64,000 nt of DNA from Chlorokybus atmophyticus (GCA_009103225.1 RHPI01002069.1:583378-647377); one strand, 5' to 3'. Numbered from the stretch's first letter, positions 1 through 64,000 are shown. Program-made: numbers and translations. Notes: generated by a model not told the origin, from the letters alone.

Positions 1-383
1 CGGCGTGAGAGAGATGGTGTGAGTCACGCCATCTCTGTCTATTGTGCTGTACCAACACTCAGCAGGGCCACTTTCCGCGCTAAACATAATGCACCTGGAA
101 GCACTGAATCCGTGCAGTAGCTTTGCAAGTGAATTGTGGTAACAACTTACGACTTACTGCACTGCACTGCGTTGCACTTACCAGCTGCAGCTGCCCCAGC
201 AGCAGAGTCAACCCGCTGCTGCTTCTGTTGCTGCTGCGCTGCTGCTGCTATTGCTGCTGAGTGTCGCCGGGCAGCCGGACGACGAGGGAGACGTAGCTGC
301 CCAGAGACAATGCTCACCGCAGGCACTGTAGCAGCGCCGCAAGCCGACGCCGACACCGACGCCGTCGCTGCAGTCGCCCACAT
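1..383 (-). CDS. 5' exons of a gene running off the window start; Ala/Ser/Arg-rich plastid-transit-like N-terminus, product unknown
   Basis: ATG at 383 gives MWATAATASVSASACGAATVPAVSIVSGQLRLPRRPAARR...; GTAAGT donor at 181; a second exon (~95-53) reads ALCLARKVALLSV. Head-to-head with the PPR gene. Confidence 0.45.
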
Positions 384-560
384 GCCTCCCCCCTCACTCC
401 CGCCCTGCCGCCGCCGCCAAGGAGAGCAATTGTGCTGAGCATGTGTCCGGACGTGTTGTGCGAGCCTGCTGGTCGTCGGCGGCGGCGGAGGCGGGGGAGG
501 TGGGGCAGGAGGAGGAGGGGGAGGAGGAGGAGGAGAGGGTGCGGTAAGGTGCGGGCCGGC

Positions 561-3330
561 ATGGCGTTGAGGCTGCTGGCTGCGGCAGCTGGGAGGCGAG
601 GAGCGGGCGCAGCGACTGCAGGTAAAAGCTTGCTGCCGGTCGGCAACAGGGGTCCGCTGTTGGTGTATGTGCAAAGTAGCTAGCATTACGCACATAGTAG
701 TCGTTCAAGCGCTGATACTGTTAGGCCGTGGAACCGCGCAATAGCTATTTATAATTGGTTTCGTTACCCAAGTTTGCTAGCCAATGCGAACCAACTGCAG
801 CTTCGCATGCAAATCTGCTTCACAACAGTTTATTGGACGTACAGCAGCGAGCTTGCCGTTGCAAAACGCATGCACCTTCGCATGCACATTTGCATTTGAA
901 CAATCTTATTAGACATAAAGCAGCTGAGTTGTGATGATTTTAACCAAGGACTGGCCTTCTCGCTTGGCTTGCAGGTGACTGATTGCTGTTCACTCAGTCG
1001 TTGTATGCTGCGACTTGTTCCAGTCACATATCATTGCATGGCTGTCAGCAGGGCTGAATGGTACGGTAGAGGCGTTATGGCAGCGGGGACTACCAGCTGC
1101 TGTTGTTGCAGCATTGCAAACAAGCACGAGCAGCAGCACCAGCAGCAGCAGCTATGCTACGGAGGCATGGCGCAATGTGCAGATCTCAAGGCCATACAAC
1201 ATCCACGAGTACAACCAGCGCATTTTCTACCTCTCTCGTCAAAAGATGTGAGAGCAGCAGAGACCTGCCCATGTCAATGGTGAGACAACGGCTGCTGATG
1301 GTTGTTCCTCCACCTTTGCAGGGCTTATCTCATGGTGGACGTAGTGCGGGACATGATGGCCGATGGCGTGACGCCCACGCGCGACACTTTCCACATGTGC
1401 ATCGCAGCTTGCATGCGCGCGGGCCGACTGCAGGAAGTGTTCTACTATTTCGACTTGATGAAGCGCCTGGCGCTCACGCCGGATGTGAGTGCTGCTTATG
1501 AGCACACACGCTATGCTTGCATCACAGCACCAGTAATATTCTAATGGCCATATCAAAAACTGACCACCTGTTTGGTGTGCTGGCGCTTCAGCTGATCCTA
1601 TACAACACGGTGATGAGTGCCTGCGCCAAAGCTCGCCAGCCAGATGCTGCTTTCCAGGTACTGATTGCAATCAGCTTTCGTCAAGGGAGTCATTGTGCTG
1701 TCCGGTGACTGACTGTGTTTTCATTGCCCACCATAGGTTTTTGAGGAGATCTTACGCTCAGGGCAGAAACCAACAGTCAGGTCGTACACGTCGCTACTGA
1801 GTGCGTGCGCAATAAGCGGAAGCGTGCAAAAGGCGTAAGTGGTCTTTGATGAAATTCTACCAGTTTCCTGCAGCTCATGAGATGGTGTTATAGCGGACGG
1901 AGAAGAGCCTATGACCTGTGTGCACGTGCAGCGAAGAAGTCATGGACTGGATGCGCAACGATGGCTTTCCAACAAACCTGTTCCATATCTCGGTGATGAT
2001 GCTCGCATACGCAAACGAACGACCTTCCCGCTCGGATGCCGTTCCAAGGGTAATTTCATAGCATGCAACAGCCTGTTAGGCACAATGCCGAAGTGCACAT
2101 ACAGCACACGTGTGCATGCAGGCAGGCAGGCAGGCAGGCAATCCTTTTGGCAATTTAACTGTGACTGGATTTGCAGTTACAAGGACAGTGTTGTGTCTGT
2201 AGCGTAGCCAGTAGTTGAGTCCGCTTTTACGCAGGTGTTCAAGTTACTTGAGCAAGCGCAGCAGATTCAAGCTGACGAGTTGGACACTGGCGATGCGCAG
2301 CAAGATGATGCTGAGTTGACCAGAGATGAGTTCGACGGCGAGGAGAAATACACCAGCAAATTCAACATGACCTTGCTGTACAACAGAGCTTTGCAGACGT
2401 GTACAGAATTGCGCAACCATCAGGTAAGCAGTAACTAGACAAAGTATAGTACTCCACTTCTGCTCCTACCAAGTTTGCCCTTCGTAATATGCATTCTTTT
2501 TGTTGCTTGATGGGATGCAGGCTGTTCTCCAGCTTATAGAGGACATGGACAAGAACGGCATTGCCAAGGATGGGACGACGTACCATGCACTAACGAGGTC
2601 GTACATGCACAATGGAGAGTACGACGCAGCAATTGCCGCGTTTGAGAGCTTCAGAGGCACCCGCTACATTCCTTCTCTGGACCTGTGCACGCGCCTCTTG
2701 CGGCGCGGGCTCGTGCTCAACACGCCCTCGAGCCTTGCGGGCTGCGAGACGGTCATGAAGGCGATGCAGGAGGTCCAATACTTTCTGAATGTTGGAGACG
2801 GCACCGACATCCTGGAGGCCGCGTGCACCGCCAATGCTGATGCGGTTGCCGACACCGTCTGGAAGCTGCTGAGGTCCCGAAAACGGTTCCCTCGCCAGAT
2901 CGCTTGCAGCAAGTACTACACCAGATTGCAGGTCAGAGCAATACACATGCAGACTGTTGCATGTTACATCTCTCTCACGTGTCTGTTGTTTGCTGGCAAT
3001 GGCTTGTTAGGTTGCACTTCTGGCCGCTTCCACAGGGCCAAGTCAAGATTGTTAACAGTTTTGTGTGTGCATCAGGAGCGTGGAGAGGCCGATGAGGAGC
3101 TGCTCGAGGAGGTGGAGAAGGCCACGCTTCACTCTCATCGCAGGATGTACAGCAGCACTGGGCAAGAGAAGGGTCCCGGTGATGAGGCGGAGCCTTCAGG
3201 ACAACACGATGATGCAGCGCAAGGCAGCGAGAGCAGTCAACCTGATCAAACAAAAAATGAACCAGTAGTAGAGTCTGATGCTGGGCATCAGGCTGATGAG
3301 CGTTCTGAGACAGTTGCCAGTCAACAATAA
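561..3330 (+). CDS. Mitochondrial P-class pentatricopeptide repeat protein, At4g35850-like (multi-exon)
   Basis: Presequence MALRLLAAAAGRRGAG (donor at 622). Spliced exons read NIHEYNQRIFYLSRQK / AYLMVDVVRDMMADGVTPTRDTFHMCIAACMRAGRL / LILYNTVMSACAKARQPDAAFQ / KPTVRSYTSLLSACAISG / DGTTYHALTRSYMHNGEYDAAI, which follow my recollection of At4g35850 collinearly. TAA at 3330. Confidence 0.85.
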
Positions 3331-4213
3331 GTGCGTCCTGCGTTGTGCAGCTTCTGTGCGCTTGGGTGAAGTGTCGAGTTTCACAAGTGCGCTGGCGTTC
3401 TCCTGTGAGGTAGCCATACTGATCTGGGACTCAGCGCTAGATAGGCCGTCAACATGACGTTTCATGGCATGCACTTAATGAAGTAGGTTATGTGGGTAGG
3501 CAATTCACAACCTTGGCAGCGACCCAAGCACAATCAAAAACGGGTGCAGCAAGCCCTAATCTCAACGTTTAAGGTTAGGGAGATTGGGAATGCGAGCATA
3601 GTTCAGGTGTCCTACTATAGTCACAGTCCCCAACCCCACCACCGACAACAACGCCAGCAGCGACAATACCAGTGACAAGCAGCGCACATGTATGCACAGT
3701 ACAACAGTGCTGGCCACCGCCATCAAGGCATCGGTGTTAGTTGTGGGGTGTACAAAGCGCGGAGGCTGCCATCCAAGCACAACAGCTGCCTGCCGACGCG
3801 CATCAAAGGCTGTAAGCAGGCGCTATATTTAACGAACACGCAGCGTCGTATTCGCAGGTTTGCAGTGCCTAGTATCGTCAACAACAACTTGCCGCACACA
3901 CTCACACTTGCAGTGCATGTGACATGCACACTACTCGAGCATGCACCCAGCTGACACCAAGAAAGAAACTTCTTTGTGTCGTTTGATTACTAGACAGCTC
4001 ATGGGCAAACAACCACTTGAGGCGCATAGGAGACATCACAAGTCCACGACAAGGAGCAGCTGAGTGTCCCAGCGAACTAGATTGAAACTATGTTAACATC
4101 ACCAAACATCAATGCTACAACTACGCAAGCAAAAAACAGCCTAACAGCAGCAAAACCCAACCTAAACAATGTGCTTGCAAGCGCACCAACGGCTGGAGGA
4201 TAGTGGGTAAAGT

Positions 4214-5871
4214 CTACCTCAATGCTGGTGCTTCTTTGGTCGCTTCATTACCAAAAGACGCCAGAGTTGGGGAGTAGAATGGCACAACGCACACCGATGA
4301 CTTATACTTGCCGATAGACTTGTTGTTTGGGTCCTGAATCCAGTGAGCCATCCAGCTCAGGTTAGCGAAGACAAGCAAGGTGCTTGCCAAAATCAGGGAC
4401 ACATTATCAAAGACTTACATCTCCAAAGCGCGTGCTGTACGTGACGTAAACCAGAGCATTGTGCTTCTTATCAAACACCTGCCAGCCCCACGCGGTGTAA
4501 GCAAGTGCACTGTGGTGCGATTTGATCTGGCCACACGCAACACAATAACATGCATACCCGACGGACGTGGATGGACTTGAAGTTCATGAAGTTTTTGTTG
4601 TCTTCATAAACTTCCTGAGGAGGATTGCGAGTGCAGACTTAGAAAGCACACACGTGCACACGCACGCACATACTTACACGGGGCAAGCGCAAGCCGCTCT
4701 ATGCTGCTACTCTGAATCTTGTAGAGCTTACCTCCCCATCACCACCGCGCAGATTGCCGGTCACGTGCATTGGTCCTGTCTGAGCACAGGACAAAGAGGC
4801 CTGCCCACCAACAACATACGCGTTGCACACGGATCGGAATGACATGTGATGCAAGTTGCATCATGCAATTGGTATTGGAACCAGTAAACAAAGACTGGCT
4901 GCATTGACGCAGCAGCAAGATGCTATGAGCCTGAGTACAAATGCAAGTCACAGTCAACCGTAGCAATCCCATCTTTAGGTTTGAACAGACTGCTTACTTG
5001 GCTGGGCTCATTGAAGAAGTCTTTTGACAGCTTGTCCATGAGGTTGCGCTTGAAATCTGACAGATAGATCGTCACACCTTCAACCTGGCAACCATTCCGC
5101 ATCAGCACTATTTGTGCGCAAAAGGTTACGTGACGTCGCCACGTTACTGGTGCAACGCCTGATTGGCTCTCTAAATTTCACACTTCAAATCACATAAGCG
5201 CATGCAACTGCGGGCATGCAACACTCGCCTTGGGATCTTCGATGGAGACCACCTCGATGCTGTCCCTGAATATCAACCCGCTGCCAGCGAACTCAGCAAC
5301 CTGAGTAAACACGTAAGCATTACCGTCAGTAACAAGCCCACAAGCATGACTTATAACCCATGTGCCTGTGAAAGTAGAATGAGCTTCCCGTGCAAAGCAC
5401 CTAACGACCAGTGCATGCCAATGGGCAACACATGGGCCAGCGACAAGGACTGCCATGTATTGCTGTAATCAGAGTATCATGAAAGGAATGCATAAGTTAG
5501 CAAGTTTGCTTATGTGGTCCTGCTTGTTCATGTAGGGCCGGCTGTTTCTGAGTACCACATGGCACGGGTGCGAGGAAGAGGACAAAGTGCACACCGGGCG
5601 CAACTACCTTCTCAACAGCAAAGGCGGGGTGAGCGGTCACCATTAAAGCTCCTGCAGCTGCCACAGCCGCTGCAGCTGCCTTGCGTACAGCCACCCCTGT
5701 GCTGCTGCTGCTGTTGGCGGAACAGGACACAGTGCAGAGCCCTCTCTGCAGCTTCGGCGCAGCTGCGGCGGCATTGTGCCGGCTACGAAGCGACGAAGGC
5801 GATGGCGATGGCGAGCATGAGGACGGCAACGTCACTACCCGCAACAAGGACGCCGACGCCGCCGACGCCAT
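4214..5871 (-). CDS. CreA-family protein with plastid transit peptide (multi-exon)
   Basis: Transit peptide MASAASASLLRVV...TAHPAFA, then exons VAEFAGSGLIFRDSIEVVSIEDPK / VEGVTIYLSDFKRNLMDKLSKDFFNEPSQ / ASLSCAQTGPM / EVYEDNKNFMNFKSIHVRR / VFDKKHNALVYVTYSTRFGD / KYKSSVCVVP. These parallel bacterial CreA (VEAFDDPDVKNVTCY...AISCQQVGP...KSLQVVRFYD...AISAVP). Confidence 0.8.
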
Positions 5872-7508
5872 CGCACTGCAGGCGGAGACGAAGCGGACTG
5901 TCGCTCTGCATGCTGAGCCGAAGCTTGCTAGCGTGGTGGTACACTGCAGGACGATCGTAGCCGTCAAGTGTCGGGTAATGCACGCCACGCGTACGTCTAC
6001 AAAAGCCGCCACATGTGCAATTGGCACTGTATTACACTGTTAAACAGCGTGTGGTGTAGACCTTGCAACATGCTGATGAGACCTACAGTGCGTGCTACTA
6101 TATAGGCTATTTATGCAAGCTGAGGCACATGCAAGTTGCATGCCACACAAGTTGTGACACAACTTCAAGAAACAATCATTGATGATTGCATGCAAGTTAT
6201 AAAACTTTAGTGCATGCAATTTTATGCTTGTCATTCATGCTTGTTGTGTACAATAGCCATTATTATTGCGTAGTATTATGCTCCGATGTATGTAGTTAAA
6301 TTTAATTGCTTGTGGTGTGCTGGCTTGGTTTTAAGTGCAAATGCATCCACATGGTTGCGCATGTGTGGCACAACCTATTCAATAAATGCGTTATTGCACG
6401 AGTATCATAACATAATATAAGAGTTGTTGAATAGCAAACACGCAACGAGGGCCGAATGCAAGCAACATGCATATGTGCATGCATGTAATACAACGTTATG
6501 TGAGTGTGATAGCTACACTACTGCTATTATATGAACATTCATTATTGCAATCGTAAAGATTGTGATATGAAACATCACATATTGCAATTGATCCGTGCAC
6601 ATGCTTATTGATACCGATGCCATGTAAGATGTAGAGGTAGAATTGGTTGCGCCTTATTTGTAACCGTTGCGATTATGTATGCCAATTATTGTAATTATGC
6701 ACGCACAACTTCTGTGCTATGATCATCTACCATGCACAAGTTGCCAACACATTGTGCACAATAGGTGGTATGTATCATTGAGGGTATTGCCATAAGCCCT
6801 TCAAGTTGATGTCATTGATTTTGAGCAGGTGAACAATCAACAAGGTCAACAACTGTCGATTAAAGTGTTACTGTTGAAGATACATAGCCACCAAAAGCAC
6901 GGTTCATAGCTGCGGCCTATACATTGATACCGAACAGCAAGCAACCTCAGTCCATTGGCATAACACGTAGCCATGGCCACCACTCAAGCCGAAAGCTGGA
7001 ACATGTACACCACAACCTTTAGCGGAAATACTCAACTACACACATATAACTTGTTCGTACATGGAGCAGGCGATGCCCTTAAAAAAATAAGTGATCAACA
7101 TCCCTATGGGAAACAGTGTGGGAGCTTAATTGTTCAATGAACTTTTGTACATGTTTGAGTTCGATCTCATCCTTATGTTGCTACAAGTTGTGTAGATTTA
7201 ATTGCTGCGTTTGCTAATAACATAGTGCGTTATGTTGATGTTGTCTTTTGTATGAATGTTCCCGATTCGCAACAAATCATGTATCAAGGAGACAACGTGT
7301 TTACAGAAGGTATGTGTCCGAATGATATGTTACAACTCACGTTGACACAGCAAGGTCCTGCGATGCCGTCTTGAGATTTGCAAGTCTTTCAGCATGCTAG
7401 CATAGGTTTGTGCACAACATCATATTTCAAGCAGTCGTTACCAGCGTTTGCAAACATACCGGTTCGCTGTGCACTACATCTCGAGTCAAACTTGAACAAG
7501 CAGGGCAA

Positions 7509-9220
7509 ACATGGTGTGGTGTGGACGCAGTGCATACGTTTTAGGCGGTTATGCACACTCAAGTCAGCCTTCTTAACAGCTATGGGCATGTTGATCAACG
7601 CATGCGCTCAGAAGGTCACAGTCTGCGCCAGTTACTCAAGCTCTTATAAGCGCGTTTGTTTAATTGCAATGAATTGTGGTATGGTTGGTCCGCACGCTTT
7701 ATGTATCATGCTATCCTTCGTGCAGCAAGAACATGAGGGGAGCGTGAAAACGCCCTTATATGGGTGTTTCAATAAACGCCTCCAATGCTTGGACATGTGC
7801 CAACCTGTATGTGGGCTGTTGCTACTGCACAGGCTTTTTTAATTGCAAAGGCGCACACGCACAAGCACACAACAAACGACACCCCTGCATGTATGACTCT
7901 TGCATTGCTGTTGACAAATTGCTCGGCCGCTTGCTCTTGCTCATGTCCTGCTGACTAGCTACTTGTGCACTTGCTCTGGCTCTTGCTCTGGCACTGCACT
8001 CTCGGGTACTTGCATGCTACTGCCTGCTACTAGCAAGCAATGCGACTCCCAAGTTGTGCCAGCGCGCGAACCCTAAACTTGGTTGAAAAGGCTCCACTGC
8101 CCAGTGGGTAACTGGCAGTAGCACGTTGCCCCTGTTTGGGACGTTGATAACTGTGGCGCTGCTCACACAGGTACGGCACTGTTGACTTGGTCGTGCTAGC
8201 TTGTGGGTGGTGCTGCTCTGGGGCCCAGCGCACTGCTTCTTTTATTGCTGCTCTTATTTGCAGCTCTTCGTGCTGTTTGCACGTCCAATTCTGACTTGGT
8301 TGTTTGCCTACCTTGCCTGCCGTTCATCACCTACTGTGTGCTCGTGTGTACAAAAGAATGTCGACGGAATCAACTGCATGCAATGCATGCTTTGCACATA
8401 CACACAGCATGCATGACATGCATCACACACGCATAGGCAACAACAGCACTCAGTTCAGCAATCGCCACCGGGCTACTTTATTACCTCCATCTACCTCTGT
8501 GTGCATTAACTTTGATGTCCTGCTACTGTATTTGCCTATACATCATAAATGACGTTTTGCCATCAATGGTTATGCCTTTTGTGAACAAGTACCTGCTGTA
8601 CTTTTATACAACAATGCAAATCCTTTATTAAAACTGCATGTGTAGCCACAATAACACCAATAAAGGGTGCCTCAAGGGAAGGTACGGGCCCTGTTCTCTA
8701 GTCACATCTTGCTTGCTTCACTAGTTACTTCTCTACCTGATTCTCTAGTTGTCTGTGGCTTCTCTGTTACATTTCGCTTGCTTTGTGCTTCATTCTCTAT
8801 GTGCTACACCTTGTAATTGGCGATCATTCAAGTAACATGCTACCTGTTGTGTATGACAACAAGCTGTGACTCCATGCAAAACCCGCAACCTGTGCAACAA
8901 CGGTACGTACTCGTAGCATAGCATGGCACAAATTACTGCAAATGCTCAAGCAGCTAGCATGCATGAGGAGGAGCATACGCCATGTATTAATGTGGTCCAT
9001 GTCATACGCGTAGATGGTATGCATGCAGACACAAAAGGGATGGGAAGCTCCATGCGTGTGCACTCGCTTGGCAGCGATCCCATAACTTGACATTGCAGAA
9101 CTGTACAGCAGCCAGCTTACTTTTGTAAACGAGCTAGACAAAAGCTAACCAACTCAGCATACCCTGTGGTCAAGCAATGTGACACTAAAGTATTGACTGC
9201 AGATCAGCATCCTGGCGAGC
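7509..9220. repeat. Left copy of a long direct repeat (partner 20135-22248); ends with the last ~11 codons and stop of SNU114
   Basis: Collinear, with roughly 90-95% identity by eye, from acatggtgtggtgtgg to gtattgactgcagatcagc[a/g]tcctggcgagc. Confidence 0.92.
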
Positions 9221-9229
9221 AATAGCTGG

Positions 9230-9580
9230 TCACAAGCTAGCTTGTGGGACTGCAATGGTAGTCAGTGCTTAGCTTAGCTACTTGGCCTGTTGCAGCTAGC
9301 TTGCGGGGCGACAGGCTAACGCCGGTAGCTTCAGTCAGTGTAGTGCTTAGCTTAGCTTCCTGGGCGGTAGCTACAGTCAGTAGTGCTTACCTCAGCTTGC
9401 GCGGTGGTAGCTACAGTAGTGCTTACTTCAGCTTCCGTGGCGGTGGCTACAGTCAGCAGTGCTTAGCATGGCTTGCGGGGCGGTAGCGCCAATAGTGCTT
9501 AGCTTAGCTTGCGGGATGGCGGGGGCGGGGGCGGAAGCTGCATTGGCATGTTACAGCTAGCTTGCGGTTGCCGGTGGCGG
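9230..9580. repeat. Imperfect ~35-40 bp tandem array
   Basis: Repeated gcttagcttagctt...gcggtggtagctacagtcagtagt units starting right after the left direct repeat. Confidence 0.65.
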
Positions 9581-9800
9581 TCAGTGTACTGCCATGAAGT
9601 GGTCAGCTGAGCAGCAGCTGGGTAGAACTGACACTATCAAGCTAGAGAAAGCCATTTGTGAAGCGGTTGAACTGCTGAAAGAGGGCAGCAGTGCTGCAAC
9701 CACCATGCAGGGAGGGGGCTGCCAAAGTGAGTAGCACATCCACTTACTATTGGTTGCCACACATGCTTTGCTTTATTAGTCCCACACAAGTTCTATTCAT

Positions 9801-10083
9801 CTGATCAGTTGCCCCCAGCTGCAAGCATGTGCACTGTGCTCTCCTTTCAGCTGATCAGCTGCCCCCAGCTGCAAGCATGTGCACTGTGCTCTCCTTTCAG
9901 CTGATCAGTTGCCCCCAGCTGCAAGCATGTGCACTGTGCTCTCCTTTCAGCCGATCAGTTGCCCCCAGTTGTAAGCATGTGCACTGTGCTCTCCATTCAG
10001 CTGATCAGTTGCCCCCAGCTGCAAGCATGTGCATTGTGCTCTCCTTTCAGCTGATCAGTTGCCCCCAGCTGCAAGCATGTGCA
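9801..10083. repeat. 50-bp tandem repeat, ~5.7 copies
   Basis: Unit ctgatcagttgcccccagctgcaagcatgtgcactgtgctctcctttcag at 9801, 9851, 9901, 9951, 10001, and partial at 10051. Confidence 0.97.
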
Positions 10084-10321
10084 GCCAAGGAACAATCTTA
10101 CATTCCATTGATAGGGCTCTCCTTTTCCTGCTTTCTTGCCTTGTTCATAACGCAGTGAACGTGTATAGCTGGTCACTTGGCTTTTCTTGTTGCCATTAAG
10201 AGGCTAGCAAGACACATTGCAGGCACTGATGTGCAGTCCGACTGCTCAGTCACTTTCAATCAAGCGCGGGATCTCTTCTGAGCAACACTCTTCACTCAAC
10301 TCTTCTTGTTGCCTTTGAGAG

Positions 10322-10350
10322 GTTGAGCTAGTATTGCAGTTCTAGCTCAG
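10322..10350. repeat. Left palindromic boundary motif (consensus TGAGCTAGTACTGCAGTACTAGCTCA)
   Basis: gttgagctagtattgcagttctagctcag matches the reverse complement of 17533-17561 at 26/29 positions. Confidence 0.85.
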
Positions 10351-10417
10351 CAATTGATATTGTATGAAGCCACTACAGCAACATTAACTTCATAAGCAAT
10401 GTCCTAAAAAGCAGAGC

Positions 10418-12140
10418 TTGATTGTTCAGTCGCACTTACTCGACCGCAAAAGCTCATTTGAGCAGCATGCAGCTCAGGTTGAAAAGGAACACTTAGGTGA
10501 GTTCACCGATTGCAACATAATGCTAAGCAAAGTACATTGCCAAGCATGTACGTCTAACTCTTGTGTTCATCTATCAGCCGTGCAGTACAGCAATATGACA
10601 TGCAACGAGCTAAGGGCGGAATTCAAAGCCAAGAAAATTTGGTTCCAATGCAATCTACTCAAGGCGTTGTTGTTGAAGACGCTGTGCATAGCTCTGCAAT
10701 TACCTGTTTAAGAGCCAGGCCCTAGACGCTATGCAAAAGCTGATCCTGCATCCGGAGTTGAGTAGCGCAAGCGGCCCGCCGGTGCCGTAGAGATCCCAGC
10801 GTGCGCAATGCATATACAATGAGTGATCTGCACTATACAAGTGGGACTCTGCTCTTGCTTTGATATACCAGTTTGTATTGCACAGAGAAAGTCGATGTGT
10901 CATGGAAGATTGCATGCGCGCCTGAAAAGTTTGTAGTGATTTCTGCACAGCGCATATCAGGGAACGGAAGATGCAGGAGGACCCAAAGTAAGCCATGTGG
11001 TTATTATCCCATGTGTACTGATACGAGACAAGTTATGCTTATCATGATGTATGATCAGTTCCTGGAAATGCGCGGAGGCAGACTGCACCAACAAAGATAT
11101 GAAGGTCGTTTCATATTCTACCAGCACTATTTGGAGAAGTGGAGCCAGCGATGTCCTCAGTAAGCGAATACTACAGCACTGCAATGTCTCAGTTTGTCTT
11201 ATGATGTACTTAATGACGCGTGTGCTCAGAGAACGAGAATGTGAAATCGACCAATGTGACAAGCTCACCGTGAGAATAGATCTGCCCAAGTGCAAAGCAC
11301 ACAAGAACCCAGCAAGACCATGCCATACTTGTAATGGGACAATTCGTGAGGGTAGGGCTGGCCGAAAGTGCTGGAATTGCACATTTACAAAGATGGCACA
11401 AAAACGGTTCCCCGGGTGAGTGCTATGCAGACAATGCATACTTTATACCATGCGATGGCAAGGTATTTACTGTGGATGCATTGGCAGAATGGGACCAGCA
11501 GACGCTGTGGAGCTGGTGCGTAGATTGAACAAAAGCAAAATGGCAGAAAAGGGCAGGAAGCGAACCAGACATGTCTCTGTACTCCCTTTTTAGGAGATGA
11601 TGCGGATGCATTTGATCAGCCGTGCTGTAGATGCTTTAAGAATTAAAGAATTAGACGTCTACCCGTGGTGCCCAGGAAGGTGTTGGGGTCCTGGGTGTGC
11701 TCGAACGAAGACATTAAGGAGCGAATGGTTGAGCTCTTTGGAGAATGGGATGTAAGCATATACGAGATAGCTTACAGATTGCGGATGTTATGTAGGCTGA
11801 TGAGTGGTACAGTACACATTAAGTGACATATACCATGACTGCAGGGCCTTATCAGAGATGACAATTATCAGGAGCTTTGGGTTGCAGATCATTTTCCTCC
11901 TTTGGATTCTTTCGACTTGAGTGACGAAGAGCGGCAGAAGATAGCATTTTCATACAGGAATGTCTGGCCATGCCCTGATGCTTTCAACAGTTGGAAGGGC
12001 GCGAGAGTGATTCCGCCCATACCATGGCAGAATTTCTCAAGTGGCTTCGCACCCCTTTTCGGACCCTAAAAAAGAAGCGCAAGAACTCTGTGAAAAAGGC
12101 AGATATGAATGCCGCAAAAGAGTTGCTAGCTGCAACTTGA
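10418..12140 (+). pseudogene. Disrupted intron-containing gene: SAP/HeH-like motif + C-x4-C...C-x2-H zinc-finger repeats + HNH (His-Me finger) endonuclease
   Basis: YSNMTCNELRAEFKAKKIWFQCNLLKALLLKTLC (~10580-10690); RCVMEDCMRA*KVCSDFCTAH and ECEIDQCDKLTVRIDLPKCKAH; last exon GLIRDDNYQELWVADHFPPLDSFDLSDEERQKIAFSYRNVWPCPDAFNSWKGARV (~11845-12010). The last exon fits the large-DNA-virus/phage HNH pattern W.IDH..P..SFDL.D.EQ....F.Y.NLQPL....N..KG. Contains in-frame stops and a frameshift. Confidence 0.65.
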
Positions 12141-12149
12141 ACTCGATGT

Positions 12150-15100
12150 TTGTTGTCCTAGTTAGCATACTCGGGTAGTGAGGAGATACCATGTTGTAGA
12201 AATCAAGCGCTAAGCAGGTAGCACAGTCTAATGTTAGGCATAACAAAATGTTTATCCAGAGGATACTATGGTGTACTTGTTGGTATTACAATGCTGATAT
12301 GTTGACTGCTATGTTGACATGCACTGTGTCACACACACTGCATATAACATCAACATACCACTTTAACGAAGCTGAACCAGAAGGCTGAGCATCTTACAAA
12401 AAGGTCTGACATAGAACACACACACATATGTACAAACAGCCAGCAACAAGCACTACCTACCCTGCAATTCATGCCTACTGCGTAAATGATATCATTGCTG
12501 CCAGGGGTTTGCAAATCTGGCAACCTTGCGGGATCTTGCAGCTGTCGCAGCCCCATACGTCCCAGGCTGCAATATCGTATCCTCCGGAGACCATGGCTTG
12601 CTCCCAATCAGGTGACGGCTTGTTGCCATCTTGTAAGTGAGTCGAGCAAAAGGTTGGCGGTGTATCACCCATTACAGATGCCCTCCGCACACATTCAGGA
12701 TGCAACGCTCGCGAGCAGTGTCCCACTTGACATCGAGTTTGTTCTCCAATTGCCAATGAAACGTTCAGGCCAATGTTGCAATCAGGCATGGCACAGCGGA
12801 ATTGGCATTTCTGCTTTGCAGTTGCAGTCAACTGCCGAGCAGGATGCGCTTTCCGTGCAGGGGTGTTATCTGCAGTGCCGTCCTTGAGAGTGTCTTCAAC
12901 ATCACCAATGGCCTGTAGCTGGTGCTGCGAGGGGATGATCACCTCATCATCTTCACAATCGCTTATTACGTCAGCTTTAAACAGCACAGCCAGGTTCCTT
13001 GCCATTTCCTAGTCGCGCAATAGCTGCAACTTTTCTGCTACAGCTTGCAACAAAACTTCTGCTTCTTCAGCTGCCAGGTCCTCGGTAGCAATAGCCACAG
13101 GCTCCGCCAGGCTTACTTCGCCAGCATCTGCTTCGTTCAACTCTGCAGCTCTATCAGCAACCTGCGCGACCTTGAGCGCGTTATACAGGGCCATCCATCT
13201 GTTTGAAGCAGCTGATACACACGCTTCTCCATAACTGTCCACTGCAAACAAGCAAATATATTTATTCAACCTACACTTGACAAATAACCATATATGGCAA
13301 AGGTGCACATGTCACTTACTGTCTCGAAATTCCTGCGAGTGTTTTGCCATCCAGTCCTTGATGATCTTCAAATTATCCGGAGCTGTGTCGATATTAGCAT
13401 TGCCATGGTCTTACCATTTTTGCAGCATGACAACATGCTGAACATTAGTGTGCTCGAGTCGAAGAAACAACTGCCGCAACAACAACTTTGCCTTGACAGA
13501 TCTAGACTAAAATATCAGTGATGCAGGTGCTGGTTCAATAACGGTTGGAATGCGTCTGCTCTCTTAATGTTTGCGCAAAACTTTTGCCTGAGACCGATAC
13601 GCAACTGGTACTGCAGTGCTAGCTTTTAAGACTTGTTGCAACACCGCAATTTGACATATACACATTACACCAAGCATCAGCTAGTACTGCAGTATTAGCT
13701 GATGAGTCGTTTCCTTGCTAATAACCTGTAACTCCAGGTATTGCTTGTAGCTGTACACTCTCTCTAAGATGGCATTGACACAGGCTGAGTTGTTAAGGTG
13801 TATACGCTGTAACCGCGGAAGACTCCTGCCAGGGCAAAGCTTCCAGCACCAGTCCCAAGATCAAGTATCCAGCGCTCTCGACCTTTAAGTTCGAGTAGAT
13901 AGTCTCGTCTCAAAGACATATCCAGGCGCTGTGTTGCACACACAGACTTGGCCCCGTTTTCATTCACAATCATGATTAGCTTGAGTTGATTCCTGAAAAG
14001 CTCATTTAATGCGGGATCCCGCAGCAACTCAGGCGCCTGCGTGCGCACTGTGATATCCCAGCTTCTACAGACCTCTTACATTTCGGCTGTTGTGCTGGAC
14101 TCGGCTTGGTCATTTTTGGCTGCTCCCAAATCGGTTGTTCCACAAGTATTTGATCATGTCTACAGTTGGCTCTGGATCTGCATATTGTGGAATAGGGAAG
14201 GCATGTAGGAATTCTGAAAGGTGGTCACCGTACCAAGGCATAAACATGCGAGAGGCATAAAAGCGCTTTAGATTTGTTAAAGCAAGCGATGCGTTGCCTT
14301 TTTCAAATAGACCAATGACCACCAACTCGCTGAAGAGTGCACCTTTAAAGAACTCCGGAAAAGCGCGATATTCTGCAAATACAACATTTTAGGCAAATGC
14401 CCGGTTGGCCTAGTACTGCAGTCCTAGCTACGTATACCGGAACTTACTGGCTTGTGCGTAACGGTAGCAAGTGTACTCTATAGCAAAGGTTCTGTGCTGC
14501 TTGAGCACTGCGACCACTTGGCCAACGTACTCCGCATTTGCAAAGGCCACCATGGTCCAAAACGGCAACATGCGGTTGAGCGACACTAAAGTTAATAGCT
14601 TTTCAAAGTCTTCACTGCATATACCGTGACCTAATTGAGATGTAGCGTCATCTACAAATGGAATATCGCAATAAACCAAGTAGAAGGGGAGGAGTACGCT
14701 TGGGCGGATGTCTGTCTAAAATTCTTTAACACCGCCTTGGCGCACAACAACGCGTTGCTTTGCGACTTGATGGCGTATATCCAGCTTGTCTTAAAGATGG
14801 CTGTGGCATGACATGTTGTAACTTCAGCTGTACAAGCACACGAACAGGAAGACAACACACCTTGGCATAATAATTTCTCCTTAGATCTTTTGGGACTTGT
14901 CAACTACTTCTTTTCCAAGCAGCTCGACATAGTCATCTTGCAGGACAAATGGCAGGTGAATGTTAACCAGGGTGCGGAAGTCAACACGAGACTTTTCAAG
15001 CTCTTCGATAAAATGTTTATCAACATTGAGAACTTTTTCAAACAAGGCTTCTTGCTGTTGAGCCAAGTTTGGGTAGTTCTGCGACAATCGCTGCTGGCAC

Positions 15101-17205
15101 TTCAAGTATAGGTATGACATCAGGTACTGAGGGCATAGCGTTACAAGTAGCATTGATTATAGCGACTTACTCGGCTTTTCCATAAGGCTCGCGAAGTGTA
15201 TAAGCGGCCAGATATCCCATAAATCTGCCCAATCTCAAAATCCTCTGAACATGAAGCTTGAATGGACCGGCGGGATGTAAATGGATCTTTTTGTGTTCGA
15301 CATCATCCACTATCTTTATGATCATATCTTTTTCTAACCTTCTAAAGTCATCGATTGTGGCAAAGCCAGCGGATTTTTTTGGATCATCAGCATCTCTTAA
15401 CACCGTAAACATTCTGTCAAACTGACTGTCGTCTAAAGGTAAATCGATGGCCAACCTGATAAGGCGCAACACATTGACTTATGTCGGACTTGGTACTTTT
15501 TGAACTGTCGACGACGATACATACTTTAGTGAGCGCTTGTGCATCTGACCCAACCCTGATATGTCTTTAGCAAAAATTTCGGCTATGTCCTCCGTGAACT
15601 TATTCAATAGCAACAGCCATCCTTCAACTACTTGCTTCCATGGACGATGCTCTGGCTTCTCAGTCAGTCTTTTACCCGATGCTGACGGGCTTGGTTTTCC
15701 GCGATTGAGCCACTAACTTCGCATGGTAGCAAGTACAGTCAATGCGGAAGAGGCTTTTTTTTCTTCTTCTTTTGCATTATGCACTCTTGCCAGCATCATG
15801 CAATCAAAGTCTGCTGGCTCTCCACTAATTACCTGTTATCACAACAAAGCATCAAATTAGATAGCATGTTGCTTATCGCTGCGAGCATGCTTGCGCAAGC
15901 TAGTACTGCAGGACTACCTTACCTCTGCATCTTCGTAGCGCCACTCTTCAGCACCTGGCTCTTCTTCTGCGAGGAGCTGCTTGGAAATACAGGAATGATT
16001 GCCACCAAGGACTTCCAAGACAATGTTGGGGTCGTTATAGTGAGCGTTGAAGTAAGCGTTGTCAACAGGTTGCATCCTGCCGCTTTCGTTTCGGTAAGCG
16101 TAAACCACCCATGGTTTGTGCGTAGTTGACCGGGATATTACAGACTTAAAGTGGACCATCTTTGCTTCATAGCGCCATTTTTCTAACAAGCGGACTTTAC
16201 GCTGGGGGCTGGCCAAGGTCATGCGTTGCACTGGCAGTTTGAAAAGCCTCGAGCCATTTAGAGCAACAAAGCGTACAGTTGGATTGTATTGAGCCGTCCG
16301 CACTGCATGGGGCAAGTTGTAAGATATGATTTGTGTTGAATGGATTATAATACGCAAGTTTCACAAAGTTTTCACCCTCAGTAGTCGTATTTGAAGCAGG
16401 TGTCTGGACAGATGCTTGCAGCGCTGTTGCTAATCCCTCTTTGGTCACCTGAGAGCGTCGCCTCTTTAGTGCAGGTAAGGGAGACAATGGCAGTGCGCAT
16501 TGTGCCTTTCTCTTCTCGCCTTCTGAGAAGCAGCATGCTACATGAGCAAACAAAGCATTATGAGCAGTGTAAAAGTATGTACCTTGCCGGTGCTTGTAAA
16601 ACTGTACGAAATCGGTAGGCTTTTTAGTTTCAAACAGCGTTTTGAGTATGCCATCGATAAGGGGTTTGAGAATTGGATGGTCTTTCAACATTTCTCCATT
16701 CTTGTCAGAAGAGGTGTGATAATAATGGCCTTTATCAATATTAGCCATTACTACATGACAGGCTGAATCAAGCAGATTGCCGGTTGGACCCATACTTGCT
16801 GTAGGCACGGTGAGAAGAAGGAGCGTCTTTTCCTTTTTTAACATGTCTATCAAGCGATACGCTTCTTTCTCAAGAGTAACCTGGAACTTTTGGGCTCCTA
16901 TGTAAATTATCGACCAGGGTTTGCCCCATCTCAGGTTGGGCGCAACCTTTTCATATGAGCCAATAAGGTCAAGGACACGTTGAGGTGACTGGTCTCTCTG
17001 CGATTGATAACAATATCCGGCCCTGCACATGGAATGACTATGAGAACAGCTTATGGGTAGCGTGCAGTGCAGTTATTAGCTTACATGTTGTCGATGATGA
17101 TGGTTGCGAAGCGGTTGGTTTTGCTTGCGAAGGTTGTTAGAGTCCGCCAACCTGAGGGCCCTCTGATTCAATTTTGCTCTGGTTGAACTGTGCTTCCTCA
17201 GACAT
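12150..17205 (-). pseudogene. Disrupted multi-exon gene: ParB-like domain + beta-class N4C/N6A DNA methyltransferase + PHD finger(s)
   Basis: ParB-like FKLPVQRMTLASPQRKVR...LEVLGGNH (15995-16006)...LARVHN. Motif IV LVYCDIPF (14656-14667) precedes motif I WILDLGTGAGSFALAGVFRGY (13839-13868), which is the beta-class order. PHD CAMPDC...CQVGHCSRALHPEC...FCSTH (12637-12795). Introns 15833-15922 and 14373-14447 splice in frame. Nine or more in-frame stops and two or more frameshifts. Confidence 0.75.
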
Positions 17206-17402
17206 GGCTACAACTTGGCTATCTGACTCATGTAGTGGAGCAGGGCTGTTTTAAAAGAACTACATTTAGTTTAAGGAACAAGAAATTAGTAGACATATAG
17301 TAAACTGGCAAACATTAACATTCTACTTACCGGTAGTTAAATCTCGTCAAGTTTTTTAATTGAGTGGACTGTACACAATTTGAAGTTATTTGTGGTAAAG
17401 CT

Positions 17403-17561
17403 GAGCTAGTATTGCTGTGCTAGCTACGTTGTTCATGTCACCACTGAGGTAAAGTTACGACAGCTACTACAGCTACTACTGCAATACTAGCTCAGACAAC
17501 ATACATACATACGACAACTATCATGAGCCCGTCTGAGCTAGTACTGCTGTACTAGCTCAAC
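17403..17561. repeat. Cluster of three copies of the palindromic motif (right boundary)
   Basis: 17403-17425, 17471-17494 and 17533-17561 (ctgagctagtactgctgtactagctcaac), upstream of the methyltransferase gene start. Confidence 0.85.
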
Positions 17562-17584
17562 AGTTGCTGCTGTACTATGCACAA

Positions 17585-17690
17585 ACGTTAGCACCTTAGC
17601 GCAGAACCGGGTGGAGGGGTGGTCGTTGTCCCCGTAGGCTGTGGAGATTTACGACCCTTGCCCCGGGACGTGCTGCACAAAGCAAAGTAG
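17585..17690. repeat. Diverged direct copy of 17842-17958 lacking the left hairpin arm
   Basis: Shared cgttagcacct.agcgcagaaccgg..ggaggggtggt...ccgtagg...ttacgacccttgcc...tgctgca. Confidence 0.65.
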
Positions 17691-17898
17691 CTAGTCAATG
17701 CATTCTATCAATCTACTTCCTGTGACCTTTAGTAAGTTTCTGATGAACATCTGTTTGCACACATGCATGCGGAACTACAAGACGGACAGCATGGGTAACG
17801 TGCAGTGCAGTTGTTGACTTACATGTTGTACCGTGTACAAGCGTTAGCACCTGAGCGCAGAACCGGACGGAGGGGTGGTTTCCGTAGGTCGTTAAGGC

Positions 17899-17958
17899 TT
17901 GCAGCACTACATCTCAAGGCAAGGGTTACGACCCTTGCCTTGAGATGTAGTGCTGCAA
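17899..17958. repeat. Perfect 28-bp inverted repeat with 4-nt TACG loop
   Basis: ttgcagcactacatctcaaggcaagggt-tacg-acccttgccttgagatgtagtgctgcaa. Confidence 0.97.
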
Positions 17959-17959
17959 A

Positions 17960-19234
17960 AACCGAAGCGTTTGACCAATGCATCCATCGATATTGCATTA
18001 GGTACTGCATTTCACAGACCTTGGCCGGCATGTATGTGACGCTGATGTCCTGATCCTCAGAATCTCCAGGCTTGCGCAGGTCAACCGTCACGTAGTTCTG
18101 ATACGGCAGCACACGCGCATGTGCATATGTGACATGGCTCTGATGGTTGAAGCACATCGCACACTGTGAACACACCTTTGACTGAGAGAAAGCAATTGTG
18201 GTCCGGAGGTAGCTGGCCACATGCACACCGGTCTCCCACTGGAGCTCTTCCGTCAGGAAGTGTGCATTTCGGATGCACTTGATGATCCGCCCCATGTCGC
18301 AGGCCGACAGGCCTTGGCCGTTGTTGCACTGCATGAATGCCACTGCAAGAGCATGCTCCGAGCCATACCACCTGGATTCCGATGCGTGCGAAGGGACGCC
18401 TCCACTTCCATGTTGGCGTGCCACAGGTTTCTCAGGCACACGCACACAACGAAAGCCCTCGTTCACTTCCTCCTCCTCCTGTTGCTGCTGTGCGTGTGTC
18501 TCCTGGAGGAATCCTTCAGCATCAAGCATGTGCGCATCCTAAATCGAACTCCCCGGTTCAACAACACCCGCATCGTACTGTAATGGACGCTGGCCGACAT
18601 ACGGCTTGATTTGCTTGCACACCCTGCTGCTAACAATGTGCATGTAGATTGAGCTGCGTGTGGCGAAGCGCATGTAGTAATACGGACAAAGGACTCACAT
18701 ATCTCACTACTGACGTCGGCACAGGTGTCGCCAATATAACCTGCATGATATCCAGCAACACGCACCGCCGCCGCCGCCGCCGCCGCCACCGCCATCGCTA
18801 CCCTTGCATGCCAGAGGCGGGAAACTTGGCCGCCATTCACTGGCTCCGTCGTACCATTACTATGGTACGATTGAGCCATTGCACGTCCAGGGTGAGCCTC
18901 TGCATGAATATCATAATTGAACCGTTTCAATGGTACGAGGATGCCTTTGCTAAAAGATACCATTAAAATGGTACCTTTGAACAGTGGCAATGGCAGTTTG
19001 TACCATTGACAAGTGCTGGCAATGCCAATCCCTGCGCATGAAAACACCATTGATTGCTCCGCCAAGCTATGCCCTTACATGGCGGTGGTGCCGAGGGTAT
19101 GTGGCGTTTGGTGGATCATTGGCGGCGCTGCCAGGGGCGTAGTGGGCATTGTGGCCGAGGTCCGGGATGAAGCCCATGTTTGCACAGGGCGGGCAAGGTG
19201 CCGGTGGGGTGTCCTTGGTGTCAAACCCCACCAT
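17960..19234 (-). pseudogene. N-terminal fragment of a Plavaka/CACTA-like transposase, truncated at the hairpin
   Basis: Cys/His-rich first exon (MVGFDTK...CPPC...RHHRH, GTAAGG donor), then WYGSEHALAVAFMQCNNGQGLSACDMGRIIKCIRNAHFLTEELQWETGVHVASYL...VDLRKPGDSEDQDISVTYMP. This resembles Plavaka N-termini from memory only. In-frame TAG near 18540; no catalytic core present. Confidence 0.42.
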
Positions 19235-19664
19235 GACTCCCAAGGGCACAGCCAATGACAACAGTGACTCGGGCAATATCTTACTGGGCTCCCCCTCCGA
19301 GTGGGCAAAGGCAAACCACAATAATGCCTCTAAGAACATCCGACCCACCAGCAGCTGCGACCACGACGACATGATTGAAGGGACCAAACAAGACTGGCAC
19401 AACCAAGGTGGGTTACGATGCACTGTCAATGCCACATGCTATGGTTCTTTTATCTTGCACATGCACAGCCTCAAGTATCTTGCACATGACGTACACTGTC
19501 AATACCACATGCACACCCTCATGCATAGCCTCCAGTGTCATGCACATGAACAGCATGACCAATCTCGCAATTGCACAGCCTATTTCTACTTGCGGGAGCT
19601 CACAAGTCGCAAAAGAGAAGCTGCGGAGTACCACGAACGGGTAATAAAGTAATAAAGTCTTTTG

Positions 19665-19720
19665 TGGTCGAGTGGGCTGTCACATTGGTCATTGGAGCTT
19701 GAGACCCGGGTTGAATTCCT
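19665..19720 (+). other. tRNA-Asp-like / SINE-head relic with Pol III A and B boxes
   Basis: A box tggtcgagtgg (19665-19675), ctgtcac anticodon-loop-like segment, and gacccgggttgaattcc T-arm/B-box-like segment. Partial second copy at ~20116. Confidence 0.35.
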
Positions 19721-20026
19721 GCCTTGCACACGAATTCCGCGATCGTTGTTTTTCGATCAAGTATCATCGTAATTATCACTTCATGGGTGCCATTATCGAT
19801 GGGTTGCGACTTGCCTAATGGCAGTCGTGCCGCGGCGTTCAGTCGGCGCGGCAGGGCGCGACCTGCCTGTCGCGATGCGACCTTAGGGGCCGGCAGCGGT
19901 GCGCTATGCGCTAGTTGACCGGTATGGCCCTAAATTGGCCGGTCCTTGGGAAGTGGGGCCGGTGACCGACCCTAATCAGACCCTTGGGATGATGATGATT
20001 CCCCAGCTGATGGGAGCCAGCTGCCG

Positions 20027-20067
20027 AGGACGTCAGCGTTCTTAAGTGGGGGGGGAATGTAACGGGA
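20027..20067 (+). mobile_element. Remnant polypurine tract + first 10 nt of an LTR related to the chromovirus at 45.8-52.8 kb
   Basis: gaggacgt...taagtggggggggaatgtaacggga versus gaggacgt...taagtgggggggaatgtaacggga at 52241-52280. Confidence 0.65.
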
Positions 20068-20134
20068 AGGTACATCAAATTACCACAAATCGACCATAAA
20101 AGCACCAAGTCTTTTTGGTCGAATGGGCTGTGAC

Positions 20135-22248
20135 ACATGGTGTGGTGTGGGCGCAGTTCATACGTTTTAGGCGGTTATGCACAGCACTGCAGAAAGGGAG
20201 TGCGACGTGCTGTGCGTATGCATGCTGCGCGCTAAAGGGCGCAAACCCTAACGACGCAGCCACAGTAGGGTGTATGACGCCGTTGTGGGTGGAGGTGGTG
20301 ATGTGGGCGGAGGAGGAGGGGGAGTCCGTTGGGTCTGCTGCTGCCTCGGCTAAGACTGGGCCGCTAACCAACGGCCGTTGTGCAGGTGAAGGCATATGCA
20401 TGTGCATGCTTACATGGCTAGCGGGGTGGTAGGGATAGTGCAGCGTGTGAGGTAGTGATTGAACCCGGTGGTCAACCTGACAATGGTGTTGTTGGTATGC
20501 GCTATGGCACTCTGCATGCTGCTGACTGTGCATGCCACCATGCATGTGCATTGCCGTTTCGCATGCAAGAGGCGTTGTTGCATTGTATGTACATTCAAGT
20601 CAGCCTTCTTAACAGCTATGGGCATGTTAATCAACGCATGCGCTCAGAAGGTCGCAGTCTGCGCCAGTTACTGAAGCTCTTACAAGCGCGTATGTTCAAT
20701 CGAAATGAATTGTGGTACGGTCGGTCCGCACGCTTTACATATCATGCTATCTTTCGTGCAGCAACATGAGGGGAGCGTGAAAACGCCCTCATATTGGTGT
20801 TTTTATAAACGCCTCCAATGCTTGGACATGTGCCAACCTGCATGCGGGCTGTTGCTACTGCACATGCTTTTTAATCAGCAAAGGCGCACACGCACAAGCA
20901 CACAACAAACGACACCCCTGCATGTATGACTCTTGCACTGCTGTTGACAAACTGCTCGGCCTCTTGCTCTTGCTCATGTCCTGCTGACTAGCTACTTGTG
21001 CACCTGCTCTTGCTCTGGCACTCTCGGGTACTTGCATGCTACTGACTGCTACTAGCAAGCAATGCGACTCCCAAGTTTTGCCAGCGCACGAACCCTAAAC
21101 TTGGTTGGAAAGGCTCCACTGCCCAGTGGGCTACTGGAAGTAGCACGTTGCCCGTGTTTGGGATGCTGACAACTGTGGCGCTGTTCACACAGGTACGGCA
21201 CTGTTGACTTGGCCGTGCTAGCTTGTGGGTGGTGCTGCTCTGAGGCCAAGCGCACTGCTTCTTTTATTGCTGCTCTTATTTACAACTCTTCTTGCTGTTT
21301 GCACGTCCAATTCTGACTTGGTTGTTTGCCTACCTTGCCTGCCGTTCATCACCTACTGTGTGCTCGTGTATATAAAAGCACGTCGACGGTATTAACTGCA
21401 TGCAATGAATGCATGCTTTGCACATATACACAGCATGCATGACGTGCATCACACACGCATAGGCAACAACAGCACTCAGTTCAGCAATCGCCACCGGGCT
21501 ACTTTATTACCTCCATCTACCTCTGTGTGCATTGACTTTGATGTCCTGCTACTGTATTTGCCTATACATCATAAATAACGTTTTGCCATCAATGATTATG
21601 ACTTTTGTGAACAAGTACCTGCTATACTTTTATACAACAATGCAAATCCTTTATTAAAACTGCATGTGTAGCCACAATAACACCAATAAAGGGTGCCTCA
21701 AGGGAAGGTACGGGCCCTGTTCTCTAGTCACATCTTGCTTGCTTCACTAGTTACTTCTCTACCTGATTCTCTAGTTGTCTGTGGCTTCTCTGTTACATTT
21801 CGCTTGCTTTGTGCTTCATTCTCTATGTGCTACACCTTGTAATTGGCGATCGTTCAAGTAACATGCTACCTGTTGTGTATGACAACAAGCTGTGACTCCA
21901 TGCAAAACCCGCAACCTGTGCAACAACGGTACGTACTCGTAGCATAGCATGGCACACATTACTGCAAATGCTCAAGCAGCTAGCATGCATGATGAGGAGC
22001 ATAGGCCATGTATCAATGTGGTCCATGTCATACGCGTATATGGTATGCATGCAGACACATATGATGGATGGGAAGCTCCATGCGTGTGCACGCGCTCGGC
22101 ATCGATCCCATAACCTGACATTGCAGAACTGTACAGCAGCCAGCTTACTTTTGTAAACGAGCTAGACAGAAGCTAACCAACTCAGCATACCCTGTGGTCA
22201 AGCAACGTGACACTAAAGTATTGACTGCAGATCAGCGTCCTGGCGAGC
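20135..22248. repeat. Right copy of the long direct repeat, with an extra ~410 bp (about 20184-20593)
   Basis: Collinear with 7509-9220; overlaps the true SNU114 stop codon. Confidence 0.92.
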
Positions 22249-25200
22249 GAGTTCGAGCAGCATCGGATCATCAAAGAACTTGTTAATGCTAACGTCTTCA
22301 CTCATGCCCTGCACAGCAGATAGGCATACATTTGTAAGTGGCAAACACGCAGGAAGGATGCAGCGCAGCTCTGCAAGCTCGCATGGCAAACCTTTCGACG
22401 CCTTGTCTTGACCATGAACTCGCGAGCTAGGTGCTGAACAGGCGCTGGCTCCAAAGGCCTCATCACGATAGACTGCGCAGTTGCACAATATAGCACTCAG
22501 TCTTCACTGACAGACCCCAATGACAACATACACTGGTGGTACAATCAGTGCTGTTACCTTATCCAGAGGGTCTCCAGGCACAATCTGCCAGTGGTCAAAC
22601 ACAGACACGCAGAACGCTTGACCTTGCGTGTGATACCTCAAGTCCGTTTCAAAACCGAAGGACTCAACCGTTGGGATGAAAGCCTGCCACACAATGCCTT
22701 AGCGAATGGTCCTTTGCTTTGCGCTCTACTACTACCAGCTGGGCTGCATACCTTCACAATATAAATGGGGGTTCCAGGCTTCGGCACATCTGCTGTTACA
22801 TGCCCTCTCCTCCTCGACAGCACCGTGTAGATTGCCGACATGCAGTCTGCAGGCGTTTGCACCTGTGCAAGCGCGTGTCAGCCAATGTGCAAGAGCTCAC
22901 AGACGCCAGCTGTCAGTCATCTAGGCTTTTTAATTGCGTCCTGCTCAATAGGTCCATAATTAAACGCGGGTGGGGTGGAGGGTGGGGGGTCGGGGGTCTG
23001 ACCTCGACGTAGTAAACAGGCTCCATCAAGCGTGGCGTAGCCATCAGGAAAGCTGAGTAAGCCACACGACGGGCGGTGGGAATGATCTGTCCGCCACCCC
23101 TGTGCAGAGGCTCAGGAGCGATGGTCGCATCAAGGATCTTGAACTTGACATTGCGAATGGGTTCATCACACAAGGGTCCTTCTCGTGTGCCCCACTGGAA
23201 CCCTTGCACAATAGAATCCTTGACAGCTCCAAGCAAGGACTTGTCAACCTCTGAAGGAAGAGTATCATCTAGCAGAATGTTGGGGCCTTGCTTGTCTGGG
23301 CCAAACGCCCATATGGACCTTGCAGCAAGCAGATCCCAATCATATCGCGTCTGGAAGAAGTCACCCAGCTTCTTGCGAGGCCAATCGATGCTGACAGCAC
23401 CATTTTCGACATCTTCTGCTAAGCCTTTCTCCAGTGGCTCTGCAATCTAACAGAGGAAATGGACCGTAAGGAATGCTCACACATGATGCAATGTAGGATT
23501 GATACCAAACAAGAGCGTCTACCATCGTCAGCTTGTTTTTCTTGTTTGGCGTCTCCGCAAAGCATTTCAGCGAAGACGTTTCGACCACAGTCTCGCAGAA
23601 AGAGACAACTGGGTCAGCAACTTTGATCTCAACTTCAGCATAAAGATCTCGCAGGTCCTTCATCACACTGTCCAAAAAAATCTCTCCAGTGCCCATGATG
23701 GTGTGCTCTCCAGACTCCTCCACCTTGGTCACTGCCAACGGGTAACTCTTATTGATCTTCCGCAGCCCCTCCACCATCTTTGGCAATTCAGATGGATTGA
23801 GTGGCTCGGTTGCAATCTTCACCACCTGCATAACAGCAAATAGTCTTAAACTACCAGGCACTGGTCAGTGTATTGCACCCGTTCAACACTACAGTGCCCA
23901 ACCACAGCAAAGCCATACCGATGCAGTGTTAAACTTCAATGGCCTGAAGATGTAAACTTCCTCATCCAAGTGTTCATCAGTCAGTGTGGCTGTCTTGGTG
24001 ATTGAAGCATCTACACCTTCAATGAGCACCCAGGTGCCCGCGGTTGCTTGTTTCAATGGAATTCGGTACCTGCAATGTACAGTGCAATGTTATAGCATTG
24101 GGGGCAGCTGACACGCATGTCACAAATGGTAAGCGCCAACTCAGTGAACATGTAAAGCCTTACCGAGCTTCGTATGCCCATATGTTGGAGACTGTTTTGA
24201 CTGCCATGTCTTCTTCATCATCAGGTGAGTATCCCTAAAGACCAAGAGATAAACGTTGAGTTCGTTCAACTGGGGCACTGCACATACATGCGGCACTTTC
24301 AGTTACACAACTGACACTCACCTCTCCAAGTACCCTCACAGTCATGCCAGGGCGCAATGTGCCGCTCATCACTCGCCCCAAGGCATCAAACGCACTGCAG
24401 TCTGACTTTGGATACAACTTGGTGATGTACACCTGCACCATGCGACCGGTCGCAGCCTGTTCACCCAAGCCTTTTTGCACGTGAGGTTTCAGATATCAGC
24501 ATCTTACCATCAATGGTCCATTCGCATTGCATAACGCCATTGACCCCGCGATTTCACTGTCTTGAGGTCCTGAATAGATGTGCTCCACCTGTAAATGTGT
24601 AGTACAAGCTTGCATCAGGACCCTGGCAAGGCATGTAAGAACTCGATATGCAGTGCACCTTACCTTGGCTGGTGCAGCATCAATGGCAGATGGAATGTGC
24701 TTCACAAGCATATCAGTGAAGCCGGTGGCACTTCCAAACACACGCGTGCAGGCAGCCTTCAGCAAAGGCTTAACGTCCAGGTGATACTCTGCAGCAAGAC
24801 CAACTCTCAGCATGCGACCTCAGCGGGGTGACGACGACCTAACCTGCAAGAGGCGTACCTGATGACTTCAAGTAAACCCCGAACTCTTCGAGTGTCATTT
24901 CCACATTTTTCTGATGCTCTCCAATGACCTGGCTGTACAACTTATACAGGGGCTCTAGGATAAACTGAACAAAGGTGCGCTTTGACTCGGCATCTGCCGG
25001 CTTCTTCTTGAAGGCTGTACGCCAAGACTAATGTCAGGTTCAAATGTGAAAACTCAAAGGACATACTGATATGGACTAGAGTAGACTGTTGCATGAAGAA
25101 AGGGGAGGGATGTCGGGTCAACCAAGACATGAGGCTGCAAGGGACATGCATCTGACTGGTGGTGGGAGGAGGGGGTTGAGCGCTCTTACTTCTGGTGCTT

Positions 25201-27674
25201 GGCTGGAAGTAGACATCACCCCACAGCCTTGCAGCGAATGCTTCTGAGTCCAACTTGATACCTTGCACGTCTACGTACAACTTGGCGAAAGACTGAAGAG
25301 AAGGAATGCCAGCCAATCAACACAAGCAAAATGTAGCATATGATTGACAAGGGACAACACGTTGCACAGCCGCACCTGCAAGGTGAAAGACCAGCCTGAA
25401 ATGCCGCTCGCAAAACACACGTTGCCCAACACAGGATCCACCTGCAGAGTCGCTGTCAGTCATTGCCATTTGCAGTTTGCACCAAGCTCTGCAGAGAGAG
25501 GTGTACCCACCTGTGGTGGTTCCAATCCAGCTGACGCCCCAGCCAAAATTGTGTTAATCTGCATCCGGGACATGAAAGGCTCAGCATGCGGCATAGTGCA
25601 GCCATATCAAATAACGAGCCAATGCACTTGCAAACTGCCAGCAACTTCTGTGTGTTGGTGTAGGCTGTTTCAGACTCATACCTCTTCCAACGTGTGGCGC
25701 AGCTTGTGATACGCGTCGTCCGGAGGAAGTTTCAACTCCACAATTAACCGATCAACCTGCACCAGAGTCGTCATCAATACCCATCAATGTCAAGTGCGTT
25801 CCGGGCAAGCATGTACACCAGCTGAAGTCAACAGCTGCTAACCTTGTTGATGACCACAACAATGGGCAGCCGTTCTGACACTGCGTGCCGCAGGGCTCGC
25901 TCGGTGTTCACCTGAGATCACATGCACATTGGCCAACGCAGCACTGACTTCAAGTGTATCCAAAGATGTCCCAAAGCAGGATTACCATGACACCTTCAAC
26001 GGCATCCACCACGATAACTGCTCCATCAGACAAGCGCAACGCGGCTGTCATCTCGTCTGAGAAGTTGACGTGCCTGCCGAAAAAGGTTCAGTACACAGGA
26101 TCAACCTCTGCAACACGCCTAGCAGCGTCAACTTGCACTGCTAGGCATACCCTGGTGTATCCATGATGTTGACCAGGTACGACTTCCCAATGCTGTTTTC
26201 CAGAACAAGTGATAGCGGCATAGCCTTGATGGAGATGCCGCGCTCTTCTTCATCTAGTCGCGTATCGGTATACCTCATGGGCCTTTCATCAGATCTGCTC
26301 CACACAGACGATCACAACCAGCTTGCAGAATGGGTTATGAGGTGTTTGCACTGCATGCTACAAAAGCAGCATGATGAGACAACAAGTGAATGCATCTGTT
26401 AGTCGCAGCCAATCTGTTTGTTTGGGCGCTGACGGGGGCCTAATGTGACAACTAATGTGCACATGGCTTGTGAAGAGCCAGGGGGCTAAAACATAGTACG
26501 TGCAGCGCTTACATGTCTCGCTTGGGGAACTGGTGTGTCTGCTCCACTAGCATGTCCATCAATATAGTCTTGCCATGGTGCAAATGGCCAACAACGGCCA
26601 CATTCCGCACTAGCGCAGGGTTACTCATCAAGCCAGACAAGAACCTGGAAACAACAACGGTAAGCCTGCAAACTTCTCTGATCGCTGCAGCATAGCATCA
26701 ATATGAAGGTAAGGTGCAGATAAGTCCAGGCGTACTCTGGAGAAAAGTATGGTACAATCTTGCCCTTCTGTAACACTTCAAAGCGCTTCGCTTTGACCGG
26801 CGCGACAATCGGTTGCTCCAGGGGTTGAGCGTCTTCCTCCATGACAAGCGCTTCCGTCTCCTCGCCAAAGGTCTGCGTCACAGCCAACACTGATCAGCAT
26901 TGCCCCTGCAACAGGCACAAAGTTACATCGACTGTAAGCTATAACACATGCATAGACAGAACACAGGCCTCAGCAAGAATATTGGAAACTTCGCTGGAGT
27001 CATTTATAGGCTTGCTATGTCTACATCAATCATGACAGAGGCTGTAGGCTGTACTCTTGCACCATGTTGAGCTGGTGCGTCGAGTGCATGCAACAGTATA
27101 CACCTCATGCAATAGTATACGCTTGATCGCGATGGCTTTGTGCACGTTTTATGCACATCTCCACCGCGATACATAATTCCCAGTGTAGGCAGCACGTTGA
27201 GTTAAACATCAGGCAAGCGCCAGGCCTGTGCATGCTTGTGCAGACTGTCAACACGATGCAAACCAGATGAATTGTGCATATGTCAGAATTGTCATGCACC
27301 ACTAGCTGTGACTGCTATGTCTGATATGATACATGCACACAGCTGTCTTTTCTTTGCATGCAAACTATCCGCTGTGCACAGCAATAACTCACCTCTGCGG
27401 CAGTCGGGTAATACTTCTTGTCTTCGGCAAGAACAATACTGCGTTCAAGGTGCTCCGCCTCTTCCATGACGCGGTCCCGAGCACCAGCTTCAGCTCGAGC
27501 AAGCCATCGCTCATCGTCCTCATCGTCGCCATCCTCAACCATACCGTCCTGAGCATGCCCGTTAGCCCTGGCTCCGTTCTCCTCCTCCTCAACCTCCTCA
27601 TCGGAAGCGTCGGACTCTTCCTCCAAGTCCGGGCCTATGTAGTTACCAAACTCATCATACAAATTATCGTCCAT
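22213..27674 (-). CDS. SNU114: 116 kDa U5 snRNP GTPase (Snu114/EFTUD2), multi-exon
   Basis: [17 protein letters not shown]; [13 protein letters not shown]; [23 protein letters not shown]; [19 protein letters not shown]; [17 protein letters not shown]; ends [21 protein letters not shown]. Confidence 0.97.
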
Positions 27675-27869
27675 GTTGCTGGCTTGGCCTGGCCGCCTCC
27701 TTGCCTTGCGCACACAGCCAGCAAGAGCTCCGCTGCGTCTCCACCTTCAGCAATATCTGTCCAGTCAACCTCCAAAGCTACTCAAGCAGCGACTCCTGCT
27801 CAACACGGGACCACCGCCGCCTCAGCCACCGGCGCCGCCTCCGCCGCTGCCAGCATGCATGCGCAGTGT

Positions 27870-27877
27870 TAGGGTTT
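27870..27877 (-). promoter_or_regulatory. Telo-box (AAACCCTA) in the SNU114/WD40 divergent intergenic region
   Basis: tagggttt, ~200 bp upstream of the SNU114 ATG. Confidence 0.5.
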
Positions 27878-28124
27878 CTTCCCTGCTCGCGTTTGTTCCG
27901 TAATGCCCGGCTGCGGTGTATGACCCGGCCTCGCACTGCGCGTGCTTACTCTACCGGAAAGGTAGTTTGGCATGCTTGTCAACGTCGTTGCCAACAACTT
28001 GTTGGCGGCAACATTGGCGGCGGCGGTCGCCGCGCAGGTGGTGGTGGTGTCCGTGTCCTGTCGCAGAATCGGAGGCTCAAAATTGGTGCATGCGCTTGTA
28101 GATAGACTACAAGAGCAGCTGATC

Positions 28125-30413
28125 ATGGATGCCGGAGCAGGCGGGAAGCGGGGCTTGGATGGCGGTTTGTTTGTGCTTGCGCTGGCCACAGGCGTTGCTG
28201 GTGTTGTGATTATGGTCGCCTGCGCTGCGCTTGCACGACGAGTGTCGAGGCTCCGAGCTGCTGCCACCTCCAGCGCTGCTCATGAGCTCCAGTCTGCACA
28301 GCAAGCCATCCGTCCAGAGGCTGACAAGGCCAGCAAAGCAAAAGCAGCAGCAGTAGCCAAGCGCCACGCCACAGCAGTAGCGCAAGAGAAAAGGGTAAGT
28401 CAGGAAGCCGCGTGTGGTTACAGTTGACTAACGTTTTCGGTGCATGGTCACTGTTCCTGCTGCATTAGACATTTTCAACAAGTCTGCTTGAGTATGGCTA
28501 ATGGTATGGCTGATGTCAATCCGTTGTGTCCATGCTGGCATGCATGTACTCCTGATTGGACGCTTCTGACCGCATTGCACTCCCTCTGGATGGCAGCACG
28601 AAGACGAGTTGAATGTGATCAAAGGGCATGCCGCAGACATTACTGCCGTCGCAGTCAGCAGTGACGGCTCAGCAATTGCCTCAGCGTGTGTGGATCATAG
28701 TCTGCGCATTTTCCGGCTTGATGACATCCATGCCAAAACGTTTCGGTACGCACCAGTTTGGTCGTTCGGTTACAAAGGCTGCATGTTGTTGCAGCATTGT
28801 CATTGAGTCCGCAACGCGTGCGCCAAAGTCTTTAAAGGTCGTGTGGGGATTGAGCCTTGCCATCTTGGCACAGCGCAGCTTCCAGCGAATCAACATGGAT
28901 CGCAATCATGGTGTTGGGTTGGCGTTTGGCGATGGCACCAAGCAGCTAGTTGTTGCAACAGAAACCCCTACGGGAAGTGAGCTGCTGATGTACAGTCTCG
29001 AGGACAAACCGTCAGCTGATAACAAATCTAAAGCTCATACCCCATCATGGCACGTGCACGAGTGCCACAAGAGTCAGGGTGTGCTGACCCTGGCAGCCGG
29101 TGGCGACCACACCGCACTGGGCAGTGTTGTCGCTTCATGTTCTGAAGGTATGACGCTGTTCGCCCTGCTTACAGTTGTGCGTTTATCTGAATAATGTAAT
29201 CGGTGCACAAGTCATCAGTGCAGTTCCCGCCACTGCATATGAAGGGCATGACCACAGGGACTGTTGTTTAGGTACCATGATACGATTGTGGTCAGCAACT
29301 ACTGGAAAGTTGCTCGCTGAAGTTGACACAAGCCAACTGAAGAATCACATGGCAGCAGTGTCACCTGGTGTGTCTCCTTCCCTGTTGTGAGTTTGCGTCT
29401 GGGTCAAATGGCCGCGCTTGGTAACGGAATATGATCGCACCTGTGTAGCGCAGATGGCCGTTTCCTTGCAGCAGCAGCATTTACTGCAGATGCAAAGGTT
29501 TGTGTCCTGTGACACGCTGAAAACATTCTCACGACTTGTGTCACTTAGCGCTAACCACGCTCCTGTCTATCATCTGCCAGCTGTGGGAAGTAGCAGCATC
29601 CAAGGGAGGTGCATTCAAGCAACTGAACAAAGTCATGCAACTCAAAGGCCACACGGTATGCAACAGTTGTGATTAGCCAGTCACTCGGCGTGTCATGTCA
29701 ATATGGACAGCTTAATTACATTGTGCCCTGCACTTGCAGCGTGCGGTGACGTGGTTGGACTTTGGCATGGACTCCAAAACAATGGCAACCGCGTCAAAGG
29801 ATGGGACTTGGAAGCTGTGGAACATAGATGGTAAGCACAACGCTCAAGCCTTGTGTCTAAGTGTCTCCAAGCGTGCTCGCACTTGGATTTTTAGATACGA
29901 GGACTAAAAGCAGGACACTTCTGCAGTCAGGTACCATATGGATGAAGACCCCAAGTGCGTGTTAACAGTACGCTGTGCGCTTAAGGACGCTGCGCACTAC
30001 GACTTCATCACCCTGGCCCCTGGAGGCGAAATGGTGGCAGCTGCTGTGAAGAAGACGGTGCACTTCTTTGACTGCAAAAGCGGGAAGCTTCTGCATGCTA
30101 TCGACTCTCCACATGAAGGTGGGCTGTGACACTGACGCATGTTGATATTGTCTCACATGGTTTGCTGATTGACTTCAGCCTTCCACACAACCTGAATTTT
30201 CAGGTGACCTGACAAGCATACGATTCCTTCCTCGGCAATTAAAGTCAGGTATTCTGCATGTGCTTGTGTCATTCAAAAGAGTTGCTGCATTTCATGAACC
30301 CACAACTGACAACCACACTGTTTGTAGAACATGGACCAATGTTGGTCCTCGTCACTGCTGGAACCGACAGGAAAATTCGCTTGTGGCGTGCACCTAATGC
30401 AGATTCTGCGTAG
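28125..30413 (+). CDS. TBL2-like WD40-repeat protein with N-terminal transmembrane segment (start could be 27972)
   Basis: TM segment LFVLALATGVAGVVIMVACAAL; LNVIKGHAADITAVAVSSDGSAIASACVDHSLRIFRLDD; DSKTMATASKDGTWKLWNID; RYHMDEDPK; ends TAGTDRKIRLWRAPNADSA*. Confidence 0.8.
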
Positions 30414-31323
30414 AGTACAGATTGCTGCATTGCCAGCTCAAGTGGGATCCAGATTGGCTGCTGCATAGCCAACAGTTGCAATCCGAATGAGCGTGGGTGT
30501 GTGCACATGTGGCTTGGCCTTGCCGTGAAGCACCAGAAGTTTGTATACGCCACGCAAGACGCGCTGCTGTACTCAAATCCACAACAATCAAGAGCAGCCA
30601 GAATCAAAGCTGTGGTTCGTGCCAACCAGCTGACGCAATGCAATTGGCAAAGCCTCCAACTTCCACTGAACTGCACCATGATGTTACCTTGTATTGATGA
30701 ACACATGCTACCTGAGCTGGCTTGCCTATCTATGCCGGTGGGCAGTTGTGTAGTGCCAGTAACATAAGAGGTAGGGTTGCAGGAAAAGTGTTACTGTTTG
30801 TACACATTTATGTGGTCTGTGCTGCGTGGAATGCAACCACAGTTGCATGCTGATCATCAAGCGGTCAATGTTGCACTGCCTACTGCCCCTGCTTGCACAT
30901 ATGTAGCAGAACTTGGAAAACTTCTTGTTCACATCTCTAGAACAACGTCTATTCACCACTTACTGCTTATCATATGCAAGCCCTCAGCCACTGTACCCAA
31001 GCTGCCTGCTGCATAGGGTATGAGTCATATTGCACACAGCTGCTTGCATACCTAGAGTTGTTATGGTGTTGGTTGTTGTGGTGGAGTTTGTCGCGATGGT
31101 TGCTTTGCTGAGTGGAATCACTGTCTCCACTTATGCATGGCTGGATCAAGCTAATGAGCGTGCAGTCCACTCAATACCTAAATAACTGCAGCCAACTTAT
31201 GCTCTCAAACCGCTCACAAACACGCACCACCACCCTTATTCCCAAGCAGTAAGCCAATCACTGTACTACAGATACCCATGTCACTTAATGTAATCTAAAC
31301 CTAACAGCAAGCAGCGTGCAACA

Positions 31324-34300
31324 CTATCTCAAATCAGTCTCAACCGCAGGCTCCTCTTCCCAATCGAATGTCAGCTTGTAGATCTGGTCGTAGTGCTCAA
31401 CAAAGTGCACATCCAGATCTGTCTTCAGGTAGTCTGGAAGTTCTTCGTAATCCCTCTGATTACCAGATGGGAAAATGAGTGTTTTGACTCCACTGCGCCG
31501 AGCCGCAACAGTCTTCTCGCGCACTCCGCCAATAGGCAGCACTGCCCCTGTCAAAGTCACCTCGCCCGTCATTGCCAGATTGGGCCGCACCGGCTTGCCG
31601 AGCGCGAGCGACAGGATGGAGGTGATCATCGTGCAGCCGGCACTCGGTCCGTCCTTGGGCGTGGCGCCGGCGGGAACGTGCATGTGCAATGTGTTGGTGC
31701 TGAAAAAATTGGCTGCTGGAAGCGCAGGGCCGGGAGCTGCAGCTGTAGCGAACTCTTGCGTGGCCCCTGCAAGTGCAAGTGTCATCCCCAAAAAACCCCG
31801 ACTCTGGTCGCACAACAGAAAACACCAGCAGACTAGCTGCTCTACAATGAGCATTGAGGGCTGGACACAGCACTGCTCAACCAATGCATGCAGTGTTTAT
31901 GCAAAAACAACCACAGCAAGACCACCATGTGCCACACGATTTAGCGCAATACCTGCTGGTGCTCCTGCAGGTTGCGCTTGCAGAAGCGTGCGCTGTGCCG
32001 TTTGTTGCTGGACAATACGGGTGTAGTACTGTCTGGCGACCGTGTATGCGATGGTCGCGCTTTCCTTCATGACATCGCCAAGCTGGCCGGTGGTCCTGAG
32101 GCTGCCGCGGCCCTCGGCTTTGTCTTCAACGGTGGTTTCCACGTACAGCGTCATTCCGCCCATGGAGGTCCAGGCCAGGCCCATCACCACGCCGACAGGC
32201 GTCTGCTTGTAGAACTTCTCGCTCGTAAATGTGGGACTGCCCACATACTGCTGCAGATCCGACTCCTCGATTGCGACTAGAGTTGCCTCCTTGGCGTCAC
32301 CGGAGCGAACGAGTTTCAAGGCAACCTTGCGGTAGATCCTCTCGAGCTGCTTTGACAGGTTTCTGACACCCGCTTCTCGGCAGTACTCATCAATTAACCT
32401 CTTCAAAGCACTCTCTGTTACAACGGCCTTGTCCTTCTCAACTCCAGATCGCTCCTTGGCTTGTGGCTCTAGGTAGTCCCGTGCAATGGCGAGCTTTTCT
32501 TCTGCAATATAGCCAGCTAACCTAATCACCTGAGAAACAGCAAGGCACGACAGGAATATCAGCAAATGGTGTCAACTACTCGCAAATGCTAAGGCCATGA
32601 TGCTAAGCAAGGCAAAAACTAAGTCAGGCATGTTCTTCAAAAATGGTTACCTCCATGCGATCAAGAAGGGGCCCAGGGATTGCTTCAACAACATTTGCCG
32701 TGCAAATGAACAAGACCTTGGACAAGTCTACGGGGACATCCAGATAATGATCTAGGAAAGAGGCGTTCTGTTCGGGGTCCAGCAGCTCGAGCAGTGCACT
32801 CGCTGGATCTCCCTGTTCCGGCAATGGTGTTAACACTGAGCTCCACCATCTGGTTGCAGAGGCATGGACGTGCAGCATATATATACATAAAAATGCATAC
32901 CTGGTAACCCCTCCCAAGCTTGTCAATCTCATCAATCATAACAACTGGATTGCTGGTGCCAATGGCCTTCAGAGCCTGCACCAACTTGCCGGGCATTGCA
33001 CCAACGTACGTTCGTCGATGACCCTGTCAAACACATACCAACATCAGGACTCAGATTGGTTGCAGTGGCCAATCTACAAAACACAGAGATGCTGCACAAA
33101 ACAACAACCATGCATACCTTGATCTCTGCAACATCACTGAGCCCACCAACTGAAAACCGGTAAAACTTGCGATCCAGTGCACGCGCAATAGACTTCCCTA
33201 TACTGGTCTTGCCAACACCAGGTGGGCCACTCAAACAGATAATCTTGCCCTGCAGTGCACACCGAGTTAGTTAAATGTGACTTCCGTTCTCCGCAAGAAA
33301 TAACCCCTCCAAAGTGATGCGTGTTCAACAGGCTCTGACGTATGTGGGTGCCATACCTGTGTATTGCCGCGCAAGTGGCCCACGGCAATGAATTCAAGAA
33401 TGCGCTCCTTTACATCGCTGAGGCCATAATGGTCTTCATCAAGCACCTGCAATTGCACACACACAGTCAGAGGATGCCACAGGGCGAAAGAAGCATCGCA
33501 ATCGCCGCGTGTTTACACCTTCTGTGCGTGAACGAGGTCGTAGTTCTCGGGGGTAAACTTGCCCCAAGGCAAGGCTGTCAACCAGTCCAAGTAATTGCGC
33601 GTCACATTGAACTCGCTGGAAGTTCCTTCAAGGCCTGAAAGCTTCTGCAGCTCCTCCTCGATCACTTTGACAACCTCCTCGGAGGCGTCGCCCCTGAAAG
33701 ACTCAAGCCTCTCCCGGAACTTGTCGACCAGAGCTGTCTTATCGTCCCTTTCCATACCAAGCTCCTGTGGCACAACACCTGTCAGCACATACTCAGGTAA
33801 AGATAACATCTGGAATGTATTTGTTTCAGCTTGGTTACCTTCTTAATTGACTTCAACTGCTCCATCAGAAAGAAGCGCCGCTGGTCGCCAGTAATCTTCT
33901 CCTCCACTTTTCGGCCAACTTCTGCCTGCAACCGGACAATCTCGACCTCTTTTTTCAACAAAAGAAGGGTCTTGACGAGGCGATCAGGCACCTGCGCATG
34001 CAACACGGAGTAAGCCTACATGACCATGCAACAAATACATGTCAACAAGTCTGTTAAGTGTTGCTTGCATAAATGTTAGCCGATACATCGGCAGTACCTC
34101 GCGAGTCTCCAAAATCTCTTGAAGTGCGTTGCCGTCGGCTGTGGTAAGTGTTGGGATGAAGTCTGCGACATGCGAGGGGTTCTCAAAGTTGAAGTCGCCC
34201 ATCACGCTGAAGTAGTGCGTGAGGTGCTCCTTGTAGAGCGGGTTCATTCTGATCAAGTCCCTAAGAGTAGAGATAATCTCAACTCGCGTGGCCTACACAC

Positions 34301-35909
34301 CAGACTACAAGTTACACCTTGCCAGTTTACCAACACGTCGTTCCAAAATGGGCTCTTACTCTTATAACATCATCGCTTGGTGCAATCGGGCTGTCTTTGA
34401 TGTGTTCAATGCCGACTGTAAGCGGGTCCTCGCCCTCAACTGTCGTACGCAAGATGCGCTGTCTTCCCAGCAGCAACATGGTTCCCACTTCTGTGCTCTC
34501 CTTGATGTGCTGAAAGCCAATGACCTGAAAGAATGGTCGTCAGCACATGCTGTCACGGCAACAGCACCATGATTACTCGCAGTGCAAATATGCACCTGAG
34601 AAAAGGTTCCGACACGAAAGAGATGGCCGGCGGGATCTCCCGCATCAAGCTGGTCTTCCGGCCGTTTCAGGAAAGCCCCCACGTAGGGGTGGCCTTCCTT
34701 GAACAACTCTTGAGCTCGCGTGTACAGCTTTGCATCCTGCATTAACAAAAGCATATGTTACAAAACTGGAGATGAAATTACGAGTTACTGCAACATTGCA
34801 AGCATACATGGCAAGTAGGTAATATATGACCTGGCTGACCTGTATGAACACTGGATTGATGTGGCTGTGCGGCATCAAAGGTCGCCTGATAAGGGGCACG
34901 GCGAGCACCTACAAGCATAATAAACAAATCACTAATTGAGTGTTCAACTGCGCCGAACTCTACTTACAATGACTGACATATACAGAGCGGCACCGCAGAT
35001 TGCTTGGCTACTTCTAAGCCAATTGGCATACGAGTAAACGCACCTTGCGATACTTGTCAATTTTGGGTGCTGACTGCGGTATGAGCGCATTGATGAGCCT
35101 GGCCGTGATGGAGCTATCATCGGAGATCTCATGACCACCACTGCATATGTGCCCGCGTCAATAGCGTAAAAGAGACGCATGAGGCATGCAACAGTTTTAT
35201 GTACGTCAAGGCACAAATGGCAGTAGAACAAACAAACTTGTGCACTGTTGCAAACTGCTGCAGCCATACAAGCAGTCGGGAGAAAGTGGGTTCTTACATG
35301 TACACAACCGTAAGAGCTTTTACATCCACAAATATTGTTGTATAGGTAGCATGTAGCAGCCATCATGGGAATGTAATGAATGACTGTACAACACAACGCA
35401 TCAAGTTGTCGAACCATTTGCGACATCCCAAGCACAAAACACAACTCGCAACAGAAGCGACAATCTCACAGCACCAAGGCTACCATAATTATGCAGTTTG
35501 TGTACGCACGCATGCGCAGCAACCAAAATGTGTAGTTCCTTGCAGCGCAGCTCTGGCAAAGCAACCAGCAGCAGCCGATTGCAGGCAAACAAAACTTGTT
35601 GAGTGCGTAGCTTTTTTATTATGCAACAAACCCAAAACCGGTAGCTGTCGCGTCGTGGATAATATGTGTAGACGTAATGATAAGATACTGATTTTAGTTA
35701 CTGATTATTTTAGTACTGACAAACCGCACTCACAGCTTTTTCCCGCCGCCACTCTTGGACTCGTCGTCCCCATCCTCGCCACCACCTCCAGTGCCACCTT
35801 CAGAGGAAAAGGCCCTACACAGCGCCAAGCTCCCTCGACCGTCGCCGCCGCCTGCATGCCACCAGCAGCGGGGGCGCAGCGCCCCCGCCGCCCCTCTCCG
35901 CAACAACAT
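31324..35909 (-). CDS. LON1: Mitochondrial ATP-dependent Lon protease, multi-exon
   Basis: Presequence MLLRRGAAG; Walker [17 protein letters not shown]; [15 protein letters not shown]; [19 protein letters not shown]; catalytic PKDGPSAG and [13 protein letters not shown]. Confidence 0.96.
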
Positions 35910-35932
35910 CGCCAACACTCCCGCGAAGAAGG

Positions 35933-35953
35933 AAACCCTAACCCTAACCCTAA
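35933..35953 (+). promoter_or_regulatory. Telo-box / (CCCTAA)3 in the LON-TPR divergent promoter
   Basis: aaaccctaaccctaaccctaa, ~25 bp from the LON ATG. Confidence 0.55.
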
Positions 35954-36309
35954 TCGCACCACTCTTCTAGCCTCGCTTGTACCCGTACCACGGTACATTG
36001 AACGAGATTCGAGAAGGAAGAACCCAAAGCATTGATTCCGCGTGTCAATCTTGGCAGGCATCCACGTCGTCCAGCTCGCATCGTTCGACGGCAAACGTAT
36101 GCCGTCCGATGGGTCAACGCTGGCCAGATTGGGACTCGTCACAGGCCCGGGGGTCACGTGATGGTGCGCTAGAGTTAGAGCCGTGTGCAGCAGAGTGAGA
36201 GTGAGACAGAGCAGACAAACACAAGGACAACAAGCAGGGCGGCGAAGGAGGCGACTAGGGCGGCAAGAAGGACAGGGAGGGAGAGAGGTTCCTGCGCCGC
36301 CTCGCCTCC

Positions 36310-40958
<4,649 letters not shown>

Positions 40959-41686
40959 ACATAATCGTCACGAAGTGCAGCCATCAAGCTGCAAGTGAAT
41001 TGTGTTGTACAAGTCCCGGGCTTGTGTGGAGCCATTGACATTATTGCAAAGCGGTGCATTCTTTGAGTGTATTACAGCGATTGTTTATGTACTTAGCCTG
41101 TACTGTTTATTCAGCTGCTGTGCTGACTTCAGCACAGCGCCTGCGTGTTTCTCAATGTAACGCAGTGCAATTGCCATGGTCGTCAAGTATACACACAAGC
41201 AGCTAGGACACCTGCATCGACTATGCCTTGCAACCATGTACAACTTGTGCACTTGTTATATGACATGGATGATGTCCGTTGAGACATGACATACCAAGAG
41301 CACTTCATTTACCCAAAAGAAACTTATGGCGGCACAATGCCAGGTACACCTTCTAACAAGCTCATTGACCATCCTCCTGCTACTTTTGGCCGGAATCTTA
41401 TTGCCAAGCATGAATAAAATACTCAGACTCAGACTCAGACTCAAAGCCTCATCAGCCAAGGCAACATCCTGTTTCGTATTTAACACGTGCTCCTTCCAGC
41501 TTTGATAGTTGCAGGCACCATGCAGTGAAAGGTTGGACTCGTGGGTGCATGTAGACCCATACAAGGGTGGTGTTGGCTCTGCAACCATCTTCTGCTTCAA
41601 GTCCACAGTCTGCGTGCAGTTGGCAGCCCAGCCAAAAGGTCTTGGCTTCAAGCAATCATGTCGCGTGCAACGCGGTGTTGCACCTA

Positions 41687-43587
41687 TCATCTCGACAGCG
41701 GCTGCAGCTTTCTCCTCTTGTATCTGATGACACAGGGTGGTTTTGGGCCAACCACCATAGACTCATAGTCTGGCTCGGGTAGGGGTGAGACGAGCTCGAG
41801 CTCAAAGTTCCTCAGTATAACGCTCCAGATGGTCTTAATCTGCATGTAGGCGAAGTTTTCTCCCATGCATCCGTGTCGGCCACCTCCGAATCCGATATAG
41901 GCGAAGGCTCCAGCCTTCTTGTCCTCCTCGCGGCCTTCCGTGAAGCGGTCAGGGTCGTAGGCGTCGGGGTTGGTGTAGACGTGCGGGAGGCGGTGTGCGA
42001 AGGCGGGGGACGTTGCCACAATCGTGCCGGCGGGGATGGAGTAGCTCCTGCCCTCCGCGGTGGTGACATTGAAGGGATTGTGCGTGTACCTCAGCAGCAT
42101 GATGAGAGGGGGGTAGAGCCTGACCACCTCTTTCACGGCGCGGTGGAGGCAGTCCATCTTGCTGAGCACGTCGTAGTCCAACACATCCCCGTGGTCTCGC
42201 ATGACGCGGCGCTGCTCCTCCACAATAGCGGGGAGGTACTTGTCCCCGGCGGCGAGGAGTAAGAGTCCCGTCCACGTGGACGTGATGGCGCTGGTGTGCT
42301 GGCCGGCAAACAGCGTGGCAATAAGGAGACCCGTAATCTCTTCTTCATTAGTGGCGCGTCCGTCCTTGTAGCGGGCGTCGATGTAAGCTTGTAGGATATC
42401 AGGTTCAGATACTCCCGAGGCTCGCCTGGCTTGTATGACCTTCTTGAAGAGTCTGCCAAGCTCAGCACGCGCGCGGTCACGACGCCGATGCGCGGGGATG
42501 GGCAGATAGGGAGCGAGCACGCTGATGGGGAGCATGCCGAGGTCGAGGTCGTGGAACAGAGCAGACACCTGCTCAAACATGTTCTCGCGCACCTCACGAC
42601 CAAGAAGACAACGGCTCGCCGTCAAGATGATCAGGTGGCTCAGCTCGTCCTTCAGGTCCACCTCGCCCTCGTCCGCCCACTTGCTGAAAAAGGCCTGTTT
42701 CAAGCAGCAGTTGGTTGCTATAGAGTAACACACATGCGCACGTGTTACAAGTGCGGCACAAGAATACGAAGTCACCTGAACACACAAGCACGCCCCCAGC
42801 GCACACGCGTGCGCGCGCACACGCATATGCGCACAAAAGCAGCAAATCAAAGAGTGCCATGCTTAAAGAACACTGGTCTTCGACAATGCAATATACCTGA
42901 GCTTCTGTGACCATCATGCCAACATAGCTGTACAGCCTGCCCGTGCGCAGCGCGTCCGAGAAGAAACGTATCTGCTCCCCGCGCACCACGTGATCCACGT
43001 CAAACACAACCCCTGGTCCAAAAGTGGGCACACTGTAGCCGTACACCTCCTTCTGGCTGAGCTCCATGTCAGGCGCCTGTGCAAGTGCAAACACAAAGTG
43101 CTCAAGTAAGCTCTGTCTGTCTCTTTTTGTTTTGTTACAGGTTTCGTTCTGTTCTACAGTTTTCTCTTTATCCTGCTGTTCTGTCCGCATGAGTCGTGCA
43201 AATCTGCATGCTCCTGGCTGCCTTGATTGCAACGAACCGTGATCAACAAATATGAGCACCATGCAAGGATAATGGTGCTTGTACCTTGAAGAAATGGGGG
43301 CTGACGGAGGGGCCGATAAGGAAGGTGATGCGCTTGTGCAAGACAAAGACAGAGAACACCTCGCCGTAGCGGTCGTAGCCCTCGCGCATGAGCTTCATAG
43401 GGCCAGCGATGAACTTCAGCACGCCGCCGACGACAGGCACGCCATGCAGCACAGGCGGCGTAGGCAGGGCGCCCTTGCCGCCTGACCTACGGAGCAGCAA
43501 GCCCACCGCTGCCAGTGCCAGCGCACCCGCAACCAACACGTACGCCAAGTTCCCTGCTAGCAGACCCTCTCCCGCAGCGCCCGCCAT
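41687..43587 (-). CDS. CYP51: Sterol (obtusifoliol) 14-alpha-demethylase, 3 coding exons
   Basis: N-terminal TM; SQKEVYGYSVPTFGPGVVFDVD; LFAGQHTSAIT; EVVRLYPP; heme motif FGGGRHGCMGE. Confidence 0.97.
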
Positions 43588-45829
43588 TGTGGCCGCCGAC
43601 GACCACGCCCACCTCCACCACCTCACCGCCGCCAGCACCACCTCACCGCCGCGACGATGCCAGCTGGCAATTGCCGCTAGCACTATAGCTGAACGAGCGG
43701 GAAATCTGTTGGCGTGCGCACTGCGGCGCAGCGGGTAAAGACCACAGCCGGGCGTCGCGCCGGAAAAGCGCGGGAAACCAGCCAACGTGGAAGTTTTCTA
43801 CAGCAAGTCATCAGTGGTGTAATTACACTTGCATGAATGTCATGGCCCAAAGTCCCATGGGCCATGTCTGCTTGCAAATGCGGTAGTTGCATCGCCAAAG
43901 CTGGTATTCTACGTATTGAACAACAAAACTGACAACTACATAAGTTACAAGCAGTATTTCAGCTGTTGACCATGTGTGATGACGCACTAACTACAGCGTG
44001 TAATCAATTAGCGTTAAATGGTAGAGTCGATTAGTTCAAACGAGGGTGAGTAGTGGCGGCATGTTTTTGGGATATGAGGCCTAGCCCGACCTCGTACCGC
44101 CAAAAACGCGCCCGTTTTAACCACTAACAGTACTGCAATTGCACCGAATCGCTCGCGATTTTTGAAAGCCGTCGACAAGCAATTGTCGCCGGGATAGTTT
44201 TCAGCATCTTTTATGCATCTCTGCAATGCTTGGCCAATCCGCTGCCTTTTTCAGCAACGGCTGTTGTCACCGTTGTGATCCCATTTGATCAAATTCATGC
44301 GTGACCAAATGGTGGCATAACGGTGCGATTTCTTGTTTAATTCAATCTTAACGTTAAGGCAATTCAGGTTAGCATTATTTTTATGGTTGTAACCTTGGCA
44401 TACTTAATGAATATCTTATTTAGATTATTTTCAGAGTGGCATCTAATACAGGCAACAATCGGAATGCTTTATAAGCTACAATCTACAAGCTACAATGACA
44501 TGGCTTGCGCGACGGCACGTGAGGCATTGATGTGGTTTATTGGGAGCAATATATGGATGCTCCTACTTCCGCCTCAATCTTATATGAAAGGCAGAATCCT
44601 TACCTCTGAAAAACGCTCGCTAAATTTGCATTGAAATAGTTTGTCATGAAGTTGCAAGCATATGCGCAAACATGCGTTAACGCACTCGCTTTTTGATGAA
44701 ATACTGTTTGTCACTAATTGAGCACGTTAACATACAGTTCTATTTTTACACAAACTGATGTGATCATAGCATTTTGATATGGCAACGTCACAACTTGTGC
44801 TGGGGCTTGAGCGTCTAGGTTATGAAAAGACAAAAGCGTCAATATTCATGCGTGCAAGTTATTAGTCCTCCAAATGATGTTGGCCATTTTGAGGTGCCAT
44901 GGACATGAAAACAAAGTACTTTAGCCTATTTCATATCTTCGGTGGGTAAGTGTTCTGACGTGTATGACGTGACACTGACAGGTGCACGATTAATTATCAG
45001 GCCACCGAAAATATTAAAAAGACAACAGTAATTGATAAATGCACCTACCGATTACGCGTCATTAGGGAATCAATGTATGAACAATAGAAGGATTGAAAAC
45101 CGCTTAGCTAACCGTTTATTAGCCTTTTGTATATGAATATGATTTCGTTTTTTAAAACCAACATTTTCAAGCAAGCAGAGCATAAATTATTGCTGAATAC
45201 AAGAAACTGCACCTTACCTGAATTTATTTATTCTTATTATTCTCAAGTTTACTATTAGCAGTTACAAGTGGCAATGAGCAGTGGATCACAAATGAGGATG
45301 TCAATCAACAGGGTAAACCGCAATAACATTAAGTAGAAGATGTCCATATTGTTGTAAAGTCAAACCAACCTCAGCTTAGCAAAATCTCAACAACATTGAC
45401 AATAGTCTCTCATGCATAATGATTGTTGATTGGTTAAACATATAAGGCTATTGTTGAAGTTGGTTGCTACCGCAGTGTGTGCAATCAGTATGATATCATA
45501 TTTCACTGCTCATGATATTTATTATTATGCGTAGTGATCAAACAGGTTTAGTAAAATTCGTCCTCATTGCCATCGCCAACTTTGTCAGTTTTGCAATTGA
45601 GCTTTTCTTTATGGCCCTCCTCATGTCTAATACAGCCTTGCAATGCAATATATACACTTTGTATAGTGTATTCCGTCGTAGACAATGAGGGCATACACTT
45701 GGAGTCATAGTCGAATGTTAAGACAATTATCCACCAATGATAATGCGCTTCTCCTTGCGCCTTTTTTCGGCAAGATATCATTAAAATATGCGCAGGGTGC
45801 ATTGGGTGTGGGAGGTTTGCGAATACCCA

Positions 45830-46341
45830 TGTAACGGGAGCAATAATAATAGGGGTATTATTGCTACCTGAATAACACATTTTGTATGAATAAGTATTTA
45901 AATATGCTTATTTATACCTCTTTTCTACGGTTCCTCGCTTATTAAAGGCTATGATGCTTTATCATAGCTTAAATAAGTCCCAATGGGTGTAGAACCGCTT
46001 ATTCAAGCCTATTTAGTGTCACATTTGATATAATGTGATCACTATCTCGTTAGGTACCTTACGATAGGTATCTTTGGATAGGTACCTTATCTGAGCTGTG
46101 ATTGGCTCACGCTAGATTTCCTAACCTACCCTATCTGTAGGGTCGATGTCTAGTTGTGAGTTAATTATCGAGAGTTATATAGTTGATATACTCTTGATAT
46201 AAAAGGTCACATCAATCTGATGTGGGGACTTTCAGTTCTCTGCTCAGTGGCGGCCACGCCGTCGAAAGGCTTGTCATAGGCGGTGTGGGTGTTGGGGTAG
46301 AGGATTGAAGGGGCATCACCGGCGACGGTGGTGCTGTTACA
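45830..46341 (+). repeat. 5' LTR (512 bp)
   Basis: tgtaacggg...tgttaca; differs from the 3' LTR by one substitution that I could see plus a 15-bp indel. Confidence 0.97.
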
Positions 46342-46342
46342 T

Positions 46343-46356
46343 TGGTATCCAGGAGC
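46343..46356 (+). promoter_or_regulatory. Primer-binding site, tRNA-iMet-like
   Basis: tggtatccaggagc, 1 nt after the LTR; variant of canonical TGGTATCAGAGC. Confidence 0.75.
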
Positions 46357-47215
46357 TGGTGGGTGACGTGGGTACTTATAGGGGGCGGCGACCTGCTTTC
46401 GGCCAATCAGAAGGCGTCGGCGGCGGCCTCCCATTCGTCCACGCAGCCCAAGCTTCAAGTTTGCTTCCCTGCGCTACCTCCACGTTGAAGCCACCTATCA
46501 AAGAGGCGGCCTCTCCACGTGTGAGGTACCATCACACGTCGGTGACTTGCCTGCTTGCCTGCTTGTCAGCTGCTTGCCAGGTGCTTGCCAAGTGCACGTG
46601 TGTACTTTCATGCACATCACACAGTGGCTTGCCAGTGCACTATCATTGCTTGCAGTGATTGCCTGTCATTGCTTGTAGTGATTGCCTGTCATTGCATGCG
46701 GTGATTGCTTGTCATTGTGCTTGCCAGTGCATGTCACAGTTAGTCACCGTGCGGCTTGCCTGTTGCATGCCTGTGGCTTGCCTGTTGCATGCCTGTGACG
46801 TACCTGTGACCTGCCAGTGGCTTTGCCGGGTCGTTTGACCCGGGTCCGTAAGTTCCAAACCAAACTGTTCCCAAACCCTCCCCCTCTGGCTTCGGCCTGG
46901 AGATCGGGACTTGGTTAGGACAGTTGTGGGGAGGTTCCAGGACAATCTGTTCCCAAACCCTGTTAGTCTGAAACCCTCCCCCTCTGGCTTCGGCCTGGAG
47001 ATCGGGACTTGGTTGAGGACAACACAGGGTTAGGACATTCTGGTCCCACTCAGACTTGTTCTGTTTGGTGACACTCCAGATCCAACCTTTCCTATTTTGG
47101 GACTGATTTGGACTCTGTTTGGGACTTTTACAACTTGGGGTCATTTTGATCCTCTCGTTAAACCTGGTCCATTGGTGAGGTTCTCACCATCCCATTCTGC
47201 CTGTTTTGCAGGCAA

Positions 47216-48391
47216 ATGGAAGAAAACTCGGTGCCCACCTCAAAAGGGGAGAGCTCAGAAAAAGAGCAACTTTCCCGTGAGGAGGAATTTCCATCCATGG
47301 AAGATATTCCGAATCCGGATGATGCACCTGATGAGTCTCAAGCTGCTAAAGCTGCGGAAGCTTCAGTGGATGATAGATCCCCTCGAATATTCCCTGAGTT
47401 TTCTATTCGCATGACACAGCAGAACTTGATGGAGCATTTCCTTAGCACCTATGATCAGGACCCTCGTGAGGCAATTGTCTCATTCGTGAACTTTCTCTTC
47501 CTATTGGCAGAAAAAGTTTCAAAGCTCACCACCTTTATGGGGCGAGATTGGGAGGGGCAGATGGGTGAAGGCAAACGTGTTCTGAATATGATCGAGCGTC
47601 TGCAGCGTGCTGACGGTGGTCCACCTGTTCAAGCACTTGCTCGTCCTGCCGAGTTTGTTCCCAACAAGCAAGCGGCCATCTTCGACTGGCTTGTGAAGTT
47701 GCGACACTATGTCAACTCCCTTCACATTTCTGAGGAGGGGAAATTGCGTGTAGCTGAGTTGCTGATCCCAAACGATGCTTTGGCAGAGTGGTACCGCCGT
47801 AAGCAACGGGATACCAACCTCGGGCGGGAAGTAAATCAGTTGTGCTTTTTCATGGAGCAGCGCTATGGTGGCGCAGATCCTGCCCAGGTTGCTCGCAACC
47901 AGCTGCACAACCTGCGTCAGAACGGGCGTCCGGTTCAGCAGTATATCCAGGATTTTCAGTCGTTTGTCAGCAAGATCAATGCTGGCAAACTACCTATCAG
48001 TGATGCTGATCAGCTGGATATGTTCAGGCGTGGCTTGGACACAGATCTCGTGCAGCATGTGGCCGTCAACCCCGCGAGTTTGCAAGAGTGGGCCTCGACG
48101 GATTTACCAATGCTGATGCAGATGGTTGCTGCTGTGGACAGTGTAAAACGCTCTCACGCCAACATGCAAACCACGGCAAAAGAGGCAGCCCCGGTTTCAG
48201 CTGCAAAGCGCCCGGCCACTGGCAACAAACCTTTTGTGAAAAAGGCGAAACCATCTCATCCTGCTGGCCCCTACAATGCGGCCAAATCCATCATCACTTG
48301 CAGTTTCTGCAAGAAGACAGGTCATGGGGAGGCTAAGTGCTATGCAAAACAGAATGCACAGAAGGCCAAGCAGCAGAGAGACAAGAAATAG
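47216..48391 (+). CDS. gag: Gag with CCHC zinc knuckle
   Basis: 391-aa ORF; LHNLRQNGRPVQQYIQDF; CSFCKKTGHGEAKC; ends TAG. Confidence 0.92.
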   Translation: MEENSVPTSKGESSEKEQLSREEEFPSMEDIPNPDDAPDESQAAKAAEASVDDRSPRIFPEFSIRMTQQNLMEHFLSTYDQDPREAIVSFVNFLFLLAEKVSKLTTFMGRDWEGQMGEGKRVLNMIERLQRADGGPPVQALARPAEFVPNKQAAIFDWLVKLRHYVNSLHISEEGKLRVAELLIPNDALAEWYRRKQRDTNLGREVNQLCFFMEQRYGGADPAQVARNQLHNLRQNGRPVQQYIQDFQSFVSKINAGKLPISDADQLDMFRRGLDTDLVQHVAVNPASLQEWASTDLPMLMQMVAAVDSVKRSHANMQTTAKEAAPVSAAKRPATGNKPFVKKAKPSHPAGPYNAAKSIITCSFCKKTGHGEAKCYAKQNAQKAKQQRDKK

Positions 48392-51300
48392 GAATTGTCC
48401 GTGGTTGGTAGCTTAGTCGAGCAGAACGACTTTAAAAACTCTGTACTTCTTGATAAAGTTTCCTCTCTTTGCGATGTATCAGATGTATGGACTGATATGA
48501 GCACACCACCTGTGTTGAGAAATGCAAACGGTTGTGTTTTAATCAATGTTCCATTCTCTGAATTAGTAACTGCTGTTAAGCACTTACACGAGTTGCAATT
48601 ACAACATGCTGTCACTGCATGTGTAGTTATCCCTCGATATCATGGCCCGTGGTCGCGATTGTTGAAAGGGGGAGAAGTAATCATGCAACTCTCACGCAAA
48701 GATACAGGAGCTTCACCGTTGCAAGTGATCTTTATCAAGTCTGCTACCAATCACGGCACTCCGACATTAGCTACATTTGATGGTCACTCAGTGCCACTCA
48801 AATGGAGATTTGAGAGTCAACTTATGGGTACACCATGTACAGCATTGATTGATACTGGTGCAAACCATAACTTTGTTGAACATGCTTGGGTGAAACGTAA
48901 TAACATTCCTTTCACACCAGTCACGTCATATGTACGTGCTGCTGGTTCCACTCTCAATGCAATGGGAGAGGTAAAAGGGCGTTTTGTTATTAATGGCCAT
49001 ATAACCCGACCAGCCTTCATCGTGGTGGATATTGGTATCCCCGGGGTGGATGTTGTTTTAGGGGAACAATGGCACACTGAAGCAGGTTTACAATTAGACT
49101 CTCGAGCCAATACGTGCACCCTTCGTAAAGGGAAACGTAGGATGACTTTAACAGCATCTGTACTCGCACGTATACCACGCGATAATGTTCCGCTCCTCTC
49201 TGCTATGCAATTGAAACGTTGCATGCGTAAACGTGAGGAAGTATACTTACTGCACTTACGACAGGTGGAAACACCTGCTGAACAGGCTATCAGTGACCCT
49301 GTGGTGCAGTCACTTACGGAACAATACGCAGATGTATTTCAGGATGAACTCCCAGAGTTGCCTCCCGATCGAAACATACATCATACCATTCCGTTAGAGG
49401 AGGGGGCAAAGCCACCTTGGCGGCCTATATACAGGCTAAGTCCCTTAGAACACGCGGAGATGGAAAAACAGCTCAAAGAGTTATTGGACAAAGGTTTAAT
49501 AACAAAGAGCATATCTCCTTTTGGTGCACCAATTTTGTTTGTGCCCAAAAAGAATGGCAAGCTACGCATGTGTATTGATTACCGTGCGTTGAACAAGGTC
49601 ACTGTGAAAAACAGATACCCTTTGCCTCGGATTGATGATTTGTTTGATAAGCTGTCAGGTGCAACAGTGTTCAGCACGCTGGATTTGACCAGTGGTTATC
49701 ATCAAATCAAAATCCACCCGTCGGATATACAAAAAACTGCATTTCGCACCCCACTAGGACACTTTGAGTATAAAGTGTTACCATTTGGGTTAACAAATGC
49801 ACCGGCTACATTTCAGACAGCAATGAACGCGGTATTTGCTGATGAATTGTACAAGTTTGTACTGGTATATCTAGACGACATTATTGTGTTCAGCAAAACC
49901 CGGGAGGACCACCACAGGCATGTGGAATTGGTTCTAGCTAAGTTACGCGAACACAAATTCTATGCCAACCTGTCCAAATGCAACTTTGCAAAGGATGAAC
50001 TACCCTTTTTAGGGCATGTGATTGGCAAAGAAGGATTGAAACCAGATCCTCAAAAGGTGTGTGCGGTAAAGGATTGGCCACCACCCAAGGATGTACATCA
50101 GTTACGTGCTTTCTTGGGGCTAGCCAATTATTTCCGCAAGTTCATGCGAGCATATTCTGGCATGGCAAACCCTTTAACATCTTTACTAAGAAAAGATGTT
50201 AAATTTGTGTGGACGGAGGCACACGAGGTTGCTTTTACACGCATTAAAGATGCATTAACACAAGCCCCTGTGTTAGCCTTCCCCGACCACACCAAGCCTT
50301 TTGTGGTGATCAGTGATGCTTCCACCATTGGGTGTGGGGCAGTCCTTCTACAAGATGACAGACCATGTGCATATGAAAGCAGAAAGTTCATTCCTGCTGA
50401 ACGTAATTACACAACCACTGAGCAGGAATTGCTCGGGGTGGTGCACGCGCTGCGCACATGGCGTTGCTACTTGGAAGGGGTGGAGTTTTCAGTGATTACT
50501 GATCACAACCCGCTCACATTCTTTCATACGCAACAAAATCTGTCGAGGCGGCAAGCTAGGTGGAATGAATTCATTTCTCGTTTCACTTTCACTTGGCAAT
50601 ACCGTCCGGGTCGCACCAATGTGGCGGATCCACTAAGTCGCAGCCCTGCTCTTTTGGCACTTACGCGCTCTCGAAGTACGCGTAATGTACAACAGCCTGA
50701 AGATCCTTTCTTAAAGGAAGTGTCCGCAGGTTATAACTCAGATGTTTGGTTTAGCAGTCAAACCAACTTGCAACAGCTTACTGCTGTTAGCAATCTGTGG
50801 TATAAAGGGGAGCAGTTGGCAATTCCCAACTCGGGCGACTTACGTAAGCAATGCTTACATTCAGTGCATGACCCGCCGTATGCTGGGCATTTGGGGAAAC
50901 ACAAAACACTCAAATCTGCGCAACAGTTATACTGGTGGCCGTCAATGTCAGCTGACGTGGATCAATATGTTCGCACATGTGACGTGTGTCAACGTAATAA
51001 GCCACTACGACAAAAACAAGCGGGATTGCTTAAACCATTGGCAATTCCAGAACAAAAGTGGGATAGTGTCAGTATGGATTTGATTACTGACCTACCTGAA
51101 ACAGCAGCTAAATACACTGCTATTGTGGTTTTTGTCGACCGTTTGACTAAAATGGTGCATTTTGCCCCGTGTTGCACAACTGTAAGTGCACGGGACTTGG
51201 CACACTTATTTGTGTCCACGGTCTTTCGCGTTCACGGTATACCGCGTGAACTTGTCACAGATCGTGATCCTCGTTTTGTCTCCAAGTTTTGGCGAGAAGT

Positions 51301-52123
51301 CTGTGAATTGTTGGGGGTAAAACAAAGCATGTCGACTGCTTTCCACCCGCAAACGGACGGTCAAACTGAGCGAGCAAATCAAATACTGGAAGAAATGCTT
51401 CGCCACTATGTGGCTCCTAATCATGCTGATTGGGACAGGTACTTGCCAATGGCAGAGTTCGCTGTGAACAACGCGTGGCAAGAAAGTGTAAAGGAAACCC
51501 CATTTTTCTTAAATTATGGGATTCGCCCAAACACACCAGCGTCATTGCGTGTACCTCGCAATGCCCTGACTGTGCCAGCGGCAAAGGAATTTGCCACTAA
51601 TATGCAAGAAAATTTGGCTCGAGCCAAGCTGTGTCTGTCAGAAGCACAGGACAGGCAAAAAGCTTATGCTGATACACATCGAAAAATGGCCACTTTCGAT
51701 GTCGGCGATAAAGTTTTGCTTAATGCAAAAAACATAACCATCAAAGGTACGGGTGCTCGCAAGTTGCTGCCCCGATGGTTAGGTCCTTTCTCTATCACTG
51801 ATAGAGTTGGTACGCACGCTTATCGACTGCAATTGCCCCCAAGTGTGCGTATACACAACGTGTTTCATGTAAACTTGTTGAAACCTTACCGCTCAGACGG
51901 TAGAACACAGCCTCCACCACCGCCAGTTGAGGTGGACAGCGAGCTCGAATACGAGGTGGAAGCTATATTGAACCATAAGCTAAATGGTCGAGGACGCGCA
52001 ACTCGCTATTTGGTGAAATGGAAAGGGTATGGCCCGGAACATAACAGTTGGGAGCCCGACAGGCATCTTACGCACTGCCGCGAGTTGCTTCGAGCTTATT
52101 GGGATTCATGTCCTGTCCCATAA
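48392..52123 (+). CDS. pol: Pol: methylase-like segment, protease, RT, RNase H, integrase, chromodomain; same frame as gag
   Basis: ALIDTGA; LRMCIDYRALN; VYLDDI; SDAS; HDPPYAGH...CDVC; SMDLI...TDRD...TDGQTE; YEVEAIL...YLVKWKGYGPEHNSWEP. Confidence 0.97.
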   Translation, partial: ELSVVGSLVEQNDFKNSVLLDKVSSLCDVSDVWTDMSTPPVLRNANGCVLINVPFSELVTAVKHLHELQLQHAVTACVVIPRYHGPWSRLLKGGEVIMQLSRKDTGASPLQVIFIKSATNHGTPTLATFDGHSVPLKWRFESQLMGTPCTALIDTGANHNFVEHAWVKRNNIPFTPVTSYVRAAGSTLNAMGEVKGRFVINGHITRPAFIVVDIGIPGVDVVLGEQWHTEAGLQLDSRANTCTLRKGKRRMTLTASVLARIPRDNVPLLSAMQLKRCMRKREEVYLLHLRQVETPAEQAISDPVVQSLTEQYADVFQDELPELPPDRNIHHTIPLEEGAKPPWRPIYRLSPLEHAEMEKQLKELLDKGLITKSISPFGAPILFVPKKNGKLRMCIDYRALNKVTVKNRYPLPRIDDLFDKLSGATVFSTLDLTSGYHQIKIHPSDIQKTAFRTPLGHFEYKVLPFGLTNAPATFQTAMNAVFADELYKFVLVYLDDIIVFSKTREDHHRHVELVLAKLREHKFYANLSKCNFAKDELPFLGHVIGKEGLKPDPQKVCAVKDWPPPKDVHQLRAFLGLANYFRKFMRAYSGMANPLTSLLRKDVKFVWTEAHEVAFTRIKDALTQAPVLAFPDHTKPFVVISDASTIGCGAVLLQDDRPCAYESRKFIPAERNYTTTEQELLGVVHALRTWRCYLEGVEFSVITDHNPLTFFHTQQNLSRRQARWNEFISRFTFTWQYRPGRTNVADPLSRSPALLALTRSRSTRNVQQPEDPFLKEVSAGYNSDVWFSSQTNLQQLTAVSNLWYKGEQLAIPNSGDLRKQCLHSVHDPPYAGHLGKHKTLKSAQQLYWWPSMSADVDQYVRTCDVCQRNKPLRQKQAGLLKPLAIPEQKWDSVSMDLITDLPETAAKYTAIVVFVDRLTKMVHFAPCCTTVSARDLAHLFVSTVFRVHGIPRELVTDRDPRFVSKFWREVCELLGVKQSMSTAFHPQTDGQTERANQILEEMLRHYVAPNHADWDRYLPMAEFAVNNAWQESVKETPFFLNYGIRPNTPASLRVPRNALTVPAAKEFATNMQENLARAKLCLSEAQDRQKAYADTHRKMATFDVGDKVLLNAKNITIKGTGARKLLPRWLGPFSITDRVGTHAYRLQLPPSVRIHNVFHVNLLKPYRSDGRTQPPPPPVEVDSELEYEVEAILNHKLNGRGRATRYLVKWKGYGPEHNSWEPDRHLTHCRELLRAYWDSCPVP

Positions 52124-52257
52124 ACTGTGGGCTTGGTTTTATGACAGACTGGCAGTGCAGTTTCATTACCACCCTGTCATTTCCTGCTATCTCACTGGTT
52201 ACAATTACTCGAAATCAAGCCTGATCAACTTGAGTTCAACGAGGACGTTGAAAACCT

Positions 52258-52270
52258 AAGTGGGGGGGAA
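52258..52270 (+). promoter_or_regulatory. Polypurine tract
   Basis: aagtgggggggaa directly before the 3' LTR. Confidence 0.9.
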
Positions 52271-52797
52271 TGTAACGGGAGCAATAATAATAGGGGTATT
52301 ATTGCTACCTGAATAACACATTTTGTATGAATAAGTATTTAAATATGCTTATTTATACCTCTTTTCTACGGTTCCTCGCTTATTAAAGGCTATGATGCTT
52401 TATCATAGCTTAAATAAGTCCCAATGGGTGTAGAACCGCTTATTCAAGCCTATTTAGTGTCACATTTGATATAATGTGATCACTATCTCGTTAGATACCT
52501 TACGATAGGTATCTTTGGATAGGTACCTTATCGATAGGTACCTTATCTGAGCTGTGATTGGCTCACGCTAGATTTCCTAACCTACCCTATCTGTAGGGTC
52601 GATGTCTAGTTGTGAGTTAATTATCGAGAGTTATATAGTTGATATACTCTTGATATAAAAGGTCACATCAATCTGATGTGGGGACTTTCAGTTCTCTGCT
52701 CAGTGGCGGCCACGCCGTCGAAAGGCTTGTCATAGGCGGTGTGGGTGTTGGGGTAGAGGATTGAAGGGGCATCACCGGCGACGGTGGTGCTGTTACA
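52271..52797 (+). repeat. 3' LTR (527 bp)
   Basis: Carries an extra gataggtaccttatc unit relative to the 5' LTR. Confidence 0.97.
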
Positions 52798-53320
52798 ACC
52801 CATCTCCGTTCATCCAAGTAGGCATTGGCTGCAAGTTAGTATAGCGGAAGCTTCGTTCCACAATGCTATCGCTGAAGTTCGTCATTAGCGGTTGATTCAA
52901 TGGTACGACAATGCAGAATGATGTGCAATCGTGTGATAAGATAAGTACAAGCTCAAGTGGGCCTTAAAAAGTTGTGAATTTGCATATCTCCATCGTCACG
53001 TCATCGGCCCATTTTTATGATTTGGCTATTCTTCATGGTACTCTTACACCCAATACAGCCTTGCGCCTTTCTCTTTGGAATCTTGTAGGCGCATTGCGAT
53101 ACCCTCGTAACTAATTGAACGCCACGCCGACAACGGGGTTCTCCTTGCGCCTTTTCTTTTCGAATAGGCGTAGGTTGCATTGGATGTGGAAGATTTATGA
53201 AGAGCCAACACCGTGCATCCAAGTAGGCATTCGCTGCAAGTCAATGTAGTATGAGCTTTCTTTCCATTGTCAGGGATCACTCACGTAAGAGTTTCCACAA
53301 GTCTTCTTGTGTTAAACCTG
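52798..53320 (-). pseudogene. Two tandem fossil HNH-endonuclease motifs, one interrupted by the LTR element
   Basis: QV*HKKTCGNSYVSDP*QWKESSYYIDLQRMPTWMH (53213-53320) and PLMTNFSDSIVERSFRYTNLQPMPTWMNGD (52798-52891). The DNA continues homologously left of the 5' LTR. Confidence 0.5.
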
Positions 53321-54427
53321 CAGCAACTCCCGTGATATCTTTAATGCACACCGCAACCACATCCTCCTTTTATTGAATGGGCTTCTGAGGTGCTCCACTA
53401 TTCTCTAAGTCATTGTGGCAAATAGCTTGGTTGTCGTATTGGTTGGTTCTTGTGAATGAATATCCCACTTTATGCGCTGAGAAACACCATGCATGTTAGT
53501 GCGACAACGGGTTTCACCTTGTGAGGACATCTTATTTGTTATAACTATTTAACAATGGTAAAGCCAAGCACTTGCAAGTATTATTTTAAGCATATGCACT
53601 CAATGCACAGCACAACAATGTGATATGTATACTACGGGTCTTTTGAATATTGCATATCACTATACGTGGCTACACATTCATTGCACTATTATTTGCCGAT
53701 CCCTGCGCCAAATTGCGTAGCAAGTTGCTCGTTGTTGCACGATATGCAGTATTTAATGGAGCCCCATGCTTGTGTGTGCATTTGGTTGTTTGTTGCGCTT
53801 GTTAACTTATGTGCACATTAAGACAAGCTACCTTGTGCCAATACTTGGTCCTATTGACAAGTACAGCCATTTGTCGATGCACACATGACATCTGAGCCTA
53901 TTGGTTAAATGGAATTGTTAAGCTAATATAATTGCACATTAACAAATTCATCTCACCAATCAACAGTATTACATAGCGCATTAGACATATAACCGCAAAC
54001 ACCCAAGTCATAGGCATGTATACACGTATTCGAGTACGCATGGTCAGCTCAGCAAACAGCAATGCGCAAAAGCAATATCCGATACAGATGCTCTCATGCT
54101 CTGAATACCTCCAATGTTCACAACATATCACTCTACACGAAACATTCCGCACCAGCTGGCTACATCAAATAAGCACTAGGAAAACTCCTCATCAAAGGTT
54201 ACGGTCTCCCTCTACTCCCTCTACTTCAACCACCCCATTGTGATGCAGACCACAATGCTGCTGCAAATCAACGCTACCACTGACCATGCTAAATAGCATT
54301 GCTATCCCTACTACTAACCAATTAACAACGCTCCATGAGCACTCCATGACTCACCTGACCTGCACACCTGTATACTGCCCCTATCATCGCCTCATGAATG
54401 CTCAATCTACCTGCTCAACCGCCTTGC

Positions 54428-57400
54428 TTATGGCTGAAATGTAGGCGCCTGCCTCTTCCCGCCCCATGTTGCCTCGTACAGCAGCCGTCTCGGCGTGTCC
54501 AGGTACGGATCCTCCTCCCTCTTGCGCAGCAGATACTACAGGCACACATATAAGAACTAGTGTCATACTCACTGCCAATACTGCCAATACTAAGAAACAC
54601 TCATGCTCACCTCAATGTCAGACTCAAGCTGCGACTTAACCTGCCCGTACAGCTCTGCAGCCACGGCACGGTCCTTCACAGCTTGCTTCCAGTCCCTTGT
54701 GTCAAAGGCCTTCCCAAAGAGAAAGTAATACCTGCGCACACAAAATGACAACAACAACAAGTCTTATCACTTGGTCATCATGAGACCAGCCTTCAAAGCG
54801 GGTGGACCATGCTTCAAAGCGTTTTGACCAGTCAGAAACCACGAAACCGAACTATATGTACCTTGACGGCAGTGTGGGATACCCAAGAGGCTGCACAAAG
54901 GTCTCGTCCACAGCCGCCGGGTTGAGCTGTCTCGCAGCGGGGAAGTTGCGGATCTGAGCCTTGAGCCAATCGCCTACGCAGAACAACACATCAACCACCA
55001 TCACACATGTGCATGTACACCTCACATATGCACGGTAGCAGCCAAGTTTATCCGCAACCCTTACCGATGAAGGGCGCTTGTAGCAGCTCGTTTGAGTCTA
55101 GAAGTATCCTGAAGCCGTCCTCGCCGCCGACGGAAGCAATCGGCACGATCACGGCATCCAGGCGTGCCGCAAGCCGAACAAACTCAGGCGTGTCCGGCCA
55201 AAACAGCCTGTATGATTCGCCCCTCCGCTTGAACGCCTCTCTTACGCCGCCCGGGTACAACAACACCGCTTGCTGATGAGATTTGTAACACACACAAGTA
55301 AGCATGTGAGCACATCAACAAACACGCAGTGTTCATCAACATATTTGTACCTTCTCGCTGAGGAGCTTGTAAGCATTCTTTCCCGACACCTGCACAGCGC
55401 CAAATTCTTGGAACAGCCGGCTGAGACCGCCTGCGCCCCCGTTGTTGCCATTGCCGGTGCCCCCGAAGATGATCGGGTGAGCGAGCCCACGCAACATGAC
55501 GCCGGTCTGCTCGTACACGCCCTTGATCAAAGGGCCGAGGTCGGGTGCGTTCAGCTGGTGATTGCCCACAAAGAGCACGGGCCGGTTGCCAAAGGACTGC
55601 GGCGTGGGCATGTGGGTGAGGCCCAGGGACACTTGGTTCTTGTTGTCAGTGGAAAGGAATATCGGTGACACGAGGCGGTGCTGAATGCCAATGAAGCCCT
55701 TGTCAAGGGCGGCCATGCGCTCCTTCGAGGGTGGCACGAAGTCCGAGACAAATGAAGTTGGTTCTTTCTGTCTGGCCTGCAGCTTGCGTGTGTACAACCC
55801 AGCTGCCAGTATCTCTGAGGCCACGTCCACGTCGGCCTCTAGCAGCAGTGCGTGGCCGCTCTGCACAATGTGTGTGTGAGCGTGTGCGCGCGTGTGTATG
55901 CACGTACTGGAGAGCGTCTCATATGGCAGACAGGTACCCAGACACACATGCCCACCTGTCCACCGACATGTCACTAGACAGGTGGGCATGTGCACTTTAT
56001 GGCCCATGTCACTCCTGCCATTTATGTGCTTACCTCCGGGAACTCACGGAGGGTGCATTGTGGAAGAGTGTCCCTCAAGCGGCGGCCTTCCTTAGCCGAA
56101 GGCACAAGGTTATCACGCCCGGCGGCCAGCACCAGAGTGGGAGTAGTGGACTCTGATAACCGCCCGTTTACAAACACTGCACCCTCCTGTACACAACCGC
56201 CCATCAGGGATGTGGTAAGATGAGATACTGCAGACATGTGAGTTTGATCAAGCTGTAGCACCTTCAACAGGCCAAGTTTCCATTGAAGGGTGTCGCGCGG
56301 AAACAGGTCGGTGAGGGTTTGCAGGCCTGGCAGCATCTTCAGCAAGGTTTGCGACAACTCTGCAGCATACTCCTGCATAACATGAAACATGAGCTGGCTT
56401 GTCCAACACCAATGCAAAGCAACAGGTGGGTGAAGCTGGAGGATCATGGTACACCTGAGGCGGGAGCCCATCTTTGACAAACAACTGCGCCATCTTAACT
56501 GGGTCTCCCAGAGCAGGCATAATCGCAAATGGCACGCGCTCGTAGACCTATGAGCCATCATTAGTGACACATGCATGTGCACACATGCACAACAGCACAT
56601 AAGTGCACTCGCCTCCGATGGCAGGCCGGGTAGCAGCGGGAACAGCGGGGCAAGATTGGCTTTATCATAGCACGTGGCAGGGTTCGCCAACACCAAAGCG
56701 GTGAGACTAGTTGCTGACTTGCTGTTTGCAGCAGGAGCAGACTTGGCCTCCGCAGACAGAGCGATGTCAACGGCGAGGGCCATCATCCCACCGAACGACT
56801 CACCCAGTAGATAGATGGGTTGGTCCGGAGAAGCTGCTCGTGCAGCACGCACATGCGTAAGGACCACATCCAGGAGACCCCGGAAGTGCGTGCGATCGTC
56901 ACGCGGGACGTGCAGGCACTGGACCTCAAACAGCCTGCGCGAGCGTGCACAGCATGGTTACACCTGTGTATGCATACACCTTGTGCATGCAGGGAAAGCT
57001 GCATGCATGCCTACCGCATGAGTGGTTTGAACTGAAACCATGCCGAGAAGCCGGTCCCATCAATGCCTGGCGCACGCCAAGAGCGCTGTATTAGAGTTGG
57101 AGCAGCAGTAATCAGCAAGGTAAAAGTGTTGTGTGAAGAGGAGTAAAAAAGTTACCAGGCAAGTAGAGCAAGAGGGGTGCATTGAGCGGCGGCCTAGTGT
57201 TGGCATCCACCAAGGGGCAGAAGAAGCGCGGCGGTCCCGTGCCATCCCGCACAACATCACCCACTGTCAACTCCTGCATGTGCAACACACTCTTGAAGTC
57301 CTGCAAACAGCAACTACACATGCATGCACCCAGACTGCTCACCTTGGCAGCAACACCAACTTCCTCCCCTGTCTTCAAGCTTAAGTAGCCTGTTGTCACA

Positions 57401-57573
57401 AGCATTGTGCGTCGAGCAGCACTGTGGTGCTGCCGCGTGGGAATGGAAGCTCTACGAGAGCGCAGTGGACATGGAGTCCGTCTATGGGCTGCTTGTGTGT
57501 GGCACGTGTGGTGCTGTGAGACTTGGGAATGAAGGGCCTGGGTGGGCACTGGGTGCACTTGGTGGGTTAACAT
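54428..57573 (-). CDS. Phytyl ester synthase-like (alpha/beta-hydrolase + acyltransferase; PES1/2 family); 5' end uncertain
   Basis: DGTGPPRFFCPL...PLLLYLPG; IYLLGESFGG; LVLANPAT; SGHALLLE; RPVLFVGNHQL; LRGLAHP; LLYPGGVREAFKRRGESYRLFWP; ends YLLRKREEDPY...APTFQP*. Confidence 0.87.
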
Positions 57574-58511
57574 CTGTGACGAGAAGAAAGAATGTTCACC
57601 TCGAGCACAGTAGTGAATTTGTTACTGGGCTATGTCAATCAAAGCGAGCAAGGCCTTGACTTGCTGCTCCACTAGACGTGCAAATGCTGTGCTGCCTAAG
57701 CAACGCATGCATGCAGGGATGGCAACCCACATATGATCGCACCGCATGCATGCACGTGATCCCCCAGCTTCAAACACCCGCAACACCTCCACAGCATGAA
57801 GTTATTCACTTGATCAGTGCTTGAGGCAAGACGGTGTTGCTTGTAGTCTGTTTGATCGTACCACTTCTAGCTGTTTGCCGTGATCCCCCTATCCGTTATA
57901 ACATCACCCAAACATAAGGTGTAAAACTTCTGTCGAGGTGCACAACCGTTGACAACGGTGACTGTGCTGCCTTTGCATGTACGTCAACCTGCGACTGCTT
58001 GAGGACTGTGCTTGCTCTTCAAGCCTCAGACAGTACAGCAGAAGATGTCAAACATGCTAACAAGCGTGTTTGACATGCCCTATTCTGGCGTCCTTCGTTA
58101 TGAAATCAGACAGAGACGACACCACAAGTAACAATAAAGCACTGCCGCCCCACCGGACAGCCAGCTGCAGCTTAATCTCTCACCGTGGCCTGCATGTCGT
58201 CCCAGCGCAGCGCAACCGGAATTGTTTGCTCACCAGTTCAACGCCTTGGACTTGCGCTTCAACACCAAAGGGTTACAAAGGCACCACCACCACTGCCTAC
58301 ATCAACAAGAATATCGACGCCGACAACACCAACCATCACGACAACGGCAGAGCATAGGGCTCAACGTTTCGGCACAGCTGCCCCACGCGGTAACATCGAG
58401 GCCGTCCAGCTGAGAGATGTCATTGCACGACCGCGATTATCTCAAACTTGGGCTGAAGTCGATAACGTCCTAGTTAGCGACAACGTTATGTCTGATGAGA
58501 TAAGCCGAAAT

Positions 58512-58519
58512 TAGGGTTT
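58512..58519 (-). promoter_or_regulatory. Telo-box upstream of plastid rpl18
   Basis: tagggttt, ~55 bp before the ATG. Confidence 0.5.
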
Positions 58520-58573
58520 GTGGCGAGCGAGGCGGCGGCGTGGCAGCGTGTTGTAGCAGCGGCGGCGGGAGCA

Positions 58574-59682
58574 ATGGCGGCTGCATTTGGGATGGCGGCG
58601 TCCACCTCCACACTCGTGTCGTACGACGGTCTGAGGCGATCGGCCCCGGAAGCGGCGACCGCATTGCGGCTGCCGGCGGCACGGCTGCAAGGTGAGGCAA
58701 TTTAAGTGCAGGCAAGTGGGTGCTGTGACTCCCTGTATTACACAATACACAATGTAGATAGTTGTGAGCGCAGCTTGCAGCTGACGAGGTTGGATGTTCT
58801 TTTGTGGAGGCTGATTCAGTTGCTTTTGCACTAGCAGCGCAGCGCCCGTTGCAGGTTGTTGCCAAGCAGGATGACCCAAAAACAAAGGCCAAGAAACGCC
58901 ATCTGCGAGTGCGCAAGAAGGTAACCACGCCGTACCGGTAGCATGCTGTGACGTCCTAGTATTGCAGGTTGAAGGCATGGGTCGAATGCACGCTATTATC
59001 AGTTGTGCTTGCAGGGTTGCGCGTCATGTTCAGTGTCTTTGGCCTTGAAAGGTTGATCCTGTTTGCTATTCTCAATCACTCATCTGAATTGCAATGCTGT
59101 CCGCAGTGTCGCATTGTGAGACATGTACAGCTGAAGCGTGCATTGCCTCTCCTCGTGCACTAACTTGGGCTTCTCAGGTGACTGGCACAGAGGAGCGCCC
59201 GCGGCTGTCTGTGTACCGATCAAATAACCATATTTTTGCTCAAGTGATCGATGACACAAGGGGAGTGACCATTGCAGCAGCTGGCACTCTGCAAGCTGAC
59301 ATCAAGGGTGAACTCGGTCAGACAGGCAATGTGGTAAGTTCATTGTACAGCGTCTATTTTCGCTAGCACAGCTCCAGCTTAATTCAATGGTTGCTGCTGA
59401 TGTACTGCATTCACCACGATGGATGTGTGGTGAAAGCAGTACATCCTCGGCAGTGTTGATGAAGCTGTGCTTGTGAGAGATGGTCGATGCAGTTTTATTT
59501 TGTTCTGTTTTGGACATGTTTGTTGTCTGCAGACTGCTGCTGCTGCGGTTGGTGAGAAGCTGGCCAAGTTGTGCTTGGAGAAGGGCGTCTCAAAGGTCTC
59601 ATTTGACCGCGGCGGCTTTTTGTACCACGGCCGTGTCAAGGCTGTTGCGGATGCTGCTCGCAGTGGTGGACTTGTGTTCTAA
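58574..59682 (+). CDS. rpl18: Plastid 50S ribosomal protein L18 (uL18c), 4 exons
   Basis: Transit peptide, then [10 protein letters not shown] / [26 protein letters not shown] / [28 protein letters not shown]. Confidence 0.95.
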
Positions 59683-61960
59683 TTTAAAATTACGCCTACA
59701 TATTATTGCATGCTGCCTATCTGCCAGTGCTTGTCCTGCCCACATGGCATATTTTGACTATTGCAGGCAATGGGACTTGACTGGATGTGCACATGGCATG
59801 ATCAGTGCAGCTGCCTACTGCAAGAACCAGCAAACAGTTGACATCATGCAGGTCATTCAATTGTGCGCTCGCTGTCTACATCAGTGTTACCATGCTTGTC
59901 CGGCATAGTGTGCAACAGAGCGGTGAGGGTATTAGCTGTGCGTAGTATGCTGCGCGGTGTTAGTGTACGTGGCGGACATGCTGCGGGACTAGACAACCTG
60001 TGCATATATTCATACACACATTGGTGGCCAAAGTGTTCCGCATAACTTAGCTGACGCAAATGATGTGGTCAATGTCACCAAACTGCAAACTCCTTGTCCA
60101 TCAAGTGGTTGTGAATGTCATGACAACCAACAATGCCACAAGACAATCAACAATGCCACAAGACAACCACACGAACGCAGAGTGGGGGGGCTCGCTACCA
60201 AGACTAAGTGCAATAGCTGTAGAGACCGTAGAGAGCAAGGGGATGTGAAATCACTAGTATGCAACATCGTCACACCAAGCTACGTACTGTCATCCCTGCC
60301 TATCACTGTACAAGCATACTCACACGCATGCCAGCGGCATGCAAGCACGCCTACACACCTGGGGAAGGCAAGGCAAAAGCACAAGTAGATGATCGCCTGC
60401 CAGAACCGAAGGTAAAGAGGTCAGCGATGCTCACGCCTCCAGCACCTCGCACGACCATCACAACTTCAAAGGCCCGAGAGGCTCGCCACCCACTTCCTAA
60501 TGACTCCATTGTTTGTAACTCCGGTATGTTTTGCTATGCTAACACTTAGGGTGCTATGCTAACACTTAGGGTACAATACAGGGGCCCGAAATACAAGCAG
60601 GTCAGGTAATAATGCACATTAGAGAGAGCAATGAACAACACATACACGTTTCAACCACCTCACCTCAACTAGTTAGCTTCAGGCTAAGTTAGGCTAGATT
60701 AGGCAAGAAGACCCGCGCAGCAACTTACCCTCGTCCATTGTAAAGTACAGCACTCCACACGACCAATCCCAAGACACCCACAAGCTGCCGGCAGCTTGTG
60801 GGTGTCCTGAGGGTGATGAAGAGTGGCGCCACCCTTGATCACCCTCATCCATGGTACAGTTATAAGTGGCCATTAGTATCAATGAGTCAGCCCACGCACG
60901 ACAACAAGTCCATGAACTGAGCAACATACCCTCATCTGAAGCACGCCACACAACCGCAAACTAAAGTGAAAATGTTGTGAGCAAGTGTGTTGATCCTCCG
61001 ATAAGGTTGATGCGGCAGATGGACCGGGATAATGCATTACTCCCATCCGCTGAAGGCAATAACCAGCGTACAAGAGAAGGTATGCTTTAGTGCGGACATG
61101 CATGTTGCAATCGACATGCACCATGACGTGCACCACGAAAAGCAGAAGCTGCCCGGCACATGACAGGGTGCTGGCTTTGTGTGCATGTATGCATTCTGGC
61201 TGCGCAACCATATGGCACCAGCACCGTGAAGGATGGCGCGGGGGTCAAGCACTATTAGGCGTCCTGTCAGTCCGTTTTGCAATGGCTGCTGCTGCTGAAG
61301 CCAAGGCCTAACCTCTGCACCCTCTCCCACTCCCTATGCTCTGCAGGTGGTACCCCTCTGACTGCTAGTCCCTTTCCCTCCCCAACCCGTATCTGCCTGC
61401 TGGTGTTTGAGGGTCGTAGCTGCTTTTGTCCTAGCTACCATAGAAGTATGCCACAGCTCTAGCTTGCCTCCATGACATTATGTTCATTGTTCGGTGTGTT
61501 GCTGAGAGATGCATTGGGCCCCTTCCCACGTGAGTTGCTGCTTTGCAGCACCTATGTTTGCTATGTCACAACTTCATGCATCGCACGTTTTACCTGACAT
61601 GCATAGCTTGATGGCGGCACACTACTCGTAGGCGCAACCCAGTGCAATTACTCTGCAAACTGCAAGCAATGCAAATACAAGCCAACTTACCAAGTACCCA
61701 CGGCAACATACATGTCAGATTTCACAACAGACCATTGCGGAGTGACAGAGAAACAACGGGTTTCACATGTACACCAAAGTTCAAAGCTGATCATCAAACA
61801 AAACGAGACGCAACAGGCACAAACTACACGAGTGCACTGTACAGTGCCTACTACTCTACCTCTACACGAGCAGACCAGAGCTGCTGTTGTTCAACGCAAC
61901 ATTCAACAGCTGGAATGGAAAGCTGCAAGGCCTCGGCTGCCTTGGCCGCGTGGAGCCATG

Positions 61961-63244
61961 TCACTGGCGGGAGATGACCTGACGCCACCGTCTGAATCCG
62001 GCATGGATCTCTTCAGGTCTACCACCCTTCTCTATGCTCTGCCGCCAGAAATGCATAGCCGTGCGTGGGGACATGGGACGGCGCTGGCCGACCTCACCCT
62101 TTCCACCCTCGCGCATTGCCGTCAGAAGACCATCATCCGCAAACTGTGTCTGCGTTGCGCTGGTGACCAACATCTTACCCGCTCTCTGAGCCTTTGGTTG
62201 CTGCTTGACTTGCACGGCACCATTGCTTGTTTTGCTTCTGGTGGCCAAGTCTGCAACCTTCGCCCTGTCAGACTCGCTTGCAGAGCTTGCCTGCTGTGTT
62301 GTGTATGACTGGGTTGTGTGTGTCTTGGGCGTCCAGTCCGAAGCGCCGCCAGACACCACAGACACATCGTCATCTTCTGACATGGAGTCATCGTCAAGGT
62401 CATCAAGATCTTCCAGTGGTGCATGTGTCCCAGCCTCAGTTGCCGCATAAATCTGCATGCACGAAGAAAGATTGGCAACATGTCGCCAGGCGCATGATGC
62501 ATGCATTTGGTGCATTGCACAGATGGCTGAGCAGGCCGAGCAGCAGGCAATTGCATTGACAGCTTCGCAAACAGATGGTGACATTACCTCATCCACTTCA
62601 TCCACATTCTCCAAAGAGCTGAGATCAGCGCAGTCTTCAGCAATGCTCTCCGAGTACACCGACATGCGGTCTGATCTGGGAAAATCGGCAGCTGGGGTGC
62701 GATGTTGCTTGCGTTTGATAGCAGCAGCCAGCGCTACATTGGCTGCATTGAAGCGAGGGGAGGAGGGAGTGGATGACTTGGCTGATGACGAGGCGTCATA
62801 GTGTGCGGCGGTGCGCGGTGCAACTTCGGGCTGGAGATCGGTGTCCAGCGAATGTGCCAGGCTGGACTTGCTGGAGGTGCGACTGGGAGCGATGATGCCG
62901 CTCTTGCCGGCCGAAGAGTCTAGGCTGTACAGGCTGTTGCTGCTGCCAAAACGGGCATCCTTGCGAAAGCCCTGACCTTTGGCTAGGGAGATCTTGGTGG
63001 TGGTGACGGCGACTTCCTTGGCAGGCTTCTCCACGGCATCCAGGAGCACCTTGTGCCCGTCCATCTTCGTGGCGGCGACGTCGTCCGAGCCATACTCCCT
63101 GCGGACCTTCGCAGCCCGCCTTGCAGGAGCTTTGACAGGGCCGCCCTCAGAAGAAGAGGCCGATCTCACCGACGCCATTGAGGTGGACCTACCGCCGGCG
63201 CTTCCGGCGTACGACGGCAGCGTCCGCTTGCTCTCTACCAACAT
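61961..63244 (-). CDS. Unknown Ser/Asp-rich, largely disordered protein
   Basis: Long ORF from MLVESKRT with one plausible intron (~62455-62582); C-terminal SPRTAMHFWRQSIEKGG motif; upstream leader exon and telo-box at 63884-63891. No family recognised. Confidence 0.55.
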   Translation of the reverse strand: MLVESKRTLPSYAGSAGGRSTSMASVRSASSSEGGPVKAPARRAAKVRREYGSDDVAATKMDGHKVLLDAVEKPAKEVAVTTTKISLAKGQGFRKDARFGSSNSLYSLDSSAGKSGIIAPSRTSSKSSLAHSLDTDLQPEVAPRTAAHYDASSSAKSSTPSSPRFNAANVALAAAIKRKQHRTPAADFPRSDRMSVYSESIAEDCADLSSLENVDEVDEVMSPSVCEAVNAIACCSACSAICAMHQMHASCAWRHVANLSSCMQIYAATEAGTHAPLEDLDDLDDDSMSEDDDVSVVSGGASDWTPKTHTTQSYTTQQASSASESDRAKVADLATRSKTSNGAVQVKQQPKAQRAGKMLVTSATQTQFADDGLLTAMREGGKGEVGQRRPMSPRTAMHFWRQSIEKGGRPEEIHAGFRRWRQVISRQ

Positions 63245-64000
63245 TCCCACGATGTAGGCGCTTGCTTGCTTCGCCGCCGTCCGTATAGGTGAATGCCGGC
63301 GCTGATGGTCAGGTGTGCCTCGCCGCGGCCATGCTGCAGCTAGGCACCGGCTTCCAGCCTCAATGTAAGCCGGCAACGAAGCCTACTCCCTCTGCAATGC
63401 AATGCCGCATGTCAGCAAACACGTTTGTAACACAGCATTGACGAGAAAGGCACCGTAAACCCCAAGACCAACCCACGACATCAGCCAACTCCTCATGCAG
63501 CTCGGATCTAGCTCTAGCGACCTAGAGCTACGTCAGTGTACCATCAGTCAGCAGGTAGGCAAAAAAGATTTCGCAATGCATGCGCTTACCACTTCGACTG
63601 CAGCTTCGTCGGGACGTCCGCCGGACGCCTACTGCTCCATCGCCTTCTTCGCCGCCGCTTGCGCCGCCGCCGGGACCGCCTGTCGCCTCACCCCGCCACC
63701 GCGTGCACTGGGGTCAGTGCAATGCGCTGGATTACTACCAGTGTGAACGCGTACACTGACTGACTGGAGGACAATGCGTAGGTAATGTGTAGGTGATTAT
63801 ACCGTGCAGAATGCACCGCGTAGATGGCGGGGAAATGAGGGTGCCATCTCGTGAACTAGCAAGGGGGGATGGACACCAGAACCAAACCCTAGTCAGGGTA
63901 TGGCTGCGACCAATGCGTTAGCTAACGTTGTGAGTGTCCAGGGGGTGCTCGCTCGGAGGAAGAATTTGGGGATCGGCGTCGCCCCTCTGCGGTGGCACTC

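Follow-up and report, generated by a model that had tools for sequence, protein, structure and literature searches.

A palindrome-bearing low-GC island with a phage-type HNH nuclease gene and a large orphan gene in a eukaryotic genome

The window analysed here, a 64-kb stretch of DNA from a eukaryotic genome, contains an island of about 7.3 kb in which two convergent, intron-containing genes are accompanied by eight copies of a 22-bp palindrome. Homology searches confirmed that the plus-strand gene encodes a genuine phage-type HNH nuclease domain, whose ancestry lies in prokaryotic viruses. The large minus-strand gene, judged by short motifs, appears to resemble loosely a ParB–DNA methyltransferase (MTase). 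By analogy with described systems, the island most resembles the accessory-gene modules of giant algal transposons, and not a proven restriction-modification (R-M) system. Our leading reading, held tentatively and at somewhat less than an even chance, is that an accessory module of foreign or mobile-element origin, either non-autonomous or captured, came to lie here among ordinary host genes. The features are collected in Table 1.

Table 1. Positions of the features of the island in the 64-kb window.
Feature	Position	Strand	Remarks
Compositional island	10200..17600	.	GC contrast; holds all parts of the locus
End arms	10322-10350, 17533-17561	.	29 nt each, 90% complementary
Plus-strand multi-exon gene	10388..12069	+	5' end and early exons uncertain; stop 12067-12069
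Candidate splice sites, plus gene	donors 10497, 11160, 11416, 11752; acceptors 10577, 11593, 11844	+	
Candidate 93-nt GT-AG intron (GTAAGC...CTGCAG)	11752..11844	+	Just upstream of HNH core
Last coding exon, HNH / His-Me finger domain	11845..12066	+	Phage endonuclease VII family (phrog_1035 type); tblastn, profiles
Minus-strand multi-exon gene	12475..17030	-	Nine stop-free pieces, about 1100-1200 codons in total
Minus-gene pieces 1-5	17072-16200, 16360-15917, 15478-15170, 15156-14884, 14715-14431	-	
Minus-gene pieces 6-9	14388-14113, 14075-13767, 13311-13012, 13008-12478	-	
ParB/Srx-like exon piece, box 'LEVLGGNHSCISKQLL'	15917..16360	-	Weak resemblance; conserved Arg absent
'YCDIPF' exon piece	14431..14715	-	Possibly a degenerate DPPY-like motif IV; PHROG DNA MTase E=0.23
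'WILDLGTGAGSFALAG' exon piece	13767..14075	-	SAM-binding glycine loop, motif I-like; NCBIfam CpaM MTase E=0.07
C-terminal Cys/His-rich piece	12478..13008	-	Sub-threshold EsV-1-7 Cys-rich and PHD-like matches
Palindrome copy 1	10326..10347	.	2 mismatches to AGCTAGTACTGCAGTACTAGCT; upstream of plus gene; within arm 10322-10350
Palindrome copies 2, 3	13603-13624, 13679-13700	.	76-bp spacing; putative intron between minus-gene pieces 7 and 8
Palindrome copy 4	14408..14429	.	Middle of candidate 75-nt intron (donor GTAAGT 14447, acceptor TTTGCAG ending 14373)
Palindrome copy 5	15898..15919	.	Begins 3 nt past candidate donor gagGTAAGG at 15922
Three-palindrome array	17404-17425, 17471-17492, 17536-17557	.	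67- and 65-bp spacing; upstream of minus-gene first ATG (17030)
476-bp block with the array	17092..17567	.	Missing from adjacent duplicate 17770-17990; flanks TGTTGT/TGCTGT

The island is a discrete unit, since the edges of its GC profile coincide with the outermost palindromes and the palindromes are confined to it. In 600-nt windows, the segment from 10.2 to 17.6 kb has 42-47% GC and both flanks have 54-59% GC. Housekeeping host genes flank the island on either side. The features of a bounded transposon were not found within the window: there is no second copy of the island, no TSD, no TIR beyond the palindrome itself and no transposase in the tested flanking ORFs. Viral hallmark genes are likewise absent from the 64 kb. 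The original prediction of a discrete mobile module is thus upheld for discreteness (GC island, confined palindromes) and not for mobility (no second copy, TSD or transposase). Our searches of viral and metagenome contigs uncovered nothing related to the locus, and they gave no palindrome clusters elsewhere and, in IMG/VR, no match to either gene or to the palindrome, phage HNH proteins excepted. The two convergent genes with introns were as foreseen (donor enrichment, p=0.003), but their 3' ends, thought to nearly abut at about 12.1 kb, have stops about 400 bp apart (12067-12069 and 12475-12477).

The nuclease called on the plus strand is well founded. The HNH exon matches the phage family in tblastn with E=6e-7 and in a profile search with E=3.9e-12, the next-best of 1701 window segments scoring 0.67; with a 120-sequence profile the values are 6.8e-11 and 0.1 for the next-best window segment. 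Seven of the nine aligned family members match phrog_1035, down to 1.4e-29. All eight family-invariant columns are kept in the exon (N254, W259, D262, H263, P266, N286, N295 and K298 in the L024 numbering), and the exon has the residues on which catalysis by a beta-beta-alpha-metal motif depends, D-H ... N ... N(/H). No sequence relative of the exon was found in the PDB. The phrog_1035-type proteins form an endonuclease VII / terminase-associated family, not a known restriction enzyme family. When the candidate intron just upstream is spliced out, the HNH profile alignment gains 20 positions and only 1.5 bits. The upstream exons, described as SAP-like and Cys-rich, have no detectable relatives, and the proposed SAP-like motif received no significant support at any threshold.

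The minus gene is an orphan at the sequence level. It had been described as a ParB-MTase-PHD gene, and what we found were short motifs (GGNHS, DIPF, LDLGTGAGS) and sub-threshold matches only. Nothing significant for ParB or MTase was returned by Pfam, NCBIfam, PADLOC or the PDB sequences (for the MTase, no Pfam, NCBIfam or PADLOC match at E<=1-5), and two custom ParB-MTase profiles, one of 17 and one of 161 sequences, gave <=0 bits for the exons as well as for their concatenation, the latter at -2 to -6 bits. The MTase fold, whose lack of profile support the original prediction had itself named as evidence against it, failed every profile test. The ParB-like piece reaches E=0.26 with the PHROG ParB-like family, E=0.6 with mycobacteriophage gp1 in tblastn and E=0.006 over 27 aa with a gp1 profile, for which the choice of family is circular; the gp1-matching stretch covers 27-40 aa, the GxxR / 'G-H-R' box reads GGNHS, without the Arg, and Pfam ParB_N has no match in the minus gene. 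Mycobacteriophage gp1, annotated as 'ParB-like', is itself without a Pfam match. The sole candidate for motif IV, (D/N/S)-P-P-(Y/F/W), is D-I-P-F at about 14.68 kb, in which the first Pro is replaced, and the exon piece that holds it has no tblastn, Pfam, PDB or PADLOC match. Downstream of it, LDLGTGAGS corresponds to motif I (FxGxG-like), a glycine loop that alone is not diagnostic, and aligns to ivlDlFgGSGst of the phage ParB-MTase family; six of the ten weak plasmid matches of this piece are named 'class I SAM-dependent methyltransferase' (E 1-10). An exhaustive phmmer search with the motif-I exon against 1.84 billion proteins returned repeat artefacts only, so no algal ParB-MTase on deposit is a near relative of the minus gene, and the three minus-gene exons tested had no homologues in very large protein sets. 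The Cys/His-rich piece gave Pfam matches below the cut-offs to EsV_1_7_cys (E=6e-4, 20 bits, cut-off 25), zf-HC5HC2H (E=0.01, 16.5 bits, cut-off 29.1) and PHD_NSD (E=0.02, 15.4 bits, cut-off 23.9), and the window shows no enrichment of the loose motif.

The palindrome has the 22-bp consensus AGCTAGTACTGCAGTACTAGCT and the half-site AGCTAGTACTG, informative at 11 of 11 positions, and exactly eight copies occur in the window, all within the island. At <=3 mismatches eight matches were observed against zero expected by chance, and the count stays exactly eight at <=6 mismatches (all within 10326-17557); the near-perfect half-sites are also all inside the island (12 of 12). Every copy occupies a non-coding position, and seven of the eight are within or upstream of the minus gene. 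The cassette had been predicted to be bounded by inverted copies of a 29-bp palindrome. The arms at the two ends are real, but six further copies were detected (at 13603, 13679, 14408, 15898, 17404 and 17471), and the palindromes are not just the bounds of the island: four to five are internal, in the minus-gene introns, and three form an array at the minus-gene 5' end, with strong hairpin potential (z=-4.2). The term inverted has no meaning here, because the palindrome is its own reverse complement, and a direct alignment of the two end copies likewise shows 80% identity across 41 nt. The right-end copy sits in the 476-bp block that is missing from the adjacent duplicate. Only a 22-26-bp core is conserved among the copies, with no homology in the flanks, which points to putative binding sites rather than to segmental or TE copies. 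We infer that the palindromes are putative cis sites, recognised by a dimeric DNA-binding protein which the island itself encodes; that the minus-gene protein may be the one that binds them is pure inference.

The breaks in the reading frames could come from introns or from decay. The introns are statistically supported: of the 8 ORF-piece ends, 3 have a GTRAG donor no more than 20 nt away (p=0.003). We find it hardly probable that the locus is a decayed pseudogene pair, in which the breaks would be inactivating mutations and the palindromes small insertions disrupting the coding sequence. Several junctions of the minus gene have this appearance: pieces 8 and 9 share a frame with one TAG between them, pieces 5 and 6 share a frame with 14 codons and a palindrome between them, the frame from piece 2 to piece 3 is nearly open through a proposed 500-nt intron, and pieces 1 and 2 overlap in two frames as after a frameshift. 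Against this, strong GTAAG donors stand at piece ends, GT-AG introns can bridge every apparent stop or frameshift, the TAG between pieces 8 and 9 can serve as an acceptor AG, and ORF pieces of up to 291 codons together with the intact HNH invariant residues argue against long neutral decay. The original verdict that this copy is dead is therefore not sustained.

That two ordinary host genes, both specific to the lineage and one of them with an HNH domain acquired long ago, merely happen to lie convergent in an AT-richer gene island is unlikely and yet retains an appreciable chance; the palindromes would then be transcription-factor sites, or intronic or 5'-UTR hairpins, that regulate the large gene. 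Spliceosomal introns in both genes, the housekeeping flanks with no transposase in the tested ORFs, the lack of a second copy in the window and the association of seven palindromes with a single gene, inside it or upstream, which a regulatory motif specific to that gene would show, are all consistent with it. It accounts poorly for the sharp GC drop relative to the neighbouring host genes and for a nuclease domain of phage type; moreover, zero homologues for the three tested exons is unusual for a conserved host gene, and eukaryotic enhancers do not typically consist of a 22-bp perfect palindrome present eight times, four of them in introns. Giant viruses, virophages and polinton-like elements often carry HNH endonucleases and DNA methyltransferases, and in viruses a short palindrome can act as a regulatory or termination signal. 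That the island is what is left of an endogenous giant virus (e.g. phaeovirus-like), a virophage or a polinton-like element is nevertheless improbable in our assessment: IMG/VR matches neither genes nor palindrome beyond the phage HNH proteins, the window is without viral hallmark genes, the multiple introns speak against a recent viral origin and the island is just 7.3 kb. The low GC, the viral-type HNH and the sub-threshold EsV-1-7 Cys-rich match in the minus-gene C-terminus agree with such an origin, as does the wide distribution of giant-virus insertions among brown algae (PMC12993054). The restriction-modification-like pair of the original prediction, or an addiction module, would have the minus gene methylate DNA (4mC/6mA) and the HNH cut unmarked DNA, with a cassette that protects or retains itself. 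A real nuclease gene does adjoin a gene with MTase-like motifs, the HNH family can neighbour ParB-N6_N4 MTases in phages, the HNH relative P0014 carries the name 'restriction endonuclease' in its source, and eukaryotic amino-MTases are often derived from R-M systems (PMC4738411). The analogy depends on the MTase, for which the profile tests gave no support; the HNH family is endonuclease VII / terminase-associated and not a characterised REase; genome-wide R-M in a nucleus needs millions of sites to be protected; and the palindrome, confined to the island, is not a genome-wide restriction target. We consider this reading very doubtful, and an R-M-like mechanism for the island is speculation.

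If the island is an accessory module of foreign or mobile-element origin, the palindromes would be bound by a dimeric island protein, most plausibly through the ParB-like N-terminal part of the minus-gene product of about 1100-1200 aa. This protein would bind the element's own DNA and possibly mark it chemically via the putative SAM-dependent domain. The HNH gene, of phage ancestry, could be a second accessory or a hitch-hiking nuclease, whose nicks or cuts in DNA might help the element to persist or spread, and both genes may trace to phage packaging modules in which a ParB-MTase and this HNH family are sometimes neighbours. In its strongest form, which we regard as very unlikely indeed, the island would be a self-marking selfish element: a ParB-like clamp on 22-bp parS-like palindromes would recruit a fused, highly divergent amino-MTase and a Cys-rich chromatin reader to the island, the HNH would cut unmarked or element-free DNA, and both genes would derive from a phage ParB-MTase/HNH packaging module, with introns gained later. 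Such an element would act within chromatin as a drive or addiction system of the R-M-like kind.

A phage terminase-associated HNH as the catalytic exon of an intron-containing eukaryotic gene is a clean case of virus-to-eukaryote domain transfer, and the 22-bp palindrome offers a directly testable protein-DNA pair. If the minus gene is a ParB-guided DNA-modifying enzyme, an HNH partner and clear candidate cis sites would be added to the accessory proteins of algal transposons. If the MTase reading is wrong, the island is compact and unexplained, and a set of about 1.8 billion representative proteins holds no detectable relative of its largest gene.

The closest relatives of the HNH exon are phage endonuclease VII/HNH proteins of phrog_1035 (P8625 gp07, Aeromonas phage 4_D05 gp41), whose catalytic core of about 50 residues is 40-50% identical to the exon and shares with it the pattern W-NY-W-DH-P-FDL-RN-P-N-KG. 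The island HNH differs in forming the final exon of a eukaryotic gene with introns, in reading VADH for the phage HIDH, in lacking detectable conservation of the N-terminal Cys-rich repeats and in having no terminase neighbour, whereas phrog_1035 genes are typically beside the terminase large subunit. Phage ParB-terminase (ParB-Tls) loci, with their ParB_N + N6_N4_Mtase fusions, gave rise to several clades of eukaryotic amino-MTases through repeated acquisition by eukaryotes (PMC4738411). In Verrucomicrobia phage P8625 a ParB_N+N6_N4_Mtase and a phrog_1035-type HNH lie in the packaging module (gp03/gp07), and in L041 the two genes are adjacent; the pairing occurs in only about 2 of about 21 phage loci examined. 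By analogy, such loci would resemble the island in having a ParB-MTase plus an HNH in one module, although the minus gene scores <=0 bits against the phage family profiles. Bacterial parS/ParB systems likewise cluster several perfect-palindrome sites around a ParB-like gene, the differences being a 22-bp palindrome against the 16 bp of parS, a eukaryotic nuclear context and a putative ParB domain without the Arg of the GxxR box.

The statement that no named element has this layout is outdated. ParB-like and amino-MTase accessory genes, and inverted-repeat arrays beside ParB-domain genes, have been reported in transposons of brown, red and green algae, such as Sola1-1_Ec32 of Ectocarpus and Plavaka PAG2/PAG3 of Bostrychia, with binding and marking of their own element proposed (PMC12477816; bioRxiv 10.1101/2025.02.11.637652). 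Plavaka PAG2 combines an N6A methylase with SET, PAG3 a ParB N-terminal domain with a 2OG oxygenase, and tandem inverted-repeat arrays adjoin PAG3 in Bostrychia and Chondrus (bioRxiv 10.1101/2025.02.11.637652). Algal transposon accessory proteins are barely characterised, and the role supposed for them is to bind the element that encodes them and to mark it epigenetically. Relative to Sola1, no transposase, TIRs or second copies were seen for the island, the convergent partner is an HNH gene, and the ParB-like and MTase-like domains are below significance. The likeness is to a discrete TE-like unit with a large (about 1100 aa) intron-era eukaryotic gene, in which ParB-like motifs are followed by amino-MTase-like ones and for which binding and marking of its own element has been proposed. 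Relative to Plavaka, the island has palindromes also scattered in introns, an HNH gene and no DDE transposase, and its catalytic partner would be a putative MTase in the same polypeptide, not a 2OG oxygenase. As in the PAG3 loci, an array adjoins a gene with a ParB-like box, the three palindromes at 17404, 17471 and 17536 lying 65-67 bp apart upstream of the minus-gene ATG, and Plavaka and the island may follow the same proposed self-binding, self-modifying logic.

GC content is 42-47% across the island (~10.2-17.6 kb) and 54-59% directly outside it on both sides. Within the 64-kb window we observed eight copies of a 22-bp perfect palindrome, AGCTAGTACTGCAGTACTAGCT, against none expected; a search of the whole 64 kb with up to six mismatches gave no further copy, and all 12 near-perfect half-sites lie inside 10.3-17.6 kb. 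The palindrome is highly non-random and locus-specific. The original prediction described a cassette bounded by inverted palindromes. The arms are real, complementary at 26 of 29 positions, and represent two of the eight copies, but the copies are not confined to the ends and others are internal. The term "inverted copies" is uninformative because the palindrome is its own reverse complement, and the outermost copies are also 80% identical as direct repeats over 41 nt.

Homology between the copies is limited to a 22-26-bp core with unrelated flanks, so that copies of a MITE or longer repeat were rejected and segmental duplicates do not fit. When the 16 half-sites were folded together, each of the 11 positions had an information content of 0.8-2.0 bits, which fell to nearly zero just beyond them, a pattern that fits either a hairpin or a site bound sequence-specifically by a dimer. 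The palindrome is absent from the introns of other genes, so within the window the idea of a genome-wide introner is unsupported. Comparison with IMG/VR gave a single match, in a coding region and attributable to chance, and metagenome contigs gave 22 single unclustered matches, mostly from one AT-rich marine population; no relatives of the island genes were found on these contigs.

The three right-hand palindromes, spaced 67 and 65 bp apart, make up an array at the 5' end of the large minus-strand gene, and their potential to fold into hairpins is strong (z=-4.2). The array sits in a 476-bp block that is missing from the adjacent duplicate of its flanks. We also detected tandem arrays directly left of the island and a direct repeat ending at the first palindrome; these may represent an element's subterminal repeats or simply a minisatellite.

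Features of the island and its surroundings, with the matches obtained for each
Feature	Position	Strand	Observation
Palindrome copies (starts)	10326, 13603, 13679, 14408, 15898, 17404, 17471, 17536
Outer arms	10322-10350, 17533-17561
HNH exon, last of plus gene	~11845-12066, stop 12067-12069	+	tblastn and profiles
Minus gene	17072 to 12478	-	nine stop-free pieces
ParB-like exon	15917-16360	-	PHROG ParB-like, E=0.26; mycobacteriophage "ParB-like" gp1, tblastn, E=0.6; both sub-threshold
DIPF exon	14431-14715	-	PHROG DNA MTase, E=0.23, sub-threshold
Motif-I exon	13767-14075	-	NCBIfam CpaM MTase, E=0.07, sub-threshold; 6/10 weak plasmid matches "class I SAM-dependent methyltransferase", E 1-10
C-terminus of minus gene	12478-13008	-	Cys/His-rich
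ParB/Srx-like motif		-	LEVLGGNHS, Arg missing
DPPY-like motif		-	YCDIPF, first Pro replaced by Ile
Glycine loop		-	WILDLGTGAGS
476-bp block	17092-17567
Local tandem duplication	17030-17990		17770-17990 is a contiguous copy of both block flanks
Inverted repeat in duplication	17899-17958		perfect, 28 nt, 4-nt loop
Left tandem arrays	9323-9515; 9796-10083		40/76-bp units; 50-bp unit x5.8, 94% identity
Direct repeat	10173/10292		31 nt
GC-poor stretches	6000-9000; 44000-46000		39-45% GC, no recognisable genes; the second adjoins a chromovirus LTR
EF-G/EFL1-like GTPase exons	22900-23900	-
Lon protease C-terminal exons	31300-32600	-
Microsatellite	37044-37911		perfect (TC)434, 868 bp; causes extreme GC/AT skew there
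Cytochrome P450	41700-42850	-
Ty3/gypsy chromovirus	45829-52797		complete-looking
Chromovirus LTRs	45829-46341, 52270-52797		100% identical bar a 15-bp length difference
Chromovirus gag ORF	47216-48391
Chromovirus pol	48395-52123		uninterrupted, 1242 aa; protease, RT, RNase H, integrase, chromodomain

Sequence comparison identifies the last exon of the plus gene as a genuine HNH/His-Me finger domain, as had been predicted. It matched phage genomes by tblastn (E=6e-7, 2e-3 and 1e-2); weaker matches carry endonuclease VII or HNH endonuclease annotations. When every one of the window's 1,701 stop-free segments was scanned, filters off, with a profile built from seven homologues in phages, the exon came out at E=3.9e-12 (43 bits) and the next-best segment at 0.67; a 120-member profile gave 6.8e-11. 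The exon retains each of the eight residues that are invariant in the family alignment (N, W, D-H, P, N, N, K). The family comprises at least 493 proteins, nearly all of them bacterial or from phages and prophages, and Pfam offers no precomputed domain for it. Of nine members aligned, seven matched phrog_1035 "endonuclease VII", down to 1.4e-29, and in annotated phages the gene adjoins the terminase large subunit. The match is limited to a core of ~50 residues: no relatives of the upstream exons, previously described as SAP-like and Cys-rich, were detectable, and the HNH profile had no match among PDB sequences. A candidate 93-nt GTAAGC...CAG intron directly upstream of the core lengthens the profile alignment by 20 positions for +1.5 bits only, which is suggestive of a real intron.

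The minus gene totals ~1,200 codons. Strong GTRAG donors lie within 20 nt of three of its eight internal piece ends (p=0.003, random placement), which supports spliceosomal introns. Its ParB-MTase-PHD identity had been proposed from short motifs, and all profile and database searches of its pieces fell below significance. Pfam gave no match for the ParB and MTase pieces and only sub-threshold EsV-1-7 and PHD-like matches for the C-terminus; NCBIfam and PADLOC yielded nothing useful (PADLOC none), and six pieces had no match among PDB sequences. No relatives of the 277-aa N-terminal ORF or the motif-I exon emerged from a word-indexed protein search, an exhaustive phmmer comparison of the latter with 1.84 billion representative proteins brought up two repeat-protein artefacts only, and the DIPF exon had no tblastn match in phages and plasmids. 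IMG/VR held no close relatives of the HNH or motif-I exons. The sub-threshold matches all point towards the predicted families, none significantly. The best-scoring of the 1,701 segments against a gp1-family profile was the ParB-like exon (E=0.006), over 27 residues and with a family pre-chosen for matching that exon. Single-sequence modelling with AlphaFold2 gave unusable structures for the ParB-like exon (pLDDT 39) and for the 277 N-terminal residues (pLDDT 37). The EsV-1-7-like C-x4-C...C-x2-H pattern sought in both genes is not enriched over shuffles. The minus gene is an orphan, for which motif order and size make a putative ParB-MTase-reader plausible.

Outside the island, the sequence is what one expects of eukaryotic nuclear DNA. 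The surroundings include a chromovirus, whose insertion is probably very recent, P450, TPR/PPR-like and hydrolase genes, and EF-G/EFL1-like and Lon protease exons; the P450, EF-G/EFL1-like and Lon genes show that the island is set in a gene-rich host region. No transposase was found in the flanks near the island, and no paralogues of its ORF pieces within the window.

The pairing of the two genes was compared with phage packaging modules. In the Verrucomicrobia phage P8625 (L029:604-5346), the terminase and the HNH homologue gp07 are preceded, three genes upstream, by the ParB_N+N6_N4_Mtase gene gp03, so that the ParB-MTase and HNH genes flank the terminase large subunit; on the viral contig L041:4465-6354, a ParB_N+N6_N4_Mtase gene is followed after 40 bp by a phrog_1035-type HNH gene. 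Such a gene pair therefore does occur in these modules, recurrently but infrequently (~2/21 loci examined). Among 1,545 ORFs of such loci, compared all-against-all with the island pieces, the HNH exon alone found a match. Custom profiles from P8625 gp03 and relatives (17 and 161 sequences) scored no single exon, nor their ordered concatenation, above 0 bits; the glycine loop alone aligns, and membership in the phage ParB-MTase family was not supported. Several phage HNH relatives (P0023, P0036, P0039, P0051) are fused to the radical-SAM enzyme QueE (7-carboxy-7-deazaguanine synthase), and mycobacteriophage gp1 (L224), a weak match of the minus gene, adjoins a queuine tRNA-ribosyltransferase-like gene. 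Because of these fusions and this neighbour, distant relatives of both genes are tied to phage 7-deazaguanine DNA-modification genes, a hint that the island might carry out a chemistry other than methylation.

The most economical reading, a tentative one, is that the island is a captured or non-autonomous accessory module of a mobile element. In this view an island-encoded protein would act in cis on the palindromes as its sites, the minus gene would encode a divergent ParB-like/DNA-modifying accessory protein, and the HNH gene may be a second accessory or a hitch-hiking nuclease of phage ancestry. Two lineage-specific host genes with a gene-specific regulatory palindrome are a live alternative of lower probability. 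An endogenous viral remnant is also live and rather unlikely; the HNH domain is of viral type, and neither relatives of the locus nor palindrome clusters were found on viral and metagenome contigs. A decayed pseudogene pair is a live alternative too, with a low probability. GT-AG introns can bridge every apparent stop or frameshift in the minus gene, the lone TAG between its last two pieces being usable as an acceptor, so the dead copy originally asserted is reduced to a possibility. The R-M-like model is similarly improbable, since its key component, a demonstrable MTase, is missing and nothing observed points to mark-sensitive cutting.

The accessory-module reading has parallels in known systems. 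According to Iyer et al. (PMC4738411), R-M systems and the ParB-terminase loci of phages have repeatedly supplied eukaryotes with amino-MTases, frequently fused to chromatin readers. In Ectocarpus, a 21.5-kb Sola1 element is reported to carry, on the opposite strand to its transposase, an accessory gene for a 1104-aa ParB-like + N4C/N6A-MTase protein (PMC12477816), and in Bostrychia, Plavaka accessory genes reportedly encode an N6A methylase and a ParB N-terminal domain, with tandem inverted repeats beside the ParB-domain gene (bioRxiv 10.1101/2025.02.11.637652). The array of three palindromes upstream of the minus gene is a good fit to the Bostrychia description. ParB/DNA-modifying accessory genes of prokaryotic origin and inverted-repeat arrays are thus already described in algal mobile elements; if the island belongs among them, its novelty would lie in having a phage-type HNH gene as convergent partner, in palindromes scattered through introns and in how extremely the large gene has diverged.
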